IMG/VR virus record: IMGVR_UViG_3300045988_145891
Strand: one strand, 5' to 3'
DNA from: a virus
DNA: 44,868 bases
Both the position numbers and the translations under genes were made by a program. A model generated the notes under the pieces. The model did no database searches and was not told the origin of the DNA. It saw only the letters and a program-made list of their open reading frames with translations. This document shows positions 1-44,868 of this stretch, one piece after another. Positions within the stretch are counted from its first letter, which is position 1, and each line of letters opens with the position of its first letter.

Positions 1-55
1 CACTTGTTGAATATCAATATCTTCTTGAATAACTTTAGGTTTCATTTTTCTTAAC
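1..55. repeat. Terminal redundancy: bases 1-55 are identical to 44814-44868, a circular-assembly overlap or terminal repeat
   Basis: Direct string identity between the first 55 nt and the last 55 nt of the window. Confidence 0.9.
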
Positions 56-228
56 GTTCTAAGACTTCCTGTTTCAGTAGGAATAAGATTAATTATTCTA
101 TTAGCTGTCAAATAATATATTTGACTATCTTTATTTATTCCTATCTTATCTCCGACTTCTCCTAAAGTATAATCAGTCTGATAGAAGCTAGTGGTTGATT
201 TATAGCCATATGAGTTACCCTTAGCCAT
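1..228 (-). CDS. N-terminal segment (~61 aa) of the tail tubular protein B-like (T7 gp12-like) gene, continuing in frame at 43140..44868 across the circular junction
   Basis: ATG at 226-228 preceded by RBS GAGGAGG at 7-nt spacing and overlapping the upstream stop (ATGGCTAA). It reads in frame (183 nt = 61 codons) into the MKPKVIQ start at 45, which equals 44858. Confidence 0.5.
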   Translation of the reverse strand, partial: MAKGNSYGYKSTTSFYQTDYTLGEVGDKIGINKDSQIYYLTANRIINLIPTETGSLRTLRKMKPKVIQEDIDIQQV

Positions 229-817
229 TATATACACCTCCTCTAAGATTTAATGGTATTGCACTTCCCTCAGCTAATATAACATTAGTTTTCTCAACTT
301 GTAACTTACTTTCAAGATATGGTAACCTATCAGCATACATTGGTATAGTTTGAGCAAGTTTAACTGCTAACATCAATACAAGATAGTCCTTAATATACTC
401 TGGAAATTCTGTTAGTGGTAATCTTCTAACATAGTTAAGTATTAATGGGTTAGAGTATGAGTAGATATATTCTCCCTCTAATCTTAAATCAATAGGTCTA
501 TTTCCCCTAACTAAAGTCTGAATACTCTCAACTGTAAAAGGTGTTCTAGTATTAACAATAGGTTTCTTCTTAATTCCTAAAAAATCTTCTGGAACATTAT
601 ATCTATGTTCTCCTGTGTTAGTATCTAATTCACTAACTGTTAGTTGTACTGTTGTACTTGGAAAGTTAAACTCATTACTCTTACATACACTATCAGCTAT
701 ACTATTTAGTAACTTGGTTGCCATCTGATATATGTTACTTCTGTTATCATTGTAGTCAGTAATGTTTCCAACTGTAATAAGTGCTAATTCAATAATTTGT
801 CCTCTTTCTAACATTAT
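221..817 (-). CDS. Tail tubular protein A-like (T7 gp11-like adaptor/gatekeeper), ~198 aa
   Basis: Size and position immediately upstream of a ~630-aa partner. N-terminal and C-terminal (PE....Y.V) patterns resemble T7 gp11. Probable start is the third ATG, 8 nt after GGAGTG. Confidence 0.45.
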   Translation of the reverse strand: MMLERGQIIELALITVGNITDYNDNRSNIYQMATKLLNSIADSVCKSNEFNFPSTTVQLTVSELDTNTGEHRYNVPEDFLGIKKKPIVNTRTPFTVESIQTLVRGNRPIDLRLEGEYIYSYSNPLILNYVRRLPLTEFPEYIKDYLVLMLAVKLAQTIPMYADRLPYLESKLQVEKTNVILAEGSAIPLNLRGGVYNG

Positions 818-841
818 CATCACTCCTTTTTGATTTTATTA

Positions 842-870
842 TAACATAAAAGGCTAGGTGTTCCCTAGCC
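842..870. terminator. Hairpin GGCTAGG-tgttc-CCTAGCC with flanking T-rich tract between the holin stop and the gp11-like start
   Basis: 7-bp perfect stem with T-rich tracts on both strands. Confidence 0.35.
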
Positions 871-1134
871 ATTATTTTTCTTCCTTATTTCATCTGTTAG
901 TGCTTTGATTAATTTTCCGTGTTCTTCTAGTGCTTTTGTTGATTCTAACTGAATTTTAGAATTGACTTCTAATAGTTGCCTATTTGCAGCCATCAAATAA
1001 TTCATAAATTCAGTGTTTTGGTCTATAATCTTTTGAACATAGTGTTTCATCATTAAAACTACAACTATACCTATTGTTCCATTAATACCAGCTTCCTTTA
1101 ATACTTTAATTAAATCTAATTCCATAGGCACCAC
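865..1134 (-). CDS. Small holin-like protein (N-terminal TM, charged helical C-terminus; BhlA/UviB-type architecture), 89 aa
   Basis: One predicted TM (GINGTIGIVVVLMM) followed by coiled-coil. Lies immediately downstream of the endolysin. Confidence 0.45.
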   Translation of the reverse strand: MVPMELDLIKVLKEAGINGTIGIVVVLMMKHYVQKIIDQNTEFMNYLMAANRQLLEVNSKIQLESTKALEEHGKLIKALTDEIRKKNNG

Positions 1135-1512
1135 CTAATCATTTATTTGTACATGAGGTCCATCAATAAAGGTTTCCCAATATGCACCACATTCAATATT
1201 AAATCCAAGTCTATGAGCTAATTGCATTATAACATCAGCAAACTCTCTATAATACTTAATATCCCAAGTAACTTGTCCATTCTCATCTATTATTGCAATA
1301 TCAAAGGCACTACCTGTCAAGTGTTTAGATTTCATAGTCTTAGATTTACCCTCTGCTACAAGTTGCTTTTGTCTTTCCTCTGTCCTAACTCCCTCAGTTA
1401 CAACAAAATCATACGGGGAATAGTCCAGCATTAAACCAAGAAGTATTATCAGTCTAAAGTCAATACCTTCTATGTTAGATAAACTTCTTTTACTAAATTT
1501 GTATTTAGTCAT
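1135..1512 (-). CDS. Endolysin, peptidase M15 family (L-alanyl-D-glutamate / D-Ala-D-Ala zinc peptidase), single domain, 125 aa
   Basis: Motifs SKHLTGSAFDI (H-x3-G-x-A-x-D) and DGPHVQ (D-x-x-H) typical of Peptidase_M15/VanY-type lysins. No cell-wall-binding domain. Confidence 0.7.
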   Translation of the reverse strand: MTKYKFSKRSLSNIEGIDFRLIILLGLMLDYSPYDFVVTEGVRTEERQKQLVAEGKSKTMKSKHLTGSAFDIAIIDENGQVTWDIKYYREFADVIMQLAHRLGFNIECGAYWETFIDGPHVQIND

Positions 1513-1525
1513 ATTAAAACCTCCT

Positions 1526-1891
1526 TTATATTGTTATATAATCTTTTATATTATTAAAAGTTGTTTCTCCTATAAACTTTCTAATCTCGTATATATCTTT
1601 ATAAGGTCTGTTTTCTATTATCTTATTAGCTTTGACTTCTCCTATTCCATCAAGACTATCTAAAGCTTCATAAGAACAGTCATTAATATTAATCTTGTCT
1701 ATATTAGGTTTATTATCTATATTCACTATTTGAGCATTAGTCTGATAATTGTTATTATAAAAATTAGCTTTATAAAACATTATATTTAATGCAGCTAACA
1801 TAAACATTCCTAAAATATTTATGATACATAGAAAAAATACTAATTTAACAACCAAGTTTACATTTAGATTTCCATTTCTTTTTAAATTCAT
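1526..1891 (-). CDS. Membrane-anchored ComEA-like helix-hairpin-helix DNA-binding protein, ~121 aa
   Basis: N-terminal TM. C-terminus ININDCSYEALDSLDGIGEVKANKIIENRPYKDIYEIRKFIGETTFNNIKDYITI matches the ComEA HhH tandem (LxxLPGIG...GIGEKTFEKIKDYITV). RBS GAGGTGG before ATG at 1891. Confidence 0.65.
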   Translation of the reverse strand: MNLKRNGNLNVNLVVKLVFFLCIINILGMFMLAALNIMFYKANFYNNNYQTNAQIVNIDNKPNIDKININDCSYEALDSLDGIGEVKANKIIENRPYKDIYEIRKFIGETTFNNIKDYITI

Positions 1892-1962
1892 ATTTACCAC
1901 CTCATTTGTATTGTATCATTAAATTAAATTTTACGCTATAATCAATTTAGGTAGGTGGTGGT

Positions 1963-2154
1963 ATGTTATTTAGAAAGAATGTAGATTATGAAAAGATAAG
2001 TTTTAATTCTCCAAAAGAAGTGGTTAAGAAGATAGATGAGATAAGTGAGTTTTACTTTTGCAATAGAACTGATGTCATAAATGAAGCTATTAATTATTAT
2101 CACAAAAGTTTTAAAAAGAAATTGAATAGACTAGAAAAAAGAGAGCCTAAATAG
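1963..2154 (+). CDS. Ribbon-helix-helix (CopG/Arc/MetJ-like) DNA-binding protein, 63 aa, encoded antisense to the surrounding late operon
   Basis: RBS AGGTGGTGG. Pattern beta-strand KISFNSPKEV then helix ...NRTDVINEAINYY (R-S/T-D/E-h-I-x-EAI hallmark of RHH). Confidence 0.5.
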   Translation: MLFRKNVDYEKISFNSPKEVVKKIDEISEFYFCNRTDVINEAINYYHKSFKKKLNRLEKREPK

Positions 2155-2161
2155 ACTCTCT
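2134..2161 (-). terminator. Rho-independent terminator (AGAGAG-loop-CTCTCT + T6) after the 100-aa gene, overlapping the 3' end of the plus-strand RHH gene (bidirectional)
   Basis: 6-bp GC-containing stem followed by TTTTTT on the minus strand. Confidence 0.55.
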
Positions 2162-2165
2162 AATT

Positions 2166-2468
2166 TTATACTGTGAATTTAGAAATTTTCATTTTTAATT
2201 CTTCAATGTTTTCTATAACATAACAGTAGAATGTCTTATATTCAGAACTTCCTGTCATATTATTTGCTTTTTTATAAGTTTCTATCTTATCTTTGATGAT
2301 ATCTGCGTGTTCCATTCTTGATTTAGCGTCAGCCATTGTAAATCTAGCCATTTCTTTCTCATCATGTTCTTTCATCTTAATAGCTTCCCAATACATTCTC
2401 ATTCCATCATCAAGGTCATCTTGCATACGTCTATAAAGACTTTCTAATACTATATCGTGTTTTTCCAT
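2166..2468 (-). CDS. Hypothetical protein, 100 aa
   Basis: ORF with RBS in the late operon. No recognisable motif. Confidence 0.4.
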   Translation of the reverse strand: MEKHDIVLESLYRRMQDDLDDGMRMYWEAIKMKEHDEKEMARFTMADAKSRMEHADIIKDKIETYKKANNMTGSSEYKTFYCYVIENIEELKMKISKFTV

Positions 2469-2544
2469 TATATATCCTCTCCTATCATAAATCCTATTAT
2501 CATTCCTATTAGAAAAAAGAAGTTTTGCATAATATCACTTCCTT

Positions 2545-2868
2545 TTATTGTCCTCTCATCATTGAATAAAGTTTGTCAATATCCTGTTCGTTGAATATCA
2601 ATCCTTTTATTTCAATTTTACCTCCGGTAGCTTTTATTCCCTCTTTAGCTGCCTTGTATAATGCTTCTATATCAACATTTCCATCTTGGTCTATAATTTC
2701 CATAGACTGTAACAACTTCATGTGTTCTTGAATTAATTTTTCAGTTTTCCCCATAACTAGAACACTTCCTGTTGCTAATGCAAATTTCATTAATGAACTT
2801 GGCATAACAGGTAGTACTACATCTTTTATATATTTTCCTATTACTAATTCTACATCAACGATTTTCAT
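2545..2868 (-). CDS. Hypothetical protein, 107 aa
   Basis: ORF in the late operon. No recognisable motif. Confidence 0.4.
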   Translation of the reverse strand: MKIVDVELVIGKYIKDVVLPVMPSSLMKFALATGSVLVMGKTEKLIQEHMKLLQSMEIIDQDGNVDIEALYKAAKEGIKATGGKIEIKGLIFNEQDIDKLYSMMRGQ

Positions 2869-2917
2869 AGATTATCTCCTTTTTAGAAATTAAGGGTAGA
2901 TTTCTCTACCCTGTAAT

Positions 2918-3533
2918 TTATTTAGTTTGAGCATTTCCTGTAATGCTTACATTTGTAGGTGCTGCTGCAGTTGGTGCTGTCCAAGAGTTAAACTCTGGCA
3001 TAGGTTGTGGACAAATACTTCCTATTGGCATTACTAATTTACCTGGTACGAATGTTGCATTTACATAACAGTATAAGTTGTTATCTCCTGCAACTCTTCT
3101 TTCAGACTCGACTGCAATAGCTCCAGAAAGTCTTTCTTCAACTGCTTTTAATTTAAGGTCATTGATTTCTTGGTCTTTAGCCATAGTAGTTTTAATACAT
3201 TCAACTTCTTTATCAAGTCTTGAAACTGCATTTCCTACTTGTAAGAAACCATCAGTTACTTTTGCTAAAACTGCAGCTAATTTCTCATCTTCTTTTCTGA
3301 ACTCATTAAAAGTTTCCTTTTGAGTTGCTAGAGCAACTTGGTCTGCATATCTCTCTCCTCTACATTGAGCTAATTCTGCTTCTAATGTAGAAACTCTGTT
3401 AGTTGCACAGTTGTTACCAAAAAAGTCCTCCTAAAAGTCCATTCCCACAATTGCCATTCATTAGTCCTAATGCAGTACCTGCTATACCTAGTCCTAGTCC
3501 TGCTCCTGCTACACCTTTACTTGCGTATTCCAT
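2918..3533 (-). CDS. Frameshifted gene: N-terminal glycine-zipper TM segment (39-aa ORF 3414-3533), then a +1-frame coiled-coil and Pro/Cys-rich C-terminal part (open frame 3418 to 2918); i-spanin-like architecture
   Basis: Strong RBS AGGAGG before ATG 3533. The first frame stops at TAA 3414-3416, but the second frame is open with no start codon for 78 codons upstream of MAKDQ (3184). The junction is a T6/A6 homopolymer at 3419-3424. Confidence 0.5.
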
Positions 3534-3636
3534 AATGATACCTCCTAATAATATTATTAGAGATTTCTCTCTTAACTGAATAATATCACTTATTAAGAGA
3601 TAATATTGAAAAGAGTATAAAATAATATCAAGGCAA

Positions 3637-3670
3637 TAAAAAAAGCTAGAATAAATCTAGCTTTAAAAAA
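3637..3670. terminator. Bidirectional rho-independent terminator (AAGCTAGA-ataaa-TCTAGCTT flanked by A/T runs) after the membrane-protein gene
   Basis: 8-bp stem with T-runs on both strands. Confidence 0.55.
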
Positions 3671-3673
3671 ATT

Positions 3674-4006
3674 TTATTTTATTTTTTTGTCCATATGTTT
3701 TTTACCTAAAATCATACCTCCAAGTGCTAAAACAAGATAAGTTAGTTCCTCTGGAATAGGTAGAACATATATTTGTTTTCCAGTAAATGCAGTTAAGTAA
3801 GGTGCAACTATATGTTGATTAATTACCAATAATGAATAAACATAGAATAAGTGGAGTATTCCACCTCTTTCTATTATTCCAGAAAAAGCATTAATTTTTG
3901 TTTTTTCAACATCAGCCATTATCTCATCTACTTTTCCCTTGTCTAAATGTCTTTGGAGTAACTCTGGTAAAAATCTTTTTATTAAACCTAATATAAAATT
4001 ACTCAT
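3674..4006 (-). CDS. Small membrane protein with 2 predicted TM helices (possible holin), ~110 aa; start at the internal ATG with RBS GGGGG
   Basis: Hydrophobic segments LHLFYVYSLLVINQHIV and LTYLVLALGGMILG. The RBS supports the MSNF start rather than the ORF-track MYRKY start. Confidence 0.4.
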   Translation of the reverse strand: MSNFILGLIKRFLPELLQRHLDKGKVDEIMADVEKTKINAFSGIIERGGILHLFYVYSLLVINQHIVAPYLTAFTGKQIYVLPIPEELTYLVLALGGMILGKKHMDKKIK

Positions 4007-4106
4007 AATATACCCCCTATACTTTGCTATTCGTTGAATAATGTATTTCCTATACAAAATACTATAATTAATAGTCTAATGTATAAGAATTGATTTTAGA
4101 TATAAA

Positions 4107-6089
4107 TTATAGATTTTTAAGTGTATCATTCAATTTATCAACTTCATCAAAACTAAAAGTTCTAGGTTTAGTTTCTACTTTAGGTGTAGATGTAGTTCCT
4201 AAATATTTCTCCATAAATTTTACAACACTCTCTGGAATAGTAGGCTCTTCTAATCTCTCAACTAAACTCAAGTTCATCATTACATTGTTACCATACTGTT
4301 GCTCGAACTCTTCCCAAGTTAGATTAGGGTTGTCTTGTAATAATAACTCGTAAGCTTCGTATTTAGCTTTTTGTTCTGCTTCAACTTGTTTATCATACTT
4401 AAATTTCTCTAATGAATATTCTAAATAATCTTGTTTAACCCCCTCTAGTTCCATAGCATACTGCATTGTAGGTGTGTTAAGTGTCGAAATAACTTCATTA
4501 TTCAATGTTATTAATTTATTTTTTTCAGCTAACCTAAATATCAAATTGTTAAAGTCACTTTCAGTGTATGCAAACTTAGAATGTTGTGAAGTTAATATCC
4601 CTTTTGGGTTAAACGCATCATAAACATCTTTACTCTTATAATATCTTACTCCATCTACATTTAATTCATATTTAAAATCTCCTAAAGGTTGAACTAAAAC
4701 GTTGTAGTTACCTATTCTTGAATTAGATATATATATACTTACATTATCTCCATTTACATCAATAATTCTTTTTCCCGTTAAACCATTTTCGTATTCGAAT
4801 TTAGAATTTGATATATTAATATTAGCACTTGTTTTAATAACCCCCATAGCTGTATTTGCAGGTGCTGGAATAGCACTGAACAATCCTTTATTTGTTGTAG
4901 AATGATAATAAATAATTACATCACTCATAGTTGTCGGTTGATTAGTGTCTATCAAATAACCATCTATTCTCTCAGAAGAAAAGTTATTTATAATGCAATC
5001 TCCGTCGCCTCTTGAGTAAAAGAATGGTGTTGCTATATTTATTGTTCCGTTGTATTTCGATTGAACACCATAGCAATTACTTACAGACCAACCGTTGTTG
5101 TTTTGAGAATGTACAAAAAATCTTCCTGCATCAACGTGACATTGGTCTATAAATATATGGTTAGCACTACCTGTTATTTCCAATCCAGCGGTAAGCTCAT
5201 AAGCTTTATTGTATCCATAACATAAGCAATTACTTATATTACCCCAATCCATTCTACCTAACTTTATGAATGTAGCATTTGTTATTAACCTTTCCATTAA
5301 ATTTGGAGCAGAACTTCCTGTAAGACCTACTATATTAGGGTTTGAGTGTATTCTAGTTATATTATTTGCATCAACACATTTATCAATATGAATAAAAGTT
5401 TTTGTAGCAACCCCAATGACATCATCTATATAACTAGCTAGCAATCCTTTTGTAGCATCTATACCTACACAACACAATCCTAACGAAACTCTTTCTAATT
5501 TACAATACCCACCACTTTCTTTAAAATATACTTGAGCTTCACATTCTACATACTCATCTTTTGGAACACTAGAAAAACCATCATTCTGATAATAAGCCAT
5601 TCTTTTAATAGTTAAGTTTCTACATTTAAATCTATCCCCTACAATGAGTCCTTTACCTAAATGATTTACTGATATACCTAAATCATATATTTGAGTATTA
5701 TACTTTTTAGTTTCCAATTCTGATGAAACAAGGTAGAATTTATTTACATCTCCTCTTATTATATTTATGTAATTTAAAGCCTTTTGTATAGCTTGGGTGT
5801 CGTCTGTTTTGGTGTCTCCTTTAGCTCCAAACCAAGATACATTTACTTCTCCATTGTGTATAATATTAGCCCATTTACCATTATCAATCTGGATACCAGA
5901 ACCATCATCACTGTCAGCAATTATTCTCTTATGATTAGCTCCATCTCCAGCTTGGTAGTAGCCAAGAATTTCTACTACCTTGCCAGATTTTAATTTACTA
6001 TCTTTTTGCATTTCTGCTATTGTATTATATACTTTTGCATTACCACCTAGTAGTCCTATACCAAGTGGTACTGATTTATCTTTAGCCAT
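4107..6089 (-). CDS. Tailspike / depolymerase with pectate-lyase-like right-handed beta-helix, 660 aa
   Basis: N-terminal motif WFGAKGDTKTDDTQAIQKAL (Pectate_lyase_3 / GH28-type signature). Size and position next to the tail fibre. Confidence 0.65.
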   Translation of the reverse strand: MAKDKSVPLGIGLLGGNAKVYNTIAEMQKDSKLKSGKVVEILGYYQAGDGANHKRIIADSDDGSGIQIDNGKWANIIHNGEVNVSWFGAKGDTKTDDTQAIQKALNYINIIRGDVNKFYLVSSELETKKYNTQIYDLGISVNHLGKGLIVGDRFKCRNLTIKRMAYYQNDGFSSVPKDEYVECEAQVYFKESGGYCKLERVSLGLCCVGIDATKGLLASYIDDVIGVATKTFIHIDKCVDANNITRIHSNPNIVGLTGSSAPNLMERLITNATFIKLGRMDWGNISNCLCYGYNKAYELTAGLEITGSANHIFIDQCHVDAGRFFVHSQNNNGWSVSNCYGVQSKYNGTINIATPFFYSRGDGDCIINNFSSERIDGYLIDTNQPTTMSDVIIYYHSTTNKGLFSAIPAPANTAMGVIKTSANINISNSKFEYENGLTGKRIIDVNGDNVSIYISNSRIGNYNVLVQPLGDFKYELNVDGVRYYKSKDVYDAFNPKGILTSQHSKFAYTESDFNNLIFRLAEKNKLITLNNEVISTLNTPTMQYAMELEGVKQDYLEYSLEKFKYDKQVEAEQKAKYEAYELLLQDNPNLTWEEFEQQYGNNVMMNLSLVERLEEPTIPESVVKFMEKYLGTTSTPKVETKPRTFSFDEVDKLNDTLKNL

Positions 6090-9000
6090 TTATATCCTCC
6101 TTAAGAAACTTTCAATTTTATCAACATAATACTTTTTATATCCCTCTTCATTAGGGTGCCAACCATCTGATTGATAAGTATATTTTGCTCTTAAACTAGG
6201 TATGTAGTTTAGTGGTGGACAATCAGAATGTAAGTCAACATATGGTATTCCCCATTTCTTTAACATTTCAATAGATATATCATAGTAACTTTCATCATAA
6301 GTGACACTCATTTTGTGAACTATAATAAATCCTATTTTTTTACCAGCGAAACGTTCAACTGTTTGTTTGCACATAGATTCAAAAGCTCCACAGTATGTTG
6401 TATCATCAAATGATTTATCATATCCATCAGTTATAGTTCCTAACGGGGCTTTAACTCCTCCGTCATTTACACCACCTTCAAGTAATACATAATCTGCATC
6501 TGTATCTAAATCTTGTATAGAACGACAAATCCAAAACCTTTTAGCTCCTGATGAAGAATATTGTTCTGCTGTAATAGTCCCACCACCAACAGCTATATTT
6601 TGATATTTCATATTATTTCTATCAGCTATAATTTTGCCATAACCACCTAAAAATCCAGCACCAGCACAGATGCTATCTCCTGTTAATGCTATTTTTTTAC
6701 CATATAGTATATTTGTAGCCACATCTATATTGTCTTTTAAATCTACATTAGGTATTATTTCTTTATACCCATATGGTACATATTCATCAGAAATATAATT
6801 CAAATAACAAGTATGATTATCTATACGTCCTAAAACTCCATTCAATCTAACCTTAGATATTTTATTATTATGAGGAACTTCATATAGTCCTTTTATCTGT
6901 GTTCCAGTAGTAGGTTCTTCATAGCTTATTCTTTTCAAAGTGCTTATTTTATTACCAGCATCATCATAACAATAACCACCAATAGCCTCTCCGTATTGTG
7001 GCATATATATCTTATCTAAAGATTTAATTGGTATAAAGTTAGTTAAAAAATATCTCGTATGGTCTTTTATATCTCCTACACCATCAACATATACGTTTGG
7101 TGTTATATCGTTTTTATTGAATAAATTTACATACTTTATATTTGTAGAACTGCCTAGTGAATACGATTTTATCTTTTCTTGAGTAATACTATTATCCTTT
7201 ATCATTTGTTTTTCTATTGATTTGACAAACTTTTTCCCGAAAATTAATTCGTTATACTCATAATATGTATTATCAAATTCCCTATTGATAGATATAACTA
7301 TTTCATTCTCTCTTAATGTACGATAATTAACTTTTACATATGATATTGTTTTATCATTAGGAACTCTATATCTACCTTTTGTTTGTTTTATACCCGGTGA
7401 CTCCTCTTCATACCCTTCTCTCACTAAATCTGCAACAAAAACATCATCAGAAGTATAACAAGACCCACCTTTAGGTTCTCCATATAAATTATTTCTGATT
7501 AAATCATTAGGTTGAACTTTTATTTTATGAGAATAAGAATATGCCTCGTCCGTTAAAATCTCACCGCTAGATAAATAACCACCATCAACATTTTCAATTG
7601 AGCCTTTATCAAAATAGTTCCCTATATCTATATCTTCAATTTTTCTTACAGTAACAGCATTATCAGCTATTTTATTTGTTGTAATTGAATTATCTTCAAT
7701 AGTAGGAGATACTGGAGTTTCTCCTGTCATAGCATTTATAACTTCTTCTGATAGATTTATTAATTTAATTTTGTCAGAGTCAGATGATGTTTTGAATTTA
7801 TATGCTGGGATAGAGTTATCTTGTATATCTTGTTCTGATATTTTTTTATTCTTTAATTCTTCTATCTCTTGCATATTTGTATTACTGTTTCCTAAAGCCT
7901 TATTTATAGCATTAACTACATTTTTATCTGTATCGTTAATACCATTTTCAATTTTATTTAATTTTGAGTTATCTAAATCTTCTGCTGTTCCATTATAATT
8001 ACCTTTATCTAATTTTGATTCTTTCAACTCATTGATATCATATTTTGTAGCTAAACCAATTCTTTCTGCTGTATCTAAATCAACAACATCGTAATCTAAA
8101 TCATAACTATCTCCAATATCTATATAAGCAACTTGTTTACCATCTATTTCAGATATATGAGCTAAATATTGGAAAGTTCCTATTTCATTCTTAGTTCTTG
8201 ATAAACCACCATCTACTTCTTGAGATAGGAAATAATACTCATCATAAACAAATGTCTCTCCTTTATCATCTCTTGCTTGTGTAGGTATATTTACTACACC
8301 TCTAGTTACAACGTCAAATCTGTCGTTATCTATCTTAATCGCTATTCCATCAGCACTTGTATATTTATTTGCTTTTACCCATTTTCTTGTAGCTCCATCT
8401 AAAGTAACAGCAGTAAATACAAATCCGTGATTAGCTTGAGTAAATTGCATTGTATCAGTTTGCCCACCTAATTCTTGCCATTCACTCCATACTTCATTTA
8501 TTCTTACAACAAAGAGCATCTTTCCTGTTGTAGTATAATATCTAATTACTTGAGAGTTTCCACCATCAGTAATATCTTTCTTAACAACTCCTGCATTATC
8601 TGATGAGTTTAATTGAGGTGGATAATGAATATAATTTTTATTAAATAAATCTACTACTAACCAGTTACCTAAACCTATCTCAAGCCAGTCACTACCCTCT
8701 GGCATTAAACCTTTATCTGCTACTGCTTGGTCTATCATAGTTTGTAGTCTTTCTTCTAGTTGAGTAGTATAATCATCTAATCTTTGTTTTAAATCAGTTT
8801 CAACATACTCATCTAATTGTCTTTTAACTTCTTCTAGTAACTCTCTTTCAGCTACTTCTAAGTCTTGCTCTAGTAGTTTTAGAACTTCTTGTCTTAACTC
8901 TTGTACTAAGTCATTAAACTTCTCAAATAGGCTATCAACAGGCATAGCAGCCATATTACCGTCTTTATCCATATACCAAGTAGTATATGGTTTTAATTCT

Positions 9001-9446
9001 GCCATTATCTTGTTACCATTAGAACTATCCATTACCATACCAACATCTTTAAGATAAGTAAATAAGAAAGTAACATCAGCTATTACCTCATTTAAGTGTT
9101 GATTAAGAGTTATTACATCTATCTGTCCACTAGGACTGTATGGAGAAGAAGTTAAGTCAACTACTCTAGCTAATTGTATTGAGTAATACTCATCTAGTAT
9201 ATCTAGGTTAGTTATCTCTAATTGCTTATTTCCACCAACCTCATTAATTCTATAATCTCCCTTAGGCATTTCACTATAAGTTTCTAAGAAAGCTTCTTGA
9301 TTATATTTCCTATAAAACACTGTTACCTTAGTCATATCTATTGTATTAAGCTCATAAGTTGCTTGACCTTTAATAATTAAGAACTCCTTAATAGGTAACA
9401 TTATCTTACCATTTTTAAATCCTGCCATAATTCCTCCTTTATACAA
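6090..9446 (-). CDS. Tail fibre protein with coiled-coil shaft, tail-fibre repeat motifs and C-terminal SGNH/GDSL esterase domain, 1118 aa
   Basis: C-terminus carries GDS (KKIALTGDSICAGAGF), GxND (GGVNDGG) and DxxH (DGWHPN) SGNH blocks. Repeats DNSITTNKIADNAVTVRKI and DNSITQEKI. Long heptad coiled-coil at aa 170-235. Confidence 0.65.
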   Translation of the reverse strand: MYKGGIMAGFKNGKIMLPIKEFLIIKGQATYELNTIDMTKVTVFYRKYNQEAFLETYSEMPKGDYRINEVGGNKQLEITNLDILDEYYSIQLARVVDLTSSPYSPSGQIDVITLNQHLNEVIADVTFLFTYLKDVGMVMDSSNGNKIMAELKPYTTWYMDKDGNMAAMPVDSLFEKFNDLVQELRQEVLKLLEQDLEVAERELLEEVKRQLDEYVETDLKQRLDDYTTQLEERLQTMIDQAVADKGLMPEGSDWLEIGLGNWLVVDLFNKNYIHYPPQLNSSDNAGVVKKDITDGGNSQVIRYYTTTGKMLFVVRINEVWSEWQELGGQTDTMQFTQANHGFVFTAVTLDGATRKWVKANKYTSADGIAIKIDNDRFDVVTRGVVNIPTQARDDKGETFVYDEYYFLSQEVDGGLSRTKNEIGTFQYLAHISEIDGKQVAYIDIGDSYDLDYDVVDLDTAERIGLATKYDINELKESKLDKGNYNGTAEDLDNSKLNKIENGINDTDKNVVNAINKALGNSNTNMQEIEELKNKKISEQDIQDNSIPAYKFKTSSDSDKIKLINLSEEVINAMTGETPVSPTIEDNSITTNKIADNAVTVRKIEDIDIGNYFDKGSIENVDGGYLSSGEILTDEAYSYSHKIKVQPNDLIRNNLYGEPKGGSCYTSDDVFVADLVREGYEEESPGIKQTKGRYRVPNDKTISYVKVNYRTLRENEIVISINREFDNTYYEYNELIFGKKFVKSIEKQMIKDNSITQEKIKSYSLGSSTNIKYVNLFNKNDITPNVYVDGVGDIKDHTRYFLTNFIPIKSLDKIYMPQYGEAIGGYCYDDAGNKISTLKRISYEEPTTGTQIKGLYEVPHNNKISKVRLNGVLGRIDNHTCYLNYISDEYVPYGYKEIIPNVDLKDNIDVATNILYGKKIALTGDSICAGAGFLGGYGKIIADRNNMKYQNIAVGGGTITAEQYSSSGAKRFWICRSIQDLDTDADYVLLEGGVNDGGVKAPLGTITDGYDKSFDDTTYCGAFESMCKQTVERFAGKKIGFIIVHKMSVTYDESYYDISIEMLKKWGIPYVDLHSDCPPLNYIPSLRAKYTYQSDGWHPNEEGYKKYYVDKIESFLRRI

Positions 9447-9472
9447 AAATAGGTGGGTTTCCCCACCTTATT

Positions 9473-9706
9473 TTATGAACCTACTTTAGTCAAAGAAATA
9501 TTAAGTACTAAAGGTCCAGCATCAAGTCCAGAGAACTCTGGTATATCTCCTTTGAATACTATCTTAGTTCCATCATCTTTTTCTACTGTTGCATATAATT
9601 GCTCTCCACTCTCTGCTCCAGGATTTATATCCATAGTTACCATATAAGCACCAGTTGGTAGTTTAACAGGCATATTAAGATTTTGGACTTCTCTATATTT
9701 TCCCAT
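9473..9706 (-). CDS. Hypothetical small virion/head-associated protein, 77 aa
   Basis: ORF with RBS directly downstream of the major capsid gene. Confidence 0.35.
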   Translation of the reverse strand: MGKYREVQNLNMPVKLPTGAYMVTMDINPGAESGEQLYATVEKDDGTKIVFKGDIPEFSGLDAGPLVLNISLTKVGS

Positions 9707-9811
9707 ATTATTACCTCCTATTTAGTTTTAGATTTAGCTTTAGGTTTTAAATCAACCATATCATCAAAGTTCATTGTTGATGAGAATAAACCGACTGTTG
9801 CTGCTGCTGTG

Positions 9812-10822
9812 TCAGGCACTAGCCTTTGTATTAACAGGGTTTCCAGATTCTCCTAAGAATACTTCTTCATAAGCTAATGTAGTTTCTGGTTTAGCACTGA
9901 ATTTCCATAGTCCTAATGGATTGATAACTCTAGCACCAACAGATTTAGAAACAACCATAGCGAATGTATCTTCATTTAGTAAGTCCTCTTTAGAAGAACT
10001 TCTTACACTACCTTCCCAAGAAACAACCTTGATGTTATCTAGTGTGCATATCCACATAGTTCCTGGTTTAACATAGTAGTTTCTTCCACTACCTTCTCCA
10101 TAGTTTCTATCTAAGTCTTCTACTTCCTCAATAGCAACTCCACAAACAGTAGTAAATGTCATACCATTTATACCAGTCATATGCTGGTAATCTTTGTCAG
10201 CAAATATTGCTTCTCCTCCAGCTAATAACTCAATCTTAGACCAATCTAAGTGATGAATAACACACCAAGCTCCATAATCTCCTTTAACTTTCTTACCTTT
10301 AAATCTTCCTCTAGCATATACTAAAGCAGCTTTAAACATTCTTAAGTTTTTAGGGTGGTATAAAGGTAAAGAAACATCTCCAACTTTATTAATAGCTGGT
10401 AATAATGGCTCTGCATCTTCCATAGCCTTAACAATCTCAATGTCCTCTCCTATCTCTAATGCTTCTACTAGAGTAGTCATGAACCAAGTTTTCTCATTTA
10501 TTCCACCATTAGCCATTAAAGACTGTCTTTGCTCATAGTTAAGAGTTTCATGTCCATATAGTGGGTGTGGAGAAATCTCGAATGTTCTAGTTCCGCCAGC
10601 AGTACCTTTTGGTTTTGGAGAAGCATATAAATTAGGAGCTTCCCTCTCATAGTTACCTGGTGTTCCGAATGTAATTACTTTAGACTCGCCTTGAATTACC
10701 TCGAAGTCACAATGTTGTCTAAATCTTCCACCTACACTAGCTTGTAGCATAGGTTTAATAGTTCTGTCAAAATCTTTTTCGAGCTGAGTACCAGACTCTA
10801 CCCATTGTCCTTTGTTAGCCAT
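9812..10822 (-). CDS. Major capsid protein (putative), 336 aa
   Basis: Position downstream of the scaffold gene in terL-portal-scaffold-capsid synteny. Size similar to T7 gp10A. Confidence 0.5.
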   Translation of the reverse strand: MANKGQWVESGTQLEKDFDRTIKPMLQASVGGRFRQHCDFEVIQGESKVITFGTPGNYEREAPNLYASPKPKGTAGGTRTFEISPHPLYGHETLNYEQRQSLMANGGINEKTWFMTTLVEALEIGEDIEIVKAMEDAEPLLPAINKVGDVSLPLYHPKNLRMFKAALVYARGRFKGKKVKGDYGAWCVIHHLDWSKIELLAGGEAIFADKDYQHMTGINGMTFTTVCGVAIEEVEDLDRNYGEGSGRNYYVKPGTMWICTLDNIKVVSWEGSVRSSSKEDLLNEDTFAMVVSKSVGARVINPLGLWKFSAKPETTLAYEEVFLGESGNPVNTKASA

Positions 10823-10833
10823 ATCTAACCTCC

Positions 10834-11658
10834 TTAATAATTAAAATAGTTATCAAATCTCTGAATATCAGATGATTTAACCTTTTGTCTAATTTCACTT
10901 CTAATAGCTTGCTTTTCTTGAGGAGTAATATTTTTATTCTCTCTCAACTTAGCAGCTATCTTAGCATTAACCTCATTAACTGCATCTTCAAAAGAAGTAG
11001 TAGCAGTATCTTTCTTAACCATAGCAGCATTATTTTTAGGCTCTGGATTCTTATTATTTCCAGTGTAGTATTTTCTCATCTCATTTACTATCTTTATCAT
11101 AGCTGGGTTACTCATAACATCTCTATTAATAAGTGCCATAGCTTGTGGGTCATTATTGAATATAGTCTTAAACATATTGCCAATAGCTTTATATTGAGCT
11201 TGTTCTTCCTTAGTTAAGTTCTTTCTTAAGTTCTCTTGTATTTCCTTAGCAGTAGGTTGCTTACTCATTTCAGCTTGTTTCTCTTGAACTTTAAGTAAGA
11301 AGTTACTAATCATTTCTGGGTCTGTCATTCCACATTCCTCAAGTAAAGATACATTAGCTTTAAATTGAGGTGCTTCTATGTCTATCCCTTTTTCTTTTAG
11401 AGTTTCGTAAGGTGTTAAGTCAACTTCCTTTTCTGGCTCTGTGAAATCCATATCATCTGGATTGAAAGGTTTATCCTCTTCTTTTACTTCTTCCTTTTCT
11501 TCTTGCTCTGGAGTATCTACTGCTGGTGGTTGAGGTGTATCAACTGGTAGAGTATCTACTTCTTGAGTTGGTGGAGTATCTGGAGTTTGTACATCAACAG
11601 GTGGTTGAGGTGTATCTCCTTCAGCAAACAGTTGGATATTCAACTTAAACTTTCTCAT
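10834..11658 (-). CDS. Scaffolding protein (acidic, N-terminal KLNIQLFAEG motif), 274 aa
   Basis: N-terminus MRKFKLNIQLFAEGD resembles the LNLQFFA prohead-protease cleavage motif of 80alpha-type scaffold and capsid precursors. Pro/Glu/Asp-rich with helical repeats. Confidence 0.55.
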   Translation of the reverse strand: MRKFKLNIQLFAEGDTPQPPVDVQTPDTPPTQEVDTLPVDTPQPPAVDTPEQEEKEEVKEEDKPFNPDDMDFTEPEKEVDLTPYETLKEKGIDIEAPQFKANVSLLEECGMTDPEMISNFLLKVQEKQAEMSKQPTAKEIQENLRKNLTKEEQAQYKAIGNMFKTIFNNDPQAMALINRDVMSNPAMIKIVNEMRKYYTGNNKNPEPKNNAAMVKKDTATTSFEDAVNEVNAKIAAKLRENKNITPQEKQAIRSEIRQKVKSSDIQRFDNYFNY

Positions 11659-11974
11659 TTTTATCCTCCTTTTCTATTTTCTTTGTGTTGAGTTCGTGTA
11701 TTATTCTAGCTTTTCTAGTTAGTTCCAAATCATACTTAAGTTTCATTAGACTATCTCTTTTGCTTGGATATTGTCCATTTTCAACATAATACATTTCCTC
11801 TCCTTCTTTTATATCCATAATACAATAATTTATTAGATTTTGCAACTCTTTATTATCACAAAACATTTGCAATAGTTTTTTGTATTCTTTATTTACTGAT
11901 AAAACTGTATTTAAGTTCTCATCATAATATCCTTCATTTTCTTTTTTTATTTCTTCAAGCAACTTATTGTCCAT
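11645..11974 (-). CDS. Hypothetical protein, 109 aa
   Basis: ORF between portal and scaffold. Confidence 0.35.
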   Translation of the reverse strand: MDNKLLEEIKKENEGYYDENLNTVLSVNKEYKKLLQMFCDNKELQNLINYCIMDIKEGEEMYYVENGQYPSKRDSLMKLKYDLELTRKARIIHELNTKKIEKEDKNEKV

Positions 11975-13508
11975 TAGTTCCTCCTAACATTTGTTGAGCT
12001 TGTAAACTACTAGCAACTGCACTTTGCTTACTTGCTTCTCTCTCTTGATTAGTTAGCAATAATTCAGTATCTATTCTTAACTTGTCAGCCATATACTCAA
12101 TAGTCTTATCAGTGTTGAATATAAAGAAAGCATCTTGAGGGAAAATACCTTGTGATATTTGCACCATATTAACTATACCTTCTATCTTTTGCATATCAAC
12201 ACTCTTAGTAAGTGCATTGATAAATCTTGCCTTAAAGTATTTGTTATCATCTATCTTTTCTAGTAAATCCTTAGCAAGTAGTATTGCTCTAGGTTTATAG
12301 AAAGTAGGAATTAATACTTCTTTGAATAAGTTAGTTACTGCATCGTCAAATTTTTGTTGTAATAAATTCATTCTATATTGTATCTCATCAGTTGCCCTTG
12401 TAGTCTTGTTTTCAGCACTTCCAAAAGGGTTATTGAAGTGTAGTGCTTGTATAGTTGCTGTAAGTCTATCAATGTCCTTTTCAGTAGGTAATAGAGTACC
12501 TGTGGTATTGATAGGAGTTACTCCAGCCTTAACACTTAGTCCATCTCCTCCCCAGTTTAAACCATTAGGTGTTAAATCAAAAGCTTCTACTAATCTCTTA
12601 TCTCCATATAATAATAATGGTGGGTCAACTATTCTTAATGCTTGTCTAGCTCTTAAATTTTCATAGAATACTAATCTTTGGTAACAATCTAAAGCAACTG
12701 CACCTATTCCCATTCCCCAGCTAGATTGAGGTACAACACTAAATCTAAATACTGTGAAAGGGTTATAGTCATATATTCTCTCATCATATACTTCTGCTAT
12801 ACTATCATCAAATAATAACCACTCAAATTTTTGAACTCCATTCTCATTAAAAGGTACAACACATTCAGTAAAAGTAAATTTATTGTCTTCTTCTAAACTT
12901 CCAATATTAGCTCCAGGAAATATCTGAACTATTTCACTAGACTTTTTATTATAAACTTTTCTAAAGACTATATTAGGTTCTCCTCTATAATCTTCCATAA
13001 ACAATAACTCATTGATAGGAATATATTTAAAGTTAAAAGGGTCTGCATCAGAACTTAATTCATTTATTCTATAACAAGCTGTTCCAAGCTCCCCCCAGTC
13101 ATAAATACCTCTACCAATCTCTTGTTTGTAGTTAGTATTTCTTAAATACTCAAAAGTATCTTTTGTTTGAGATTCTAAAGTTTTTCTCAATTTCTTGACT
13201 GTTTCCTCTAATGCTTCTCCTGTAAATTTTCTATTCTGCCTAACTAGAGGAATAATAACATCACTCTCTGCCCAATCAGTTTCAACACCAAATAGTGCAT
13301 AAATAACAAAATTTTTAAAAGAATTACAAGCATCTCTTATCTCTGAATTTATGGTCCTATTGATAAAATCCTCTGGTAGTGCTATTGTATCAGCGTGTCC
13401 AAAAGGTAAGGTGTATTCCATTATCTGATTATATTGTGGAATGATAGCTTGTTTTTCAGCAACACAAGCCTTATAAAGTTCTTGATAATGTTCTAAATTA
13501 TTAAGCAC
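11964..13508 (-). CDS. Portal protein (putative), 514 aa
   Basis: Size and position between the terL region and the scaffold/capsid genes. Confidence 0.5.
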   Translation of the reverse strand: MLNNLEHYQELYKACVAEKQAIIPQYNQIMEYTLPFGHADTIALPEDFINRTINSEIRDACNSFKNFVIYALFGVETDWAESDVIIPLVRQNRKFTGEALEETVKKLRKTLESQTKDTFEYLRNTNYKQEIGRGIYDWGELGTACYRINELSSDADPFNFKYIPINELLFMEDYRGEPNIVFRKVYNKKSSEIVQIFPGANIGSLEEDNKFTFTECVVPFNENGVQKFEWLLFDDSIAEVYDERIYDYNPFTVFRFSVVPQSSWGMGIGAVALDCYQRLVFYENLRARQALRIVDPPLLLYGDKRLVEAFDLTPNGLNWGGDGLSVKAGVTPINTTGTLLPTEKDIDRLTATIQALHFNNPFGSAENKTTRATDEIQYRMNLLQQKFDDAVTNLFKEVLIPTFYKPRAILLAKDLLEKIDDNKYFKARFINALTKSVDMQKIEGIVNMVQISQGIFPQDAFFIFNTDKTIEYMADKLRIDTELLLTNQEREASKQSAVASSLQAQQMLGGTNGQ

Positions 13509-13519
13509 AATAACACCTC

Positions 13520-13837
13520 CTATTTCTTAGAGTATCTACCTAAGAACTTATCCCACTCATCTTCTTGCTTAGTAAGAGTATTGAATATACTAGTGATATC
13601 TCCAAGTCCTGTATCAGTAGTATCTCCTGTTCCTATTTGAGTAGGACTATTTTCTGGCGTGGTAGGTGTAGATAAGCTAGGGTCAGCTTTCTCAACATCA
13701 ACATTCATTTCTGGCATTTTATTCATTCCTGTGATATTAGTTCCTAACACTCCATCAACCAATCCACCAGCAACATTACCAACACTTTCTACCAGTTTAC
13801 CTGGTATTTTTGAAATTTCTTTGATAGGATTTCCCAT
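13520..13837 (-). CDS. Hypothetical protein, 105 aa (Gly/Thr/Pro-rich)
   Basis: ORF between moron and portal. Confidence 0.35.
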   Translation of the reverse strand: MGNPIKEISKIPGKLVESVGNVAGGLVDGVLGTNITGMNKMPEMNVDVEKADPSLSTPTTPENSPTQIGTGDTTDTGLGDITSIFNTLTKQEDEWDKFLGRYSKK

Positions 13838-13849
13838 AGTAATACCTCC

Positions 13850-14593
13850 TTATAATATATTGTTTGATAATATCATATAATTTATATTATCTTTTGTAAA
13901 TTCTTTTTTATTTTTATATCTCTTAGACAATCTTTTTAGCCAAGTTCCTGTACCTTTTAAGGTCCAACAAAAACCAATACAACCATAAGTGCTGTGAATA
14001 TATTCTAGTAACTCATTACCATCACTAAAAAAGTTCTTAGGACTACCAAAATTGATATAACTAAGAAAAGGAATTGTACCAATAACATTAAGGCACATAA
14101 AAAATCCATCATAGAAAAACACTCTATCATTCTGATAATTATTCAAAAAATGAGGATATTTAATTAAATCAACTTCTGGCATCTTATCACTAGGTATTTC
14201 AGTAAATTTACCAAAATGTCTGTTTTTTAATAAATTATTTATTAGTAATCTACTAAGTTCTTTCTTAATATCATAATCATCACTAATAATAATAACTAGG
14301 TCCACTTGAGGAATATCAGTTATATTGTTTCTATAAAGATAATTACTATGAAAAATATTTTTATAAGTTAAATGGTTACGACTTGTTTTATATTTTTTAG
14401 CAACATTCTCAATCTCCATATAACTACTTATTTTCTCAACTATTGCTTTTTTACAAAAAAGTCTAATAATATTATTTATAAAATTAAGTTTTTTTAGGTT
14501 AGGTTTTAACTCTCCTTGATATAAACTATCACTTGATTTTATATTTTTTTCAACTAACATATCTAAATCAATAACTAATTTATTATCAATCAT
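13850..14593 (-). CDS. Hypothetical Asn/Ile/Lys-rich protein, 247 aa; moron-like insertion between terL and portal; DxD-like motif VDLVIIISDDYD
   Basis: Visibly more AT-rich than the flanking terL and portal genes. Breaks the usual terL-portal adjacency. Confidence 0.4.
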   Translation of the reverse strand: MIDNKLVIDLDMLVEKNIKSSDSLYQGELKPNLKKLNFINNIIRLFCKKAIVEKISSYMEIENVAKKYKTSRNHLTYKNIFHSNYLYRNNITDIPQVDLVIIISDDYDIKKELSRLLINNLLKNRHFGKFTEIPSDKMPEVDLIKYPHFLNNYQNDRVFFYDGFFMCLNVIGTIPFLSYINFGSPKNFFSDGNELLEYIHSTYGCIGFCWTLKGTGTWLKRLSKRYKNKKEFTKDNINYMILSNNIL

Positions 14594-16092
14594 CAGAAAT
14601 TCCCCCTAAAGTTACTAAAACTATTTCCTTTTAATTTACTTGTCATCATCTCTGAAATAAGATTATCTACTGCCCTTCCTCTAAATCCAGGAATATTAAC
14701 ATTAGTTATTCTAGCAACATCGGACTTCATTATCTTATCTCTTACGTTTTTATCATATCCTTCCTCAAACATTTCGCCAAATATGAAAGCAACTAGGTAC
14801 TTAAGACTATCAATAACGTGGTCTTCATAAATACCACTTCTCTTGTCAACTTCCATAGTAGGTTTACCTGTTATTTTATTTTCCTTGTAATTAACACTCG
14901 CTAATTCCTTGATAATAGCATCTCCTAACTCCCCAGCAATAATACCAAGTCTACTAGTTTCTAACACTCTTCTAGTTATTTGTAATAGTCTAATATTATC
15001 AGTTCTCTGAATGATATTAACTCTCCAATTGTATGGCACGTGTTTTTCTATCTCTTTTTTCCTATTCAACTTACCAGAATATCCTTGAATATCGTGAGCA
15101 GCATCAAAAGGTAATATGATATTAACCTTATGAGTTGAGTACTTATTCACTTGATTATGTATTTCCTCAATAAATTCTGATAAATTAGTCTGATTCTTAA
15201 TCATTCTATTAACAATAACAGGAAAGTCCATTTTCTCATCTCTATAACAAGTGTACATAACAGTATAGTCTGACTGTCCTAAGTCAAAACTAAAATATAA
15301 CTCTCTATGTTGCCCTAATGTAAAGTCACTAACAGGTATTCTTCTAGCCTTAAGTAAACTCTCTCCAAGTACTGAAAATGAGTTCATAACAGCAGTACTA
15401 CACATATACTCTTGCTCAAAACTAGATGAGTCAAATTCAGCTCTTAACATTGTTAGCTTATCATCTGGATATACTCTACTACCATCAGCATTATGTAATA
15501 TATTAGCAGGTACTCTTACTTTGATGTATCTTTGAGATTCTGGCAAGTTACCATCTATCAGCTCGTTAAAGTCTGATGAATAGAATGGTGTACTAATCTC
15601 AAGTATTCTACCATTTGCCCTGTTTACGTTACCTTTTAAGTACTTCCAAGACTCTCTAGGAATACGAGAACTTTCAGTAATAATAAGTGCATCAACTGAT
15701 GTTCCTAATTCACTGTTTTGGTCGCTACCAGCAATATATAATATACTACCATTCTTATACTTAAAACAACTCATCTCTCTGTGGAAATAATCTCCAGCAA
15801 GAGTAGGTTTTAGTAAATCAGTATCAATAATACCCATAAACATTGGTTTACCTGTCTTATCATCATTAGCAGTAAGTATCTTCTTAACTGCCTTAAGACT
15901 AACACCTAAATAGACAATGTTACTACCAGGTTTACATACTGCCAATGTATTAGCACACATAACACCTGTGAAGTCCTTACCAGCTCCTCTAGCAGCAGTA
16001 AGAGCTATCCTTGCTTCTGGTAATAAGAACTGTTGCATAACATATTGTTGGAAATCTCTAAGTAAAAATCTTGGTAATAGTTTCTTACTCAT
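14593..16092 (-). CDS. terL: Terminase large subunit (putative), 499 aa
   Basis: Walker-A-like LTAARGAGKD near the N-terminus. Asp-rich C-terminal nuclease-like region (ILPFDAAHD). Translationally coupled (ATGA) to the upstream small gene. Lies upstream of the portal. Confidence 0.55.
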   Translation of the reverse strand: MSKKLLPRFLLRDFQQYVMQQFLLPEARIALTAARGAGKDFTGVMCANTLAVCKPGSNIVYLGVSLKAVKKILTANDDKTGKPMFMGIIDTDLLKPTLAGDYFHREMSCFKYKNGSILYIAGSDQNSELGTSVDALIITESSRIPRESWKYLKGNVNRANGRILEISTPFYSSDFNELIDGNLPESQRYIKVRVPANILHNADGSRVYPDDKLTMLRAEFDSSSFEQEYMCSTAVMNSFSVLGESLLKARRIPVSDFTLGQHRELYFSFDLGQSDYTVMYTCYRDEKMDFPVIVNRMIKNQTNLSEFIEEIHNQVNKYSTHKVNIILPFDAAHDIQGYSGKLNRKKEIEKHVPYNWRVNIIQRTDNIRLLQITRRVLETSRLGIIAGELGDAIIKELASVNYKENKITGKPTMEVDKRSGIYEDHVIDSLKYLVAFIFGEMFEEGYDKNVRDKIMKSDVARITNVNIPGFRGRAVDNLISEMMTSKLKGNSFSNFRGNF

Positions 16093-16316
16093 CTCTTAGT
16101 CATCTCCTCTATTATCTCATTTATCGTCTTATGTCCTTTCCTACTTTCCAAATACTCATCCCATACCTCTGGGTACTTAGTAGTTAGGAAATATACCAAG
16201 CTAGTATCAGTAATTAAATTAACATAACACTCATACTCATTATTACTTTTCTTTTTCTCAAGAAGTTTTTTCATCTTCTCCCTATACTCTGGAGTATCTG
16301 TTATAAATCCCATCAT
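16089..16316 (-). CDS. Hypothetical protein, 75 aa
   Basis: ORF overlapping the terL start (ATGA). Confidence 0.35.
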   Translation of the reverse strand: MMGFITDTPEYREKMKKLLEKKKSNNEYECYVNLITDTSLVYFLTTKYPEVWDEYLESRKGHKTINEIIEEMTKR

Positions 16317-16768
16317 AACTCCTCCCCGTACTTAATCATACCCATAGCAATACTATGTTCTGCCATCTTCTCTTGTACATGTTGTGACTTAGCTTTTATT
16401 CTCAACTCTCTCTCTCTTTGTAATAATTCTATTCTAGTCTTGTAATCAGCAATAAATCCTGTCATATTACCATCTGTCTTACTTAATTCAGTGAAGTTCT
16501 TAATCAACTTATTGTATATGTCAAGCTCTCTATTAGCTTCCTCTGAACTTATCTTACCCTTATTGATATTGTCATATACCTTAAACAACTTACCTCTTAT
16601 TTCCTTGATAGTAGCCTTATACTGTTTCTGCACTTCCTCAACACTATCCTCACTCATAACATTTATAGCAAGTTCTCTTACTGCTAATTCAATAACTTCC
16701 TCACAGCTTATCTTAAGTTTCTCACTTAACATCTCAACTGTATCTAAGTCAATGTTTGTTAAATTCAT
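16313..16768 (-). CDS. Putative terminase small subunit / DNA-binding protein, 151 aa (first gene of the late operon)
   Basis: Position and possible N-terminal HTH (DTVEMLSEKLKISCEEVIELAVRELA). RBS AAAGGAG. Confidence 0.3.
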   Translation of the reverse strand: MNLTNIDLDTVEMLSEKLKISCEEVIELAVRELAINVMSEDSVEEVQKQYKATIKEIRGKLFKVYDNINKGKISSEEANRELDIYNKLIKNFTELSKTDGNMTGFIADYKTRIELLQRERELRIKAKSQHVQEKMAEHSIAMGMIKYGEEL

Positions 16769-16789
16769 TTTATCAACTCCTTTCTTTCG

Positions 16790-16830
16790 ATTATATCATA
16801 TCACTTATTTTATTAAAAGTTTACATTTTT
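16790..16830 (-). promoter_or_regulatory. Late-operon promoter with extended -10 (AATAAGTGATATGATATAAT on the minus strand)
   Basis: TGnTATGAT / TATAAT about 25 nt upstream of the terS-like RBS. Shares the TAAGTGATAT motif with other promoters in this genome. Confidence 0.5.
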
Positions 16831-17289
16831 TAAATTTTTAGGGTAAAATGACTAGTTTTAAAAGTATCTACTCGGGAATTTTTGACACTTTATTTGAAAA
16901 AATATAGGTTTTTTGAAATTTTGTAAACTTTGAGTTGAGATTTTGGAAATTAGGTTATAGTTGGGGTATGCATAGTCGCCAACGTAGGATTTTCGAGGGT
17001 GGGGGGGTAGTCTGTAATAGATTCAGGAATAAGAGTTAAAACCTCTGGAAAAAATAAATGTTATTCTAAATAATTATTATTAAATACAACAAAATAACCA
17101 TACCGCATATAATAAGTATTATCTTTGGTTTAGTTATTCAAGTAATTATTATCGACAATAATTATTACAGTAGGAGCTTGTAATCGCATGATTATGGGAG
17201 TTTGTGAGATATAAGAGGTATAATGGTATGTGTGAAATATAAATGAATATGTTCTCAATCATAATAAATATCATTCTCTTTCATATAGT

Positions 17290-17445
17290 AATTGTAATAA
17301 TCTACTTTGATATTTATATCTAACTTAATACTGCTAACTATCTTCTGCTATCTACCTACTATTATATCTAACTACTTAACTACTATCTACATATATTGTA
17401 TTACTTACTACTATACTACTATTACTTAGGAGAGCATACAATGTA
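17290..17445. repeat. G-depleted, CTA/TAC-rich low-complexity tract with short direct repeats (tatatctaact x2, ctgcta x2, ctactat xN) inside the ~920-bp non-coding region
   Basis: Almost no G on the plus strand for ~150 nt. Repeated 7-11-mers. Confidence 0.5.
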
Positions 17446-17586
17446 AATCTTATTGCTGCCGCACATTAGTGGAAACAACTATCATTTACAACTTACACCA
17501 GCTTTAAAAAGTATGGAGCTTTTCTTATATAGTGTACTGCCAAATATAAATATTACCAGTTTTTACAAAAAAGTATAAAATTAGTA

Positions 17587-17616
17587 TTGACAAAAAAAGA
17601 TGTTATGTAATATACT
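17587..17616 (+). promoter_or_regulatory. Sigma70-like promoter (TTGACA-N18-TATACT) for the 17690-20081 operon
   Basis: Consensus -35 and near-consensus -10 about 70 nt upstream of the first gene. Confidence 0.45.
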
Positions 17617-17689
17617 TATATCAACAAGAGAGATACAGGAATAGTATTATTACTATTTCAGTACAGATTTATAGGAGAGTGATTTAAAA

Positions 17690-18289
17690 ATGACAGTGTA
17701 CAAAGCAACAGTTAGAAACAAACAAACTAATAATTACGAGGTAATATCTGGAGAATACAGCAGCAAAAAAGCATTTATTGAAGATTTAAGACGTAACGGT
17801 TATGCTGTAAATGATAAAAAAGTTAAAAAATCTGATGTTTATGATGCTATTATAAAATATACAGACTGTGATGATGATGCTTGGGCAATATGCAATACAG
17901 TAGAAGATGCTATGGACATCTTTGCAGCTTATGAGAGATACTTTGAAAAAAGAGAAAGAATGTATAATGAAAAGTATGAAGAAGATACAGCAGAGCAACC
18001 AACAGTTGAAACAGTAGAGGAGGAAAAAGAAATGACAACTTACACAGTAATTGATGAAATGAGAAAAGGTACAGACAAAGAGGTGTTCAAAGGTACAGTT
18101 GAGGATTTAAGAAATTATGCTAACAATAGAATAAAAGAGGATATCAAAGAACTTGTTATTGATGAAAGAGAAATTGAATATATTCAAGACTGTTTGATTG
18201 GTAATGATTTTAGCATCATAATTGAAGAAATTGGAGAATATTTATTTGGAGATTCTGGGAAATATACAGTGGCAGGAGTTGATGAATAA
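17690..18289 (+). CDS. Highly acidic protein (~48 D/E vs 28 K/R over 199 aa), first gene of a plus-strand early island; candidate DNA-mimic/anti-restriction protein
   Basis: Composition only. RBS GGAGAG. First ORF after the long non-coding region. Confidence 0.3.
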   Translation: MTVYKATVRNKQTNNYEVISGEYSSKKAFIEDLRRNGYAVNDKKVKKSDVYDAIIKYTDCDDDAWAICNTVEDAMDIFAAYERYFEKRERMYNEKYEEDTAEQPTVETVEEEKEMTTYTVIDEMRKGTDKEVFKGTVEDLRNYANNRIKEDIKELVIDEREIEYIQDCLIGNDFSIIIEEIGEYLFGDSGKYTVAGVDE

Positions 18290-18666
18290 TGAAAGAGTAT
18301 ATATTATTCATCAATGATAACTTTACATTCACAGTATACGAGATAGAGCAAGGACACCAATTAAGACAAGTTTATAGTTATGGTGTCCAAAGATTAGAAA
18401 ATCTATATGATGTATATTGGGAGCTGCTAGAATATGATAAAAACATTGTTAAATGTTATTTAGAGAGCGAACATAGATTTATTGACGCAGACTTGTTTAT
18501 ACCTCTTATCTGGGTATATAAACACACTAAAGATGATGAGCAGCAACTATGGAAAAATAAATTCAAAGATAATAAATATATAGCAATACAAAAAGCTGCT
18601 GAGATATACCAAGCTTTTCAAATAGCAGCTGGTGCAGACTTAGTAAGAGAGGAGATGACAGAATGA
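18289..18666 (+). CDS. Hypothetical protein, 125 aa
   Basis: ATGA-coupled to the upstream gene. Confidence 0.4.
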   Translation: MKEYILFINDNFTFTVYEIEQGHQLRQVYSYGVQRLENLYDVYWELLEYDKNIVKCYLESEHRFIDADLFIPLIWVYKHTKDDEQQLWKNKFKDNKYIAIQKAAEIYQAFQIAAGADLVREEMTE

Positions 18667-18752
18667 AACAGTATTTATTTGGTGGAATAGCAGGAGCTGG
18701 AATAGTATTATATTATTGGTTTGGATTTGATTTTATAGCTAATTTGATTTAA
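18663..18752 (+). CDS. Small hydrophobic peptide, 29 aa (MKQYLFGGIAGAGIVLYYWFGFDFIANLI)
   Basis: ATGA overlap with the preceding stop. Single TM-like segment. Confidence 0.3.
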   Translation: MKQYLFGGIAGAGIVLYYWFGFDFIANLI

Positions 18753-18766
18753 TAGGAGAGTGGAGA

Positions 18767-19771
18767 ATGGAAAAAATAATTAAAACAATAAAAGATGGAC
18801 AAGTGTTTTTAAATACTAAAAAACATGGAGTAAATGCTATTATTAATTTGGGTGGCGTTGATCAAGTACAGATATACAATACACTAGAAGCAGATGTATT
18901 TTTACAGACTGATTTAATTAAAAAAGCTTTTAACGTGCTAGATGATGGCGATATAGAAATATTAAAAGACAAAAAATTAACATTTAAGCAAGATAAAATT
19001 AATTTAAAGGTTGAATTTGAAGAGAATAAAAAGAGTATTGAAGAGTTTAAAGCAGAACATGAAATAATAATTGAGCCTGGAGACATTGAAAAAATAATTA
19101 ATCTTAAAAAAGATATAAAACCAGATGCTGATGCTGTTAAGTATGTTTACATTTCAGATGCTGGAATTGCTGCAACTGATTCTTATAGACTTGGAGTTTA
19201 TAACTCTAATATCTCAAACATTGATACTTGGTTTATGATCCCTTATGCAGTGATAGACTTTTTAGAACTTACAAAAAATAAAATCAAAGTACTAAAGAAA
19301 GAACACAATTACATGTTAGAACTTGGTAGAGGTATAAAAATAACTTGGAAAAATTTTTATACACATTATCCAGACGTTAGAAATGTAATTAAATTCGGAG
19401 ATACTATGGAATGGAACGCAACCTTAAACAGAAAAGAGCTTGAAAAAGTATTGAAAAAAGCTGTTAAAATATCAGTGGATAACACAGAGAATAAAAATAG
19501 TACTCTATGGACTATCAAAAAATATTCTAACATCTTAGAAATTTACGCAGCTAATAAAAAAATGGATATTACACAGGAATTAAAAATTGAAGCTGAACAC
19601 GATTTAAAAATATCACTTAATGGTCCAAATATATTAGATTACTTAAAAAGAGTTAAAAAAGATGATGTTAATTTCAAATTCATAGGATCTAATTCAATGA
19701 TAGTATTTGAAAATGATGATTATAAATATTATTGCATGCCATTAGCTTGGAGAGATAAAGATGATAAATAA
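18767..19771 (+). CDS. DnaN-like DNA polymerase sliding clamp (beta subunit homolog), 334 aa
   Basis: Motif IAATDSYRLGV matches DnaN ATDSHRLA. Downstream IPYAVIDFLELTK resembles DnaN VIPGKSLTELSK. YPD motif. C-terminal MPLAWRD resembles the clamp C-terminus. Confidence 0.55.
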   Translation: MEKIIKTIKDGQVFLNTKKHGVNAIINLGGVDQVQIYNTLEADVFLQTDLIKKAFNVLDDGDIEILKDKKLTFKQDKINLKVEFEENKKSIEEFKAEHEIIIEPGDIEKIINLKKDIKPDADAVKYVYISDAGIAATDSYRLGVYNSNISNIDTWFMIPYAVIDFLELTKNKIKVLKKEHNYMLELGRGIKITWKNFYTHYPDVRNVIKFGDTMEWNATLNRKELEKVLKKAVKISVDNTENKNSTLWTIKKYSNILEIYAANKKMDITQELKIEAEHDLKISLNGPNILDYLKRVKKDDVNFKFIGSNSMIVFENDDYKYYCMPLAWRDKDDK

Positions 19772-20081
19772 AAATAGCAAAGATTATATAACAACCTTAG
19801 AAACATATTTAAAAAGATTGGCTGGAGATAATCCAGCCTTTACTATACTAACTCAATTCAAGTCTAGCAGCTACTACGGTAGAAAAAATAAAATAGGACC
19901 AGCTGCAGCCTTTAAAGAGTTTTTACAAGCTGGAGAGATTCCAGGATTACCCATCACAGATGAGCAACTAACAACTTTCTTTAAAAATATTATGTTAGCA
20001 AGTCCAGGAGAACTGGAGAGAATGAAAAACAAGTTTAATACTTATTCAAACATCATTTATAGATTTATTAGGGAGTCTTAA
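19761..20081 (+). CDS. Hypothetical protein, 106 aa
   Basis: ORF overlapping the clamp gene end. Confidence 0.4.
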   Translation: MINKNSKDYITTLETYLKRLAGDNPAFTILTQFKSSSYYGRKNKIGPAAAFKEFLQAGEIPGLPITDEQLTTFFKNIMLASPGELERMKNKFNTYSNIIYRFIRES

Positions 20082-20098
20082 AAGACTCTCTTTTTTTT
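20072..20098 (+). terminator. Rho-independent terminator (GAGTCTT-aa-AAGACTC + T8) overlapping the stop codon of the 106-aa gene
   Basis: 7-bp stem followed by TTTTTTTT. Confidence 0.65.
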
Positions 20099-20434
20099 AT
20101 TCCTGGAATAATACCAAGTCCAGCAGATGCCACCATCTTATTTTTAATTTTATGAGCTAATAACACTATTTAACTATTACACCATATCTTTATTTATATA
20201 TCTGACCTCGTAAAATACCTCTAAAAAGCTTTCTAAAACATTTTAGGTATAAATAATAGACTAGATATTTTTAAATTTTTTAGACATAAATTAAAGCTTG
20301 ATATAAAATAATTATTATTTTTAAATTATTTTTTATTTTTTACTACTCCAGGAGCTGCAGGAGCAAAGAGAACCCCCCAACCCATCAGTTTTTTTTAAAA
20401 CAGCTCCGTTAATAAAAGGACTGGCAAATTTACC

Positions 20435-20593
20435 TAATAAAAGAGAAAAACCCCACGATTAAGTGAGGTTTTGTGAGAGATAAAATTTAATTTTGTAGTA
20501 GATACCTTAATAAGTTATCAGTGGATATTAAATTATTAGGAATCTTAAAATAATCCTGCCTTTTTATTGAGAGACATAACTCATAATTAATAT
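20435..20593 (-). ncRNA. Putative ~160-nt small RNA bounded by a sigma70-like promoter and a rho-independent terminator, in the 550-bp intergenic region
   Basis: The promoter at 20601-20629 points into a region with only a 6-codon ORF. Minus-strand hairpin AACCUCAC-uuaauc-GUGGGGUU followed by UUUUUCUCUUUUAUU at about 20433-20472. Confidence 0.4.
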
Positions 20594-20600
20594 AATATTA

Positions 20601-20629
20601 TTTTACCTTCTTTGTTAATAAAAGTCAAT
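20601..20629 (-). promoter_or_regulatory. Promoter A (minus): TTGACT-N17-TAAAAT; its -35 and spacer are a 19-nt copy of promoter B (TTGACTTTTATTAACAAAG)
   Basis: Sequence identity with the promoter upstream of the Erf gene. Lies 3' of the 155-aa gene stop and is directed into the intergenic region. Confidence 0.45.
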
Positions 20630-20631
20630 TT

Positions 20632-21099
20632 TTATTTTTTCAAAACATATTCTAGCAAGTAATCAACAGTTGAAATTTTACCTTCTAATTTAGATTTTAG
20701 CCATGTGTTAGTTATTAATTTATATTCTATTTCAGCTTCTTCAAACATAGTTTTTACTTTTTCTTGAAAGCCTATGTGTTTACCATAAAAATCTACCACA
20801 GTTGGTATTTCAAAATCATCTACAAATATTCTAAAAATTCCTTTTTTTTCAACTAAACTTACTGTATATTCATACTTAGGACTAAACACAATTGTTTTAG
20901 ATTCTACATAGAAGTATATACCTTCTTTTTCAATAACTCCTTCACTTCTTAATTTGAAATTTGAGTCACTTAAATCAAATTTTTTAAAACATTTTAAACA
21001 AAGCTCAATGCTTTTTTCATATAACTTTTGATTTAATTTATCTATTTCTGAATTACTTTCACAAAATTTTTCTTTTATCATTTTTAATTTTTCTTCCAT
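20632..21099 (-). CDS. Hypothetical protein, 155 aa (starts MEEK with the same 30-bp leader/RBS as the Erf gene)
   Basis: ORF with RBS AGGAGTGATAG. Confidence 0.45.
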   Translation of the reverse strand: MEEKLKMIKEKFCESNSEIDKLNQKLYEKSIELCLKCFKKFDLSDSNFKLRSEGVIEKEGIYFYVESKTIVFSPKYEYTVSLVEKKGIFRIFVDDFEIPTVVDFYGKHIGFQEKVKTMFEEAEIEYKLITNTWLKSKLEGKISTVDYLLEYVLKK

Positions 21100-21154
21100 T
21101 TTCTATCACTCCTATATTTATAACAAATCTTCATAAATCATTAAAAGTCAAGCG

Positions 21155-21394
21155 TTAATCATAATGGATTGAGAACTCATATCTAGTACACTCACTTTCT
21201 ATTACCAACTTATCCTCAAAGAACTTATACTTAATAACTTCTGGTGTCTTAACTATTCCACCACCTAATTGTCTTAACTTAACATTATCTCCTTTCTTAA
21301 TATCTCCAAGTAATTGGAATACACTATCTATCATTTCTTTATGAACTTGCTTTTTCATTCTCTTGTTATACACCATATCAGCCATTAATAACAT
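21155..21394 (-). CDS. Hypothetical protein, 79 aa
   Basis: ORF with RBS downstream of Erf. Confidence 0.4.
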   Translation of the reverse strand: MLLMADMVYNKRMKKQVHKEMIDSVFQLLGDIKKGDNVKLRQLGGGIVKTPEVIKYKFFEDKLVIESECTRYEFSIHYD

Positions 21395-21402
21395 ATTACC
21401 AC

Positions 21403-22071
21403 CTACTTATTTAAGTTATCATATAAAGTTTTTAAATGCTTGTCTGATAGTTTTTCTATCGGTGTATCTTCTGGTAACTTAAAGAATTTTAATACATTCT
21501 CATAATATCCAGCTTGTTTATTTTGTAATTTGATAGGTATTTCTTTTAACATAACCTGTCTATCTAGTTCTTCCACATTTTTCTCAATAGGTTTTTCTTT
21601 TTTCTTAGATTGCTTAGGCTCTGGTGTATCATCTTCTGGTTTTCTATTTGGATTGTCTATATCATCTTCATCAGTCTTGATATGGAAATACTTAAGTAAG
21701 AAATATCTCTCTGCATATGTTAAGATACTACCTACACCTTTCTCCCAGTCATTCATACCACTAGCAGCAAATCTATTCTCATCTTTTTCCCCTGTTTCAA
21801 CATCTACCCAAGTGAATAGTAACTCTGCTGTATATAGTATTTCTGATTTTTCACTATTCTTAGACTTATAATCTATTCTCTCGTGAGTTAGGTTAATAAT
21901 CTCTTGCTTTAATATCAATCCTACTTCATTCATAATAGGTTTAATATTATCCAACACCTTAGCTCCTGTTACATAATCATAATTGAAGCTTTTTTGATTT
22001 TTACCAAGTCCTACTACTCTTTTTTGGACTTCTAGTAGTTTTTGATAAATATTAAGTTTTTTTTCTTCCAT
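21403..22071 (-). CDS. erf: Erf-family single-strand annealing recombinase, 222 aa
   Basis: GKNQKSFNYDYVTGAKVLDNIKP and ASGMNDWEKGVGSILTYAERYFLLKYFHI resemble P22 Erf (NQYNSFGKYKYRS...; GATSSYARKYCLNGLFGI). Confidence 0.6.
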   Translation of the reverse strand: MEEKKLNIYQKLLEVQKRVVGLGKNQKSFNYDYVTGAKVLDNIKPIMNEVGLILKQEIINLTHERIDYKSKNSEKSEILYTAELLFTWVDVETGEKDENRFAASGMNDWEKGVGSILTYAERYFLLKYFHIKTDEDDIDNPNRKPEDDTPEPKQSKKKEKPIEKNVEELDRQVMLKEIPIKLQNKQAGYYENVLKFFKLPEDTPIEKLSDKHLKTLYDNLNK

Positions 22072-22106
22072 TTTCTATCACTCCTATATATCTTTGATAT
22101 GATAGT

Positions 22107-22135
22107 ATTATATCACTTTTGTTAATAAAAGTCAA
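22107..22135 (-). promoter_or_regulatory. Promoter B (minus): TTGACT-N17-TGaTATAAT extended -10, directly after a terminator, driving the Erf operon
   Basis: Consensus elements with the TSS about 20 nt upstream of the Erf RBS. Confidence 0.6.
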
Positions 22136-22161
22136 ATAAAAAAGAGAGGTGTTACCCTCTC
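22136..22161 (-). terminator. Rho-independent terminator (GGAGAGG-gtaaca-CCTCTC + TTTTTATTT) after the 91-aa gene
   Basis: 6-bp GC-rich stem followed by a T-run on the minus strand. Confidence 0.6.
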
Positions 22162-22437
22162 CTATTCAAAACATTCTTCTGTTACTACATCATAGTTTTC
22201 TGATGTTGAGCATGGTGTTCCTATTTCTCCGTGAGCTTTTAAAGTATCATAATGTATTCTGCAACTTAATATTTCAGCATATTTTCTCATATAACTTTTT
22301 TGTAAATGTAAATTAATTCTCTGCTCTTCATCAGTGAATTTAGGTTCTTTAGTTTCTTTCTTAAGGAAAATTTCTAATTTTTCTATTTTTTCCTCTAATT
22401 CTTGTAGTTCAACTTCCATTCTTTTAATATGTTCCAT
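22162..22437 (-). CDS. Hypothetical coiled-coil protein, 91 aa
   Basis: ORF whose RBS overlaps the stop of the upstream small gene. Confidence 0.4.
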   Translation of the reverse strand: MEHIKRMEVELQELEEKIEKLEIFLKKETKEPKFTDEEQRINLHLQKSYMRKYAEILSCRIHYDTLKAHGEIGTPCSTSENYDVVTEECFE

Positions 22438-22449
22438 TCCTGCTACCTC

Positions 22450-22605
22450 CTACTTATTTTTCAACTTCTCTGTTAAATCTTTAATCTTTTCTTCTAGCTC
22501 TGCAATATCCTTGTTTTTGCCTTTTTTACCTCTAATGTAGCAAGCAACAAATCCTAATATTCCTCCTACTACGAATCCTAATGCAAAATATCCTTGTGGT
22601 GTCAT
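22450..22605 (-). CDS. Small membrane protein, 51 aa (N-terminal TM + charged coiled-coil tail)
   Basis: RBS GGAGGT 7 nt before the ATG. Absent from the ORF track because it is shorter than 60 aa. Confidence 0.45.
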   Translation of the reverse strand: MTPQGYFALGFVVGGILGFVACYIRGKKGKNKDIAELEEKIKDLTEKLKNK

Positions 22606-22659
22606 CTAACATACCTCCTTTTAAGATTAAAGGCAGCCATATAGACTGCCAAGATTTAT

Positions 22660-22772
22660 AGGATTGATAAAAATATTTCCTGTTTTCATCTTACTTAAGT
22701 TTACAAGTTACTAAAACAGGATTGATAAAAAATGTGTCTATTTTCTTACTTAAGTTTACAAGTTACTAAAAC
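22660..22772. repeat. Two tandem ~55-58 bp direct repeats (aggattgataaaaa...cttacttaagtttacaagttactaaaac); copy 1 is framed by an 8-bp inverted repeat CCTGTTTT/AAAACAGG
   Basis: Near-identical 29-bp cores at 22689-22717 and 22746-22772, plus repeated aggattgataaaaa heads. Confidence 0.7.
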
Positions 22773-22777
22773 ACTAC

Positions 22778-22823
22778 AAATATACCACATTATTTATTTA
22801 TAAATATACCATATTATTTATTT
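22778..22823. repeat. Tandem ~23-bp direct repeat (aaatataccaYattatttattta x2) overlapping the 3' end of the DUF3310 gene
   Basis: Two adjacent copies differing at one position. Confidence 0.6.
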
Positions 22824-23392
22824 AATTTCAATCCATTTTTGCTATCAATCAACCAACCTAAGTATTTATGAGCTTTTTCTAAGTCCTCTACACCATTCTT
22901 TTTATTAGTTCTCAATGCGTATTTAATTACATTCCCGTGTAAAAATCCCTCAAACTGCTCTTTAGTCAATACAGCTTTTATTATATCTAATACTTCTACG
23001 TCAAGTCCATCAAGTTTATAGTGGTTAGGTTGATTTACATTATCCTCAACAGTTTTTATTCTCCCTGGAGTAGCTTCACATATTGCCCGCACTGTTTTTT
23101 CTACATCTTTTTTAATCTCTTCGCCTAATGTTTTTTCAGGCTCAAAATATTTTTCAAATAATTTTACAAATTCTTCAGCACTTTCCACTAATTGACCTTT
23201 ACCAGCATAATCATTTTGTACACAATCTTTTTCATTTGTTGAATTAAAAAACGTAAAAGGACACTCCTTACAATCTACCCCTGTACATTCTCCTTTTTGT
23301 TTAATTATTTTTTTGCAATTATCTACATGTACTGGTAAAATCTCCTCAAAATCTTCTCTTTTCATTCTATCACCCTTTATGCTTAAACTCAA
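22814..23392 (-). CDS. DUF3310-domain protein with N-terminal Cys-rich region, 192 aa
   Basis: C-terminal NQPNHYKLDGLDVEVLDII...FLHGNVIKYALRTNKKNGVEDLEKAHKYLGWLI matches the conserved phage DUF3310 pattern (HY...G.E.ID.I.....F..GN.IKY..R...K.....DL.KA..YL). Confidence 0.5.
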   Translation of the reverse strand: MSLSIKGDRMKREDFEEILPVHVDNCKKIIKQKGECTGVDCKECPFTFFNSTNEKDCVQNDYAGKGQLVESAEEFVKLFEKYFEPEKTLGEEIKKDVEKTVRAICEATPGRIKTVEDNVNQPNHYKLDGLDVEVLDIIKAVLTKEQFEGFLHGNVIKYALRTNKKNGVEDLEKAHKYLGWLIDSKNGLKLNK

Positions 23393-23990
23393 AATAATCT
23401 ACAACATTGTTCATATCAACAAATTGTTCTCCTGGAACTTTCCTAAACTTCTTAATGGTCTTAGGATTAGTATTAGTATATTGACAATTAGGACAATAAA
23501 CATAATCGAAATTACCCTCATCTGCCATATTATATTCTCTCTCAATATGATAATCTCCTACACCAGCATAAGTAATAGCTTCCATATAGTTATATACAGC
23601 ATTTACATTATCTCTCCATATATATTTTAATGGTGTTCTACACTTAGGACACATTACTACTGTTCTGGCAGGTTTACCCATTTTAAATCTATTAAGAAAA
23701 TTTCTTATTACTCCATCTACTCTTATCAGCTTATGCATTATCTTAAAATAGAATCCAGAACCATCTTTGTACAATGTTAGGTTAGTGTATCTACTCTTTT
23801 CTGTATTATCTATCTTGTTTATTGTGGTACACCTAAACCTTATCTTACCTGTTGGTCTTATACTCTCAAACTCATAACACTTTATCAAGTCATCAAATTC
23901 TACTTTAAAACTTACGAAATTCAATAATACAGGAATATGTTTTCTTTTATCCTTGTAATCTTCCATATTTCTTTTACTTACATTAGCCAT
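23370..23990 (-). CDS. Hypothetical zinc-finger protein (CPKC...CPNC), 206 aa
   Basis: Two CxxC pairs. ORF overlaps its neighbours. Confidence 0.4.
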   Translation of the reverse strand: MANVSKRNMEDYKDKRKHIPVLLNFVSFKVEFDDLIKCYEFESIRPTGKIRFRCTTINKIDNTEKSRYTNLTLYKDGSGFYFKIMHKLIRVDGVIRNFLNRFKMGKPARTVVMCPKCRTPLKYIWRDNVNAVYNYMEAITYAGVGDYHIEREYNMADEGNFDYVYCPNCQYTNTNPKTIKKFRKVPGEQFVDMNNVVDYFEFKHKG

Positions 23991-24726
23991 CTAACTCATC
24001 TCCACCATCTAATGAAAATGCTCTAAAGTGAGCTGGGTAGACTTTCTTAACCTTTTCTATATCTCTATCACTTAACTTAATGCTTCCATAAGTATGATAT
24101 TTAAGTTTAAATTTAGTAGGTCCTATTGTATGTATCTCTGCGTGATGTTCTTTACATAGTGGAGATACAGGAAGTTGTCCTTTATCCTTAGCATAACCAC
24201 CAATGAATCCTACTGACTTTGCGTGATGTAGACTAGCTTTTCTACCACATACACAACATTTACCATTCATTAGAGCAGCATATACTAATTTTTCTTTTTG
24301 TTGATCCTCTAACATTTTTAGTAACTCTGGACTTAATTCTATTTCCTCATATACAAAGTAACCTATCAACCAATCAATAAACTTGGTAGCACTATTCTTT
24401 GAGAATAAAGCAGAGGATATGCTAAACACACCCTCTATCTTTATCTTAAAAAACTGAACTTCTCTTACTAATAACCTTTCTATCTCATCAGCTATTACCT
24501 CTTTATCTCCTGTTTGAGAGGTTTTATCTAATACCTTAAGTATTTTATCTCTTAAGTTACTGAAAGGCTCTATAATAACATTTGAGGAAGTCTGTTGGTA
24601 TTTCTTTTTTAGTTCTGTTAGTGATTGATTGACGTGGAATGAATCATCACTCTCATACACATACTTGGAATAACATTTAGCAAGAGCAAATATCATTTTC
24701 CTTTGCTTATCTGTTATACATTCCAT
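23983..24726 (-). CDS. HNH-nuclease-like zinc-finger protein, 247 aa
   Basis: C-terminal CCVCGRKASLHHAKSVG...LCKEHHAEIH (CxxC...HH...C..HH..H) HNH/His-Me-finger pattern. Confidence 0.45.
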   Translation of the reverse strand: MECITDKQRKMIFALAKCYSKYVYESDDSFHVNQSLTELKKKYQQTSSNVIIEPFSNLRDKILKVLDKTSQTGDKEVIADEIERLLVREVQFFKIKIEGVFSISSALFSKNSATKFIDWLIGYFVYEEIELSPELLKMLEDQQKEKLVYAALMNGKCCVCGRKASLHHAKSVGFIGGYAKDKGQLPVSPLCKEHHAEIHTIGPTKFKLKYHTYGSIKLSDRDIEKVKKVYPAHFRAFSLDGGDELDG

Positions 24727-24735
24727 AACTTTCTC

Positions 24736-24924
24736 CTATAACAAATTTAGTAATGGTGTCAATCCCCACCAAGATATAAAAGCTAAAATAGCTCTGAATA
24801 TTAACATTGATAACCACATTTTTAAATCATCAAAGTCTAAATATTCATTGTTAAGCATTTCTCTTAAAAATGTTTTTCCTGCTAATAGCCCTATCATTAT
24901 TCTTAAAAATAACCAAAAACTCAT
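24736..24924 (-). CDS. Small membrane protein, 62 aa (2 TM)
   Basis: Hydrophobic segments flanking a charged loop. Confidence 0.4.
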   Translation of the reverse strand: MSFWLFLRIMIGLLAGKTFLREMLNNEYLDFDDLKMWLSMLIFRAILAFISWWGLTPLLNLL

Positions 24925-25397
24925 TATTTTACCTCCATAACCTCAAGTGTTTCATTTAACATATTGCATAATTTTTCAACAGTTTCTTTTTTATAAAATT
25001 TAGTACCAAAATTTCTATACTTACCATTACTTAAATCTGGAAAAGCACCTTTAAGTTTATTATTATCGTAACACAAACATATATTGTATGTATGTTCTTC
25101 ATTATGATAACTCTGTCCATATTCTTTTATTTTATCTAATATTTCTTCTACTTCCTCAACTAATTTTACCTCAATACCTAATGCTTCTAATATAGCATTA
25201 GCTTTATCAGTGCTTAAGCAACTGCCTAAAACTACTGTTTCCTTATTTACTGTTGTTCCATCTAAAATAGATATAGGTAAATTTGAAAATTCCATATTGA
25301 TAGTAATTTGATTACTCACTTTAGAAATTTTGAATACCTTTTTATCTATAACCACATCCAATACTGTGTTGTTTTTCAATAAATATTTCTTAATCAT
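24924..25397 (-). CDS. Hypothetical protein, ~158 aa (start at MIKKYLL with RBS AGGAGG)
   Basis: A strong RBS supports the internal ATG rather than the ORF-track start. Confidence 0.4.
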   Translation of the reverse strand: MIKKYLLKNNTVLDVVIDKKVFKISKVSNQITINMEFSNLPISILDGTTVNKETVVLGSCLSTDKANAILEALGIEVKLVEEVEEILDKIKEYGQSYHNEEHTYNICLCYDNNKLKGAFPDLSNGKYRNFGTKFYKKETVEKLCNMLNETLEVMEVK

Positions 25398-25623
25398 TTT
25401 TAACCTCCTTGAATACCACATCTTTTTTATCTTTTCTACAACTAAAACTACATTCTGGAATTATATTAAAAATTTGTAATTCTCTACATTCTAAATTGGC
25501 ATCTTTGAAAAAACAACCTACACAAACCTCGATTTCTCCATCTGTTTCTTCTTCTATTCTGAACTTTCTATCTCCTAATTGAAATTCTTCTCCTATTTTT
25601 AATTCATCTACTTTTTTCATCAT
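25390..25623 (-). CDS. Small Cys-rich protein, 77 aa, paralogous to the C-terminal domain of the 230-aa protein at 27976-28668
   Basis: Shared pattern (R/K)F.I.E......C.GCFF......C.......P.C...R.D.K.VVFKEVK.D. Confidence 0.45.
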   Translation of the reverse strand: MMKKVDELKIGEEFQLGDRKFRIEEETDGEIEVCVGCFFKDANLECRELQIFNIIPECSFSCRKDKKDVVFKEVKND

Positions 25624-25693
25624 ATCTCTCCTATCACTTTTAGGAGCAGTAAAACAACTCCAGCTCCATACATCAATCTTCCTAATTTATTTT

Positions 25694-25721
25694 TTACTTA
25701 AGTTTCACAAGGTACTAAAAC
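25694..25721. repeat. Third copy of the ttacttaagttt(c)acaag(g/t)tactaaaac element (2 mismatches vs 22689-22717)
   Basis: 27/29 identity to the tandem-repeat core. Intergenic, between the SpoVG-like and Cys-rich genes. Confidence 0.6.
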
Positions 25722-25741
25722 TAACTTAGCCATCTATCCTC

Positions 25742-26050
25742 CTAAAATGGAAAAACAGACTCACTATCTTCTTCCTCAACATCATCTTGCTTTTTAACAG
25801 TACCAATAGTTATTTTAACCTCTTTCTTAGAATTATAATTATCTAAGATAGCTTGAGTAAACTCTTTCTTAGCCATTATGTAACTCTTCCATTCTTCTCC
25901 ACTCTTATAACTTGGATATGCTAAGAAATCTCCATTCTTACCTTCTCTTACATTTACACCTGTTATCCATATTATTCCATCTATTCCTATTGATAGACTA
26001 GCTTTTACTCCTTGTAAGCTACTCTTAAAACTTTTAATTGTTATTTCCAT
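25742..26050 (-). CDS. SpoVG-like nucleic-acid-binding protein with acidic SSB-like C-terminal tail (EEEDSESVFPF), 102 aa
   Basis: MEITIKSFKSSLQGVKASLSIGIDGIIWITGVNVREGKNGDFLAYPSYKSGEEWKSYI...AILDNY parallels SpoVG (MEVTDVRL...[30 protein letters not shown]...). The C-terminal acidic tip is like the SSB DDDIPF. Confidence 0.5.
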   Translation of the reverse strand: MEITIKSFKSSLQGVKASLSIGIDGIIWITGVNVREGKNGDFLAYPSYKSGEEWKSYIMAKKEFTQAILDNYNSKKEVKITIGTVKKQDDVEEEDSESVFPF

Positions 26051-26059
26051 TTTTCCTCC

Positions 26060-26236
26060 TTAATCATTTCTGCTCTCCTCTCCTTTGTTATTTTCCCAAT
26101 ATCCACCACAACCTTCTGTCCACTCATATCTTGAATGGCAGTTAGGACAAACCCACTCTTCTTCTCTAGGCTCGTGGTAACCATCGCCACCAGACCAAAC
26201 CTTTTTCATTTTACTTTCACAAAATTTGCACTCCAT
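26060..26236 (-). CDS. Zinc-ribbon protein, 58 aa (CxxC...CxxC)
   Basis: RBS GGAGGT before the ATG. MECKFCESK...VCPNCHSRYEWTEGCGGYW. Absent from the ORF track because it is shorter than 60 aa. Confidence 0.45.
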   Translation of the reverse strand: MECKFCESKMKKVWSGGDGYHEPREEEWVCPNCHSRYEWTEGCGGYWENNKGEESRND

Positions 26237-26244
26237 TTTACCTC

Positions 26245-26760
26245 CTACTTAATACTTATATTTTTTCTATCTTCTAAGATAGCTCCATCAACAGTTTCTC
26301 CAGACTTGATAGCTTTAGCAATAGCTCTTAAATCTTCCTTAAACTCTTGTTTCATCACTATATACTTAGCTGGAACTTTTTCATAATCAGTGATTTTAAC
26401 TCCTTGTGATTTAGTTATCTTGATAGTTCCGTTAGCTGTTTCTATTTTGTTTTTACCTAATTTTTCCATACAGTACAGTATATATTTCTCAAAATTCTTT
26501 TGACGGTTTGCGAGAGTCTTTTTAAAAGCTTCTAACCTCTTAATCTCATCTGACACTTGGCTAATTAGACCATCTCTGTTTTTATGGTATTTTACGACGT
26601 CAGAGGACTTCTCAACTATTTGTTTCTCTAAGTCATTTTTCAACTCTTCCAAAACATCAGTGTCAATTATTTCTCCTGTTTCATCATCAATACAACTATC
26701 AAATAGTTCTTCCCATTTCTCAAGTTCTGCTACTCTTGAGTATAATGTCATTTTTTTCAT
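26245..26760 (-). CDS. Sipho_Gp157-like protein (recombination-module protein of Sfi21-type phages), 171 aa
   Basis: N-terminal MTLYSRVAELEKWEELFD..DDETGEIIDTDVLEEL and overall helical pattern resemble the Gp157 family. Lies in the same operon as Erf. Confidence 0.45.
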   Translation of the reverse strand: MKKMTLYSRVAELEKWEELFDSCIDDETGEIIDTDVLEELKNDLEKQIVEKSSDVVKYHKNRDGLISQVSDEIKRLEAFKKTLANRQKNFEKYILYCMEKLGKNKIETANGTIKITKSQGVKITDYEKVPAKYIVMKQEFKEDLRAIAKAIKSGETVDGAILEDRKNISIK

Positions 26761-26761
26761 T

Positions 26762-27286
26762 CTATACCTCCTCTATTATCTCTCTTATCCACTCTTCTGA
26801 ATAAATTATTCTAGCATTTTTATAGAAGTTTACCCACTGTTCTAAAGCAACCTTGAATCTTTGGTATTCTTCCAACTTGCCAACTCTCTCAATAGTCTTG
26901 ACAAGTCTTGTATCTAAGTAATGGAAAGCTACCATTAGACTTAGGAAAGAATCTCCAAAAGTACTGTTAGGTAATGTTGAATTTAGTGTATCTATAAACT
27001 TTTTCTTAAATAGATAACAGAACTCTCCTCTACTATCAATATAGTAATCAGCTATCTTTCTGATAAAACTAATACTATTTTCTTTGGATATTCCCTTACT
27101 TCTGAATACCTCTTCTATCTTATCCATATTACCTCTCATTCTTGTCAATAGACCTTTTTGATAAGGACTAAGAGAGTCTGGACCTTCCTGTTTTATCCAA
27201 TCCCCCCATACCTTGATAGTCATATCAACATTGTGTAGAATGAGATAAGTCGCTAGAGCAGCTTCTCTCTCAAACTTATCATACAT
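26762..27286 (-). CDS. Hypothetical protein, ~174 aa, first gene of the early-left operon (start MYDKF with RBS GAGGTGG)
   Basis: RBS spacing supports the second ATG. Confidence 0.4.
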   Translation of the reverse strand: MYDKFEREAALATYLILHNVDMTIKVWGDWIKQEGPDSLSPYQKGLLTRMRGNMDKIEEVFRSKGISKENSISFIRKIADYYIDSRGEFCYLFKKKFIDTLNSTLPNSTFGDSFLSLMVAFHYLDTRLVKTIERVGKLEEYQRFKVALEQWVNFYKNARIIYSEEWIREIIEEV

Positions 27287-27306
27287 ATTAACCACCTCGT
27301 GATATT

Positions 27307-27335
27307 ATCATATCACTTTTAGTAATAAATGTCAA
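27307..27335 (-). promoter_or_regulatory. Early-left promoter: TTGACA-N17-TGaTATGAT, overlapping the imperfect palindrome GTGATATTATCATATCAC (operator-like)
   Basis: Consensus -35 and extended -10. Inverted repeat TGATAT-tatc-ATATCA spans the -10. Confidence 0.6.
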
Positions 27336-27368
27336 TACTATTTTTAATGAAAAACACAATTTTAATTA

Positions 27369-27398
27369 TTGACTTTTTTGTATATTCTGTTATATAAT
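27369..27398 (+). promoter_or_regulatory. Early-right promoter: TTGACT-N18-TATAAT, divergent from the early-left promoter
   Basis: Consensus hexamers about 30 nt upstream of the wHTH gene RBS GGAGGG. Confidence 0.6.
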
Positions 27399-27428
27399 AA
27401 AAATATAAAAACTTATTAGGAGGGAATT

Positions 27429-27680
27429 ATGTCAATAATAATTTATGAAGATGATACTAAGAACATAGGATTCAAAGAGTTAGGATTCTATGTATGGTTA
27501 AAAGCTAACACTAAAACTACAAGAGATGGTAACTTGCTTTCTTATCTTGAGATTGAGAAAAAGACAGGAACTATATATAGGACTGCTAGAGGTTATGTTG
27601 ATACATTAGTTGATAAAGGATATATCAGACTAACTAAGAAAGGTATTCCAGCTAGAATATATGTTAAGTTTTTAAAATAA
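27429..27680 (+). CDS. Winged-helix DNA-binding protein (putative transcriptional regulator), 83 aa
   Basis: LSYLEIEKKTGTIYRTARGYVDTLVDKGYIRLTKKG resembles a MarR/ArsR-type wHTH. First gene after the divergent promoter. Confidence 0.4.
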   Translation: MSIIIYEDDTKNIGFKELGFYVWLKANTKTTRDGNLLSYLEIEKKTGTIYRTARGYVDTLVDKGYIRLTKKGIPARIYVKFLK

Positions 27681-27693
27681 GGAGGTGGAGTAG

Positions 27694-27972
27694 ATGGCTG
27701 AAACAAAAGATAAATTATCAAAACTTTATTTAAAAGTTAAAAGAACTCCAGAAACAATAACTTTTGATGAAGTGTCAAAAGAATTATGGGGTATAATAGA
27801 AGAAGTTGACAGCATATCCGATATTTTAAAACAAAAAGATAAAACAATTGAGAGATTAAAAGCTGAAAATTGCGAACTTCATTTTGAATTACAGAGAATT
27901 AAATTAGAAAAGGTTAGTGTAGAAGAACTTAAAACTAGAGCTGCAAAAACTCCAGAATATTTAAAAGACTAA
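27694..27972 (+). CDS. Hypothetical coiled-coil protein, 92 aa
   Basis: ORF with RBS GGAGGTGGAG. Confidence 0.4.
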   Translation: MAETKDKLSKLYLKVKRTPETITFDEVSKELWGIIEEVDSISDILKQKDKTIERLKAENCELHFELQRIKLEKVSVEELKTRAAKTPEYLKD

Positions 27973-27975
27973 GGT

Positions 27976-28668
27976 GTGGTACAAATGAATGAATATGAAA
28001 AATCTTTACTAAAAGCTATTAATAGTAAATATGAAAATAGGGAAAAATTTGAATTTATAAGACAAGACTTACAATTTATAAAAGCTTTAGAAAAATTAAA
28101 AGAAACAGAAATTGAAGTTCCATACATAGATGAAATTCTAGGAGATAAAGAGGTGGAGGAAATGACTGAAAAAGAATTTAAAAATTTAGGAACAGGAAAA
28201 ACATTTAATGCAAATGGTAAAAGATTTATAGTTGTTGAAAGTATAAAAACTCACTGTAAAGGTTGTTTTTTTGAAGGTGGTAAAAACTTCGATTGTAATG
28301 AATGGTCTTTAGATTTGCCATACTGTACATCTGTTAGGAGAGAAGATGGAAAAAATGTTGTTTTTAAAGAGGTTAAAACTGATGTTATTATCAATAAAAA
28401 CAAACCTCATTCTGATGAAATTTTATCTTTTGAGGAAATAGTTAGAAGTGGTTTAAACATTTCAATAAAAGTAGATAAAACAGAGTTCCTTCTAACATAT
28501 AACGATAAAAAACAGGCAATGTTCACAGATAAATTTTTAATATTAGTTAGACAAAGCGACGAAGATTCTTGGGATATTATAGGAGAAGAAACTGACTATA
28601 AAGAAGCAGAACTATGTTTTATTACAGAGGTTAGTAGATACAGAGATTTAAGTTATGATGAGGTGTAA
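27976..28668 (+). CDS. Hypothetical protein with Cys-rich zinc-ribbon-like domain (paralog of 25390-25623), 230 aa
   Basis: GKRFIVVESIKTHCKGCFFEGGKNFDCNEWSLDLPYCTSVRREDGKNVVFKEVKTD. Confidence 0.45.
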   Translation: MVQMNEYEKSLLKAINSKYENREKFEFIRQDLQFIKALEKLKETEIEVPYIDEILGDKEVEEMTEKEFKNLGTGKTFNANGKRFIVVESIKTHCKGCFFEGGKNFDCNEWSLDLPYCTSVRREDGKNVVFKEVKTDVIINKNKPHSDEILSFEEIVRSGLNISIKVDKTEFLLTYNDKKQAMFTDKFLILVRQSDEDSWDIIGEETDYKEAELCFITEVSRYRDLSYDEV

Positions 28669-28999
28669 GATGACGCAAGTAGTAAATTTTAAAAGCATTC
28701 CAGAATACTATCAAAAAGAAGAAAGAGGTATAAAAAACAATACAGTTAGAGTCTGGGAAAGATTTGATAAAAGGTTTAAATTATTAGATGACTTTATATA
28801 TGGTGCAATAGATGATTTAGAAATAAAAATAACAAATACTGAAACAGGAGAAAGCTTTACAAGAAGAATTAGAGATGTAACGGAATTTGAAGTTGCAGGT
28901 AAACCCTTGTATATCATAACTTGGTATAATTCTCTCAATCACGAGAAAGAAGACCTTAAAATTTTATTGAGTATTTTAGAGGTGGAAGATGAAAGATAA
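28655..28999 (+). CDS. Hypothetical protein, possibly ASCH-like beta-barrel, 114 aa
   Basis: Weak pattern similarity only. Confidence 0.3.
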   Translation: MMRCKMTQVVNFKSIPEYYQKEERGIKNNTVRVWERFDKRFKLLDDFIYGAIDDLEIKITNTETGESFTRRIRDVTEFEVAGKPLYIITWYNSLNHEKEDLKILLSILEVEDER

Positions 29000-29117
29000 A
29001 AAAGATGACCCGATAATTTTATTAATAATAATGGTTGCTATCATATTTGCAATTTCATATGGTATTGACTTAATTAACTTTATTATCAAGGTAAAGATAT
29101 TTAAATGGTTTATGTAG
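28989..29117 (+). CDS. Small TM protein, 42 aa (MKDKKDDPIILLIIMVAIIFAISYGIDLINFIIKVKIFKWFM)
   Basis: ATGA overlap with the upstream stop. Followed by a terminator. Confidence 0.35.
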   Translation: MKDKKDDPIILLIIMVAIIFAISYGIDLINFIIKVKIFKWFM

Positions 29118-29143
29118 GAGAGGATAACACCTCTCTTTTTTTA
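29118..29143 (+). terminator. Rho-independent terminator (GAGAGG-ataaca-CCTCTC + T7)
   Basis: 6-bp stem followed by TTTTTTT. Confidence 0.65.
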
Positions 29144-29151
29144 TAAAAATA

Positions 29152-29180
29152 TATTGACTTATTAATTATAATTTGTTATA
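29152..29180 (+). promoter_or_regulatory. Promoter TTGACT-N17-TATAAT for the replication operon
   Basis: Consensus hexamers about 30 nt upstream of the AbrB-like gene RBS. Confidence 0.55.
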
Positions 29181-29212
29181 ATAGGTTATATCAAAAGTAA
29201 CAAGGAGGAACT

Positions 29213-29341
29213 ATGAAATTAGTATTAAAAATCACAAGAATAGGAAATTCAAAAGGTATAACAATACCTAAGGATATTCTGGAAAAGTTAGGAAAAGACA
29301 TAGGAGATTATGTAGAAATTGAATTGAAGGAGGAAAAATAG
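29213..29341 (+). CDS. AbrB/MazE (SpoVT_AbrB swapped-hairpin) family small DNA-binding protein, 42 aa
   Basis: MKLVLKITRIGNSKGITIPKDILEKLGKDIGDYVEIEL matches the AbrB-N/MazE pattern (KIGNS.G..IPK.....LGL..GD.VEI). RBS AAGGAGG. Absent from the ORF track because it is shorter than 60 aa. Confidence 0.5.
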   Translation: MKLVLKITRIGNSKGITIPKDILEKLGKDIGDYVEIELKEEK

Positions 29342-29342
29342 A

Positions 29343-30254
29343 ATGAATGAAGTAAAATGGATAAAAATAACTACTGATATTTTCGATGATGAGAAAATAA
29401 AACTTATAGACAGTATGCCAGATAGAGATACATTACTTGTGATATGGTTTAAGCTGTTGGCTATGGCTGGTAAAACTAATGACAGAGGTTTAGTTTATGT
29501 TATAAAAGAGATTCCTACTACTGATGAAATGTTAGCAACTATATTTAATAGACCTATCAATACAGTTAGATTAGCTCTCAAAACATTCTCTGATTTTGGA
29601 ATGATTGAGATAAATAAACATATAAATATAGTGAATTGGGATAAACACCAAAATGTAGATGGACTAGATAAAATAAGGGAACAAGCTAGATTAAGACAGG
29701 CTAGATATAGAGAAAAACAAAAGAATTTACTAGAAGATAAAAGTAACGTTACAGTAACGTCAAGTAACGCTCTAGATATAGATATAGAAAAAGAAAAAGA
29801 AATAGATAAGAAGAAAGATAAAAAAGAGAAAATTACAGAACAACTCAACGAACTAAATATATCTGATAGCCTAAAACAAAAGTTCATTGAGTTTATAGAA
29901 TACAGAAAACAAATTAAGAAACCATTAAAAACTATAAGACCTATAACTAGTGAGATTAATAAGATAGGTAAAGATTATCAATCAGAAGAACATTTAATAG
30001 AGAGTATAGATTTTAGTATGGATAAAGAATATCAAGGAATATTTCCTACTAAGAACTATAAATCTAATAAAGATACTAAACCTAGTATAGATACTAAGAT
30101 TGTAAATAGAATAGGTAAAATAGAAATGTTACTAGATACTAATAACATTATCTATGAGAAAGATAAGTTATTCTTAGAAGAAACACTAACTGATGATAGA
30201 TACAGTAATTATAGATATATACTAGATAAGATAGATAAAGCAGAGATAGTGTAA
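29343..30254 (+). CDS. Phage replisome organiser (Phage_rep_org_N family; DnaD-like replication initiator), 303 aa
   Basis: N-terminal WIKITTDIFDDEKIKLIDSMPDRDTLLVIWFKLLAMAGKTNDRGLVY matches the replisome-organiser N-terminal consensus. Low-complexity K/E/D linker. Confidence 0.6.
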   Translation: MNEVKWIKITTDIFDDEKIKLIDSMPDRDTLLVIWFKLLAMAGKTNDRGLVYVIKEIPTTDEMLATIFNRPINTVRLALKTFSDFGMIEINKHINIVNWDKHQNVDGLDKIREQARLRQARYREKQKNLLEDKSNVTVTSSNALDIDIEKEKEIDKKKDKKEKITEQLNELNISDSLKQKFIEFIEYRKQIKKPLKTIRPITSEINKIGKDYQSEEHLIESIDFSMDKEYQGIFPTKNYKSNKDTKPSIDTKIVNRIGKIEMLLDTNNIIYEKDKLFLEETLTDDRYSNYRYILDKIDKAEIV

Positions 30255-30392
30255 TGTCCTATGGACATATTACCTTATTACTTAATTAAGTTAGTGGAAA
30301 GTATAAGTAAATGATTTACTAGAACTAACTTAAGACTTTGAGAAAAGAAAGAAAAAAATTGCGGTTAAAAAGAAAGAAAAGAAAGGAGAAAC

Positions 30393-30971
30393 ATGAAAAC
30401 AGTTCAAGGTGTAGGCATTAATGATTATGTTGGTAAAATTTATATAAATGGAGAAATTATAAAAAGCTATAAATTTTGGGCAAATATGTTATGCAGATGT
30501 TATAACAAAAAATTTCAAGAAAAGTTTACCAATTACAAAGGTTGCACGGTTTGTGATGAATGGTTAAGTTTTTCAAATTTCAAAAAATGGTTTGATGAAA
30601 ACTATAGATTTGATTTAGAAGAAAAAGGTATTAGATTAGAATTAGACAAAGATTTACTTGTTAAAGGTAATAAAATTTATTCTCCTAGAAGATGTGTTTT
30701 TATCCCTAAAAAAATAAATGGTTTCTTAACTAATATTCAAAAAACTAACACTTCGGGTTATGCAGGAGTTTATTTTGACAAAGTAAACAATAAATGGGTA
30801 GCTCAAAAAAGAGATTTCGAAACTGGAAAACGAATAAAAATAGGTTCTTATAACAGCAAAATCAAAGCAAGTATAAAATACGATTTGTATAGAGAAAAAG
30901 ATGTAGAAAAAGCTAAGAAATATTTAAAATCATTAGGGTATAACAATAAAGTTTTGGAAGCTTTAAGATAA
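30393..30971 (+). CDS. HNH-family homing-endonuclease-like protein with C-terminal AP2 DNA-binding domain, 192 aa
   Basis: WANMLCRCYN...YKGCTVCDEWLSFSNFKKW (phage HNH family W.M..RC.N...Y..Y.G..VC.EW..F..F..W). C-terminal SGYAGVYFDKVNNKWVAQKR...GSYNSK AP2-like pattern. Confidence 0.5.
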   Translation: MKTVQGVGINDYVGKIYINGEIIKSYKFWANMLCRCYNKKFQEKFTNYKGCTVCDEWLSFSNFKKWFDENYRFDLEEKGIRLELDKDLLVKGNKIYSPRRCVFIPKKINGFLTNIQKTNTSGYAGVYFDKVNNKWVAQKRDFETGKRIKIGSYNSKIKASIKYDLYREKDVEKAKKYLKSLGYNNKVLEALR

Positions 30972-31108
30972 AACACACTTATAACCTCATTAAACTTAAA
31001 ATAAGTAGTTTTAACATATTAGATGATTAATTAGTCAACTAAAAGTTTAGAAAAGGTTTTAGAGGTAAATGACAAAGTGAGAGAGGTATTTGAAAGGAGA
31101 AGTTAAAT

Positions 31109-31513
31109 ATGATAGCCAGAAAAGTTTTTGCAATAGCAGAGGATTTAAAAATAATAGAGGAGGAAGTAGGTTTATTAACTGAATACTTAGAAGTTTCAAA
31201 AGATAGAAAAATAATTATAGAATTGGAAGCAGAAAGAAAACCAACATTAAAATTATTTCTTAAAGAGAATATTAGCAAAGAAATTTTGAATATATTAATA
31301 AATAAACGTTTAGAAGAATATAACAAAATAATAGAAGAGCTCAAGAAAGAAGGTATAAAAATAACTAATGTTTTTGAAAAAGAAAAAATAGAAAATAAAA
31401 TAAAAAATTATAAAAAAGAACTAGATGATTTATGGGGTAGAGGTTTGTTTACTCGAGGAGAAGAAGTTCAAAAATATATAGAAGAATTAGAAAGCAAACT
31501 AAAAGAATTATAG
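31109..31513 (+). CDS. Hypothetical coiled-coil protein, 134 aa
   Basis: ORF with RBS AAAGGAGAAG. Confidence 0.4.
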   Translation: MIARKVFAIAEDLKIIEEEVGLLTEYLEVSKDRKIIIELEAERKPTLKLFLKENISKEILNILINKRLEEYNKIIEELKKEGIKITNVFEKEKIENKIKNYKKELDDLWGRGLFTRGEEVQKYIEELESKLKEL

Positions 31514-31523
31514 GAGAAGTTTT

Positions 31524-32840
31524 ATGAATGAATTAACTTTTGAAGATTTTAGCAAACTAAAAAAAGAAGAACAGTTAAATAAGTTAAAAGAGGAATATAA
31601 AAACAATAAGACTAATGAGGGAGAACTTAAAATATGCAATTTATTAGCAGTACATCAACTAAGTAAAAAACAGTTGAATCTTATCTTCCAAGCAGATAGA
31701 ATGTTTTTCTCCACGAATGTTAGAAAGTTTTTAGATATTTGTGAGGAAAAGTTTAATAATGATTTACCTATTACTTTTAGTCAAAATGAGATAAAAGATA
31801 TTAGTGTAATATCTCTCTTAGGTTCTGTGGTGGAGATTAACGCTAGTGAAGATATGTTAGTCGAGTATTTAAACCTTGTAATATTAGAATGGGCTAGAAA
31901 CAAGTTTGAGGAGCTTAGAACAGTACCGACAACAGAGAGTGCTTTAGAAAGAATGAATAGTATGATTAAAGCTATTGAGGGTACTGTATCTAGCACTAAA
32001 TATTATAATATTTCAGATGATATTATGTCAATGTTTGAATATTATGATAATGCAACTAAAGTGATGAAGTCTGGTATAAAGAGTTTTGATGATTGGTTTT
32101 TATTAGAGCCTACTGATGTACTATTACTTGGAGGTCAAAGTGGAACAGGTAAGACAGCATTTTCATTACAGCTGGTAGATGGTTTGGTAAACAATGGTAA
32201 TAGAGGTATTTTCTTTAGCTTAGAAATGAATAATATTCAAATGTATAGAAGATTAATAGCTATGAAAGGTAGTATAAATATATCTAAGCTAATGACTTCT
32301 GAAAGTTTTTCTAATCTATCCAAGACTGAATACAACAAATTCAATGAAGCAGTAGGTAAAATAAAAACTTATGGAGATAGGTTAGTAATGTGTTATGAAG
32401 CTCAATCTCTAATGGATATTATTTCCATTACCAAGAAAGAAAACTCAAAGAAAAAATTAGACTTCATAGTGGTAGATTATGTTCAGTTAGTTTCTCATAA
32501 AGCAGCTAGTGAAGTACAGAGAATAACTGAAATTTCATTAGAGTTAAAAAGACTTGCTAAAGAATTAGGAATAGTAGTAATAGGACTATCTCAACTTAGC
32601 AGAAAGAAAACTGATGGTACAGATATGACAGCTCTTAAAGGAAGTTCTCAATTAGAGAATGACGCTTCTCAAATACTCATTCTTAAATCAGAATTTGAAG
32701 ATGAAGAAGAACAAGATACAGATGACCTTAAATCTATTGTGGCTAATGTGAATAAAAATAGAAATGGTAGAGTAGGTAAATACAGAATGATGTTTAATAA
32801 ACCAATGCAAAAGTTTATAGATACAGAAGGGAGAAAGTAA
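31524..32840 (+). CDS. DnaB-like replicative helicase (RecA-fold C-terminal domain), 438 aa
   Basis: Walker A GGQSGTGKTAFSLQL, FSLEM (H1a), VVDYVQLV (Walker B/H2) and GLSQLSRK (H4) motifs. Confidence 0.8.
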   Translation: MNELTFEDFSKLKKEEQLNKLKEEYKNNKTNEGELKICNLLAVHQLSKKQLNLIFQADRMFFSTNVRKFLDICEEKFNNDLPITFSQNEIKDISVISLLGSVVEINASEDMLVEYLNLVILEWARNKFEELRTVPTTESALERMNSMIKAIEGTVSSTKYYNISDDIMSMFEYYDNATKVMKSGIKSFDDWFLLEPTDVLLLGGQSGTGKTAFSLQLVDGLVNNGNRGIFFSLEMNNIQMYRRLIAMKGSINISKLMTSESFSNLSKTEYNKFNEAVGKIKTYGDRLVMCYEAQSLMDIISITKKENSKKKLDFIVVDYVQLVSHKAASEVQRITEISLELKRLAKELGIVVIGLSQLSRKKTDGTDMTALKGSSQLENDASQILILKSEFEDEEEQDTDDLKSIVANVNKNRNGRVGKYRMMFNKPMQKFIDTEGRK

Positions 32841-33023
32841 ATGATTAATGTTAAAAAAGTAAAAGATGACGTTTGGAGAGTATGTTTAAATTGTCATTCT
32901 AAAGAAGGGTATGAGATAGAAATTTCCAATGGTAATCAAGGAGTTGTATGGACTTTATGTAAAGATTGTATTGATGAGCTTATTAAAAAAATCAAAGAGG
33001 TAGAAGATGGTAATAACAACTAA
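32841..33023 (+). CDS. Zinc-ribbon protein, 60 aa (CLNCHS...CKDC)
   Basis: Two CxxC pairs. Confidence 0.4.
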   Translation: MINVKKVKDDVWRVCLNCHSKEGYEIEISNGNQGVVWTLCKDCIDELIKKIKEVEDGNNN

Positions 33024-33384
33024 TACAGGGGAAAAAATTGTAGATGTATTCTACCAGAGAATACCTAAATTTATTGAAGAAATAAAAGTAGGTCAAAAGA
33101 AAATAGGAATAGTAGTAGCTCTAGTGTTGAAAAAAAATGTTGAACACAAATATCTATTTGCTAGAAAAGAAGATTTGCAAGAGTTTATTACTAAGTTAGG
33201 AGTAAATCCTAATGATGTATTAAAACACTTGGATAGAAATAGAGTAGTAGAGGAAGATATTAAATTATCAGAAAATAACTTAGAGTTATTACAGTTCTTA
33301 GAGAGAATATCCAGAGGTATGGGAAGTAGTATTTTTAAAGAAAACGTTAAGAAAAAAATAGAACAAATGAGAATAGGAGAGTAA
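33007..33384 (+). CDS. Hypothetical protein, 125 aa
   Basis: ORF overlapping its neighbours. Confidence 0.4.
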   Translation: MVITTNTGEKIVDVFYQRIPKFIEEIKVGQKKIGIVVALVLKKNVEHKYLFARKEDLQEFITKLGVNPNDVLKHLDRNRVVEEDIKLSENNLELLQFLERISRGMGSSIFKENVKKKIEQMRIGE

Positions 33385-33386
33385 TT

Positions 33387-33587
33387 ATGAGTAGACAAGC
33401 AAAGAAAAAAGAAATAAACAGATATAGAATTTTAATAGGAAAGGCAAGAGTTGAAAGCATGAAAAACTTTGAGGAATGTTTCTTACTAAGAAGAGAAAAC
33501 TTAATTTTAAAAAAAGAAATAGCTAGATTAGAAAAGGAAAACGAACAATTAAAAAATAAAGGTTTATTAAGTAGAATATTCGGATAA
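33387..33587 (+). CDS. Basic coiled-coil (bZIP-like) protein, 66 aa
   Basis: Basic N-terminus followed by a leucine heptad (ENLILKKEIARLEKENEQLK). Confidence 0.35.
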   Translation: MSRQAKKKEINRYRILIGKARVESMKNFEECFLLRRENLILKKEIARLEKENEQLKNKGLLSRIFG

Positions 33588-33594
33588 ATTATCA

Positions 33595-33623
33595 TTGACA
33601 CTATCATATCTAAGTGATATAAT
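33595..33623 (+). promoter_or_regulatory. Promoter TTGACA-N17-TGaTATAAT (extended -10; contains the TAAGTGATATAAT motif) for the XRE gene
   Basis: Consensus elements about 20 nt upstream of RBS AAGGAGGTGG. Confidence 0.6.
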
Positions 33624-33644
33624 AATATCTAAGGAGGTGGTAGT

Positions 33645-33857
33645 TTGTTAAAGATAAAATGTAAATTTGCAGAAGCACTAAAAGAAAAAGGAATATCTCA
33701 AGCAGAGTTTGAGAGAATGACAGGAGTACATCACACAACACTTAAGACACATAGACTGAACACTGCTAAGAGGATAGATTACAATACTCTCTTAGCTATG
33801 TGTACAGTGTTGGATAAAACACCTGGAGATTTATTGGTGGTAGAAGATGAGAAATAA
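33645..33857 (+). CDS. XRE-family helix-turn-helix transcriptional regulator (Cro/CI-type), 70 aa, TTG start codon
   Basis: ISQAEFERMTGVHHTTLKTH resembles an HTH_3 motif. The start is assigned to TTG by the ORF track, preceded by a strong RBS. Confidence 0.55.
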   Translation: MLKIKCKFAEALKEKGISQAEFERMTGVHHTTLKTHRLNTAKRIDYNTLLAMCTVLDKTPGDLLVVEDEK

Positions 33858-34335
33858 GTACAATGTTACTAATAAGAAAGGACAAAAGACTTCTAAGCAA
33901 GAAGATGAATTTGTAGATTATATGAGAAGTCTTGGATATGAATTTGAAACTCAAAAGAAATTTATACTTCAAGAGAAATTTGAGTTTTATGGAGAAACTC
34001 ACTTAGCAATAACTTATACACCAGATTTATATTTTCCAGAAGATAAATTAGCAATAGATTACAAAGGAAGTTTAACTGATGTGTATAAGATTAAAAAGAA
34101 AATGTTTATCAAGAAATATGGTATTAAGTTAGTAGAGGTTAGGAGAGTTCCTAATTATATGTTTAAAGCGACAGGATATAGATATGCGACTATTAACTCT
34201 ATTGAGAATTGCAAAGACGTTAGAAAGAGGTTTACAGGCTCTAACAAGGATATTGAACATAATACTGTATTAGAGATAAATAGAATATTTAATATTATAA
34301 AACATAAAGGATATGTAGAAGTTAAATTTAAATAG
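33847..34335 (+). CDS. DUF1064-family protein (PD-(D/E)XK-like putative nuclease), 162 aa
   Basis: LAITYTPDLYFPEDKLAIDYKGSLTDVYKIKKKMFIKKYGIKLVEV matches the DUF1064 consensus (ITYTADF.Y...G...IEDVKG..T.VYKLKKKMF..KY). Confidence 0.5.
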   Translation: MRNKYNVTNKKGQKTSKQEDEFVDYMRSLGYEFETQKKFILQEKFEFYGETHLAITYTPDLYFPEDKLAIDYKGSLTDVYKIKKKMFIKKYGIKLVEVRRVPNYMFKATGYRYATINSIENCKDVRKRFTGSNKDIEHNTVLEINRIFNIIKHKGYVEVKFK

Positions 34336-34347
34336 GAGTGATGAAAA

Positions 34348-34683
34348 ATGTTAGACAGAAAAACAGTAGATTATTTATTAGAGTACACTTGTAAGATTTT
34401 TGGTTTAAGTGAAAATGAACTTACAGCAACTACTAATGATTTAAAGAAAGTAGGATTCACTTTTGAGAATGAAGATACAAAGGTAGTTATTCAACATAAG
34501 ACTAAGATGATTCCAAGTATTGTGTATAATAACTACTTATCAGATGAAAAGAAAGTTAATATATCTTGGATAGAGTTTTGTGATTTATGGAGAGAGTTAG
34601 AGGAAGATTTACCACTTGATGAGAAGATAGATGCAATACTTAAGTTAGATAAAGAAAGAAAATTAGATTTCCCAGAGGTGTAA
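34348..34683 (+). CDS. Hypothetical protein, 111 aa
   Basis: ORF with RBS GGAGTGATG. Confidence 0.4.
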   Translation: MLDRKTVDYLLEYTCKIFGLSENELTATTNDLKKVGFTFENEDTKVVIQHKTKMIPSIVYNNYLSDEKKVNISWIEFCDLWRELEEDLPLDEKIDAILKLDKERKLDFPEV

Positions 34684-34684
34684 T

Positions 34685-35218
34685 ATGGATTTTATAGAAA
34701 TATTAGAAATGCAAAAGCAGTTAGATAAAGAAATATTGATACCGCGTAAGAGTGGATTTGTTCCACGTGAAAGAACTTTATTTGATATCAAAGGTGCTTT
34801 AGATGATGAATTTCAAGAATGGTGGAAAGAATTACCAGATGAATATAACTTTAAAACTTGGAAAGAAAAGACTTATAACAGAGATAAAGAACTTGTTGAG
34901 TTAGTTGATTGCTTGTTTTTCTTTTTACAATTAGTAAATATGTTTGAAAATTTTAAGAATTATGAAGAGTTTAATTTAGAAAAACATTTCTGCGATTTTG
35001 AAAATATAACAACTAACAAAAATTTAAAAATAATTATAAATGAGTTTAAGTATTATTTGTGGAATAATGACTTAATCTTTGCTTTTAGAACTTGGATAAA
35101 AATTTGTAATTTAAGAGGTTTTACTAGAGAAGAAATAATACAAGCTTATATAAAAAAATGGAAACAAAATATTGGAGAAAGACCTAATGGAGATTGGTCG
35201 CTAGGAGGTAATAAATAG
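34685..35218 (+). CDS. Dimeric (all-alpha) dUTPase / NTP-pyrophosphohydrolase-like protein, 177 aa
   Basis: MDFIEILEMQKQLDKEI...ELVELVDCLFFFLQL parallels the dimeric dUTPase N-terminal consensus (L..MQ..LD..I ... E.VD.LHF.LS). Confidence 0.5.
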   Translation: MDFIEILEMQKQLDKEILIPRKSGFVPRERTLFDIKGALDDEFQEWWKELPDEYNFKTWKEKTYNRDKELVELVDCLFFFLQLVNMFENFKNYEEFNLEKHFCDFENITTNKNLKIIINEFKYYLWNNDLIFAFRTWIKICNLRGFTREEIIQAYIKKWKQNIGERPNGDWSLGGNK

Positions 35219-35544
35219 TGAATTTTCATAAAGAAGTAATAGGACTAAAGATTAAAGATGTTGAAGCTAAAGAAGGAATTAATAATGAGGTTAAGAACTT
35301 AGTACACAAGATTAGTGATACAATAGATAAAGAGTTAGATGTAATGGCTGGAATGTTAGATATATATGATACAGAGAATTTTAAGAAAAGTATATGTAGA
35401 CATATCATAAAATATCTTGAGTCAGATGCTAAGATTAAGATAGTTAAGACTAAGAAAGATGGTAAGATAACTGAAAAAGAACTAGCAGAATTATTTGTTG
35501 AGTATGAGGAAAAAGCAAGAGAAGTAGCTGGAATGACATTATAA
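35218..35544 (+). CDS. Hypothetical protein, 108 aa (last gene of the early-right operon)
   Basis: ATGA-coupled ORF. Confidence 0.4.
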   Translation: MNFHKEVIGLKIKDVEAKEGINNEVKNLVHKISDTIDKELDVMAGMLDIYDTENFKKSICRHIIKYLESDAKIKIVKTKKDGKITEKELAELFVEYEEKAREVAGMTL

Positions 35545-35547
35545 CCA

Positions 35548-35607
35548 TTTTGTTGGCGTCAACAAAACGATAAAAACAGAGAGGGATATACCCTCTCTTA
35601 TTTATTT
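35548..35607. terminator. Convergent bidirectional terminator region: hairpin TTTTGTTG-gcgt-CAACAAAA and hairpin AGAGAGGG-atata-CCCTCTCT with T-runs on both strands
   Basis: Two perfect 8-bp stems between the ends of the plus-strand early operon and the minus-strand late operon. Confidence 0.65.
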
Positions 35608-38600
35608 ACCCCAGATAGAAAATTCATTCATTCTCTGTTGCCTTTTCATTTTTCTAGTAGTACTCTCATATGAATATGGTAGGAATGTTTCAATATCATC
35701 AGCTAATTGTTGAGTTAATTGAGTCTTATTGATAGGAACACTTCCACCTTCTTCTGTTCCGTATTTCTTTGCTAACATAGTAAGTCTTGATGATACAATA
35801 GGTGCAGCAAATATTGATAAAGTTAGCCAACCACCTCTAGCTTCTCCTTTTGACACATCAAATATATTTCTATCAAATAAGCTATAACCAGCTCCGTATA
35901 CGCCAAAAGCATTACCACTAGGATTTACCATATAAGAAAAAGGTGTTTGTTGTGTTGCTGTTCCTAATATAGTTTTAGCTATTAAATAACTTCCTTTTTT
36001 CTTATCTTGTTTCCAAGTATCATAAGCCTTGTCCATATCATCTAACATAGTCTTATTACCAAAAACTATTTTTTCAGTTTGCTGCTTAGGTAACATAGCA
36101 ACAACTCCGATTGAAGCAACTCCAAGAACTCCCATTAGTTTTGCTATTTGTATAGTATCCATATGTTCTACTTGGAAACCATTTACTGATGTAGCTTTAA
36201 GTTTTTGAAGTGCTAATTTAGCTGCATTGAACATAGTCTGACACATATATAAGAATGAGATTCTTTCTCCCTTAGTAGTTCTTCTTGACATTCCTATTAA
36301 GTCAATACTTCCTTCTCCTTGAGCTAACATCATCTTAAGAGAAAAAGCATCTTGAGGAAAATTAAGACCATGTTTATCAACAACTTTTCTAGCATATGTT
36401 TGCCATTTTGCAAACTCTGAATTATCTAGTCCACTCATTGTGTACATTTGCTTTTGAATTTGATTTAGTTGGGATACATCACTAACACCTAACATTTTCA
36501 TAAATTCACTTCTGGCAACCTTTTCAGCTATTGCTTGTAATTGAATATCATCAGCTTTGTTTCCGTGGATACTCCTATTGAATATTCTAGCCATTCTACC
36601 AATGAAAGCATCTGGGTCAGCTCCAGCATTTAGTATAGCCATTTGAGTAGTGAAGTCACTAAACTCCTTAGCATCAAATAGAGTAACATTAGAGTTCTTA
36701 ATATCTCCTATTTTATGAAGAGTATCAGCAAGGTGCAAAGTAAAAGTCTGTTCCATTTGTCTTTTTAATATAGTTTGACTAGCAGCATTAATACCAGCAT
36801 TAAAGAACTCTCCAACATTTTCTACTGCAGTACCACCAGCATATATATAAGACTTAATATAATTTCTATAAGCTAATGGGAAGTTCTTAATAGCCATCAT
36901 AGCTCCTTCACTAAATTTACCACCAGCAAGTATATGAGCAGTACCAGCCATAACAGGAGAAGTTAAAGCTTCTGTAAATTGTCTAGTACCAATAAGTGCA
37001 GAGGTAACAGCAGATGAAAATAGAGAAGATAAAGAAGTAGGGTCATCTTGTCTACCTCCGACTGTAATAAATCTATCTCTAACTTCTTTTCTAATATCAC
37101 TAACTATTCTACCAACTGTTGTGTTGTCTAGGTTGTTTATATCTTGATAAACACCTTGTAAATCTCTTTTTAATTTAGCTGTATTTAATTGAGCTAATAA
37201 AGTATTGATAGAAAATCCTTGCTCCTCTGTTACCATTCTACTTAATATTTTAGAGTAGTTAGTATTCATATTTCTTATTCTATTATTTCCTTTATCAGCT
37301 AAGAAATTTACAAAATCAAACATATCATCTGGTCTGATAAAAGATTTGATAGCAAAGTCTTGGTAAAAATCAGCGTCTAAATAATCTGGTATATCCTCGG
37401 CATCTTGTAAAAATCTAAATATCTCTTTTACTTGAGTTCTTCCTGTAACTCTACCTTGAGTAGTTGCTTTAAGTAAAGAATAAAAGTCTTGAGCTTTCTC
37501 ATATGGAGTTCTCTTATTAAACTTTTCCCTTGCTACTGCTGCTAGATAATTTCTCTCAAAGTTATCGTTCATTGGAGAGTAGAAGTGATTATCATAAAAT
37601 CTACCTATAAATTCTCTAGCTGTTACAGGTTGACCTTTTTTTATTCTATTGAATACTCCTGTCCCAGAAATAGTAGGTCTATTTCTAAAGTTGTTTCTGT
37701 AAGTAACATCATTAGTTTTTCCTAACACAACATCTTCATACATATGTTGCAATTCGTGTCTAACAACTCCTAACTTAGTATCTCCTCCCATATCTTTTGG
37801 GAAATTAAGAGATATCAATTTTTCACTAGGTCTATAAAAAGCTCTAAATTTTTCTGCTTTATGATTTATTTCGATTTTTAGTTTTGATTTATCTACATTC
37901 CATTTAGTAAGTAAGTAGTCTACATAGTCCTCAACATTATCTATTCCTGTTGAAATTCTGACATATTCTCCTATTTTAATAATAGATTCTGAAACTAATT
38001 TTGTAGCTACTTCATCTAAGAACTTAATCATATCATCATCTGATAATTCTCTCCAATCTTTTTTTAGAACTCCTTTTTCTTTATAATAAATATCAGCTAA
38101 TTTAGATATATCGGTAGTTCTAATATCAACTGTTTTAGTTCTTCCTTGTGCCATAGGTACATTAATTCCCCAGAAAGCTTTTTCAACATTAGGGTTTATT
38201 GGTCCACCTAAATACTTAGTAACCATTTTTTCTATCTCATCTCTTCTATCTAATTCAGCTTGTGTAAGCTTTCTATTTTTTGACACTTCATCTTTACTTG
38301 CAAAATATTTATCTCTTATAGGGTTACCTGCTCCATCAGTTGTTACTTGGAATAACTCTTCATCTAATAAAGCTTGATTTTTAGGAATAAAACTAAATAA
38401 TCTGTTTTTAATAGTATTTCTCTTACTAAAGTCTTTTGTTATCTCATCTATTAATTCTATTCCGTTGACATCAACATCTTCTATATTTTTTCTAGCTTTA
38501 TTAAACACATTATAAACAACACTAGCTTGTCTTTTATTAAGTCCATACTCTCTTAATTTATTTATCAAATTATATCTACTTTGTGATAAATTTTCTTCCA

Positions 38601-40434
38601 ATATTTTTACAATACCATCATCATAATCAGCCATTTCTAAATCAGCATAGTCTTGAACTACCTTAACTAAATCAATCTTTCCAGATAACTCGTCTTGTAA
38701 TTGAGTTCTGATTTTAGTTACAAGTTCTAAAGCTTCATCACTAGTTAATCTAGGATTTATCATCATAGGTATACCATCAGCATCAATATTCCAATCTTGT
38801 GGTATATAGTCTAAACCTGTAAATAAATTATTAGCTCCATATTTAGATGCAGTTTCTATTAAAAAGTCATTCTCCCCAAATACTTCTCTAGGGTTGACTT
38901 CAATAGAATATTTAAAAGTTAAATCACTAACATATCCAAAAACCTCTTTATATGGTTGTGGTAAATTATCTGGTAATACTCCTGTGTACATAGACTTAAA
39001 TATATCAATACCATTGTCTTGAGAATATTTAATAAAATCAACATAGTTATTAATACCAAGCTCACTACCTCTTGATGATATATTAAAGTTTATTTGCTTT
39101 GATAGAGCTGTGGAAATTTTTTCTTTTATAATAGAAATGTTATTTACCCATTCTCTAGCAAATAGTGGTGTCTGATTACTGTTTATTAAATCTGTTGGTT
39201 GAACTCCTTGTTTAAGTGCTAATCTTTGTAAATCGTTAGCATAGTTTCTTGCATAGTTAGCAATCATTTGAGATAAGTCAGTCATAATTTTATTAGTTCT
39301 AGTATTCATTTCAGTTTTAATAAAATCTCTAGTTTTAGGAAGATTTAAGAACTCACTCTCTGGAATAGGTGTATCAAGATTTTTTGCCATATAATCAGTA
39401 AGGGTAATATCCATTACTTTTCTTTCTGCTGGTGTAGTAGTTCCCATATCTAATGTACTAGCTTTTGCTATCTCATCACTCATATCAAAAGTATCAAACT
39501 TAGATAATTCAGCAGACTTAATAACATCAGCCATTTGTTCTCCACTCTCTTCTCCTAAAGCTTGTCTTAAAGCTGTTCTAGGTGCTTGTGACATATCAGG
39601 GTTAGGTGTTCCATTAGGACTAGTTCTATTAGCTCCTGGTGTATTCATAGCACTTGCTCCAGCACTATTTACTCTACCCTTAACCTTGTTGAATATAGTT
39701 CTAAAAGCATATCCACCACCAGCCATTAAACCATTCATAATAAGACCACCAGCAACATTAGTACCATACAACTTAGCTATATCACTATTATCTAATTCTT
39801 CTCCTGTTTCATCTTTTATTCTAGCAACATCTAAGGCAGTATCGGCAACACTAATAACAGCTTCTGTTCCAACTATTTTACCAACAGTACCAAGACCAAT
39901 ACTTCCAGCTCCCTTAGCAACTGCTGCTCCTACTCCAGCACTAGCAAGTGACACTCCAACTTTACCAACTGAAATTAAATCTCCTATATCAGTAGGGTTA
40001 GATACATCAACTAATACATCATATAGAGATGCAGAAACAAATTTTTGAATACCACCAAGATTCTTTTGAGCATAGTTAAGTCCTGCTATTTGTATCTTTT
40101 TCTGAAATTCTAAAGCTTCTAGTTCCTTGTCATATTCCTCAAACATTTTCTTAGTTTCTTCTGTTTCTTCCATATCTTTACCAAGAACTTTTAATCTAGT
40201 TTCTTTAAGCTCTATCTGTAAATCTTTCATTCTTTTTATAGTATTGATTCTATCTAACGTTTCTTCCATTTTATCTCTTTGTAAATAGTAAGAGTTCCAC
40301 ATATAACTAGGGTTAGAAAACTCATCTTCTCTAGCTTGTAACTCTTCTTGACTAAATCCTTGATTAGCAAATGGATTGAAAAAATTAAAAGCATTGTTAC
40401 TTAAACCTTTTAAATAATCATATACTGCTGCCAT
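35602..40434 (-). CDS. Large internal virion / ejection protein (T7 gp16-like by size and synteny), 1610 aa; Gly-rich hydrophobic segment near aa 150-240; HELQH (HExxH) motif
   Basis: Last and largest gene of the tubular-A / tubular-B / 209 / 676 / 1610 series. Mostly helical. RBS GGAGG. Confidence 0.45.
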   Translation of the reverse strand: MAAVYDYLKGLSNNAFNFFNPFANQGFSQEELQAREDEFSNPSYMWNSYYLQRDKMEETLDRINTIKRMKDLQIELKETRLKVLGKDMEETEETKKMFEEYDKELEALEFQKKIQIAGLNYAQKNLGGIQKFVSASLYDVLVDVSNPTDIGDLISVGKVGVSLASAGVGAAVAKGAGSIGLGTVGKIVGTEAVISVADTALDVARIKDETGEELDNSDIAKLYGTNVAGGLIMNGLMAGGGYAFRTIFNKVKGRVNSAGASAMNTPGANRTSPNGTPNPDMSQAPRTALRQALGEESGEQMADVIKSAELSKFDTFDMSDEIAKASTLDMGTTTPAERKVMDITLTDYMAKNLDTPIPESEFLNLPKTRDFIKTEMNTRTNKIMTDLSQMIANYARNYANDLQRLALKQGVQPTDLINSNQTPLFAREWVNNISIIKEKISTALSKQINFNISSRGSELGINNYVDFIKYSQDNGIDIFKSMYTGVLPDNLPQPYKEVFGYVSDLTFKYSIEVNPREVFGENDFLIETASKYGANNLFTGLDYIPQDWNIDADGIPMMINPRLTSDEALELVTKIRTQLQDELSGKIDLVKVVQDYADLEMADYDDGIVKILEENLSQSRYNLINKLREYGLNKRQASVVYNVFNKARKNIEDVDVNGIELIDEITKDFSKRNTIKNRLFSFIPKNQALLDEELFQVTTDGAGNPIRDKYFASKDEVSKNRKLTQAELDRRDEIEKMVTKYLGGPINPNVEKAFWGINVPMAQGRTKTVDIRTTDISKLADIYYKEKGVLKKDWRELSDDDMIKFLDEVATKLVSESIIKIGEYVRISTGIDNVEDYVDYLLTKWNVDKSKLKIEINHKAEKFRAFYRPSEKLISLNFPKDMGGDTKLGVVRHELQHMYEDVVLGKTNDVTYRNNFRNRPTISGTGVFNRIKKGQPVTAREFIGRFYDNHFYSPMNDNFERNYLAAVAREKFNKRTPYEKAQDFYSLLKATTQGRVTGRTQVKEIFRFLQDAEDIPDYLDADFYQDFAIKSFIRPDDMFDFVNFLADKGNNRIRNMNTNYSKILSRMVTEEQGFSINTLLAQLNTAKLKRDLQGVYQDINNLDNTTVGRIVSDIRKEVRDRFITVGGRQDDPTSLSSLFSSAVTSALIGTRQFTEALTSPVMAGTAHILAGGKFSEGAMMAIKNFPLAYRNYIKSYIYAGGTAVENVGEFFNAGINAASQTILKRQMEQTFTLHLADTLHKIGDIKNSNVTLFDAKEFSDFTTQMAILNAGADPDAFIGRMARIFNRSIHGNKADDIQLQAIAEKVARSEFMKMLGVSDVSQLNQIQKQMYTMSGLDNSEFAKWQTYARKVVDKHGLNFPQDAFSLKMMLAQGEGSIDLIGMSRRTTKGERISFLYMCQTMFNAAKLALQKLKATSVNGFQVEHMDTIQIAKLMGVLGVASIGVVAMLPKQQTEKIVFGNKTMLDDMDKAYDTWKQDKKKGSYLIAKTILGTATQQTPFSYMVNPSGNAFGVYGAGYSLFDRNIFDVSKGEARGGWLTLSIFAAPIVSSRLTMLAKKYGTEEGGSVPINKTQLTQQLADDIETFLPYSYESTTRKMKRQQRMNEFSIWGK

Positions 40435-40454
40435 TATTCCTCCTTTTAAAAACT

Positions 40455-40474
40455 AAGTCGCATACGTGCGACCT
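40455..40474 (-). promoter_or_regulatory. Stable intergenic hairpin GTCGCA-(4 nt)-TGCGAC followed by a U-rich tract on the mRNA, between the 676-aa and 1610-aa genes (attenuator or processing site)
   Basis: 6-bp GC-rich palindrome in an otherwise AT-rich genome. Coordinates approximate to within 2 nt. Confidence 0.35.
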
Positions 40475-42503
40475 AGTTCTCAATTCTAATTATTTTAGCT
40501 CTCTTATAATCTACATTTCTACCAGCTATTCTACCATCTGTTAAGTTGTGTTTCAAGTCTAGCTGTTCTCCTATAACTTCTCTTAATGCTCTTCCCCAAT
40601 ACTCATCTCTGTTTAAATCTTCCTTAGTAACTCCCTTGACGTAATCTCCGTCTTTGATAGCTTGTGAGTTGGCTTTATTGAAATATACCATAGCTCTATC
40701 TTGAACAGCATTTAACACTATTTCATTATTCAACTTATCAGCTATATATGCTTGGTCTTGAATTATATGAATATTACTTCTGCCTTTACTTAATTGATTT
40801 TCTTTGTAGTATCTTCCTATTGTTTCAGAAATAACATTTCTTGATAGGTCATCTTTTGTAGGGTCAGCAGAGAAAAACCAAAAACCTTTATTGAACATAT
40901 TTGTATTTTCTTTTTTATCTACAACAGTCTTAGGATATGCAATACCTCTAGCATTTTGATTAGCTATCTCTTGAGCTCTTTTTTGTTGTTGAGTAGCAGT
41001 GCTATTAGGCATAGATAAAATGCTATTTGAAGTTACATTAAATTCTTTCAATGCTCCTTGATTAGCATATATTTGCTTATTACTATTGAATTGCTCATCT
41101 GTCATCTTAATGTTGTTAGGGTCAGCATATTTCATAGTCATATTATAATCAAAACCATTAGGGAACATACCACCAGCAATACCACTGCCTGTGATAAATT
41201 TAGCAATAATGGTTCTATTCTCTGGAGTATCAGCACTTAGTCCTAACTCATTACCAACTATATTAAAAGTAGTTTCCATTACTGTATCTAGTAATTCAGT
41301 ATCTGGTATATCTTCTGTTATTCCAAGTATTGCTTTAGGGTTACTAATAAGTCCAGCTAACACATTAAAAGTTTCTTGTTGTGGTATCCACATAGGAACA
41401 TTTTGATTATCTGGGTTAGCCCAATCTTCTGGTTTTATTCCATATAGTTTTTCTCCATTATCTATTTGAAAAGATATTTGGTCTTGATATTTAGGAGCTT
41501 GTCCTGTCTTAGTAGTTAGGTATTGATAAGCTCCGTAAGCATCTCCACTATTTTGTTTAGCTCTATAAGTCATATCCTCAATAAGATTAAGAGTATCTGT
41601 TCTATTATTTTTAGCTTTCTTAATACCTTCCATAGTATTAAGTCTATTAATATCTTGATTTATAATGCTTAATGCTTGATTGACATTCTCATTCAATTCA
41701 ACATTTAAGCTCTCAAAAGAAGTGTTTGAGTAGTCCTTAGCTCCCTCTTTAGCTAACATTTTTATATACTCTGGATTCTCAAAATTTCTCTTAATATTAT
41801 TCAGCATTTCTAATTTATCTTCATAGCTCATCTGACTGTCTATAATACCATTTTTAAGCTCTGTTGCAGTTGCTACAAGTGTTGCCTTAGCTAATGTTGA
41901 TGTAAGCATTTTATTAGCTTTTACAGGGTCTAGGATATTGCTATCAACTTGAGATTGAAGTAGACTATCATATTCATTGAAAGATGTTTCCATCATTTGC
42001 CAACCAGCCTTACCCTCATATGCAGATGATAAAGCTCTGTCATTTAATTCATATAGTCTAGTATTTATTTCAGACTGTTGCTCATTGAATTTTTGTTCCT
42101 TAACTTGTAAATCATAGTAAGCATTAACATTCTGAAAACTAGAGTTATTATACTCTTGAATACCAACTAAAGTTTTTTCAGTTAGTCCAGAGTTAGCTAT
42201 TTTTATTTCTAATTCATTTATTTTTTCCTTGTATTCATCTTGTACTGCTTGGAGTTTGTCTGTATCTCTATATAGTTCCTTATTTGATAATTTAAGTCTA
42301 TACTCTTGATGAAGTCTATCGCTCTCACTCTTAAGTTTCATAGCTGTTATTTCTTCATCACTTCTTAATTTTGATTCTACTGTTTTTACTCCAGCATTAA
42401 ATAATTGAGTAGTGTCTAGTCCTTTAGCCATACTAGCACTTCTACCAATTTCATTAGGATTTACTCCTAAATTAACTAAACCTGTATTTCTTGGTTGAAA
42501 CAT
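40473..42503 (-). CDS. Internal virion protein (T7 gp15-like by size and synteny), 676 aa
   Basis: Helical, coiled-coil rich. Position between the gp14-like and gp16-like genes. Confidence 0.4.
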   Translation of the reverse strand: MFQPRNTGLVNLGVNPNEIGRSASMAKGLDTTQLFNAGVKTVESKLRSDEEITAMKLKSESDRLHQEYRLKLSNKELYRDTDKLQAVQDEYKEKINELEIKIANSGLTEKTLVGIQEYNNSSFQNVNAYYDLQVKEQKFNEQQSEINTRLYELNDRALSSAYEGKAGWQMMETSFNEYDSLLQSQVDSNILDPVKANKMLTSTLAKATLVATATELKNGIIDSQMSYEDKLEMLNNIKRNFENPEYIKMLAKEGAKDYSNTSFESLNVELNENVNQALSIINQDINRLNTMEGIKKAKNNRTDTLNLIEDMTYRAKQNSGDAYGAYQYLTTKTGQAPKYQDQISFQIDNGEKLYGIKPEDWANPDNQNVPMWIPQQETFNVLAGLISNPKAILGITEDIPDTELLDTVMETTFNIVGNELGLSADTPENRTIIAKFITGSGIAGGMFPNGFDYNMTMKYADPNNIKMTDEQFNSNKQIYANQGALKEFNVTSNSILSMPNSTATQQQKRAQEIANQNARGIAYPKTVVDKKENTNMFNKGFWFFSADPTKDDLSRNVISETIGRYYKENQLSKGRSNIHIIQDQAYIADKLNNEIVLNAVQDRAMVYFNKANSQAIKDGDYVKGVTKEDLNRDEYWGRALREVIGEQLDLKHNLTDGRIAGRNVDYKRAKIIRIEN

Positions 42504-42513
42504 TTTATACCTC

Positions 42514-43143
42514 CTATCCTAACCATTCTGATTCTGGTATTTCTCTAAATGGCGATGTATTAGCATTGTTACCTGTATAACCTAATATTCCAAAGATATT
42601 AGCTCCCATATTTACCAATGAATTTAATGCAGATTGATTAGCTGCTTTTTCAGTTTGGTAAAGTCCAGCAGATATGTTATACATAGTATTTTTATATTGG
42701 TTTCCTAAGTTCAATACACTATTAGAAAATTGTTTCTTAATAGTATCTTCATTGTATATTCTCAAGTTATTATACTCAAATACCTTAGTATTGTAATCTA
42801 AGTTAAGAGTTGCTATTGTATTCTCTCTATTAGAGTTGTAACTAGCTCCACCACTAAAGTAACTAGCAGTAGCCATAAGTGAATTACTTCTAGCTTGAGT
42901 GTATTCTGATGTTAAGTCTGCCATTTGTTTTGCTATTGTATCATAATTGACTAAAGCATTATTAACAAAGTTTTCTGATAATATTGCTAAGTTAGTTTGA
43001 TATTCTTGAGTTGCTAGTTTAGATTGATATTCAGCCATTTTCTTAGCACTTTTCTTAGCACTATGAGATCCTAATATACCAGACACACCACCAGCAACAC
43101 TAAATCCTATTCCTAAAGCTGCTAATACAGACATAATTATCAC
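42514..43143 (-). CDS. Internal virion membrane-associated protein (T7 gp14-like), 209 aa, N-terminal TM
   Basis: N-terminal MIIMSVLAALGIGFSVAGGVSGILG hydrophobic segment. ATGA-coupled to the upstream gene. Confidence 0.4.
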   Translation of the reverse strand: MIIMSVLAALGIGFSVAGGVSGILGSHSAKKSAKKMAEYQSKLATQEYQTNLAILSENFVNNALVNYDTIAKQMADLTSEYTQARSNSLMATASYFSGGASYNSNRENTIATLNLDYNTKVFEYNNLRIYNEDTIKKQFSNSVLNLGNQYKNTMYNISAGLYQTEKAANQSALNSLVNMGANIFGILGYTGNNANTSPFREIPESEWLG

Positions 43144-44868
43144 TCCTCTCCTGGTTTAAATTCTATTTCGGTTGCTTGAATTTCAAGCTCTTCTGTATTT
43201 TCTTTTGTTTCTAATTCTATATACATAGCATCTTTTAAATTTTTAGAGAAAACTACTGTATAAACATTATATACACCTTGCACTGTTTCTCCAAGTAATG
43301 AAGCATATATTCCACTTAACTTAACATTATTGACACTATCTCCTTGTTCTTCAAATAATTTCATTGTTAGTCTAGTAATCATAGTAGGAGTATCGTTTCT
43401 TAGGTTACCATACTTAGTAGTAGTAACAGGTGGTGCATTTAATTTAAGATAAGCATTTCTCATATTATTTTCAGTAAGAGTATATATTGAGTTTCCAGCA
43501 AATAAGCTAGTATCAAAACCTATACAATTTTGAGGAAATTCAACTGACACTCTACTAAAACTGTTAGTCTTAACTTCTGAATATAAGTAAGCTCCAATAT
43601 TATATTCTGATATTCTTGTACTATTCTTAAGTGAAGCTAACAGATATTTTTTATTATCTATTTTATGTTCTGATAATCTAACTATATCATCTGTACTGAA
43701 AAACTTATCAACAAAGTATGTATCAAAGTCAACATAACCTTTAGTTGATGTGATATTCTGAATACATTTCAACTCATTGTCAGTAGTTAGATAATATAAG
43801 CTATTTCCAACTAATTGACATTCAGTAGTAGCACTATCATCAGTAATTAACCTAACATCAATAGTAGCTCCTGTTATTACTTGGTTATACCCTAATAAGA
43901 ATATTCCTTTATCAGTAATTACCCAAATACCTCTACCAGCTATCATCTTAAGCACTCTAGGTTCTTCTCTATTGACATTTGACAACTTAATAAAAAAGGC
44001 ATCTGATGTTCCGCTATCATTTAAGAAATAATTATAATCTCCTACCCTGCTAAAATAGATATAAGAGCCGTCAGACACTATCATTCTATTCTGATATTCT
44101 AAAGCTATTTGAAAGGCTGTATCGTTGTTTAATGACTTCATAAGCCCAAAGTTAAGAAGTTGTGTTTTACCAAGTGTTCCTTCTCCTAAAGTTACTTTCT
44201 TGTAATAAGTTCCTGTTGTGTCATTAGTTTTCTCGTCAAATGTTATCTCTTGATTACCTAAATACCATTTACCCCCTTCTACTGTTTCTGGGTCGTATAT
44301 TGATACAAAATACTCATTTTCTTGAGCTTCCATAGGTGTAACATTGACTAAGTCAGTTCTATACGGATAGAATATTCTAGTTAAGTTTAAATCTGTGTTA
44401 TATCTAAATTTAAGTAATTTTTCCTCAACACTAAACTCTTGATTTTCAGTAGTTGACACCTTAAAAGCTCTAAGTTCTTTTTTACTTTCAGTAATCAGCA
44501 TATTTCTAACTTGATAAATATCAACCTTAACCTTACCTCTATTCTTAATAGGATTTCTAATACTATTAGCAAAATCAGCATTAATACCAGTTCTACCATC
44601 TGAATTTATCTCATAGTCTAATCTCTTAGTAGTAGTTCCATTAGTAACAGGTACTAATAAGAATTTATCTATTAATACTGCTCCGTTGGAATTTCTAGTA
44701 AATGTAAAGCTATCTCCAAAATCATATTTATTCTTAATTGTATGAGTTATCTTATCCACTGTTGCTATTCCTGTTGTAGTAATTAAGATATAAAAATTAT
44801 ATTTAGTATTAATCACTTGTTGAATATCAATATCTTCTTGAATAACTTTAGGTTTCATTTTTCTTAAC
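43140..44868 (-). CDS. Tail tubular protein B-like (T7 gp12-like nozzle), C-terminal 572-aa portion as seen in the linearised window; the gene continues through the junction to 228
   Basis: Follows the gp11-like gene. Large beta-rich protein. In-frame continuation across the 55-bp terminal overlap. Confidence 0.45.
   Translation of the reverse strand, partial: LRKMKPKVIQEDIDIQQVINTKYNFYILITTTGIATVDKITHTIKNKYDFGDSFTFTRNSNGAVLIDKFLLVPVTNGTTTKRLDYEINSDGRTGINADFANSIRNPIKNRGKVKVDIYQVRNMLITESKKELRAFKVSTTENQEFSVEEKLLKFRYNTDLNLTRIFYPYRTDLVNVTPMEAQENEYFVSIYDPETVEGGKWYLGNQEITFDEKTNDTTGTYYKKVTLGEGTLGKTQLLNFGLMKSLNNDTAFQIALEYQNRMIVSDGSYIYFSRVGDYNYFLNDSGTSDAFFIKLSNVNREEPRVLKMIAGRGIWVITDKGIFLLGYNQVITGATIDVRLITDDSATTECQLVGNSLYYLTTDNELKCIQNITSTKGYVDFDTYFVDKFFSTDDIVRLSEHKIDNKKYLLASLKNSTRISEYNIGAYLYSEVKTNSFSRVSVEFPQNCIGFDTSLFAGNSIYTLTENNMRNAYLKLNAPPVTTTKYGNLRNDTPTMITRLTMKLFEEQGDSVNNVKLSGIYASLLGETVQGVYNVYTVVFSKNLKDAMYIELETKENTEELEIQATEIEFKPGEE

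Follow-up and report, generated by a model that had tools for sequence, protein, structure and literature searches.

A divergently transcribed ribbon-helix-helix gene is a candidate repressor of a membrane-protein cassette in the late region of a podovirus-like phage

Repressors of the CopG/RHH_1 type typically regulate their own synthesis through an operator that overlaps their own promoter. In phage P22, the repressor gene mnt runs opposite to the cargo, and the promoters of the two lie back to back. The ribbon-helix-helix (RHH) repressors Mnt and Arc of this phage, together with the antisense RNA sar, control the independently expressed “ant moron” of the late operon, and late read-through that reaches the tailspike gene is affected by the ant-moron region (PMC2629481, PMC8022706). 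Here we describe a small RHH gene in the late region of an uncultured virus. We lean towards the view that its product is a CopG/Arc/Mnt-type repressor of a self-contained, mobile late-region cassette, and that it sets the output of the cassette promoter, P(-).

The window, by which we mean the whole stretch of DNA that was analysed (44,868 nucleotides; IMG/VR record IMGVR_UViG_3300045988_145891), has a 55-bp terminal repeat, which indicates a complete circular genome; it is podovirus-like. A block of minus-strand genes runs from 16092 to 1 and then, across the circular junction, from 44868 to 35602, and the only plus-strand gene in it is the RHH gene (Table 1). The original prediction had this gene split the late operon just upstream of a lysis cassette. 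That cassette does not close the late operon: it is embedded in the structural module, with virion genes downstream of it. The closest cultured phages are the Fusobacterium phages phiBB and FNU4, and the portal identity is just 29%. The region 1-6000 found no match in the phage collection at the DNA level, nor did the RHH protein by tblastn. Relatives of the RHH protein were found neither in IMG/VR nor in GTDB genomes, and relatives of TM-HhH and of the portal protein were not found in IMG/VR; a search of JGI metagenomes with the RHH protein gave one locus.

Table 1. Features of the cassette and its surroundings in the window
Feature	Position (strand)	Description
Tail-tubular A/B-like and internal-virion-protein genes, downstream of the cassette	221-823; 43140-228 (over the junction); 42514-43143; 40473-42503; 35602-40434	
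Tail-tubular-A-like gene	221-823	
Predicted extended -10, TGTTATAAT	838..846 (-)	Immediately past the cassette terminator; conserved in L015, L018, L022, L025
Cassette-closing terminator hairpin	852..870	GGCTAGG..CCTAGCC and a minus-strand U-run
TM-CC gene	865..1125 (-)	86 aa; weak single N-terminal hydrophobic segment, coiled-coil tail; final gene of the unit
M15-family peptidase endolysin gene	1135..1512 (-)	125 aa; Pfam Peptidase_M15_4 (E=2e-9); PHROG 465 endolysin (E=2e-45)
TM-HhH gene	1526..1891 (-)	121 aa; one N-terminal TM helix at ~13-40 (hydropathy); C-terminal ComEA-type helix-hairpin-helix
TM-HhH Shine-Dalgarno, GAGGTGG	1897..1903 (-)	5 nt before ATG 1891
P(-), predicted extended -10, TGATACAAT	1910..1918 (-)	Serves the TM-HhH / endolysin / TM-CC (TM-coiled-coil) unit
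Spacer between the -10 hexamers	1916..1936	21 bp, A/T-rich
P(+), predicted -10, CGCTATAAT	1934..1942 (+)	Hexamer TATAAT 1937-1942; serves the RHH gene
Shine-Dalgarno region of the RHH gene, AGGTAGGTGGTGG	1949..1961 (+)	Read from the sequence; conserved in relatives
RHH gene	1963..2154 (+)	63 aa; ATG start; ribbon-helix-helix protein
Terminator-like hairpin	2134..2161 (-)	Stem 2140-2148 / 2153-2161, loop 2149-2152; U-run 2139..2134
p100 gene	2166..2468 (-)	100 aa; predicted soluble three-helix bundle; closes the late unit upstream

The ORF at 1963-2154 is a real gene, and its product is an RHH protein by fold and family. A plus-strand RHH gene inside the minus-strand late region had been predicted, and evidence from selection, fold and family bears this out. 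Homologues with 73-98% identity keep its position and orientation in related contigs, and the pairwise dN/dS of 0.11-0.19 indicates purifying selection. The assignment to the RHH class rests on the family and the fold because the protein of the window alone stays below every Pfam RHH gathering score (RHH_8: E=0.068; 13.7 bits, cut-off 25.4). Among 15 family members, RHH_1 is matched in eight (best E 3e-9) and RHH_8 in five. The best matches of the family profile in the PDB are ORF56 (at the top), EndoAI, NikR, Rv0298 and a CopG-family regulator (E 0.03-0.65), and the PHROG repressor families 876 and 7325 are matched by the protein. In the AlphaFold monomer (pLDDT 79 overall and >88 for residues 21-60), an extended segment (9-17) is followed by helix A (18-30) and helix B (35-60), the order of elements that makes up the RHH fold. 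The strand lies around K11-S13-N15, an NRTD turn follows helix A, and helix B is long and basic. RHH proteins pair up to form a two-stranded antiparallel sheet, which enters the major groove at a specific operator. The alternating K11-x-S13-x-N15 varies little or not at all in the family, as expected for the strand residues that are predicted to contact bases.

Nearly all Foldseek matches of the model are RHH proteins (rmsd 0.7-1.7 A over 33-48 residues), with E-values >0.1 because the domain is small. Many of the nearest are antitoxins, namely ParD, MazE-mt10 and VapB. The RHH gene is the lone plus-strand ORF between its putative promoter and the hairpin, with both neighbours on the opposite strand, and we rejected a type II toxin-antitoxin reading because no partner is co-transcribed with it. 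The antitoxin matches also agree with an alternative that we consider quite unlikely. The locus might have an ordinary convergent layout with a shared terminator that is read through, and the RHH protein might be a dispensable accessory whose target is elsewhere or which only autoregulates; it could then be a phage-wide regulator, an orphan antitoxin-like protein or an anti-defence factor. The monocistronic position of the gene, with no toxin-like gene beside it in the transcript, speaks against this, and so does its strict linkage to TM-HhH together with a fixed promoter geometry in phage types that otherwise share little, for which a local function is hard to avoid.

This geometry is found in the divergent region between RHH and TM-HhH. 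The original prediction placed a 62-bp region at 1900-1963. The region exists, but it measures 71 bp (1892-1962), since TM-HhH starts at ATG 1891 and not at GTG 1900. It was expected to hold a promoter for the downstream minus-strand genes and to be shared with the promoter of the RHH gene itself, and comparison across loci reveals a promoter-like element for each. At the position of P(-), TGnTAyAAT is present in all 12 loci that have the back-to-back -10 pair (the window, L015, L018, L025, L041, L027, L028, L031, L033, L035, L042 and L043). At P(+), 10 of 12 related loci have an extended -10 (TGnTATAAT), and the window has CGC in place of the TG-containing extension. In the window, neither element has a good -35. 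The two hexamers stay 21-22 bp apart in about 12 loci, different phage types included, and the sequence of the spacer has diverged. In the genome as a whole, five of seven exact TGnTATAAT sites are intergenic (intergenic sequence makes up 12.5% of the total); this, judging from the sequence, is a promoter type used by the window genome.

If the RHH protein acts on these promoters, the spacer is the most likely site of its putative operator. Searches of the divergent region by symmetry, repeat, second copy and leader comparison identified no operator. Dyad symmetry centred in the 21-22-bp spacer did not exceed that of shuffles in 11 lineages (35 of 69 positions, 29.4 expected); a perfect 19-bp inverted repeat is confined to L035 and L036. 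A tandem direct repeat, TTGTATTGTAT, occurs in the podovirus clade only; with 5 matches in the genome against 3.5 expected, it shows no enrichment. The two leaders were not significantly more similar within than between lineages (p 0.09-0.16). A conserved block of 25 nt (1897-1921) has a single copy in the genome and no second site. Because it is unique and coincides with the promoter and the Shine-Dalgarno sequence, the block cannot be told from an operator. The lack of a second genomic copy of the conserved motif argues against a target elsewhere, as the ordinary convergent layout would have it.

At its other end, the RHH gene overlaps a minus-strand terminator-like hairpin, as had been foreseen. 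The overlap takes in the final seven codons and the stop codon (TAG, 2152-2154), which covers the loop and 3' stem of the hairpin 2140-2161, and the hairpin begins 4 nt past the stop of p100, the upstream minus-strand gene. On the minus strand, nine pairs are followed by UUUUU(C) (dG -13.8 kcal/mol, z = -4.0), and none of 200 shuffles is as stable. The element had been called a bidirectional terminator, which the window bears out in part: the minus strand has the 9-bp stem and U-run, and on the plus strand a C.A mismatch replaces the G.U pair, the structure is weaker (dG -10.7 kcal/mol) and the tail is AAUUUUAU. A hairpin between the convergent p100 and RHH genes is found in all lineages; that at 2140-2161 is consistently more stable on the minus strand. 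Good U-runs flank both of its sides in L025, L033 and L035; the U-run is on the minus strand only in the L015 group and on the plus strand only in L028. Since the U-run of L028 is on the RHH-sense strand alone, the hairpin there terminates the RHH transcript and not the late transcripts, as one would expect if the layout were an ordinary convergent one.

The claim that the hairpin at 2161 ends late transcription is not supported. It is one of six minus-strand terminator-like hairpins in the late module, along with those at 9468, 3664, 2912, 870 and 35598, and nine terminator-like sites fall within 1-6000 where 1.2 are expected. Read-through must be common because the hairpins at 9468 and 2912 leave no room for a downstream promoter, a point in favour of the plain convergent layout with its read-through terminator. 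At the far end, terminators equivalent to 870..852 follow the TM-CC gene in every lineage examined, and from the predicted promoter element just past it the tail-tubular-A-like gene would be transcribed anew. The cassette is bracketed by terminators in all lineages.

Two independent nonsense alleles of the RHH gene are found in otherwise intact relatives: E41* in L022-24 and TAG at codon 11 in L043. Recoding of these in-frame stops was ruled out, given that the window has no tRNA genes, one of the stops is TAA and the long genes nearby read intact with code 11. The alleles show that the RHH gene is dispensable and its function not essential, in line with its being an accessory of an ordinary convergent pair. 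Both promoter elements and the hairpin are retained in these loci, as would be the case if control were exerted at the RNA level, with convergent or antisense transcription over 1963-2161 acting on read-through transcripts or on the 3' end of p100 and the ORF being secondary. The convergent genes with their embedded terminator are conserved, and RHH-sense transcripts could extend antisense into p100, given a weak plus-strand terminator in the window and none in the L015 group. There is a precedent in the antisense RNA sar of P22 immI (PMC2629481). We regard control at the RNA level as very improbable all the same, as the dN/dS values and the invariant signature residues place the RHH protein itself under selection; in addition, no known RNA family (Rfam) was matched in the window.

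What would an RHH repressor control here? The original prediction named a lysis cassette as its partner, consisting of a ComEA-like gene, endolysin and holin. Its invariant partners are TM-HhH and TM-CC, which are conserved jointly. The gene order p100, RHH, TM-HhH, TM-CC is kept across podovirus-like phages and phages with sheath and baseplate, and in L038, L039 and Clostridium phage CB452P1 no RHH gene accompanies the TM-HhH/TM-CC pair. The M15 peptidase is the only endolysin of the window phage and lies between the two membrane-protein genes in three lineages (the window, L028 and L042 types). In L031, L033, L035 and L036 the endolysin is found two to four genes upstream, outside the unit, and the unit of L043 also lacks it. 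For the 86-aa TM-CC protein as a holin we found no support; what we see is a weak hydrophobic segment and a coiled coil. TM-HhH matches HHH_3 above the Pfam cut-off (E=4e-10), and its helix-hairpin-helix domain shares 50-57% identity with bacterial SLBB+HHH_3 proteins. It stays below the cut-offs of the NCBIfam ComEA models TIGR01259 and TIGR00426 (33.8 vs 152 bits; 24.6 vs 53.1 bits), and the SLBB domain is absent, which excludes membership in ComEA even though the anchor and HHH_3 are present. Its predicted architecture makes TM-HhH ComEA-derived or ComEA-like, and not ComEA. To our knowledge, no role has been assigned to a membrane-anchored ComEA-like protein in any phage. p100 always adjoins the RHH gene, convergent with it, and a homologue of 98-101 aa occupies the same position in every lineage. 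It is modelled with high confidence (AlphaFold pLDDT 89.8; helices H3-34, H38-68 and H77-96). It matches no Pfam or PHROG family, and the structure search returned generic matches (PTS EIIA-lac/cel, designed bundles) that are uninformative on function.

With such cargo, the RHH protein could instead regulate a moron for superinfection exclusion or host modification, in which lysis would not be the main purpose and TM-HhH, exposed beyond the cytoplasm, and TM-CC would act on DNA at the envelope, e.g., by trapping incoming DNA. The promoter would then be of the host sigma-70 type and independent of late transcription, the RHH protein would limit the level of expression, and some lineages would carry the endolysin as a passenger. 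We think this unlikely. By its predicted signals the unit has the anatomy that defines a moron, an own promoter and bracketing terminators within a late operon, and in P22 sieA is among the genes of the ant moron (PMC2629481). The placement of the endolysin outside the unit in L031, L033, L035, L036 and L043 agrees with a moron. The temperate phage L039 carries TM-HhH/TM-CC at the junction between lysis genes and integrase, a usual site of conversion genes. A cytoplasmic M15 endolysin would presumably be harmless without a holin, so that its presence would not force late expression. On the other hand, the unit always adjoins or sits within the lysis region, three lineages embed a phage endolysin between the membrane-protein genes, and PHROGs and Pfam gave only HHH_3, with no homology to known exclusion proteins. 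An integrase, a recognisable repressor or an obvious lysogeny module was not found in the window genome, by which we mean an absence of matches only.

Local repression is the most likely role of the RHH protein; control of lysis timing by it we can only infer. We propose that the cassette is horizontally mobile and was inserted into the late region. Its order on the minus strand would be p100, the terminator 2161..2140, RHH (opposite), the promoter pair P(+)/P(-), TM-HhH, the M15 endolysin (in this lineage only), TM-CC and the terminator 870..852. The predicted start sites are about 45-48 bp apart, so that the upstream half of each promoter would overlie the -10 of the other and, because of this short distance, the region may hold only one RNA polymerase at a time. 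A dimer of RHH dimers would bind somewhere within 1892-1962, repress its own promoter and set the output of P(-), which would drive TM-HhH, TM-CC and, in the window phage, the sole endolysin. The hairpin 2161..2140 would attenuate late transcripts coming from the tail-fibre side, and expression of the unit would therefore rely largely on P(-). Late transcripts that read through would be antisense to the RHH mRNA and would collide with RHH transcription, and the more late transcription there is, the less RHH protein would be made. Transcription of the virion genes further on would start again from the promoter at 846..838. Overall, the membrane/lysis unit would be uncoupled, in timing as well as level, from virion-gene transcription. 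Counting against this model are the outcome of the operator searches, the missing TG of P(+) in the window and the want of a good -35 at either promoter, the two nonsense alleles, and the TM-HhH/TM-CC pairs that have no RHH gene.

If so, the logic of P22 immI (a small RHH repressor, overlapping divergent promoters and insulation by terminators within a late operon) would be a general design, which unrelated phages of low-GC anaerobes reuse for membrane and lysis functions. It would also offer a simple experimental handle on the control of lysis or exclusion in uncultured phages: a 63-aa protein, a 71-bp region and natural null alleles. If not, what remains is two ordinary convergent genes that share a terminator. 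It is tempting to go further and see in p100, RHH, TM-HhH and TM-CC an undescribed mobile module that carries a host-derived DNA-binding ComEA domain outside the cytoplasmic membrane, for the capture or block of DNA at the envelope or as a novel effector or timer of lysis, with the RHH protein and mutually exclusive promoters forming a switch that is flipped by antisense read-through. We hold this to be a doubtful conjecture. Were it true, the natural nonsense alleles would be timing or exclusion variants, like rapid-lysis or virulent mutants.

How does the locus compare with described systems? With the CopG/RHH_1 repressors (CopG of pMV158, ORF56 of pRN1) the RHH protein shares the fold, the size class and the succession of beta-strand, helix, turn (N-R-T-D) and helix. 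It differs from them in helix B (35-60), which is long and basic and whose final codons also serve, on the opposite strand, as U-run and 5' stem of a terminator, and its gene is monocistronic, not the first gene of a cop/rep operon. TM-HhH resembles ComEA in its N-terminal membrane anchor and C-terminal HHH_3 domain, but it has no SLBB/oligomerisation domain, is encoded by a phage and belongs to a lysis-region operon with TM-CC as its partner. Like the lambdoid morons, the cassette has a predicted sigma-70-type promoter and bracketing intrinsic terminators and sits between virion genes (PMC2629481), and its genomic position varies between phages. Unlike them, it has a dedicated regulator and carries, in three lineages, an endolysin, which is a core and not an accessory function; and since no integrase was found, its expression from a prophage cannot be assumed.

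The closest parallel is with P22 immI. Both concern short-tailed phages in which exchangeable, independently expressed late-operon cassettes adjoin tail-fibre or tailspike genes, and in both, by prediction for our locus, small RHH repressors are in control, antisense transcription is involved and the cassette influences how far late transcription reads on into the virion genes beyond it (for P22, PMC2629481, PMC8022706). The sequence signals of an immI-type cassette are present in the window: an own promoter, terminators at 2161..2140 and 870..852, a restart promoter at 846..838, a divergent RHH gene and overlapping promoters whose -10 hexamers are 21-22 bp apart in 12 loci. The differences are as clear. 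The cargo here is TM-HhH, TM-CC and the M15 endolysin, and that of P22 is an antirepressor. There is one RHH gene and no arc-like second repressor in the unit, and, the fold apart, no sequence relation of its product to Mnt or Arc was detected (in the Foldseek list, Arc comes 33rd or lower). The operators of P22 are known and none was identified here, nor was a lysogeny module. As far as its signals can be read, the cassette of the window would work as immI does, without belonging to it.

The gene that encodes the 63 amino acid ribbon-helix-helix (RHH) protein starts with an ATG behind a strong Shine-Dalgarno (SD) sequence and is the sole plus-strand gene within a minus-strand module of approximately 25 kb. 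Its eight close homologues all come from Logan or ENA assemblies, and its position and orientation are identical in each recovered contig. Pairwise dN/dS in four lineages is 0.11-0.19 (dS 0.5-1.0); therefore the ORF is protein-coding and under purifying selection, which confirms an antisense gene in the late region. Searched alone, the window protein has a sub-threshold Pfam match (RHH_8, E = 0.068) and, among PHROGs, matches families 876 and 7325 (both repressors) only weakly, with E about 1e-3 to 1e-4. Thirteen relatives came from an HMM search against 1.84 billion representative proteins; RHH_1 is matched by eight of 15 family members (best E 3e-9) and RHH_8 by five, and the top PDB matches of the family profile are ORF56, EndoAI, NikR, Rv0298 and a CopG-family regulator. 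In the AlphaFold model, an extended N-terminal stretch precedes a helix (18-30), an NRTD turn and a long helix (35-60); the model's Foldseek matches are nearly all RHH proteins (rmsd 0.7-1.7 Å). K11, S13 and N15, which alternate along the strand, are fully or almost fully conserved. On the family profile, the fold and these residues, we accept the assignment to RHH. Five family members also match, weakly, crAss tail hub protein A (PF25724) and residues 162-202 of PDB 7qoj_G, which suggests an RHH-like segment in that virion protein.

A 55-bp direct repeat lies at both window ends (1-55 and 44814-44868), and the ORF leaving at position 1 resumes in frame at the opposite end; the window is thus a complete, circularly assembled genome of ~44.8 kb (G+C 30%). 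For the tail-tubular-B-like gene the ORF finder gave ATG 44858; this codon falls within the repeat and was rejected as the true start. The minus-strand layout is podovirus-like (see table); among cultured phages, Fusobacterium phages phiBB and FNU4 come closest, with a portal identity of only 29%. Replication genes occupy a plus-strand block and recombination genes another minus-strand block; these include Erf, Gam, DnaD, DnaB and dUTPase, and no integrase was found in the blocks. The window contains neither tRNA genes nor Rfam matches. Positions 22162-22437 encode a crAss001_48-related protein (Pfam E = 6e-16) and 25742-26050 a SpoVG-like protein (E = 4e-7). At 2918-3533, ORFs of 39 and 88 amino acids are pieces of a gene that is whole in the related contig L022 (204 amino acids; a glycine-zipper transmembrane segment, then a coiled coil), which is 98% identical to the window. 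The split is due to one extra T in a minus-strand T5/T6 run at about 3419-3424; the extra base may come from an assembly error or a genuine frameshift, or reflect slippage.

Coordinates of features in the window
Feature	Position	Strand	Basis
Terminase	14593-16092	-	PHROG/Pfam
Portal	11964-13508	-	PHROG/Pfam
Tail fibre	6090-9446	-	PHROG/Pfam
Tailspike	4107-6089	-	PHROG/Pfam
Small-gene run, then RHH-gene region	between tailspike and tail-tubular-A-like gene	-	
p100 (100 amino acids)	2166-2468	-	
RHH gene	1963-2154	+	
TM-HhH (membrane-anchored ComEA-like HhH protein, 121 amino acids)	1526-1891	-	
M15 endolysin	1135-1512	-	
TM-CC (TM/coiled-coil protein, 86 amino acids)	865-1125	-	
Tail-tubular-A-like gene	221-823	-	PHROG/Pfam
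Tail-tubular-B-like gene (wraps circular junction)	ATG 228, off position 1, on into 43140-44858	-	PHROG/Pfam
Internal virion proteins	42514-43143, 40473-42503, 35602-40434	-	PHROG/Pfam
Extended -10 elements	838-846, 1910-1918, 16790-16798, 22107-22115, 29174-29182, 33615-33623		
Terminators with common stems	2140-2161, 20070-20091, 22142-22163, 29116-29137, 35578-35598		

The intergenic region between the RHH and TM-HhH genes had been placed at 1900-1963 (62 bp). TM-HhH starts at ATG 1891, 5 nt past GAGGTGG, and not at GTG 1900, so the region is 71 bp long. An alignment of 12 close loci shows two conserved islands with variable sequence between them. Island 1 is CACCTCAwTTGTATTGTATCATTA (1897-1921); its minus-strand reading, TAATGATACAATACAAATGAGGTGG, consists of an extended -10 (TGATACAAT) and, after it, the SD. 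In most relatives island 2, (T/C)GCTATAAT (1934-1942), forms an extended -10 on the plus strand. In a set of 12 loci that takes in the distant lineages named below, TGnTAyAAT always faces the HhH gene, and TATAAT, preceded by TG in ten, always faces the RHH gene. Spacing between the hexamers is 21 bp in nine of these loci and 22 bp in the other three; at 21 bp the upstream half of each promoter overlies the other's -10, so occupancy of the two would be mutually exclusive. Distant lineages (L027, L028, L031, L033, L035/36, L042 and L043) have the same promoter design and no other intergenic sequence in common.

Five of the seven exact TGnTATAAT sites in the genome are intergenic, vs. an intergenic share of 12.5% of the sequence; this strong bias argues that it is a promoter type used by the phage. 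The extended -10 elements, mostly intergenic, likely mark transcription-unit starts, one of them (16798) upstream of the terminase-side late genes. No phage RNA polymerase gene was found in the window, and the phage appears, from its sequence, to depend throughout on host sigma-70-type promoters. Searches for an operator found none: spacer dyad symmetry, leader similarity and a direct repeat were all negative or non-significant, as was a genome-wide search for extra copies of the conserved block. In L035 (4931-5000; L036 alike) an inverted repeat of 19 bp, CCTCAAATCATTATATCAT / ATGATATAATGATTTGAGG, is perfect. Each arm contains -10, leader and SD, so that the divergent promoters and leaders mirror each other exactly; gene conversion or a common operator might account for this.

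The 3' end of the RHH gene had been predicted to hold a shared bidirectional terminator. The minus-strand half of that claim is supported by sequence: the terminator-like hairpin at 2140-2161 has nine pairs followed by UUUUU(C) (ΔG -13.8 kcal/mol, z = -4.0), with the U-run and stem supplied by the RHH codons for E-K-R-E (GAAAAAAGAGAG) and the RHH stop codon covering the loop and 3' stem. The plus strand, however, has a C·A mismatch (-10.7 kcal/mol; tail AAUUUUAU). The minus strand is also more stable, by ~3 kcal/mol, in the related loci L015, L018 and L025, while L028 has a U-run on the RHH-sense strand only. In L042 (3135-3422) the RHH ORF (95 amino acids) has no stop at the hairpin and runs ~30 codons further, antisense into the 3' end of p100, so a transcript ending at the hairpin would lack a stop codon. 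Six minus-strand terminator-like hairpins lie in the late module; since those at 9468 and 2912 leave no space for a downstream promoter, read-through must occur. The terminators tabulated share AGAGAG/AGGAGAGG...CTCTCT stems, and that at 20070-20091 (AGGGAGTCTTAAAAGACTCTCT) closely resembles the hairpin inside the RHH gene.

Alignments show p100, TM-HhH and TM-CC each to be homologous across all lineages, so the invariant core is p100 / RHH / TM-HhH / TM-CC. The conserved extended -10 supports the predicted separate promoter for the downstream genes, but the endolysin belongs to the unit only in the window, L028 and L042 types. In L031, L033, L035 and L036 it is of the M15_3 or Phage_lysozyme family and is encoded several genes upstream, and an 85-107 amino acid gene directly follows the HHH_3 gene. 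Every lineage has a terminator 3' of the TM-CC gene; directly behind it, in the podovirus clade, come a conserved TGTTATAAT (846..838 in the window), an SD and the tail-tubular-A gene. Bracketed by terminators, with its own promoter and with virion genes restarting after it, the unit has the anatomy of a moron. A 63 amino acid RHH homologue, P0011 (118 index blocks), occurs in another kind of phage (~41-kb contigs with a sheath-initiator/baseplate gene), in the order 101-aa / RHH(+) / HHH_3 / M15 / 148-aa at the late-module end. The core gene order in differing kinds of phage suggests that the cassette is mobile.

The best-supported reading, which we judge slightly more likely than not, is that the RHH protein is a local regulator of this autonomous, terminator-insulated cassette. 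The output promoter would compete with the regulator's own, and convergent late read-through offers a plausible route to RHH shut-down late in infection. A serious rival, which we consider fairly unlikely, has the ComEA-like membrane protein act in exclusion or conversion. TM-HhH combines one strong N-terminal transmembrane helix with an HHH_3 domain above the Pfam gathering score, 50-57% identical to the HhH domains of bacterial SLBB+HHH_3 proteins; it has no SLBB domain and failed the NCBIfam ComEA cut-offs. Unrelated phages carry such proteins in their lysis regions, in some cases beside the RHH gene and in others without it. The TM-HhH/TM-CC pair occurs without that gene in L038 and L039, where the pair lies at the lysis-region end of a temperate phage with a serine integrase, and Clostridium phage CB452P1 (OP172752.1 17628-17957) has a TM-HhH homologue without TM-CC. 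Where examined, the gene downstream of the HhH gene encodes a TM/coiled-coil protein, paired and translationally coupled; nothing was found to show that the 86 amino acid protein is the holin once proposed. p100 is confidently predicted as a three-helix bundle (pLDDT 90) with generic structural matches only. It is similar in size and topology to PTS EIIA(lactose/cellobiose) subunits (TM about 0.7-0.75; no sequence similarity), probably a generic bundle resemblance.

The RHH gene is dispensable: it is naturally interrupted in some relatives. L022-L024, which come from three samples and include a 44.6-kb contig, share 98-99% identity with the window across 8 kb and carry GAA->TAA at codon 41, losing helix B and keeping the promoters and hairpin. 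In L043, a podovirus that is less closely related, codon 11 is TAG (3371-3373); the remaining gene is in frame, and neither the two promoters nor the hairpin is disrupted. Read from sequence, these amount to two loss-of-function alleles of independent origin. Recoding is an unlikely alternative: tRNA genes are absent from the window, one stop is TAA, and neighbouring long ORFs are intact. The alleles bear on the other serious rival, that of a plain convergent gene pair whose accessory regulator can be spared, which we judge unlikely.

The original prediction is thus partly supported, its underlying observation confirmed. Because the window phage's only endolysin lies in the unit, it is possible that the RHH regulator acts in lysis timing. 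The main points of the cassette are its clean, conserved promoter geometry, its natural null alleles and a phage-borne ComEA-like partner. In P22, the immI "ant moron" encodes Mnt and Arc, both RHH repressors, together with the antisense RNA sar; situated within the late operon, it adjoins the tailspike gene and affects read-through (PMC2629481, PMC8022706). The window cassette would work like it, but is not a member of that system, since cargo and sequences differ.

Follow-up and report, generated by a model that had tools for sequence, protein, structure and literature searches.

Gene Content and Borders of the Lysis Unit

The window, i.e., the whole stretch of 44,868 nucleotides analyzed here (IMG/VR virus record IMGVR_UViG_3300045988_145891), contains on its minus strand three tightly packed genes with terminator-like hairpins on both sides. 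The first of them, taken from the list of open reading frames and the sequence, runs from an ATG at 1891 to a stop codon at 1526-1528 and encodes a protein of 121 aa, hereafter the HhH protein. The features of this unit and its surroundings are as follows:

852..870, minus strand: terminator-like hairpin closing the three-gene unit (terminator scan)
865..1134, minus strand: gene for a holin-like protein of 86-89 aa, with a probable ATG at 1125 (hydropathy, AF2)
1135..1512, minus strand: gene for a single-domain M15 endolysin (L-Ala-D-Glu peptidase type) of 125 aa, starting 13 nt past the HhH gene
1526..1891, minus strand: gene for the membrane-anchored HhH protein of 121 aa (Pfam HHH_3, family of about 25 clusters, AF2 model)
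1529..1705, minus strand: codons of the ComEA-type double HhH domain, residues 63-121, including K87, T111, and K116
1772..1843, minus strand: codons of the transmembrane anchor, about residues 17-40 (hydropathy 2.7; AF2 helix 3-44; low conservation in the alignment)
1897..1903, minus strand: Shine-Dalgarno sequence GAGGTGG of the HhH gene, 5 nt 5' of its ATG (read from the sequence)
1963..2154, plus strand: ribbon-helix-helix (CopG-like) gene, 63 aa, divergent and directly upstream (phrog_876, phrog_7325)
2140..2161, minus strand: terminator-like hairpin ending the upstream tail-fiber/small-gene unit (terminator scan)

In Pfam, the endolysin matched Peptidase_M15_4 (E = 1.9e-9), and in PHROGs it matched the endolysins of phrog_465 (E = 1.9e-45); it was 54% identical to Fusobacterium phage JD-Fnp endolysins. 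The host of the window phage is probably a member of the Fusobacteriaceae. In the lysis region of Fusobacterium phage JD-Fnp3, there was no HhH gene and the neighboring genes were different. The third protein of the unit combines a short N-terminus, a weak membrane segment containing Gly, Asn, and Thr, and one long helix, which the AF2 model places at residues 17-85 with a pLDDT of 89.5. It gave no family match in Pfam or PHROGs, and the holin label is inferred from this architecture. A search of the window for a diderm-type cassette found no o-spanin or lipobox ORF on any coding strand. The HhH protein itself was also considered as an i-spanin and rejected, because its outward part is a globular HhH domain rather than a coiled coil and no lipobox ORF is found on a coding strand of the window.

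The terminator scan found eight terminator-like sites, against 1.3 expected. The hairpin at 2140..2161 ends the upstream unit, so that transcription of the lysis unit must start from a promoter of its own. The promoter-proximal position of the HhH gene, in a unit with the endolysin and holin-like genes, agrees with the earlier note on this DNA, which had placed it first in a lysis cassette. The divergent ribbon-helix-helix gene may act as a regulator of the lysis unit. Its product matched the repressors of phrog_876 and phrog_7325 (E ~1e-3), was 50% identical to its counterpart in the relative L001, and opposite-strand small genes were observed at the matching position in L001, L002, L030, L032, and L033.

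The HhH Protein and Its Relationship to ComEA

From its N-terminus, the HhH protein comprises a single strong membrane helix, then a disordered linker, and finally a double helix-hairpin-helix (HhH) domain of the ComEA type. The curated Pfam thresholds were exceeded by the C-terminal 59 aa for both HHH_3 (PF12836; 40 bits, cut-off 27, E = 4.1e-10) and HHH (26.7 bits, cut-off 24). The AF2 model had an overall pLDDT of 78.8, which rose to 88-90 in the HhH domain, and residues 45-65 formed a linker of low confidence. Upon superposition, the model fitted the Thermus ComEA-related protein 2DUY with an rmsd of 0.9 Å over 57 columns (TM 0.80), and Geobacillus ComEA 8DSS with 1.1 Å over 63 columns. 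The earlier note had read a ComEA-type HhH domain behind an N-terminal membrane anchor, and had proposed the HHH_3 profile as a check; the significant match above the curated cut-off, the fold comparison, and the hydropathy profile all uphold this reading.

The membrane helix is the most hydrophobic segment found among the late genes (Kyte-Doolittle 2.7), and it is preceded by Lys/Arg residues, so that an N-in/C-out topology is predicted; the HhH protein is, thus, most likely a type-II membrane protein. The hydrophobic core spans 24 residues and the family members share no conserved A-x-A site, which favors an uncleaved anchor over a cleavable signal peptide; the version in Clostridium phage CB452P1 could, nonetheless, be cleaved. 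The HhH domain is the sole conserved folded part of the protein, held on a flexible linker at the predicted outer face of the membrane. This would correspond to the periplasm if the host belongs to the Fusobacteriaceae, and to the wall zone in the relatives from Clostridia phages.

The ComEA proteins of B. subtilis and G. stearothermophilus (8DFK/8DSS) and of V. cholerae share with the HhH protein the atypical double HhH without connector helix (PF12836), an N-terminal anchor or signal followed by an extracytoplasmic domain (predicted in the case of the HhH protein), and the key Lys and Thr residues that contact DNA. The HhH protein differs in that it is only about 60% as large as ComEA from Gram-positive bacteria and has a shortened inter-hairpin loop (the 'RPY' form) and a two-residue deletion in hairpin 2; and its gene lies in a phage lysis operon, whereas that of ComEA lies in the comE operon. 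It also lacks the oligomerization/SLBB domain, as neither PF10531 nor any other Pfam domain was matched, and in Gram-positive ComEA the oligomerization domain is essential for transformation (PMC9747964). Assignment as a ComEA orthologue was rejected: the protein scored 33.8 bits with TIGR01259 (cut-off, 152.35) and 24.6 bits with TIGR00426 (cut-off, 53.1). No competence-gene context was observed, the neighbors being the endolysin gene, the holin-like gene, and tail genes, with no comEB or comEC. The likeness to ComEA that had been claimed for this protein, thus, stands for the domain and its fold, and fails for membership of the ComEA family. The HhH protein is most likely neither a competence protein nor the holin itself. 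With regard to the latter, it gave no holin family match in Pfam or PHROGs, nor did seven relatives in PHROGs, and it lacks the charged cytoplasmic C-terminal tail that is a trait of holins, ending in a folded domain predicted to be outside; the protein does not resemble the canonical holin that the earlier note had named as a refuting outcome.

The T. thermophilus ComEA-related protein 2DUY was the best match both in sequence (E = 1e-13 with the family profile) and in structure, and the short 'GRPY' loop form is found in both proteins. In contrast to the HhH protein, 2DUY is cellular, was crystallized as a 75-aa chain without membrane anchor, and has no lysis-gene context. The photosystem II 12-kDa extrinsic protein PsbU has, like the HhH protein, an HhH_3-type fold outside the cytoplasm-equivalent compartment. 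Its matches were far weaker (E ~5e-4, rmsd ~3 Å), and the HhH protein scored 19.3 bits with the PsbU family model NF002708, for which the cut-off is 85. PsbU is not known as a DNA-binding protein.

Mutation of K164 or K199 in B. subtilis ComEA each lowers transformation by more than 2 log, and T196 of Geobacillus ComEA touches a DNA phosphate (PMC9747964). Residues K87, K116, and T111 of the HhH protein align with K164, K199, and T196, respectively. In the family alignment, K116 and T111 are invariant, and the K87 position is Lys or Arg in 21 of the 22 members. Upon this conservation, we consider it likely that the HhH protein binds DNA. Three observations speak against it: two residues of hairpin 2, one of them the first Gly in the G-h-G motif, are missing in the clade of the window; the equivalent of K87 is Leu in other clades; and PsbU uses the same fold for protein-protein contacts without DNA. 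The position equivalent to K193/K195 of ComEA, of which K195 is a DNA-contact residue in Geobacillus, is Thr in the HhH protein. The net charge of the domain was discarded as a DNA-binding test, as it ranged from -3 to +4 in the phage family and is -2 in the DNA-binding Geobacillus domain.

Recurrence of the Arrangement in Other Phages

The HhH protein belongs to a family of about 25 protein clusters, with identities of 47-98%, encoded on contigs of 37-45 kb. Judged by its sequence and relatives, the HhH gene of the window is a real gene. The earlier note called its placement with lysis genes unusual, but it is no one-off oddity: in at least six phage lineages, the lysis module begins with a gene for a membrane-anchored HhH protein built in the same way, and five or more endolysin types are found across these lineages. 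Among the HhH-first lineages are the following:

CB452P1-like myoviruses: lysozyme and choline-binding endolysin
L006, L010, and L024
L007, L018, L020, and L021: Amidase_2-type endolysins
L008, L015, and L019: Amidase_3
L013, L014, and L016: peptidase+amidase endolysin

Within the clade, the gene order was kept at 50% identity, and the HhH gene of L001 and L002 overlaps the endolysin gene by 8 nt. Across the lineages, the HhH gene almost always adjoins a holin-like gene. In L029, L033, and L034, it stays beside this gene when the endolysin is absent or encoded elsewhere, and holin-like homologues lie directly 3' of the HhH gene in L029 and L032. In independent lineages, the neighbor encodes either a phrog_199 holin or a UviB/BhlA-like protein with a membrane helix, of phrog_2429 or phrog_1625, and several relatives carry one or two recognizable holins in addition (Phage_holin_1, phrog_199). 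The BhlA/UviB family (PF10960; phrog_2429, phrog_1625) provides the neighbor in most lineages other than that of the window. Its members and the 86-aa protein of the window share an architecture, a membrane segment at the N-terminus and then a single long helix, with no detectable homology; the 86-aa protein was rejected as a UviB/BhlA homologue upon an hhalign probability of 0.8%. The pair of HhH and holin-like proteins is, therefore, defined by architecture and not by ancestry.

Among 50,697 phage records, the sole tblastn match of the HhH protein was in the cultured Clostridium phage CB452P1. There, the gene is CB452P1_000029, and the host is C. butyricum BSC452. A near-identity DNA search with positions 1-8000 of the window against cultured phages gave no match. 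A scan of genome contigs returned two loci only: one, in a Bacillota MAG, has the same cassette, and the other, in Bacteroidales, was unconvincing. The matches of the profile search in a set of 5.8 billion proteins were mostly cellular multi-repeat HhH proteins, and no fusion of an HhH domain to a holin or an endolysin was found among the matches listed. L009 and L023 were dropped from the viral scan, their HhH segment being DNA polymerase III alpha-like. In PHROGs, neither the HhH protein, which gave only a weak and partial match to phrog_20695, nor seven of its relatives had a family. IMG names one member of the clusters 'competence protein ComEA'. A literature search for lysis cassettes that encode a ComEA-like or HhH protein returned nothing relevant. 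The recurrence of HhH proteins at the head of lysis modules is new here, and points to a putative lysis helper that has not been described before.

Across all lineages, the HhH domain is kept, and the transmembrane and juxtamembrane part is kept only within lineages. A shared domain behind a lineage-specific anchor fits a generic sensor mounted on a lineage-specific anchor.

Possible Role in Lysis and Alternative Explanations

Building on the domain identity, the predicted topology, the operon membership, and the recurrence across phages, we tentatively propose that the HhH protein is an accessory lysis protein, which would bind extracytoplasmic double-stranded DNA without sequence specificity and couple this to holin triggering, as an antiholin-like timing sensor. 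The HhH protein, the endolysin, and the holin-like protein would all be produced from the discrete three-gene unit; the HhH domain would bind double-stranded DNA outside the cytoplasm, independently of sequence; and this binding would be coupled to the neighboring holin via the lineage-specific transmembrane/juxtamembrane segment. The parts of this proposal are not equally secure: the chances that the protein has a role in lysis at all are evenly balanced, and it is somewhat doubtful that this role is a DNA-sensing control of lysis timing.

The logic of such a sensor would be that of T4 RI/T, which are proposed to sense the periplasmic DNA of superinfecting phage and thereby set a precedent for lysis inhibition signaled by such DNA (PMC8385771). 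Both RI and the HhH protein are small phage proteins with a periplasmic domain (predicted for the HhH protein) behind an N-terminal signal or anchor; RI belongs to lysis control and the HhH protein to a lysis unit, and extracytoplasmic DNA is the proposed ligand of both (for RI, PMC8385771). The RI-type architecture, i.e., a small anchored protein beside holin-like genes, is predicted in six lineages, where an interaction with the holin is hypothetical. The two proteins are not homologous: no match to RI was found in PHROGs or in sequence and fold searches of the PDB, and no antiholin family was matched. Moreover, RI binds the large periplasmic domain of holin T, whereas the holin-like partners of the HhH protein have almost no predicted extracytoplasmic part, so that coupling would need the membrane segments. 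What speaks against such a coupling is the HhH protein's own membrane helix, whose strong hydrophobicity and poor conservation would be expected of a mere anchor.

An unlikely alternative is superinfection exclusion, in which a ComEA-like receptor without oligomerization domain would trap incoming DNA or compete with the host ComEA as a decoy for DNA entry. The outward orientation predicted for the DNA-binding domain would suit this role. ComEA deprived of its oligomerization domain is about 1000-fold defective in transformation and yet binds DNA (PMC9747964), so that the HhH protein is plausible as a dominant-negative form, and, according to one report, an Enterococcus phage has the ComEA of its host as a receptor determinant (PMC9009173). 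The HhH protein would also share display on the outer face of the membrane, with no homology, with known exclusion proteins. Ltp of TP-J34, Sie2009, and T4 Imm/Sp are small phage proteins found at this face, and Ltp is likewise surface-anchored and built from DNA-binding-type helical domains. However, superinfection-exclusion genes normally lie in early or lysogeny modules, and those of Ltp, Sie2009, and Imm/Sp are encoded in lysogeny/early regions and expressed before or without lysis. The HhH gene is not placed in such a module, and sits between terminator-like hairpins with the endolysin and holin-like genes. Being presumably co-transcribed with these, it would be made late, when exclusion is of little benefit. 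Exclusion also leaves the adjacency to holin genes in six lineages unexplained, and a periplasmic binder would have no access to DNA that a podophage ejects via its trans-envelope channel. The presumed co-transcription with the endolysin and the adjacency to holin-like genes point more towards a lysis-accessory or timing role than towards classical superinfection exclusion.

It is quite unlikely that the HhH domain was co-opted for a ligand other than DNA, either a protein, as in PsbU, or an envelope polymer that is likewise a polyanionic phosphodiester, e.g., teichoic acid, thereby positioning or regulating the lysis machinery. The weak but repeated similarity to PsbU and T2SSK, the degenerate hairpin 2 in the window clade, the replacement of the key Lys in other clades, and the binding of teichoic acid by some of the partner endolysins via choline-binding repeats are all in line with it. 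Nevertheless, the best matches in sequence and structure were true ComEA DNA-binding domains and not PsbU, K116 and T111 are invariant, and the likely host is a diderm without teichoic acids. It is very unlikely that the HhH protein is itself a holin subunit, pairing with the 86-aa protein in a two-component holin and bearing an outward domain as in T4 holin T. This would accommodate a membrane helix stronger than any other of the late genes, the absence of a canonical multi-pass holin beside the endolysin, the nearly constant neighborhood of a holin-like gene, and the two-holin cassettes common in Firmicutes phages. Yet, besides the absence of a holin family match and of a charged C-terminal tail, the helix is very hydrophobic and not conserved, and shows none of the polarity or Gly richness of helices that form holes; several relatives already have recognizable holins.

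We regard as highly unlikely that the protein acts on DNA after lysis: once the membrane has been opened by the holin, the HhH protein would anchor the liberated DNA, whether chromosomal or phage DNA left unpackaged, to membrane debris, with less entrapment of virions or a shaping of biofilm DNA. A predicted outward, non-specific DNA binder with an anchor-like helix, co-expressed late with lysis genes, would fit this, but there is no precedent, the selective advantage is obscure, the adjacency to holin rather than endolysin genes is left unexplained, and a small membrane protein is probably not abundant enough for the quantity of DNA released. Most improbable of all is a functional substitute for ComEA that boosts or hijacks DNA uptake by the host, e.g., for nucleotide scavenging. 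The homology to ComEA and the IMG label on a cluster member speak for it; the failure with both TIGR thresholds, the missing oligomerization domain, the lack of comEB or comEC neighbors, and the presumed expression with lysis genes just before cell destruction speak against it.

The timing of phage lysis is understood in a few model systems only, and periplasmic DNA as the signal for T4 lysis inhibition is a recent proposal for one system. A DNA-receptor-type domain predicted outside the membrane, with a genetic link to holins that is seen in many unrelated phages, offers a simple, testable handle on lysis timing. If the HhH protein is a sensor, it would allow density-sensing lysis inhibition, in which the DNA comes from superinfecting phage or already-lysed neighbors, and would give direct genetic support for extracytoplasmic DNA as a general lysis-timing signal. 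Extended to the family, it is possible, if fairly unlikely, that membrane-anchored HhH proteins form a widespread and unrecognized class of lysis regulators, carried by phages whose hosts are anaerobic Bacillota and Fusobacteriota, and sense outside DNA to delay or trigger the holin, having evolved independently of T4 RI/T. If the entry of DNA is blocked instead, a truncated host receptor would underlie a new mechanism of exclusion or anti-transformation. Either way, the HhH family, which is without a PHROG family, fills an annotation gap.

The HhH gene and its product

The gene under study, which encodes a small membrane-anchored protein, is located as follows:

1526-1891, minus strand: HhH gene, an ORF of 121 codons with its ATG at 1891

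In the sequence, GAGGTGG was read 5' of this ATG, with a spacer of 5 nt. The earlier note had described a ComEA-type HhH domain behind an N-terminal membrane anchor and had proposed a profile search; this gave a significant Pfam HHH_3 match at residues 63-120 (40 bits vs a curated cut-off of 27, E=4.1e-10), and HHH matched residues 68-93. The description was further borne out by hydropathy and by an AF2 model made from 22 family members (mean pLDDT 78.8), in which a linker of low confidence (48-60) joins a helix (residues 3-44) to a compact domain of four helices (66-121, pLDDT 88-90). When this model was compared with the PDB by Foldseek, the top match was the Thermus ComEA-related protein 2DUY (rmsd 0.9 Å over 57 columns, TM 0.80), followed by Geobacillus ComEA 8DSS (1.1 Å over 63 columns) and then by PsbU chains at ~3 Å. 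The family profile retrieved 2DUY (1e-13), 8DSS (5e-10), 8DFK (2.5e-9) and PsbU (~5e-4) from the PDB sequences, and thus both searches led to the same proteins, 2DUY, 8DSS and PsbU. The strongest hydrophobic stretch among the late genes was the N-terminus of this protein (residues ~17-40, Kyte-Doolittle 2.7), and because Lys4, Arg5 and Lys16 precede it, an N-in/C-out topology is predicted, in which the ComEA-type domain faces outward on a membrane tether. The family comprised ~25 clusters with 47-98% identity, from 37-45-kb contigs, and its invariant positions clustered in the juxtamembrane segment and the HhH domain, conservation indicating that this is a real gene.

The name ComEA was appropriate for the domain, which resembles the DNA-binding module of ComEA, and not for the family: the protein failed TIGR01259 (33.8 vs a cut-off of 152) and TIGR00426 (24.6 vs 53), has no oligomerisation/SLBB domain and is encoded outside any competence-gene context, ruling it out as ComEA. 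In PHROGs and the PDB fold search, the protein matched no family of holins, antiholins, spanins or exclusion proteins, and the window protein and seven relatives matched no PHROG family.

The lysis unit and its surroundings

The window begins and ends with the same 55 nt (1-55 and 44814-44868, leaving 44,813 unique bases), so the contig is complete and either circular or circularly permuted. The tail-protein ORF at 43140-44858, whose counterparts in the related loci L029 and L032 have 605-634 aa, probably extends over the junction to ~position 210. The minus-strand late order starts with the large terminase and a portal-like head-tail connector of 514 aa, labeled 'head-tail adaptor' in PHROGs, followed by an unannotated ORF block where capsid and scaffold genes are expected, the tail fibre, the tailspike, several small genes and the lysis unit:

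6090-9446, minus strand: 1118-aa tail fibre with a GDSL esterase domain
4107-6089, minus strand: 660-aa pectate-lyase-like tailspike, next gene after the tail fibre
2161-2140: terminator-like hairpin just upstream of the lysis unit
1963-2154, plus strand: ribbon-helix-helix (RHH, CopG-like) gene, 63 aa, divergent from the lysis unit (intergenic region 1892-1962; hairpin 2140-2161)
1512-1135, minus strand: single-domain M15 peptidase, 125 aa, starting 13 nt past the HhH gene
1134-865, minus strand: third protein of the unit, 86-89 aa
870-852: terminator-like hairpin at the end of the unit
221-823 and 35602-44858, minus strand: tail/internal-virion block past the lysis unit

The neighbors of the HhH gene confirmed its placement in a lysis cassette by the earlier note, since they encode the M15 endolysin (Peptidase_M15_4, E=1.9e-9; phrog_465 'endolysin', E=1.9e-45) and a holin-like protein. 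The AF2 model of the latter, the 86-aa protein, contained a short N-terminal helix and one unbroken helix at 17-85 (pLDDT 89.5), and its weak hydrophobic segment with Gly, Asn and Thr has a character typical of hole-forming helices. With terminator-like hairpins on both sides, the three genes appear to be transcribed as a unit of their own; a scan of 4.2 kb found 8 such sites vs 1.3 expected. The position, orientation and sequence of the RHH gene are kept in relatives (50% identity to L001), and a small opposite-strand gene occupies the same site in 6/7 loci of the window clade, i.e., its closest relatives. Its direction opposes a late region that otherwise runs one way, and it may time the lysis unit via repression or transcriptional interference.

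The lysis unit sits in an unusual position, between the tail-fibre genes and the tail/internal-virion block. This block encodes, in order, two tail proteins, of 200 aa (phrog_394) and at least 572 aa (phrog_376), a 209-aa internal virion protein (phrog_805) with an N-terminal membrane helix, and 676-aa and 1610-aa proteins with no family match; by order and size, we take these last five late genes to be reminiscent of T7 gp11, gp12, gp14, gp15 and gp16. The tail fibre is a mosaic, with an N-terminus like that of Fusobacterium phages phiBB and FNU4 and a C-terminal GDSL/SGNH esterase (residues 920-1105) with 35% identity to Bacillus and C. perfringens phage proteins, suggesting, together with the tailspike, two carbohydrate-modifying receptor-binding proteins. 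The replication and recombination set is dispersed over both strands, and no integrase was seen among the window proteins scanned:

18767-19771, plus strand: DNA polymerase III beta-like sliding clamp
29343-30254, plus strand: replisome organiser (Phage_rep_org_N, E=2.5e-48)
31524-32840, plus strand: DnaB-type helicase
21403-22071, minus strand: ERF recombinase
23983-24726, minus strand: HNHc_6 nuclease

The host is most likely a member of the Fusobacteriaceae, a diderm, which we hold with moderate confidence; in that case the HhH domain would lie in the periplasm. Phages phiBB and FNU4 gave the best matches of the connector (29%) and the tail-fibre N-terminus, and the endolysin was closest to Fusobacterium phages JD-Fnp2, JD-Fnp3 and JD-Fnp5 (54%), then to Proteobacteria phages; the nearest named endolysins, from MAG bins, were four of Fusobacteriaceae including Cetobacterium (69-80%) and two of Paraclostridium (69-78%). 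Against this host are the tail-fibre esterase end, the replisome organiser, of a type known mainly from Firmicutes phages, and the failure to find an o-spanin candidate in the window.

Recurrence of the HhH gene in phage lysis modules

Within the window clade, the order HhH gene, then M15 gene, was retained at 50% identity, with an 8-nt overlap in L001 and L002, and L032 has all three genes. In L029, the gene directly 3' of the HhH gene is clearly homologous to that for the 86-aa protein, and no endolysin was found at the locus. L033 and L034 carry a gene for a 107-aa membrane-helix protein directly 3' of the HhH gene and a 139-aa lysozyme as endolysin 2 kb upstream.

Scans of IMG/VR, cultured phages and genomes detected HhH proteins of 96-128 aa outside the clade, on various phage backbones, with an N-terminal hydrophobic helix and a short 'RPY'-type HhH domain:

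Clostridium phage CB452P1 (Mu-like myovirus, host C. butyricum): 3' of the HhH gene, a membrane-helix protein, Phage_holin_1 and a lysozyme with choline-binding repeats
L006, L010, L024: 2-TM protein gene 5'; 3', phrog_1625 (L006, L010) or a similar 103-aa protein (L024), then VanY+PG_binding (L006), a further unclassified type (L010) or an amidase (L024) as endolysin
L007, L018, L020, L021, L022: 3', phrog_2429 or phrog_1625, then an Amidase_2-type endolysin
L008, L015, L019: 3', phrog_2429, Amidase_3 and a 62-aa 2-TM holin-like protein
L013, L014, L016: 3', phrog_199 holin and a 487-aa peptidase+amidase

In all true phage loci examined, the HhH gene lies past the tail genes, in or beside the lysis genes, and it heads the module in all except L033/L034 and L029. 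In all of these loci it adjoins a gene for a holin-like membrane protein, or is next but one where M15 intervenes, whatever the endolysin class or phage morphotype. In the other lineages, the gene 3' of it always encodes an N-terminal membrane segment and a long coiled-coil-like helix (75-155 aa; L003 6150-6617, L035 4321-4704, L006 5342-5668, L007 5322-5594, L008 5186-5413, L024 1936-2247). Most scanned partners belong to phrog_2429 or phrog_1625 (UviB/BhlA-like), labeled UviB-type 'bacteriocin production or immunity', and two members gave sub-threshold Holin_BhlA matches; by hhalign, the 86-aa protein showed no homology to them, architecture alone being in common. The partners of L006 and L010 also had weak 'Rz-like spanin' matches, and flanking charges of the partner proteins give an ambiguous membrane orientation.

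This recurrence across phage lineages is the main new result: the domain is known, its conserved functional context is new, and our literature search turned up no description of a lysis cassette with a ComEA-like or HhH protein. Besides recurring, the gene is carried by a cultured phage usable for experiments, and both points add weight to the finding; an identical copy of the CB452P1 protein was present on 22 metagenomic contigs.

DNA binding and possible roles

Only the HhH domain is conserved across lineages, with N70, L77, L80, I83, G84, I91, I92, R95, P96, Y97, G108 and T111 invariant in the cross-lineage alignment; the window clade also keeps the juxtamembrane 'M-FYKANFY' segment and not the membrane helix. 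In B. subtilis ComEA, K164A and K199A each cut transformation by >2 log, and in the Geobacillus ComEA model K166, K195 and T196 contact DNA phosphates (PMC9747964). The profile alignment placed these DNA-contact residues at window K87 (GIGEVKA), K116 (NNIK) and T110/T111; in the clade, K116 and T111 never vary, and 21/22 members have Lys/Arg at the K87 position. Against unimpaired binding, hairpin 2 of the clade is two residues shorter, lacking the first Gly, and several other lineages have Leu at the K87 position, as in Thermus 2DUY. Judged by these residues, DNA binding is likely but not certain. Net charge does not discriminate, as the DNA-binding Geobacillus domain (-2) falls within the family range (-3 to +4).

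Cys72 of the 'NxCS' motif, Ala in ComEA, is invariant in the window clade, and proteins of other lineages (L003, L006, L007, L010, L024 and the aligned P0028) have a Cys 2-3 residues from the C-terminus, several having both. This pattern would fit an extracytoplasmic disulfide, intramolecular or between subunits.

We infer that the protein would act as an accessory lysis factor, and its HhH domain probably reports or exploits DNA outside the cytoplasm, since the one part shared by all members is a domain predicted to lie there and to bind DNA without specificity. The closest functional precedent is T4, where RI/T is a DNA-binding complex of the periplasm and DNA of superinfecting phage was proposed as the lysis-inhibition signal (PMC8385771). 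By this analogy, we tentatively favor a lysis-timing sensor, which the combination of a lineage-specific anchor and juxtamembrane segment with a universal sensor domain would fit; a tethered DNA trap fits equally. A DNA-entry decoy or exclusion factor is a less probable role, in line with the finding that, once its oligomerisation domain is removed, ComEA still binds DNA but shows a 1000-fold defect in uptake (PMC9747964), and with the implication of ComEA as a receptor for an Enterococcus phage (PMC9009173), but the late expression of the HhH gene speaks against it.

Binding of the HhH domain to a ligand other than DNA is unlikely, and slightly more so is a co-holin function. A tether for DNA after lysis is improbable, and we would hardly expect a working substitute for ComEA.

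Other small ORFs of the window may also encode membrane proteins:

3674-4057, minus strand: 127-aa ORF directly 3' of the tailspike gene, no family match
22450-22605, minus strand: 51-aa ORF with a single membrane helix and a tail rich in Lys
24736-24924, minus strand: 62-aa ORF, two hydrophobic segments

In the C-terminal half of the 127-aa protein, two stretches are moderately hydrophobic, below the membrane-helix threshold used, and this protein could be another lysis-related membrane protein; the other two, from the early or replication region, are alternative candidates for a holin, exclusion or host-takeover function.

Follow-up and report, generated by a model that had tools for sequence, protein, structure and literature searches.

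At the +1 frameshift site of prfB, the gene for RF2, an SD-like AGGGGG is separated by a 3-nt spacer from CUU UGA C, the stop codon stands in the A site, and the slip moves CUU to UUU (PMC13245932). Another kind of split gene is the homopolymer frameshift pseudogene, the outcome of a slipped-strand indel, which has look-alikes among sequencing errors; both show a one-base change in a short mononucleotide run, in a gene that is otherwise undamaged and has intact alleles in sister genomes. With respect to the encoded protein, the comparison is with the i-spanin of the lambda Rz type, the inner-membrane member of a two-component spanin: it is small, hydrophobic at its N-terminus and helical over a long region, and has conserved Cys and a Pro-rich C-terminus.

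We have examined a gene that shows likenesses to each of these systems. It lies on the minus strand, at 2918-3533, of a viral DNA of 44,868 nt (IMG/VR record IMGVR_UViG_3300045988_145891), which we refer to as the window. The original prediction, made from the letters alone, described a frameshift at a run of six T (T6), either a programmed +1 shift or an indel, in a gene for an i-spanin-like protein. We propose, with a probability of about 0.72, that T6 is a non-programmed single-T insertion and represents a real, very recent loss-of-function mutation in one phage population.

The split gene and its intact relatives

Direct reading of the sequence places a ribosome-binding site, AGGAGG, at 3546-3541 on the minus strand, with a spacer of 7 nt to an ATG at 3533. 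The ORF that starts here comprises 39 aa, reads MEYASKGVAGAGLGLGIAGTALGLMNGNCGNGLLGGLFW and ends at TAA 3416-3414; it contains a Gly-rich hydrophobic segment, and we regard it (3414-3533, minus strand) as the 5' fragment of a disrupted gene and its TAA as premature. The junction is GGA GGA CTT TTT TGG TAA, in which the T6 homopolymer occupies 3424-3419 on the minus strand (A6 at 3419-3424 on the plus strand). Behind a TAG at 3433-3431 the +1 frame begins at 3430 and stays open as far as TAA 2920-2918, and from 3418 onwards it holds no ATG, GTG or TTG for 78 codons, until the ATG at 3184 (MAKDQ). The short ORF with its strong ribosome-binding site, its TAA, the T6 junction and the long stretch devoid of start codons had all been claimed beforehand, and all are borne out by this reading. 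A frame of ~171 open codons has a probability of ~2e-7 of arising by chance at the base composition of the window (30% GC), and its homology establishes the +1 frame as coding. Its 166 codons and stop (2918-3418, minus strand) form the 3' part of the gene, with a long helix and a conserved C-terminal motif, YCYVNATFVPGKLVMP..ICP. Deletion of one T gives a continuous protein, as had been predicted, although its size is 204 aa rather than ~205.

An internal SD-like GGAGGA, made up of Gly-Gly codons, lies at 3426-3431 (minus strand) and with the A at 3432 completes an AGGAGG at 3432-3427, which ends 1 nt 5' of the CTT codon and 4 nt 5' of the UUU codon. The two frames overlap at the junction over 6 codons only. 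The gene follows the tail-fibre genes and a gene for a 110-aa protein, is situated ~1.4 kb upstream of an M15 endolysin gene, and stands between terminator-like hairpins. The first of these, followed by a T run, is found between the 110-aa gene and the split gene (3642-3664, minus strand), and the second, which is weak and has a poor T tail (TAATTTCTAA), just past the stop codon of the gene (2893-2912, minus strand).

A search of the protein collection with the fused protein gave 4232 homologues, the best of which cover it over its whole length. Once corrected to T5, the window product is 100% identical to a protein (P0122) that eight loci (L010-L017), each under a sample or assembly accession of its own, encode without interruption. 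The junction is CTT TTT GGT (T5) in every one of them, and they differ from the window gene at 2-13 nt, every difference being synonymous. The next relatives have CTA TTT GGT (L001), CTG TTT GGT (L002, L003 and L050) or TTG TTT GGT (L004), and GC-rich members of the family keep the peptide LLGGLFG by means of CTG TTC GGC and similar codons, without a T run. The peptide across the junction is therefore conserved while the T run is not, and the continuous frame is the ancestral one. The internal AGGAGG, which could stimulate slippage, is found just as well in the intact T5 genes, again as Gly-Gly codons. When the window is compared with nine relatives, the changes specific to it within the gene are the extra T and one synonymous substitution (nt 90), with none downstream of the shift; given a single unique substitution and none past the shift, the lesion is either evolutionarily fresh or artefactual.

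The comparison with related genomes that the original prediction called for thus finds one continuous ORF in the relatives examined, with T5 in the closest strains. These sequences show T6 to be an insertion by comparison with intact relatives and to be unique to one sample, and they show the intact gene to be under strong purifying selection elsewhere. The two halves of the proposal that the site is a programmed +1 shift or an indel therefore part company: the indel is upheld, because the T5-corrected product is P0122, which is intact in eight loci, while a programmed shift is not supported, because the shift is conserved in no relative.

Origin of the extra T

The window corresponds to contig NODE_718 of ENA assembly ERZ1745441, which was made with SPAdes at a coverage of 20.43. 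T6 recurs in two assemblies of run ERR532383, one made with MEGAHIT (ERZ925919) and 100% identical to the window over 20 kb, the other from Logan and different from the window by 1 base that adjoins the window end (99.99% identical). The three assemblers concur on T6, apparently from one read set. Calls of this exact 39-aa ORF are confined to contigs that match the window letter for letter, which come from run ERR532383 and assembly ERZ1745441. An exact-pattern scan for the T5 and T6 junctions found neither allele in IMG/VR, and the same scan of JGI metagenome contigs also returned neither junction and so no independent carrier of T6. The 55-nt terminal direct repeat of the window (1-55 and 44814-44868) is the k-mer overlap that SPAdes leaves in a circular assembly, and a 633-aa gene at the window ends is split solely by the cut of that circle.

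There is a small but appreciable chance that the true sequence is T5, that the gene is intact and that the extra T is a sequencing or consensus artefact which has spread from one read set. This would be consistent with the restriction of T6 to assemblies tied to ERR532383, with the T5 of all eight other loci, and with a gene that is flawless apart from the extra T. Against it, SPAdes at 20x, MEGAHIT and Logan all give T6, and a homopolymer of six bases is short for a systematic Illumina indel. Moreover, no second gene is frame-split by a shift in the ~20 kb for which relatives allow a comparison, the one other split gene there merely crossing the window ends. The window also holds 131 A/T runs of 6-8 bases, and its ORFs of 1610, 1118, 676 and 660 aa are nevertheless intact; homopolymer error is therefore not pervasive in the assembly. 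A real mutation is most likely, ahead of a consensus error, and we infer both that T6 is present in the DNA and that its consequence is loss of function.

The course of such a mutation can be outlined as follows. In the ancestral state the gene at 2918-3533 (minus strand) would be one ORF of 204 aa. One T would have been added to the T5 tract, most likely by replication slippage, so that CTT TTT GGT became CTT TTT T GGT, and translation from the ATG at 3533 would now stop after 39 residues at TAA 3416-3414. The 166 codons beyond would go untranslated because they have no start codon of their own, and the full-length protein would be lost or, at best, be made at trace level via spontaneous slippage. 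T6 would be carried by the majority of the phage population in one gut sample, in which a T5 minority may coexist; the phage was assembled as a complete circular genome at 20x despite the broken gene. In all this we see no distinctive difference from homopolymer frameshift pseudogenes as a class.

If T6 is real, the full-length protein might still be partly rescued by spontaneous +1 slippage on CUU UUU U, with help from the AGGAGG beside it, in a context that resembles prfB by chance, with a free 39-aa Gly-zipper membrane peptide made in addition; we give this little credence. More doubtful still is the proposal that T6 is decoded by +1 ribosomal frameshifting that is programmed or functionally relevant, in which tRNA-Leu would slip from CUU to UUU, or tRNA-Phe from UUU to UUU, aided by the AGGAGG, to yield the 39-aa peptide together with some full-length protein. 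P-site re-pairing is possible on CUU UUU U, and either slip would give exactly the conserved GGLFGNNC junction. The site also has in common with prfB a CUU able to re-pair on UUU, an SD-like AGGAGG just upstream and a nearby stop codon, and the overlap of the frames is confined to its few codons. However, the AGGAGG stands 1 nt from CUU or 4 nt from UUU where prfB has a spacer of 3 nt, the A-site codon is UUU or UGG and not a stop, the UAA following one codon further on, and the site has neither conservation across homologues nor an autoregulatory logic. The split-ORF arrangement is not conserved in any relative, thousands of family members having an unbroken ORF; T5 is found in the closest strains and no T run in other relatives; and the AGGAGG is accounted for by Gly-Gly codons that intact genes share.

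A variant of this proposal, slippage of RNA polymerase on U6, is less likely. Transcriptional slippage in bacteria typically occurs on A/T runs of at least 8-9 bases, and six U are short for efficiency; we rejected it on the length of the run, only 6 bases, and the lack of conservation.

Finally, the T tract might act as a reversible phase-variation switch that turns an accessory membrane protein on and off, a reading that finds some encouragement in the two tract lengths among near-identical genomes and in the terminator-like hairpins on either side of the gene, as in an accessory cassette with expression of its own. It is very improbable: there is a single OFF allele, which comes from one run, whereas eight loci are ON, the tract has only 5-6 bases, no other tract lengths were seen, and sister lineages that retain the gene have no tract. 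Programmed frameshifting and phase variation were both rejected for the shortness of the tract and the absence of conservation.

An uncharacterised protein family and the i-spanin comparison

The gene is a member of a large uncharacterised phage family, which comprises 1298 clusters at 50% identity (545 at E <= 1e-10), all of them stand-alone proteins of ~100-320 aa. The fused protein has no family match in Pfam, PHROGs, NCBIfam or PADLOC, and with PDB sequences the profile search yielded nothing beyond weak coiled-coil matches. Among isolated phages, blastn and tblastn found only distant homologues, in the Bacteroides phages DAC16-23 (42% identity) and in two unannotated gut phages; the annotation of DAC16 is 'hypothetical' throughout. 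Family members are present on Desulfovibrio, Treponema and Bacteroides-phage DNA, and also on MAG contigs labelled Clostridia, Lachnospiraceae and Oscillospiraceae, although MAG binning is unreliable for phage DNA. Our literature search on the phage group found nothing relevant.

Conserved features of the family are an N-terminal segment, ASKGVAGxGLGLGIAGTALGL, followed by a Gly/Asn/Cys linker and then a helix of variable length, and a C-terminal motif, ALESERRxxGDxNLYCYVNATFVPGKLVMPxxSICPxxMPxxNSWxAPT. In the window protein the N-terminal segment, GVAGAGLGLGIAGTALGLM, has a 19-residue Kyte-Doolittle mean of 1.55, which is borderline, and the AlphaFold2 confidence there is low. The Gly-rich hydrophobic N-terminus that had been described as a transmembrane segment is accordingly present, but its transmembrane status is borderline. 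AlphaFold2 models the 204-aa protein as a single helix from residue 44 to 160 with poorly predicted ends (pLDDT 67). The predicted architecture of this N-terminus, a long helix and a Pro/Cys-rich C-terminus is real and conserved, and the original description of the helix as a coiled coil rests on this model.

Class I viral fusion subunits, such as influenza HA2, and orbivirus VP5 likewise combine a Gly-rich hydrophobic peptide at the N-terminus with a long coiled coil behind it. Weak profile matches were obtained to both (HA2, E 0.013-0.3; Orbi_VP5, 0.0015 in 6 of 43 members), but the scores are at noise level and typical of coiled-coil composition, so that we treat the resemblance as a lead and not as evidence.

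The likeness to i-spanins extends to genomic position, since this is a late-region gene near an endolysin gene. However, four other genes separate the two, the contigs that carry family members are assigned both to monoderms (Clostridia) and to diderms (Desulfovibrio, Bacteroides and Treponema), and the constant partner of the family is a soluble helical protein of 107 aa. A search for lipobox ORFs on the coding strand of window 1-4200, alternative frames included, found none, and so no embedded or adjacent o-spanin, and no spanin family of PHROGs or Pfam matches the fused protein. The literature on glycine-zipper spanins yielded nothing relevant. Membership of a two-component spanin was rejected for want of an o-spanin candidate, and the description of the protein as i-spanin-like is an unsupported guess in view of the lipobox result, the missing spanin family match and the members on monoderm-labelled contigs, unreliable as such labels are for phage DNA.

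The 110-aa protein (window 3674-4006, minus strand) has two hydrophobic segments and a Lys-rich C-terminus, with a terminator-like hairpin after its gene and no family match, and looks holin-like by inspection. An ORF of 86-89 aa directly after the M15 endolysin gene (window 865-1134, minus strand) encodes a protein that is hydrophobic near its N-terminus and has a helical, charged tail; as a lysis protein of holin-like or i-spanin-like type it is better placed than the split gene. On the upstream side the endolysin gene is closely preceded (window 1526-1900, minus strand) by a gene for a ComEA-like HHH_3 DNA-binding domain behind a strongly hydrophobic N-terminus (Kyte-Doolittle mean 2.69). 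This gene is conserved in relatives and is an unusual member of a lysis region. When the neighbours of the split gene were searched in Pfam, PHROGs, NCBIfam and PADLOC, only the endolysin and the HHH protein were matched.

The partner gene and mobile elements

The gene for the 107-aa protein (2545-2868, minus strand) is a conserved downstream partner, with which the split gene would form a two-gene module. A homologue lies directly downstream of a family member in L021, L023, L024, L025, L027, L030, L035, L036, L038, L046 and L049, at least 11 distant loci in all, among them Desulfovibrio, Clostridia and Oscillospiraceae contigs. On the Desulfovibrio contigs the gene pair is found at the edge of a mobile element or prophage, adjoining chromosomal genes. 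The AlphaFold2 model of the partner has a pLDDT of 90 and is that of a soluble, helical protein; a fold search with it found no solved structure and only uncharacterised gut-phage proteins, including crAss-like cr108_1 and cr118_1. Our guess is that the gene and its partner constitute a membrane-active late or lysis-associated module, and they could represent a new and widespread lysis or membrane-active module of gut phages.

Several relatives carry mobile elements in or beside the gene. In L050 (617-1500, homologous to window ~3485) a group I intron of ~850 nt interrupts the gene behind codon 16 (ALGLG|IAGT) and contains an ORF for an HNH_3/NUMOD4 endonuclease; the intron matches Rfam RF00028 with 39.7 bits, which is below the gathering score of 50, and an E value of 2.5e-8. 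Calls of 187-191 aa that appear to be N-terminally truncated (P0008, P0010, P0123 and P0124) probably reflect this intron. In two of the loci with an intact gene, a free-standing gene for a 238-aa GIY-YIG/NUMOD3 homing endonuclease is located immediately upstream (L010 9151-9867 and L013 4644-5360), at a site equivalent to window ~3540-3670.

There are also signs of exchange on a larger scale. The locus L011 (Logan SRR11551369_8139) has a different phage backbone, with a 542-aa portal, Acb2_Tad1 and Sequestin anti-defence genes and other tail genes, and nonetheless carries an identical 204-aa protein (4 nt differences) together with the same 107-aa and 100-aa genes, so that the cassette appears to have been exchanged between phage lineages. 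Comparison of window 4107-9446 (minus strand) with L010, L012 and L014 reveals that tail-fibre/depolymerase modules have been swapped among genomes that are otherwise 95-99% identical: the window encodes proteins of 1112 aa (GDSL-lipase-type) and 660 aa where its relatives have Beta_helix, BNR_2 or other versions. For the portal (window 11964-13508, minus strand) the best matches among isolated phages are the Fusobacterium phages phiBB and FNU4, at ~29-30% identity, which together with the 30% GC and the absence of tRNA genes is a weak hint as to the host.

The intron and the adjacent homing endonuclease genes in relatives suggest an important late function. There is some tension with our preferred reading of T6 as a recent inactivating insertion, since the phage assembled as a complete circle with a broken gene that elsewhere is under strong purifying selection and is targeted by an intron and homing endonucleases; either the phage can do without the gene for a time, or a product of it continues to be made. 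The frameshift itself would be an ordinary one-off single-base event of a known kind, and is of low interest as a candidate for recoding. In annotation the locus should be flagged as one disrupted gene, and neither as two genes nor as recoding, and the 39-aa and 88-aa ORFs called for this contig in public protein collections should be read as fragments of a single gene. Of more use than the frameshift is the large, unnamed family of gut-phage proteins to which the gene belongs, with its fixed partner gene, and this family is worth experimental study.

What the first reader, a model, noticed from the sequence alone, without database searches (positions are those of the whole stretch)
16769..17689. 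~920-bp non-coding hub with G-rich patch and G-depleted CTA-rich tract: candidate pac/cos and/or replication origin
This is the longest non-coding stretch, between the late-operon start and a plus-strand island. It carries opposed promoters (minus extended -10 at 16795-16830; plus TTTACA-N18-TAAAAT about 16820-16849). A relatively GC-rich patch (~16950-17010) includes a G7 run (gagggtgggggggtag). There is a near-palindrome around 17150-17175 and a ~150-nt tract almost devoid of G on the plus strand with repeated tatatctaact / ctgcta / ctactat units (17290-17445). Strand-asymmetric repeats next to terS are typical of packaging or origin sequences.
Basis: seen in the sequence. Interest (0 to 1): 0.55.

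Follow-up and report, generated by a model that had tools for sequence, protein, structure and literature searches.

The report
Conserved non-coding control hub in phage
The 920-base gene-free stretch is real and is a conserved, modular DNA control region at the head of the packaging and structural genes in a family of uncultured low-GC phages. It is most likely the place where the genome is recognised and cut for packaging rather than the replication origin, but its physical function is still untested.

Summary
The described features are all at the stated coordinates. They are conserved. Nine related phage lineages, with TerL down to about 50% identity, carry a gene-free hub of 0.5-1.4 kb with the same module order on the late strand:
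- a small GC hairpin;
- a lineage-specific direct-repeat array (the CTA-rich tract);
- a purine-rich run;
- a G-free CA/CT tract;
- AATAATTATT palindromic boxes, which in most lineages flank an imperfect palindrome;
- a strong outward promoter.

I found no conserved ORF, no Rfam family and no consensus RNA structure.

The canonical origin candidate lies elsewhere. Three AGTAACG iterons plus an A-rich tract sit inside the replisome-organizer gene at 29.74-29.83 kb, and none of these iterons occurs in the hub. GC skew simply follows coding strand.

My best reading (confidence about 0.35) is a packaging or terminus recognition region, of cos type or a T7-like concatemer junction, embedded between divergent promoters. 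The rivals are a bidirectional transcription insulator or late-control region, a second origin, and unstructured RNAs.

No physical-end data exist, because every full-length contig is a circular permutation.

A looser, inverted second copy at 20300-20420 remains unexplained.

The parts
16769..17689 (.). Whole gene-free hub between the terS-position gene (minus strand) and the first gene of the plus-strand island.
   Evidence: Gaps of the same size occur in relatives. No conserved ORF. No Rfam or tRNA hit.
16790..16798 (-). Extended -10 (TGATATAAT) of the promoter for the terS-TerL-portal operon. The AAGGAG ribosome-binding site is at 16778-16783.
   Evidence: Read in the sequence. TATGA/GTATAAT is conserved in L004, L006 and L007.
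16819..16929 (.). Invariant inverted repeat AGTTTACA ... TGTAAACT. The arms are at 16819-16827 and 16920-16929, just upstream of the late promoter. It is a candidate regulator-binding pair.
   Evidence: All 8 pairs are invariant in 4 lineages. It is present only in the window clade.
16953..17011 (-). GC-rich core on the late strand: ACCCCCCCACCC (C7 at 17001-17007), then GTTGGCGAC, then TATGCATACCCCAACTATAAC.
   Evidence: A C7-8 run is present in 10 lineages. A CGGC-like motif follows about 27 nt later and a second C4-5 run about 40 nt later in most lineages.
17063..17171 (.). AT-box and palindrome core. AATAATTATT-type palindromic boxes lie at 17069-17078, 17142-17153 and 17157-17166. They flank the imperfect palindrome ACCGCATATAATAAGTATTATCTTTGGT at 17102-17129.
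   Evidence: This is the best-conserved block between the window and distant relatives (blastn hits to L009, L012 and L016). It is the only part of the hubs with consistently negative folding z-scores, and it shows them on both strands.
17188..17253 (-). CA-rich tract that is G-free on the late strand (C-free on the plus strand). It contains a conserved -10-like element on the plus strand (TATAAT at 17219-17224) followed by TATGTGT.
   Evidence: The equivalent tracts in relatives are 43-136 nt.
17290..17428 (.). Lineage-specific direct-repeat array. It is CTA-rich and G-poor on the plus strand, and TAG-rich and C-poor on the late strand.
   Evidence: It is the unique genome-wide cluster of TAGTAG/ATAGTA/TAGTTA words. 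It is inverted in L009 and L080.
17447..17463 (.). Small GC hairpin with a tetraloop (TGC-GGCA-GCA on the late strand) followed by CAATAAGAT, at the outer edge of the repeat array.
   Evidence: Read in the sequences. Stems differ between lineages (GCC/GGC, AGGC/GCCT, TAGCAGC/GCTGCTA, TCC/GGA). It was flagged as terminator-like on the anti-late strand in L004. A formal pair count was not obtained, because the alignment failed.
17587..17616 (+). Near-consensus sigma-70 promoter TTGACA-N18-TATACT for the plus-strand island (199-aa, 125-aa, beta-clamp and 106-aa genes).
   Evidence: 11/12. Conserved in relatives.
20300..20420 (+). Looser, inverted second copy of the AT-box, T-run, CCAGGAG and C-run module. 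AATAATTATT is at 20307-20316 and CCCCCC at 20373-20378. An invariant 19-mer, CAGCTCCGTTAATAAAAGG, is at 20401-20419. The copy lies between two convergent terminators.
   Evidence: Conserved in L004, L006 and L007, although the C-run is degenerate in L004.

Best explanation
The hub is a conserved, non-coding, DNA-level control region at the head of the packaging and structural operon. I read it as the genome-maturation region: the site where terminase recognises concatemeric DNA and where the virion genome end is made. This could be a cos-type site or a T7-like concatemer junction. The region is flanked by outward-facing promoters.

Proposed roles of the parts:
- The family-invariant GC-rich core (C7-8, CGGC-like motif, C4-5) is the cleavage or end-defining element.
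- The AATAATTATT palindromic boxes, together with the central imperfect palindrome where it is present, form a bendable assembly platform for a conserved protein. That protein could be TerL, a conserved phage factor or a host factor.
- The fast-evolving direct-repeat array is the lineage-specific small-terminase binding array.
- The strong promoter 40-420 nt downstream of the C-run faces into the genome.

What is shown: conservation, module order, absence of coding or structured-RNA signal, the promoters, and a better origin candidate elsewhere. What is inferred: binding partners, cleavage, and that ends map here at all.
For: - **Family-wide conservation.** The hub has the same module order and orientation relative to the terS-TerL operon in 10 lineages.
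- **Adjacency to terS.** It lies directly upstream of the terS-position gene in the window, L004, L006, L007, L008 and L071/L072, and two genes away in L068.
- **GC-rich island.** A short GC-rich island in AT-rich non-coding DNA is the usual look of cohesive-end regions in low-GC phages (established knowledge). The C7 run is unique in the window.
- **Conserved core versus lineage-specific repeats.** L004 and L006 have identical terS and a 0.90-0.95 identical repeat array, against 0.86 TerL DNA identity. The window and L004 have 71% terS identity and a 0.55-0.68 identical array.
- **Not a gene or a known RNA.** No conserved ORF, Rfam hit or consensus RNA structure. The palindromic core folds on both strands, so it looks like a DNA-level palindrome.
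- **Origin candidate elsewhere.** It lies inside the replisome-organizer gene.
- **T7-like virion module.** The phage has a PF12236 portal and an internal-virion-protein gene followed by 676- and 1610-aa genes. T7's concatemer junction likewise combines a terminal repeat, strand-asymmetric short-repeat arrays and inward-facing host promoters (established knowledge, from memory).
- **Contig ends.** About 6 of 26 contig ends seen fall in or beside the hub.
Against: - There are no data on physical ends. Every full-length contig is a circular permutation broken elsewhere.
- The contig ends near the hub fall at different positions. Assembly breakage in a variable, low-complexity region explains them equally well.
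- In L009, L012 and L016 the hub is 3.6-6.4 kb upstream of terS.
- The AT/palindrome core and the C-run stay conserved while terS drops to 17-20% identity. The conserved modules are therefore not read by a lineage-specific terS domain.
- The 151-aa protein is terS by position only.
- The inverted partial second copy at 20300-20420 has no role in this model.
- The repeat array is inverted in one lineage.
- TerL is too distant from characterised terminases to infer the packaging type.
Confidence: 0.35

Rival explanations
1. The hub is a transcription control and insulator region only. It would hold back-to-back strand-pure, unstructured tracts that act as opposing Rho-loading (rut-like) sites. 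RNA made in the late direction becomes G-free and C-rich in the CA/CT tract and the C-run region. RNA made in the opposite direction becomes G-free and C-rich in the CTA tract. The AT boxes and GTTTACA boxes would be regulator sites for the late promoter. Together these isolate the late operon from the neighbouring unit.
For: - The late strand is C-free for up to 143 nt and then G-free for up to 136 nt. These runs are the longest in their loci and run against the local skew.
- These tracts have folding z-scores near 0 and no consensus structure.
- Sense strands genome-wide are C-poor, with skew of +0.2 to +0.4. Phage mRNAs would therefore be poor Rho substrates, which makes C-rich non-coding tracts stand out.
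- In the co-directional relatives the hub begins right after an intrinsic terminator and ends at a strong promoter.
- The second copy lies between convergent terminators, with its C-rich strand matching read-through from the island.
- An invariant GTTTACA inverted pair lies at the late promoter.
Against: - Rho-dependent terminators are not normally conserved at the level of an exact C7-8 run or 10-nt palindromes across lineages of about 50% identity.
- The host, and whether it has Rho, is unknown.
- No transcript data exist.
- The model does not explain the lineage-specific direct repeats.
Confidence: 0.25
2. The hub is a replication origin, either primary or a second SPP1 oriR-like origin. 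The iteron-like array would bind an initiator, the AT boxes would be the unwinding element, and the CTA/TTA-rich G-free strand would offer primase start sites.
For: - The direct-repeat array sits next to an AT-rich palindromic region.
- CTA is enriched about fourfold. CTA and TTA are the preferred start triplets of Firmicute DnaG primases (established knowledge, from memory).
- The phage encodes a helicase, a loader and a beta clamp, but no primase was found among the ORFs scanned.
- TAGATA words cluster only in the hub and in the replisome-organizer gene.
Against: - The organizer gene has its own canonical iteron cluster plus A-rich tract, as is usual for Phage_rep_org_N phages. AGTAACG occurs only there.
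- The TAGATA clusters in the gene coincide with I/L-D codon pairs.
- There is no skew switch at the hub in the co-directional relatives.
- The local skew pattern is terminus-like or convergent, not origin-like.
Confidence: 0.12
3. The hub encodes one or more unstructured regulatory RNAs. One candidate is a G-poor, pyrimidine-rich RNA of about 200 nt read on the plus strand, from the conserved -10-like element at 17219-17224 through the CTA tract to the small GC hairpin. Another is a C-free UAG-repeat leader read on the late strand.
For: - A -10-like element (TATAAT, TGTTATTAT, TATTGT, TGTTAGTAT) is conserved on the anti-late strand.
- The hairpin stems differ between lineages while the hairpin is kept. 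In L004 it is flagged as terminator-like on that strand.
- In relatives the RNA would carry CCUC/CUCCC anti-Shine-Dalgarno-like runs.
Against: - No Rfam family and no consensus structure were found.
- The hairpin is only 3 bp in the window and lacks a U-tail.
- The tract sequence is lineage-specific and is inverted in L009.
- No -35 is present.
- No expression data exist.
Confidence: 0.1
4. The hub is mainly a module junction. Its conserved sequences would persist because they serve as homologous recombination linkers where variable early or accessory cassettes are exchanged. The second copy would be a relic of such an exchange.
For: - Genes on the far side of the hub differ in every lineage (199 aa; 91 aa; 306 aa; 180 aa; DnaJ-domain block; LPD11/MJ1673 block), while the hub and the late operon stay.
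- L004 versus L006 shows mosaic identity, 0.95 / 0.6 / 1.0 along the hub.
Against: - Some blocks are more conserved than the adjacent coding DNA.
- The invariant C7-8 run and the ordered modules argue for direct function, not mere linkage.
Confidence: 0.08

Closest known systems
Lambda-type cos region (cosQ-cosN-cosB upstream of the small terminase gene) and cos regions of low-GC Gram-positive phages
   Same: - A non-coding region at the head of the terminase genes.
- A short GC-rich core in AT-rich DNA.
- Partial two-fold symmetry.
- Neighbouring protein-binding repeats and bendable AT tracts.
   Different: - No cohesive ends have been shown.
- The hub is about 0.9-1.4 kb, much larger than a cos site.
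- The repeat array lies on the far side of the core from terS.
- In three lineages 3.6-6.4 kb of small genes separate the hub from terS.
- A partial inverted second copy exists.
T7 concatemer junction (terminal repeat flanked by the SRL/SRR short-repeat arrays, followed by the strong host promoters A1-A3)
   Same: - T7-like portal and internal core proteins.
- A non-coding region of about 1 kb.
- Strand-asymmetric short-repeat arrays.
- A strong sigma-70 promoter 40-420 nt downstream of the core, facing into the genome.
   Different: - No terminal repeat is demonstrated.
- No phage RNA polymerase was found among the ORFs scanned.
- In the window clade the first genes behind the promoter are the packaging and structural genes, not early genes.
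- There is no sequence similarity.
Iteron-type phage origins (lambda ori; SPP1 oriL/oriR; in-gene origins of Phage_rep_org_N replisome organizers such as Tuc2009 and r1t)
   Same: Direct repeats lie next to an AT-rich region with a palindrome. SPP1 also shows two distant cis sites.
   Different: The organizer's own iterons (AGTAACG x3) are inside its gene and are absent from the hub. The hub is linked to the late operon, not to the replication genes.
Rho utilisation (rut) sites / Rho-dependent terminators
   Same: Tracts of 70-140 nt or more that are C-rich, G-free and unstructured, one on each strand.
   Different: The flanking motifs are conserved in exact sequence. Rho dependence and transcription through the tracts are untested.

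Membership tests
cos site (lambda-like or low-GC Gram-positive phage type) | Virion DNA ends with complementary single-stranded overhangs that map to the site. | not testable with these tools
   Only assembled contigs are available, and all full-length ones are circular permutations.
cos site (lambda-like or low-GC Gram-positive phage type) | Located next to, and upstream of, the small terminase gene. | tested here: inconclusive
   The hub is adjacent to the terS-position gene in the window, L004, L006, L007, L008 and L071/72. It is 3.6-6.4 kb away in L009, L012 and L016. The terS assignment itself is by position only.
cos site (lambda-like or low-GC Gram-positive phage type) | A GC-rich nicking core with flanking terminase-binding repeats. 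| tested here: inconclusive
   A GC-rich C7-8/CGGC/C4-5 core and a lineage-specific repeat array exist. Neither binding nor nicking has been shown.
T7-like direct-terminal-repeat junction | A direct terminal repeat at both virion ends. | not testable with these tools
   The window's 55-nt terminal overlap lies in a tail gene and is an assembly artefact.
T7-like direct-terminal-repeat junction | A T7-type virion module and inward-facing host promoters near the end. | tested here: met
   PF12236 portal and an internal virion protein hit. A strong promoter lies 40-420 nt downstream of the C-run in all lineages.
Iteron-type replication origin | Repeats matching the initiator's binding sites, within or beside the initiator gene. 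| tested here: not met
   AGTAACG x3 occurs only at 29742-29769, inside the replisome-organizer gene, and is absent from the hub.
Iteron-type replication origin | A compositional skew switch of origin polarity. | tested here: not met
   There is no switch at the hub in L009 or L012. The local pattern has the opposite polarity.
Known structured RNA families (Rfam 15) | A covariance-model match at the gathering threshold. | tested here: not met
   There are 0 matches in the window. The only sub-threshold hit has E=6.8. RNAalifold predicts 0 consensus pairs over the tract.
Protein-coding gene | An open reading frame conserved in one frame across relatives. | tested here: not met
   Six-frame segments match in several frames and on both strands, which is the pattern of conserved DNA rather than coding sequence. 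Indels are not multiples of three.
Rho-dependent terminator (rut site) | An unstructured stretch of about 70 nt or more that is C-rich and G-poor on the transcript. | tested here: met
   This test covers composition only. Transcription and Rho dependence were not tested.

The most novel reading that the evidence does not exclude
The hub may be a previously undescribed kind of phage genome-end or boundary element. An invariant oligo(dC)7-8 core, flanked by AT palindromes, would be read by a conserved host or phage factor. The two opposing strand-pure, structure-free tracts would act as single-strand or RNA landing pads (for Rho, primase or an end-binding factor). Together they would couple genome entry or packaging to transcription insulation. 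The inverted second copy would bound an exchangeable early-gene cassette.
Probability: 0.15. Interest if true: 0.65.

Novelty: new variant of a known kind. Interest (0 to 1): 0.45.

Why it matters
This phage family has no cultured representative. It has no DNA match in the INPHARED phage records, and its TerL and portal are only about 25-30% identical to their nearest proteins there, from two Fusobacterium phages. The hub is its most distinctive conserved non-coding feature.

If the hub is the packaging or terminus site, it gives three things: the correct genome start for annotation, a cis element for building packaging or transduction tools, and a test case for how a conserved cut site pairs with a fast-evolving recognition array.

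If it is instead a bidirectional insulator or a new end element built on an oligo-C core, it would be a new regulatory design. The invariant C7-8 plus AATAATTATT signature is also a simple marker for finding relatives.

Tried and rejected
- **Known RNA and tRNA.** The Rfam gathering and E-value scans and the tRNA scan found nothing.
- **Hidden gene.** Rejected by six-frame comparison across 8 lineages.
- **Structured RNA.**
  - RNAalifold gave 0 consensus pairs over the tract.
  - Near the promoter it found only an invariant inverted repeat plus two short weak stems.
  - Sliding-window folding z-scores are near 0 except at the palindromic core (an earlier attempt timed out).
- **Relatives in public collections.**
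  - INPHARED DNA search found none.
  - The GTDB representative genomes gave none by TerL.
  - The GTDB 18-mer scan returned only chance hits, many of them apparently coding sequence.
  - The IMG/VR pattern AATAATTATT-N-ACCCCCCC returned 45 unrelated hits.
  - JGI metagenomes returned only the L004 contig again and one short contig.
- **Fusobacterium phages phiBB and FNU4** (the nearest TerL and portal). They have no comparable hub. The apparent gap in FNU4 contains an unannotated ORF.
- **Packaging type from TerL relatives.** Microbacterium phage Akoni and Alteromonas phage ZP6 are too distant, and their records are not informative.
- **terS identity.** No Pfam, PHROG or PDB match. A single-sequence AlphaFold model (pLDDT 70, all-helical) gave no meaningful fold hit.
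- **DnaA boxes, dif/Xer sites, Fur boxes, TcdR-type promoters, and TRAP or HutP UAG-repeat sites.** I considered these by eye. Each is a partial resemblance that is not conserved across lineages.
- **G-quadruplex reading of the G-run.** The number of G-tracts is not conserved.
- **Hairpin covariation count.** Abandoned because MAFFT misaligned the short sequences.
- **Contig-end mapping.** Ends are enriched near the hub but fall at different positions, so this is not evidence of a unique terminus.
Full report
**Setting**

The window is a complete, circularly assembled phage genome of about 44.8 kb and 30% GC. Its first and last 55 nt are identical and lie in a tail gene.

- **Late operon.** It runs on the minus strand from 16768 leftwards and wraps round to about 35602. 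It includes TerL (14593-16092), a PF12236 T7-type portal, an internal-virion-protein homologue followed by 676- and 1610-aa genes, and tail genes.
- **Plus-strand island.** 17690-20081 encodes four proteins, including a beta-clamp homologue.
- **Replication module.** It lies at 27.4-35.5 kb and includes a Phage_rep_org_N/DnaD-like replisome organizer and a DnaB-like helicase. Erf and Mu-Gam-like genes lie at 21-27 kb.
- **Nearest known phages.** Nothing similar at the DNA level is in INPHARED. The closest TerL and portal, at 25-30% identity, belong to two Fusobacterium phages.

**The observation**

- the 921-nt gene-free stretch;
- the minus-strand extended -10, TGATATAAT, at 16790-16798;
- the plus-strand TTTACA-N18-TAAAAT at 16820-16849;
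- the G7 run at 17001-17007, the only 7-mer G/C homopolymer in the window;
- the palindrome AATAATTATT at 17157-17166;
- the CTA-rich, G-poor repeat tract at 17290-17428.

The tract gives the best tandem-repeat score in the window. It holds 17 CTA, against 4.0 +/- 1.8 in composition-matched shuffles. It is the only genomic cluster of TAGTAG/ATAGTA/TAGTTA words.

Two corrections are needed:
- G-depletion as such is not unusual in this genome. Sense strands are generally C-poor, and longer G-free runs occur in coding DNA.
- The -10 of the plus-strand promoter is not conserved in relatives.

**Comparative anatomy**

A TerL search found 26 relatives. I fetched the contigs of 11 of them, and two more relatives came from IMG/VR.

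A gene-free hub of 0.9-1.4 kb (about 0.5 kb in L008) is present in all but the most distant lineage fetched (L070) and one short contig (L067).
- It lies directly upstream of the terS-position gene in the window, L004, L006, L007, L008 and L071/72.
- It lies two genes upstream in L068.
- It lies 3.6-6.4 kb upstream, followed by a strong promoter and about 11-25 small genes, in L009 (= L017 + L080), L012-15 and L016.

On the late strand the order of modules is the same everywhere:
1. A small GC hairpin with a tetraloop.
2. A direct-repeat array whose sequence is lineage-specific. It is C-poor to C-free (up to 143 nt) and is inverted in L009.
3. A purine-rich run ending in GCAT.
4. A G-free CA- or CT-rich tract of 43-136 nt.
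5. AATAATTATT-type palindromic boxes, flanking an imperfect palindrome (ACC..AGATAAT...TTATTATATG.GG) in all but L071.
6. After 14-120 nt, an invariant C7-8 run. In most lineages a CGGC-like motif follows about 27 nt later and a second C4-5 run about 40 nt later.
7. After 40-420 nt, a strong sigma-70 or extended -10 promoter facing the downstream genes.

The genes on the far side of the hub differ in every lineage.

**What the hub is not**

- **Not a hidden gene.** Six-frame comparison shows matches in several frames and on both strands, and the indels are not multiples of three.
- **Not a known RNA.** There is no Rfam match at gathering score and only one hit at E=6.8.
- **Not a conserved structured RNA.**
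  - RNAalifold predicts no consensus pairs over the repeat and purine tracts.
  - Near the promoter it finds only the invariant AGTTTACA/TGTAAACT inverted repeat plus two short, weak stems.
  - Folding z-scores are near zero across the hubs except at the AT-box/palindrome core, where both strands score, as expected for a DNA palindrome.

**Origin or packaging?**

The replisome organizer belongs to the Phage_rep_org_N family (62% identical over its N-domain to streptococcal phage proteins). In this family the origin usually lies inside the gene (established knowledge).

The window matches that pattern. AGTAACG occurs exactly three times in the genome, at 29742, 29753 and 29763, directly followed by an A-rich tract. 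The hub contains none of these iterons.

In the co-directional relatives the GC skew keeps its sign across the hub. The local skew pattern inside the hub is of convergent or terminus polarity, not origin polarity. I therefore rate the origin reading low (0.12).

The packaging or terminus reading fits the anatomy better:
- the hub stays linked to the upstream side of the terS-TerL operon in a fixed orientation;
- it has a short GC-rich core in AT-rich DNA;
- it pairs a conserved core with a fast-evolving repeat array;
- the repeat array tracks terS similarity in the few pairs available;
- an inward-facing strong promoter follows the core, and the virion module is T7-like, recalling the T7 concatemer junction (from memory, not tested).

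This reading is unproven:
- All full-length contigs are circular permutations broken elsewhere.
- About 6 of 26 contig ends seen fall in or next to the hub, but at different positions. Assembly breakage in a variable, low-complexity region explains that equally well.
- The conserved core persists while terS falls to 17-20% identity. Whatever reads the core is itself conserved: TerL, another phage protein or a host factor.
- The 151-aa protein is called terS on position alone. A low-confidence all-helical model is its only other support.

**A strong rival**

The two back-to-back strand-pure, structure-free tracts have the composition expected of opposing Rho-loading sites. In a phage whose mRNAs are markedly C-poor they stand out.

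The hub begins after an intrinsic terminator in the co-directional relatives and ends at a promoter. A bidirectional insulator and late-control region is therefore plausible (0.25). It is also compatible with a packaging site in the same hub.

This rival does not explain the exact conservation of the C7-8 run and the palindromes.

**Unexplained second copy**

AATAATTATT occurs only three times in the window: twice in the hub and once at 20307. That third box is followed, 56 nt later, by CCCCCC at 20373-20378 and by an invariant 19-mer at 20401-20419. All of this lies between the convergent terminators of the island and the Erf operon, and in inverted orientation relative to the hub.

The gap is conserved in L004, L006 and L007, although the C-run is degenerate in L004. 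None of my models assigns it a role.

**Other leads**

- An invariant GTTTACA inverted pair brackets about 100 nt just upstream of the late promoter, in the window clade only.
- A conserved -10-like element on the plus strand (17219-17224) points into the CTA tract. The small hairpin at the tract's far end is scored terminator-like on that strand in L004. An unstructured G-poor RNA of about 200 nt is therefore possible but unsupported.

**Verdict**

This is a new variant of a known kind of element, in an uncharacterised phage family. Interest is moderate (0.45), because the function cannot be settled without read-level or experimental data.

Noticed in passing
window 29742-29832: Three AGTAACG repeats at 10-11 bp spacing are the only copies in the genome. 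They are followed by an A-rich tract, inside the Phage_rep_org_N replisome-organizer gene (29343-30254). This is the likely replication origin.
   Followed up: partly
window 20082-20631: A 550-nt gene-free gap between convergent terminators is conserved in L004, L006 and L007. It holds an AT box, a C-run and an invariant 19-mer, CAGCTCCGTTAATAAAAGG (20401-20419). It is a looser, inverted copy of part of the hub.
   Followed up: partly
window 1-55 and 44814-44868: An exact 55-nt terminal overlap lies inside a tail gene. The window is therefore a circularly closed assembly, and its ends are arbitrary.
   Followed up: yes
window 35602-44858 and 1-16768 (minus strand): The virion module is T7-like: a PF12236 portal and an internal-virion-protein homologue followed by 676- and 1610-aa genes. 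No phage RNA polymerase was found among the ORFs scanned. Replication relies on a DnaD-like loader, a DnaB-like helicase and a phage beta clamp.
   Followed up: partly
window 22778-22824: A 24-nt unit (AAATATACCACATTATTTATTTAT) is repeated twice at 95% identity. It gives the second-best tandem-repeat score in the window. It straddles the start of the intergenic gap 22438-22813 and the 3' end of the DUF3310-like gene.
   Followed up: no
whole window; L009 and L012: Sense strands are strongly C-poor and G-rich (GC skew +0.2 to +0.4). Cumulative skew therefore simply tracks gene orientation and cannot be used to find the origin.
   Followed up: yes
L017 + L080 (IMGVR_UViG_2811995142_000001, 42.8 kb): A relative of the L009 lineage is recorded from what appears, by its IMG identifier, to be an isolate genome. 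Its two contig ends abut, as for a circular molecule. This suggests carriage as an episome or in a persistently infected culture, and it is a route to the host.
   Followed up: partly
L004, L006, L007, L068 (flanks of the hub): Relatives carry variable accessory genes near the hub, including Tad2-like, Sequestin, SpoVG-like, HNHc_6 and DUF3310 genes. The gene block on the anti-late side of the hub differs in every lineage, so the hub is a mosaic boundary.
   Followed up: no
L008 1-19: The contig begins with the Nextera transposase adapter sequence AGATGTGTATAAGAGACAG. This is untrimmed adapter in a public Logan contig.
   Followed up: no
L065 (Fusobacterium phage FNU4, OQ808964.1 about 43800-44440): An apparently unannotated ORF runs to the end of the record, just upstream of TerL. 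The record start appears to split a terS-position gene.
   Followed up: no

What the first reader, a model, noticed from the sequence alone, without database searches (positions are those of the whole stretch)
20435..20629. Promoter- and terminator-bounded ~160-nt transcript with no ORF: putative phage sRNA
A minus-strand promoter (TTGACT-N17-TAAAAT, 20601-20629) has a -35 and spacer that are a verbatim 19-nt copy of the Erf-operon promoter. It fires into a 550-bp intergenic region whose only ORF is 6 codons. About 150 nt downstream lies a minus-strand intrinsic terminator (AACCUCAC-uuaauc-GUGGGGUU + U-rich, about 20433-20472). Upstream of it, at 20340-20400, is an unusual GC-rich island (ggagctgcaggagcaaagagaaccccccaacccatcag) flanked by the inverted repeat GGAGCTG/CAGCTCC.
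Basis: seen in the sequence. Interest (0 to 1): 0.55.

Follow-up and report, generated by a model that had tools for sequence, protein, structure and literature searches.

The report
Conserved ORF-less phage small RNA gene
At the end of the recombination (Erf) operon of an uncultured, probably Fusobacterium-infecting 45-kb phage lies a ~150-nt unit with its own promoter and terminator and no conserved reading frame; relatives down to 60% protein identity keep it, so it is probably a new phage small RNA, though its expression and target are untested.

Summary
A minus-strand promoter-like site (TTGACT-N17-TAAAAT, 20628..20600) lies ~150 nt upstream of a minus-strand intrinsic terminator (stem-loop 20472..20447 plus U-tract). 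The promoter shares 18 exact bases with the Erf promoter, not 19.

Ten relatives from public assemblies all keep the unit:
- -35 TTG and -10 TAnAAT are invariant, and the -35 begins within a few bases of the preceding stop codon.
- A 5' motif AAUUAYGAGUUAKG is invariant.
- Most carry a long central hairpin whose sequence differs between lineages.
- The terminator keeps pairing through three compensatory changes.
- No ORF is conserved.

In some relatives an antirepressor-like gene sits just 3' of the terminator. It has its own promoter, so the unit is not a leader.

Best reading (about 0.5): a small RNA made from its own early-type promoter and also as the 3' end of the Erf/Sak operon mRNA. It most resembles lambda PreS/LPR1 and 3'-end-associated sRNAs in layout. 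Expression, target and mechanism are untested. It matches no Rfam family and was not found in three large collections.

Main rival: only an operon terminator, with a promoter copy left by module shuffling.

The GC island is a separate variable 9-nt repeat tract and is not coding.

New member of a known kind; moderate interest.

The parts
20623..20628 (-). -35 hexamer TTGACT of the sRNA promoter
   Evidence: Found. TTG is invariant in all 6 aligned lineages. The hexamer starts within a few bases of the stop codon of the preceding gene in the window, L007, L008, L009 and L010.
20600..20605 (-). -10 hexamer TAAAAT (TATAAT in L009, L019 and L007; TACAAT in L008)
   Evidence: The pattern TA.AAT and the 17-nt spacing are invariant, although the spacer sequence differs in L007 and L008.
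20611..20628 (-). 18-nt block TTGACTTTTATTAACAAA shared with the Erf promoter (22118-22135): the signature of a promoter family
   Evidence: The same block heads the Erf/Sak promoter and the sRNA promoter in L009, L010 and L016. A variant, TTTACTTTTATTAATGAACGTGGTATAAT, heads the Ant-like cassette.
20437..20594 (-). Predicted primary transcript, about 150-158 nt, starting about 6-7 nt after the -10 and ending in the U-tract
   Evidence: It matches covariance model R1 at 183.6 bits, and this is the only copy in the window. It reaches no Rfam gathering threshold, and the best sub-threshold match has E = 0.15.
20575..20588 (-). Invariant 5' motif AAUUAUGAGUUAUG (family consensus AAUUAYGAGUUAKG)
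   Evidence: Alignment A5. It is the longest block kept between the window group and L007/L008.
20568..20583 (-). Small 5' hairpin H1 (UGAG-8 nt-CUCA)
   Evidence: U-A becomes C-G in L007 and L008, and one G-C becomes G-U.
20500..20545 (-). Long central hairpin H2 (AGAUUCCUAAUAA... / ...UUAUUAAGGUAUCU)
   Evidence: L007 and L008 have a long hairpin of different sequence at the same place. In L010 it is replaced by a shorter segment, and the partial copies in L013 and L014 carry the same replacement sequence.
20473..20482 (-). Unpaired CU-rich stretch UAUCUCUCAC just 5' of the terminator (UAUCUC kept in L007 and L008): candidate seed
   Evidence: The seed role is an inference only.
20447..20472 (-). 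Terminator stem-loop AAAACCUCAC-UUAAUC-GUGGGGUUUU
   Evidence: Three pairs keep pairing through changes on both sides. The U-G wobble becomes a C-A mismatch on the + strand, and L007 and L008 have a U-tract only on the minus strand. The hairpin is therefore oriented for the minus strand.
20437..20446 (-). U-rich tract UCUCUUUUAU after the stem
22107..22135 (-). Erf-operon promoter TTGACT-N17-TATAAT with TG extension: the sister promoter
20632..21099 (-). 155-aa ORFan gene, the last gene of the Erf operon in this genome. It is an insertion between the 79-aa gene and the sRNA promoter.
   Evidence: It is absent in L009, L010, L016, L018, L019, L007 and L008. It is bounded by TTGACTTTTA repeats. 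It reuses the Erf ribosome-binding site and the first four codons MEEK. It has no homologues other than itself.

Best explanation
This is a gene for a structured, non-coding small RNA of about 150 nt, carried by a family of ~45-kb phages that probably infect Fusobacterium.

How it is made. RNA polymerase starts at a sigma-70-type promoter of the same family that drives the Erf/Sak recombination operon, so the RNA should appear with the early leftward genes. Transcription stops at an intrinsic terminator. No terminator separates the last operon gene from this promoter. The same hairpin therefore also ends the operon mRNA, and the RNA sequence is also the operon's 3' untranslated end.

What it looks like. 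The RNA folds into a small 5' hairpin, a long central hairpin and the terminator.

What it probably does. The parts kept in every allele are the 5' 34 nt and the unpaired CU-rich stretch UAUCUCUCAC before the terminator. These are the likely working surfaces. The most probable action is base pairing in trans with host mRNAs, or less likely phage mRNAs, possibly at purine-rich ribosome-binding regions.

Shown: the conserved promoter geometry, the terminator covariation, the absence of a conserved ORF, and one copy per genome.

Inferred: that the RNA is transcribed, that it acts in trans, and what it targets.
For: 1. The promoter and terminator are present and correctly oriented.
2. In six lineages, including L007 and L008 (clamp 60% and 67% identical), -35 TTG, -10 TA.AAT and the 17-nt spacing are invariant, although the spacer sequence diverges.
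3. The terminator keeps pairing through three double-sided changes, and the 5' hairpin through one.
4. Model R1, built only from close relatives, finds one full-length match in L007 (E = 2.8e-5) and one in L008 (E = 1.5e-4), and only one copy in the window. On the model-fitted alignment, 95.5% of cells pair, against 41-53% when the partners are slid by 1-3 columns.
5. Each lineage folds into the same three-hairpin layout. Folding z-scores range from -1.4 to -1.9 for the full-length window-type copies (about -1.9 for the window), -2.5 for the short L010 allele, -3.9 in L008 and -4.5 in L007.
6. The unit keeps its place under three different upstream neighbours: the 155-aa gene, the 79-aa gene and a divergent 78-aa gene. 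It also keeps its place under three downstream contexts: none, a 254-aa Ant-like gene and a 237-aa ANT gene.
7. The downstream Ant-like genes start from their own promoter placed after the terminator.
8. No ORF is shared. The ATG of the 6-codon ORF is ACG in L007 and L008.
9. The antisense + strand promoter-like site at 20567-20596 is not kept in L007 or L008 (read).
Against: - There are no expression data of any kind.
- Within the window-type group the unit is almost invariant, so all covariation rests on two distant sequences and on an alignment fitted to the model.
- Between the two groups the unit is less similar (55-61% nt) than the neighbouring genes (68-77%).
- L010 lacks the central hairpin, and the partial copies in L013 and L014 carry the same replacement sequence. 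That part is therefore dispensable.
- The window's own fold is only marginally better than shuffles (z = -1.86).
- No target was found. Pairing with the translation-initiation regions of the phage's own genes is no better than for shuffled RNA. No complementarity longer than 13 nt exists in the genome.
- The promoter block is also a recombination junction in these genomes, so a copy could persist without being needed.
Confidence: 0.5

Rival explanations
1. The element is only the Erf/Sak operon's terminator with its 3' untranslated region. The promoter copy is a passive by-product of cassette shuffling. These genomes swap and insert gene cassettes at TTGACTTTTATTAAC-type junctions, and this could be an empty cassette (promoter plus terminator) with no function as an RNA.
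For: - No terminator lies between the last operon gene and the unit, so the hairpin must terminate the operon.
- The same promoter block bounds the 155-aa insertion.
- The same block heads the Ant-like cassette inserted next door.
- The centre of the unit is deleted or replaced in L010, and the partial copies in L013 and L014 carry the same replacement sequence.
- Sequence identity to L007 and L008 is lower than in the flanking genes.
Against: - A relic promoter should decay. Instead, -35, -10 and spacing are intact in every lineage, and the -10 is even closer to consensus in L009, L019 and L007.
- The truncated copy at 21142-21151 shows what decay looks like: no -10 at a usable distance.
- The 5' motif directly after the predicted start is invariant.
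- The unit keeps a length of roughly 135-150 nt in the distant relatives and a comparable hairpin layout.
Confidence: 0.27
2. The element is a cis-acting leader or attenuator. Its promoter and terminator gate expression of whatever lies downstream on the minus strand by regulated read-through. Candidates are the Ant-like cassette in some relatives and the repeat-bearing spacer in this genome. The model is the promoter-proximal terminated transcript of lambda (6S RNA at pR'/tR').
For: - The layout promoter, ~130-nt structured leader, terminator is that of an attenuator.
- In L009, L016, L014 and L019 a gene on the same strand follows within about 120 nt.
- Lambda 6S RNA is such a terminated transcript (bioRxiv 10.1101/2024.10.31.621285).
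Against: - The downstream gene has its own extended -10 promoter (GTGGTATAAT) between the terminator and its ribosome-binding site.
- The window, L010, L013 and L018 have no downstream gene at all.
- By eye I found no upstream segment that could pair with the 5' arm of the terminator to form an antiterminator. This was not tested systematically.
- No riboswitch or leader family matches.
Confidence: 0.08
3. The region encodes a small protein or a type I toxin-antitoxin pair. Candidates are the 19-aa peptide MGWGVLFAPAAPGVVKNKK (20385..20326) in the GC island, or the micro-ORFs inside the transcript. The RNA would act as its mRNA leader or antisense partner.
For: - The 19-codon ORF has A/T-rich third codon positions and a hydrophobic N-terminus with a basic tail.
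- A + strand promoter-like block faces it.
Against: - The ATG is out of frame in L009 and L019, and the frame is broken in L010 by an 11-nt length difference.
- The tract is pyrimidine-rich, so it is open in all three frames by composition alone.
- The 32-aa ORF is stopped in L009.
- The 6-codon ORF loses its ATG in L007 and L008.
Confidence: 0.03
4. The conserved features act at the DNA level, as binding sites for a phage or host protein, a replication or recombination site, or an attachment site. RNA output would be irrelevant.
For: - The motif CTTTTATTAAY recurs four times on the minus strand within 1.8 kb: three exact copies (0.5 expected) and a near copy, CTTTTATTAGG, right after the terminator.
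- A promoter-less copy, GTCCTTTTATTAACGGAGC, is conserved even in L007 and L008.
- The neighbouring spacer has AT-rich DNA flanked by variable repeats.
Against: - The compensatory changes in the stem and the strand-specific G-U pair argue for selection on RNA.
- No integrase was found among the 40 ORFs of the window scanned against Pfam, and there is no tRNA, so an attachment site is unlikely.
- The site lies between convergent operons, which is not typical of an origin.
Confidence: 0.07

Closest known systems
Lambda LPR1/PreS sRNA (bioRxiv 10.1101/2024.10.31.621285)
   Same: Both are phage-encoded sRNAs inside the early leftward transcription unit. Lambda's unit, from my own knowledge, also carries the recombination genes. 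In both, the 3' end is one of the operon's intrinsic terminators (tL2a in lambda), and both would be expressed with early lytic genes.
   Different: - I ran no sequence comparison with lambda.
- PreS is ~88 nt (processed to ~68 nt), binds Hfq and targets host dnaN. The present RNA is ~150 nt and its target is unknown.
- Fusobacteria are reported to lack the known sRNA chaperones (PMC9438474).
- The present unit has a recognisable promoter of its own. I did not check whether PreS has one.
sRNAs associated with mRNA 3' ends that have their own promoter and share the operon terminator (examples from memory: DapZ, MicL; review PMC9438474)
   Same: The promoter sits at the end of the last coding sequence of an operon. 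The transcript shares the operon's Rho-independent terminator. It is therefore produced both independently and as the mRNA's 3' end.
   Different: In the classical cases the promoter lies inside the upstream coding sequence. Here it starts within a few bases after the stop codon. The known examples are chromosomal and Hfq-dependent.
Classical intergenic sRNA gene (definition quoted in PMC9438474: primary transcript of 100-200 nt, own promoter, Rho-independent terminator, conserved, in an intergenic region)
   Same: All of the sequence-level criteria are met.
   Different: The expression criterion is untested. The unit abuts the upstream gene and is not reasonably spaced from it.
Antisense or leader RNAs that control phage antirepressor genes (P22 sar, P1/P7 c4; from my own knowledge)
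   Same: In four relatives an antirepressor-like gene lies directly downstream of the unit.
   Different: The unit is kept in genomes without that gene. It is not antisense to it, and that gene has its own promoter. No complementarity to it was tested beyond the window.
Lambda 6S RNA (short terminated transcript from pR' to tR')
   Same: Both are short RNAs of ~150-190 nt bounded by a promoter and an intrinsic terminator in a phage.
   Different: Lambda 6S is the un-antiterminated start of the late operon. Here no operon follows, and the late genes lie elsewhere, on the far side of a convergent gene block.

Membership tests
Any described RNA family (Rfam 15) | Score at or above the family's gathering threshold | tested here: not met
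   There were 0 matches over the whole window. With relaxed thresholds on 20050-20680, the best match has E = 0.15 (PsrR1, 21 bits against a gathering score of 42). All weak matches align essentially to the terminator.
Independent bacterial/phage sRNA gene | Own promoter | tested here: met
   The sigma-70-like site at 20628..20600 has hexamers and spacing conserved in six lineages. This is sequence evidence only, and activity was not tested.
Independent bacterial/phage sRNA gene | Rho-independent terminator at the 3' end | tested here: met
   The stem has three compensatory pairs, and the U-tract is on the minus strand only in the distant relatives.
Independent bacterial/phage sRNA gene | No conserved open reading frame | tested here: met
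   The only ATG ORFs are 6 and 10 codons, and the ATG of the 6-codon ORF is lost in L007 and L008.
Independent bacterial/phage sRNA gene | A discrete stable transcript is detected | not testable with these tools
   No transcriptome data are available here.
Independent bacterial/phage sRNA gene | Conserved secondary structure with covariation | tested here: inconclusive
   The terminator and the 5' hairpin covary. The central hairpin is present in three lineages with different sequences, but the alignment there is model-fitted, and one allele lacks the hairpin.
3'-end-associated sRNA with its own promoter | Promoter at the end of the last gene of an operon, with the operon terminator shared | tested here: met
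   The -35 starts within a few bases after the stop codon in the window, L007, L008, L009 and L010, and no terminator intervenes.
Trans-acting base-pairing sRNA | A conserved seed with a complementary, conserved target site | tested here: inconclusive
   Candidate seeds exist (5' motif, UAUCUCUCAC). Pairing with phage translation-initiation regions is not better than for shuffles. No host genome was available.
Type I toxin-antitoxin | A conserved small hydrophobic ORF overlapped by, or paired with, an antisense RNA | tested here: not met
   The 19-aa and 32-aa ORFs are disrupted in L009, L010 and L019.
Riboswitch or transcription-attenuation leader | A regulated gene downstream in the same transcription unit, and an alternative antiterminator fold | tested here: not met
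   The window, L010, L013 and L018 have no downstream gene. Where one exists, it has its own promoter after the terminator. The antiterminator fold was judged by eye only.
Phage attachment site (attP) or tRNA fragment, considered for the GC island | An integrase gene, and identity to a host tRNA or gene end | tested here: not met
   No integrase was found in the 40 ORFs of the window scanned against Pfam. There is no tRNA or tmRNA. The island was absent from IMG/VR. It was not searched in bacterial genomes.

The most novel reading that the evidence does not exclude
The unit and the conserved 350-bp spacer behind it may work as one system. Read-through of the sRNA terminator, or of the neighbouring cassette's terminator, would give a longer minus-strand RNA carrying a variable number of CUCCU repeats. 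These repeats resemble the anti-Shine-Dalgarno sequence. There are 2 units here, about 7 in L009 and 0-1 in L010. Such an RNA could mask ribosome-binding sites broadly, or be opposed by a + strand AGGAG-repeat RNA made from the Fnu1-like promoter block. That would be a phage RNA that tunes translation initiation globally, with strength set by repeat number.
Probability: 0.04. Interest if true: 0.75.

Novelty: new member of a known kind. Interest (0 to 1): 0.4.

Why it matters
Phage-encoded small RNAs are well documented mainly for E. coli phages and prophages (PMC12197685; bioRxiv 10.1101/2024.10.31.621285). My limited literature searches found none for phages of Fusobacteria. That phylum includes a cancer-associated species, is reported to lack the known sRNA chaperones, and has limited genetic tools (PMC9438474).

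If real, this RNA would be a conserved, easily testable early-expressed phage sRNA in that setting. It comes with natural alleles: a long form, a short form lacking the central hairpin, and two divergent homologues. Together these already delimit the likely functional parts.

The locus also shows how promoter-plus-terminator cassettes are stacked and exchanged at a shared promoter sequence in these genomes.

Tried and rejected
- Known RNA families: Rfam at gathering and relaxed thresholds gave nothing beyond terminator look-alikes. No tRNA or tmRNA was found.
- Relatives of the two flanking ORFans in IMG/VR: none. The 155-aa protein has no homologue other than itself among 5.8 billion proteins.
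- An alignment of the 79-aa neighbour found no locus in JGI metagenomes, IMG/VR or 185,579 species genomes.
- The sRNA core as a DNA pattern found nothing in the same three collections. The GC island found nothing in IMG/VR.
- BLAST of the spacer against plasmids, and of the L007 spacer against phages: no match. Model R1 finds nothing in Fusobacterium phage FNU4 or in the 5-kb Fnu1 locus.
- Coding readings of the GC island: rejected for the minus-strand 19-aa and 15-aa frames. Also rejected for a + strand Gly-X-Y-like frame, which has no start codon. Start codons and frames are inconsistent across relatives, and the tract is open in all frames by composition.
- The 32-aa minus-strand ORF (20166..20068): stopped in L009.
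- Attachment site: no integrase found.
- Leader of the Ant-like gene: rejected because that gene has its own promoter.
- Target search within the phage: no extended complementarity. Duplex energies with 55 translation-initiation regions are within the range of shuffled controls. GAGAGAUA occurs at two ribosome-binding sites (the genes at 19761 and 25623), but that is what an SD-like word would do by chance.
- Repeat search between this spacer and the other large spacer (16769-17689): only chance-level matches.

Full report
**Setting**

The window is 44,868 bp and 30% GC. It looks like a complete phage genome.
- It carries a T7-type portal, a gp14-like internal virion protein and a large terminase.
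- It carries a replisome organiser and a DnaB helicase, a sliding clamp, and an Erf single-strand annealing protein.
- No integrase was found in the 40 ORFs scanned against Pfam.

The only DNA similarity to sequenced phages near the finding is a 105-nt stretch shared with Fusobacterium phages Fnu1, FNU2 and FNU3. The portal's best relatives are Fusobacterium phages phiBB and FNU4, at 29% identity. The host is therefore probably a Fusobacterium or a relative.

The finding lies in a 550-bp spacer (20082-20631) between two converging gene blocks.
- The + strand block ends with the clamp (18767-19771), a 106-aa gene (19761-20081) and its own terminator (20070-20091).
- The minus-strand early block starts at a promoter near 27335 and includes a second promoter in front of Erf (22135..22107).
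- It ends with Erf, a 79-aa gene and a 155-aa gene (20632-21099).

**The observation**

On the minus strand the promoter-like site reads TTGACT-N17-TAAAAT (20628..20600). The hairpin AAAACCUCAC-UUAAUC-GUGGGGUUUU lies at 20472..20447 and is followed by UCUCUUUUAU. The distance gives an RNA of about 150 nt.

The first 18 bases of the promoter equal the Erf promoter, and the 19th differs.

Consensus matches are not informative in this AT-rich DNA: 51 promoter-like sites were found against 45 expected. The case rests on comparison with relatives.

The transcript has only 6- and 10-codon ATG ORFs.

**Relatives**

The 155-aa gene is an ORFan. Contigs carrying it are about 99% identical in the spacer and give no information.

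Clamp homologues at 91-60% identity and 79-aa homologues led to ten further loci from Logan and ENA assemblies.

All loci that cover the site contain the unit.

- **Promoter.** Across window, L009, L016, L010, L007 and L008, the -35 TTG, the -10 TA.AAT and the 17-nt spacing are invariant. The spacer sequence differs completely in L007 and L008. The -35 begins within a few bases of the stop codon of whichever gene precedes it.
- **5' motif.** The motif AAUUAYGAGUUAKG, a few bases after the predicted start, is invariant.
- **Terminator.** Its stem changes from AACCUCAC/GUGGGGUU to GCCCCGC/GUGGGGC (L007) and GGUCCGC/GUGGACC (L008). That gives three pairs with changes on both sides.
- **Strand.** In the window the stem contains a U-G pair, which would be a C-A mismatch on the + strand. 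In L007 and L008 only the minus strand has a U-tract.
- **Covariance model.** A model built from five close relatives finds one full-length copy in each genome. It finds L007 at E = 2.8e-5 and L008 at E = 1.5e-4, and no second copy in the window.
- **Pair counts.** On the model-fitted alignment, 95.5% of cells pair, against 41-53% with slid partners. That alignment leans towards the model and includes two chance hits. I give it limited weight.
- **Fold.** Each lineage folds on its own into a small 5' hairpin, a long central hairpin and the terminator. Folding z-scores are -1.4 to -1.9 for the full-length window-type copies, -2.5 for L010, -3.9 for L008 and -4.5 for L007.
- **Short allele.** The central hairpin has a different sequence in each group. 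In L010 a shorter segment replaces it, and the partial copies in L013 and L014 carry the same replacement sequence. The constant parts are therefore the 5' 34 nt and the last ~50 nt, including the unpaired UAUCUCUCAC.

**What it is not**

It is not a leader.
- In L009 and L016 a 254-aa gene follows the terminator on the same strand. In L014 and L019 a 237-aa ANT-domain gene follows instead, and the two share their N-terminus.
- That gene has its own promoter, TTTACTTTTATTAATGAACGTGGTATAAT, between the terminator and its ribosome-binding site, and its own terminator.
- The window, L010, L013 and L018 have no such gene.

It is not a small-protein gene.

It matches no Rfam family.

It is not antisense to anything else in the genome.

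**What else the comparison shows**

The promoter block TTGACTTTTATTAAC is a family signature. It heads the Erf or Sak gene, the sRNA unit and, in a variant form, the Ant-like cassette.

It is also a junction for gene insertion.
- In the window the 155-aa gene sits between two TTGACTTTTA copies (21151 and 20628).
- That gene starts with a copy of the Erf ribosome-binding site and the codons MEEK.
- In relatives without that gene, the 79-aa gene is followed directly by the sRNA promoter.

This gives the main rival: the promoter copy might persist as a recombination linker and not as a working promoter. Three points count against it.
- The truncated copy at 21151 has no -10 at a usable distance, whereas the copy at 20628 and all its homologues are intact.
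- In L007 and L008 the promoter has a different spacer sequence but the same geometry.
- The transcribed 5' motif is invariant.

**Mechanism**

I commit to a small RNA made early, both from its own promoter and as the 3' end of the recombination-operon mRNA. It would act by base pairing through one or both conserved unpaired segments.

This is inference. The search for targets among 55 phage translation-initiation regions gave best energies of -18.1 and -16.1 kcal/mol. The best values for shuffled RNA averaged -15.4 +/- 2.0 and -15.0 +/- 2.3. No host genome was available.

The closest described case is lambda LPR1/PreS. It is an sRNA whose 3' end is terminator tL2a of the early-left operon, it is made in the lytic cycle, and it acts on host dnaN (bioRxiv 10.1101/2024.10.31.621285). 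The likeness is architectural only.

Fusobacteria have about two dozen known sRNAs and are reported to lack the known chaperones (PMC9438474). Any mechanism here would therefore be chaperone-independent or use an unknown protein.

**The GC island**

The island (20348-20390, 61% GC) lies outside the RNA, 3' of the terminator.
- It is a tract of 9-nt repeats, GCUNCUCCU on the minus strand and AGGAGNAGC on the + strand.
- There are 2 units here, about 7 in L009 and 0-1 in L010 and L014.
- Every coding reading fails in some relative.
- The inverted repeat GGAGCTG/CAGCTCC is real but is not kept in L010.

The rest of the spacer is as conserved as the flanking genes. It contains the block shared with Fnu1, where that block is the promoter region of a gene. 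Its function is unexplained.

**Verdict**

- Confidence that this is a functional small RNA: about 0.5.
- Confidence that it is only a terminator with a passenger promoter: about 0.27.

It is a new member of a known kind and of moderate interest.

Noticed in passing
window 20348-20390; L009 about 6150-6260; L010 about 5560-5600: The GC island is a variable-number 9-nt repeat, pyrimidine-rich on the minus strand (GCUNCUCCU, like an anti-Shine-Dalgarno sequence) and AGGAG-rich on the + strand. It has 2 units in the window, about 7 in L009 and 0-1 in L010 and L014. It is preceded by a G-run and ends in the conserved palindrome CTCCTGGAG. It is not coding, and its function is unknown.
   Followed up: partly
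window 20105-20135; L009 about 5870-5920: A second GC-rich spot lies just inside the + strand terminator. In L009 it is expanded by three 15-nt units (GGGCATCTAAAGG...). The 32-codon minus-strand ORF across it is not conserved.
   Followed up: partly
window 20225-20336; L001 (Fnu1) 2501-2610: This + strand block is the best conserved part of the spacer. It holds a -10-like TATAAAT and the palindrome CTAAAA-CA-TTTTAG. It is 75% identical over 105 nt to the intergenic promoter and 5' UTR in front of gene 107 of Fusobacterium phage Fnu1, and to FNU2 and FNU3. In the window no + strand gene follows it.
   Followed up: partly
window 20400-20420, 20433-20445, 20614-20624, 22121-22131: The motif CTTTTATTAAY occurs four times on the minus strand within 1.8 kb: three exact copies (0.5 expected by chance) and a near copy, CTTTTATTAGG. 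Two copies are promoter spacers. One, GTCCTTTTATTAACGGAGC, has no -10 yet is conserved even in L007 and L008. It may be a protein-binding site or a recombination linker.
   Followed up: partly
window 20632-21151: The 155-aa ORFan gene is an insertion bounded by direct repeats of TTGACTTTTA. Its ribosome-binding site and first four codons (MEEK) copy those of Erf. Relatives without it join the 79-aa gene directly to the sRNA promoter.
   Followed up: yes
L009 6297-7061, L016 5868-6632, L014 5690-6403, L019 3549-4262: The spot just 3' of the sRNA terminator is an insertion hot spot. Relatives carry there a 254-aa or a 237-aa (PF03374 ANT) antirepressor-like gene with a shared N-terminus, its own promoter of the same family and its own terminator.
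   Followed up: yes
window 21403-22071 compared with L002, L003, L009, L010: The annealing protein differs between otherwise near-identical genomes. It is Erf (PF04404) in the window, L004, L016, L018 and L019, and Sak (PF06378) in L002, L003, L009 and L010. Both sit behind the same promoter.
   Followed up: no
window 22162-22437; L007 7021-7338: A PF21825 gene (crAss001_48 / Sequestin) lies just upstream of the Erf promoter. L007 has a Tad2-like gene (PF11195) beside its PF21825 homologue. This may be a small anti-defence cluster.
   Followed up: no
equivalents of window 20190-20525 in L005, L006, L012, L013, L014, L017: Many assembled contigs of relatives end inside this spacer at different positions. 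This fits assembly breaks caused by repeats and strain variation, not a fixed genome end.
   Followed up: no
window 16769-17689: A second large non-coding spacer of 920 bp lies between the packaging and late genes and the + strand block. In L007 the corresponding spacer holds an 81-nt stretch 77% identical to window 20304-20384, the AT-rich DNA plus part of the island.
   Followed up: no
window 18663-18752: A 29-codon ORF (MKQYLFGGIAGAGIVLYYWFGFDFIANLI) is called as a 29-residue product at the same position in most relatives. It is probably a real small membrane protein.
   Followed up: no
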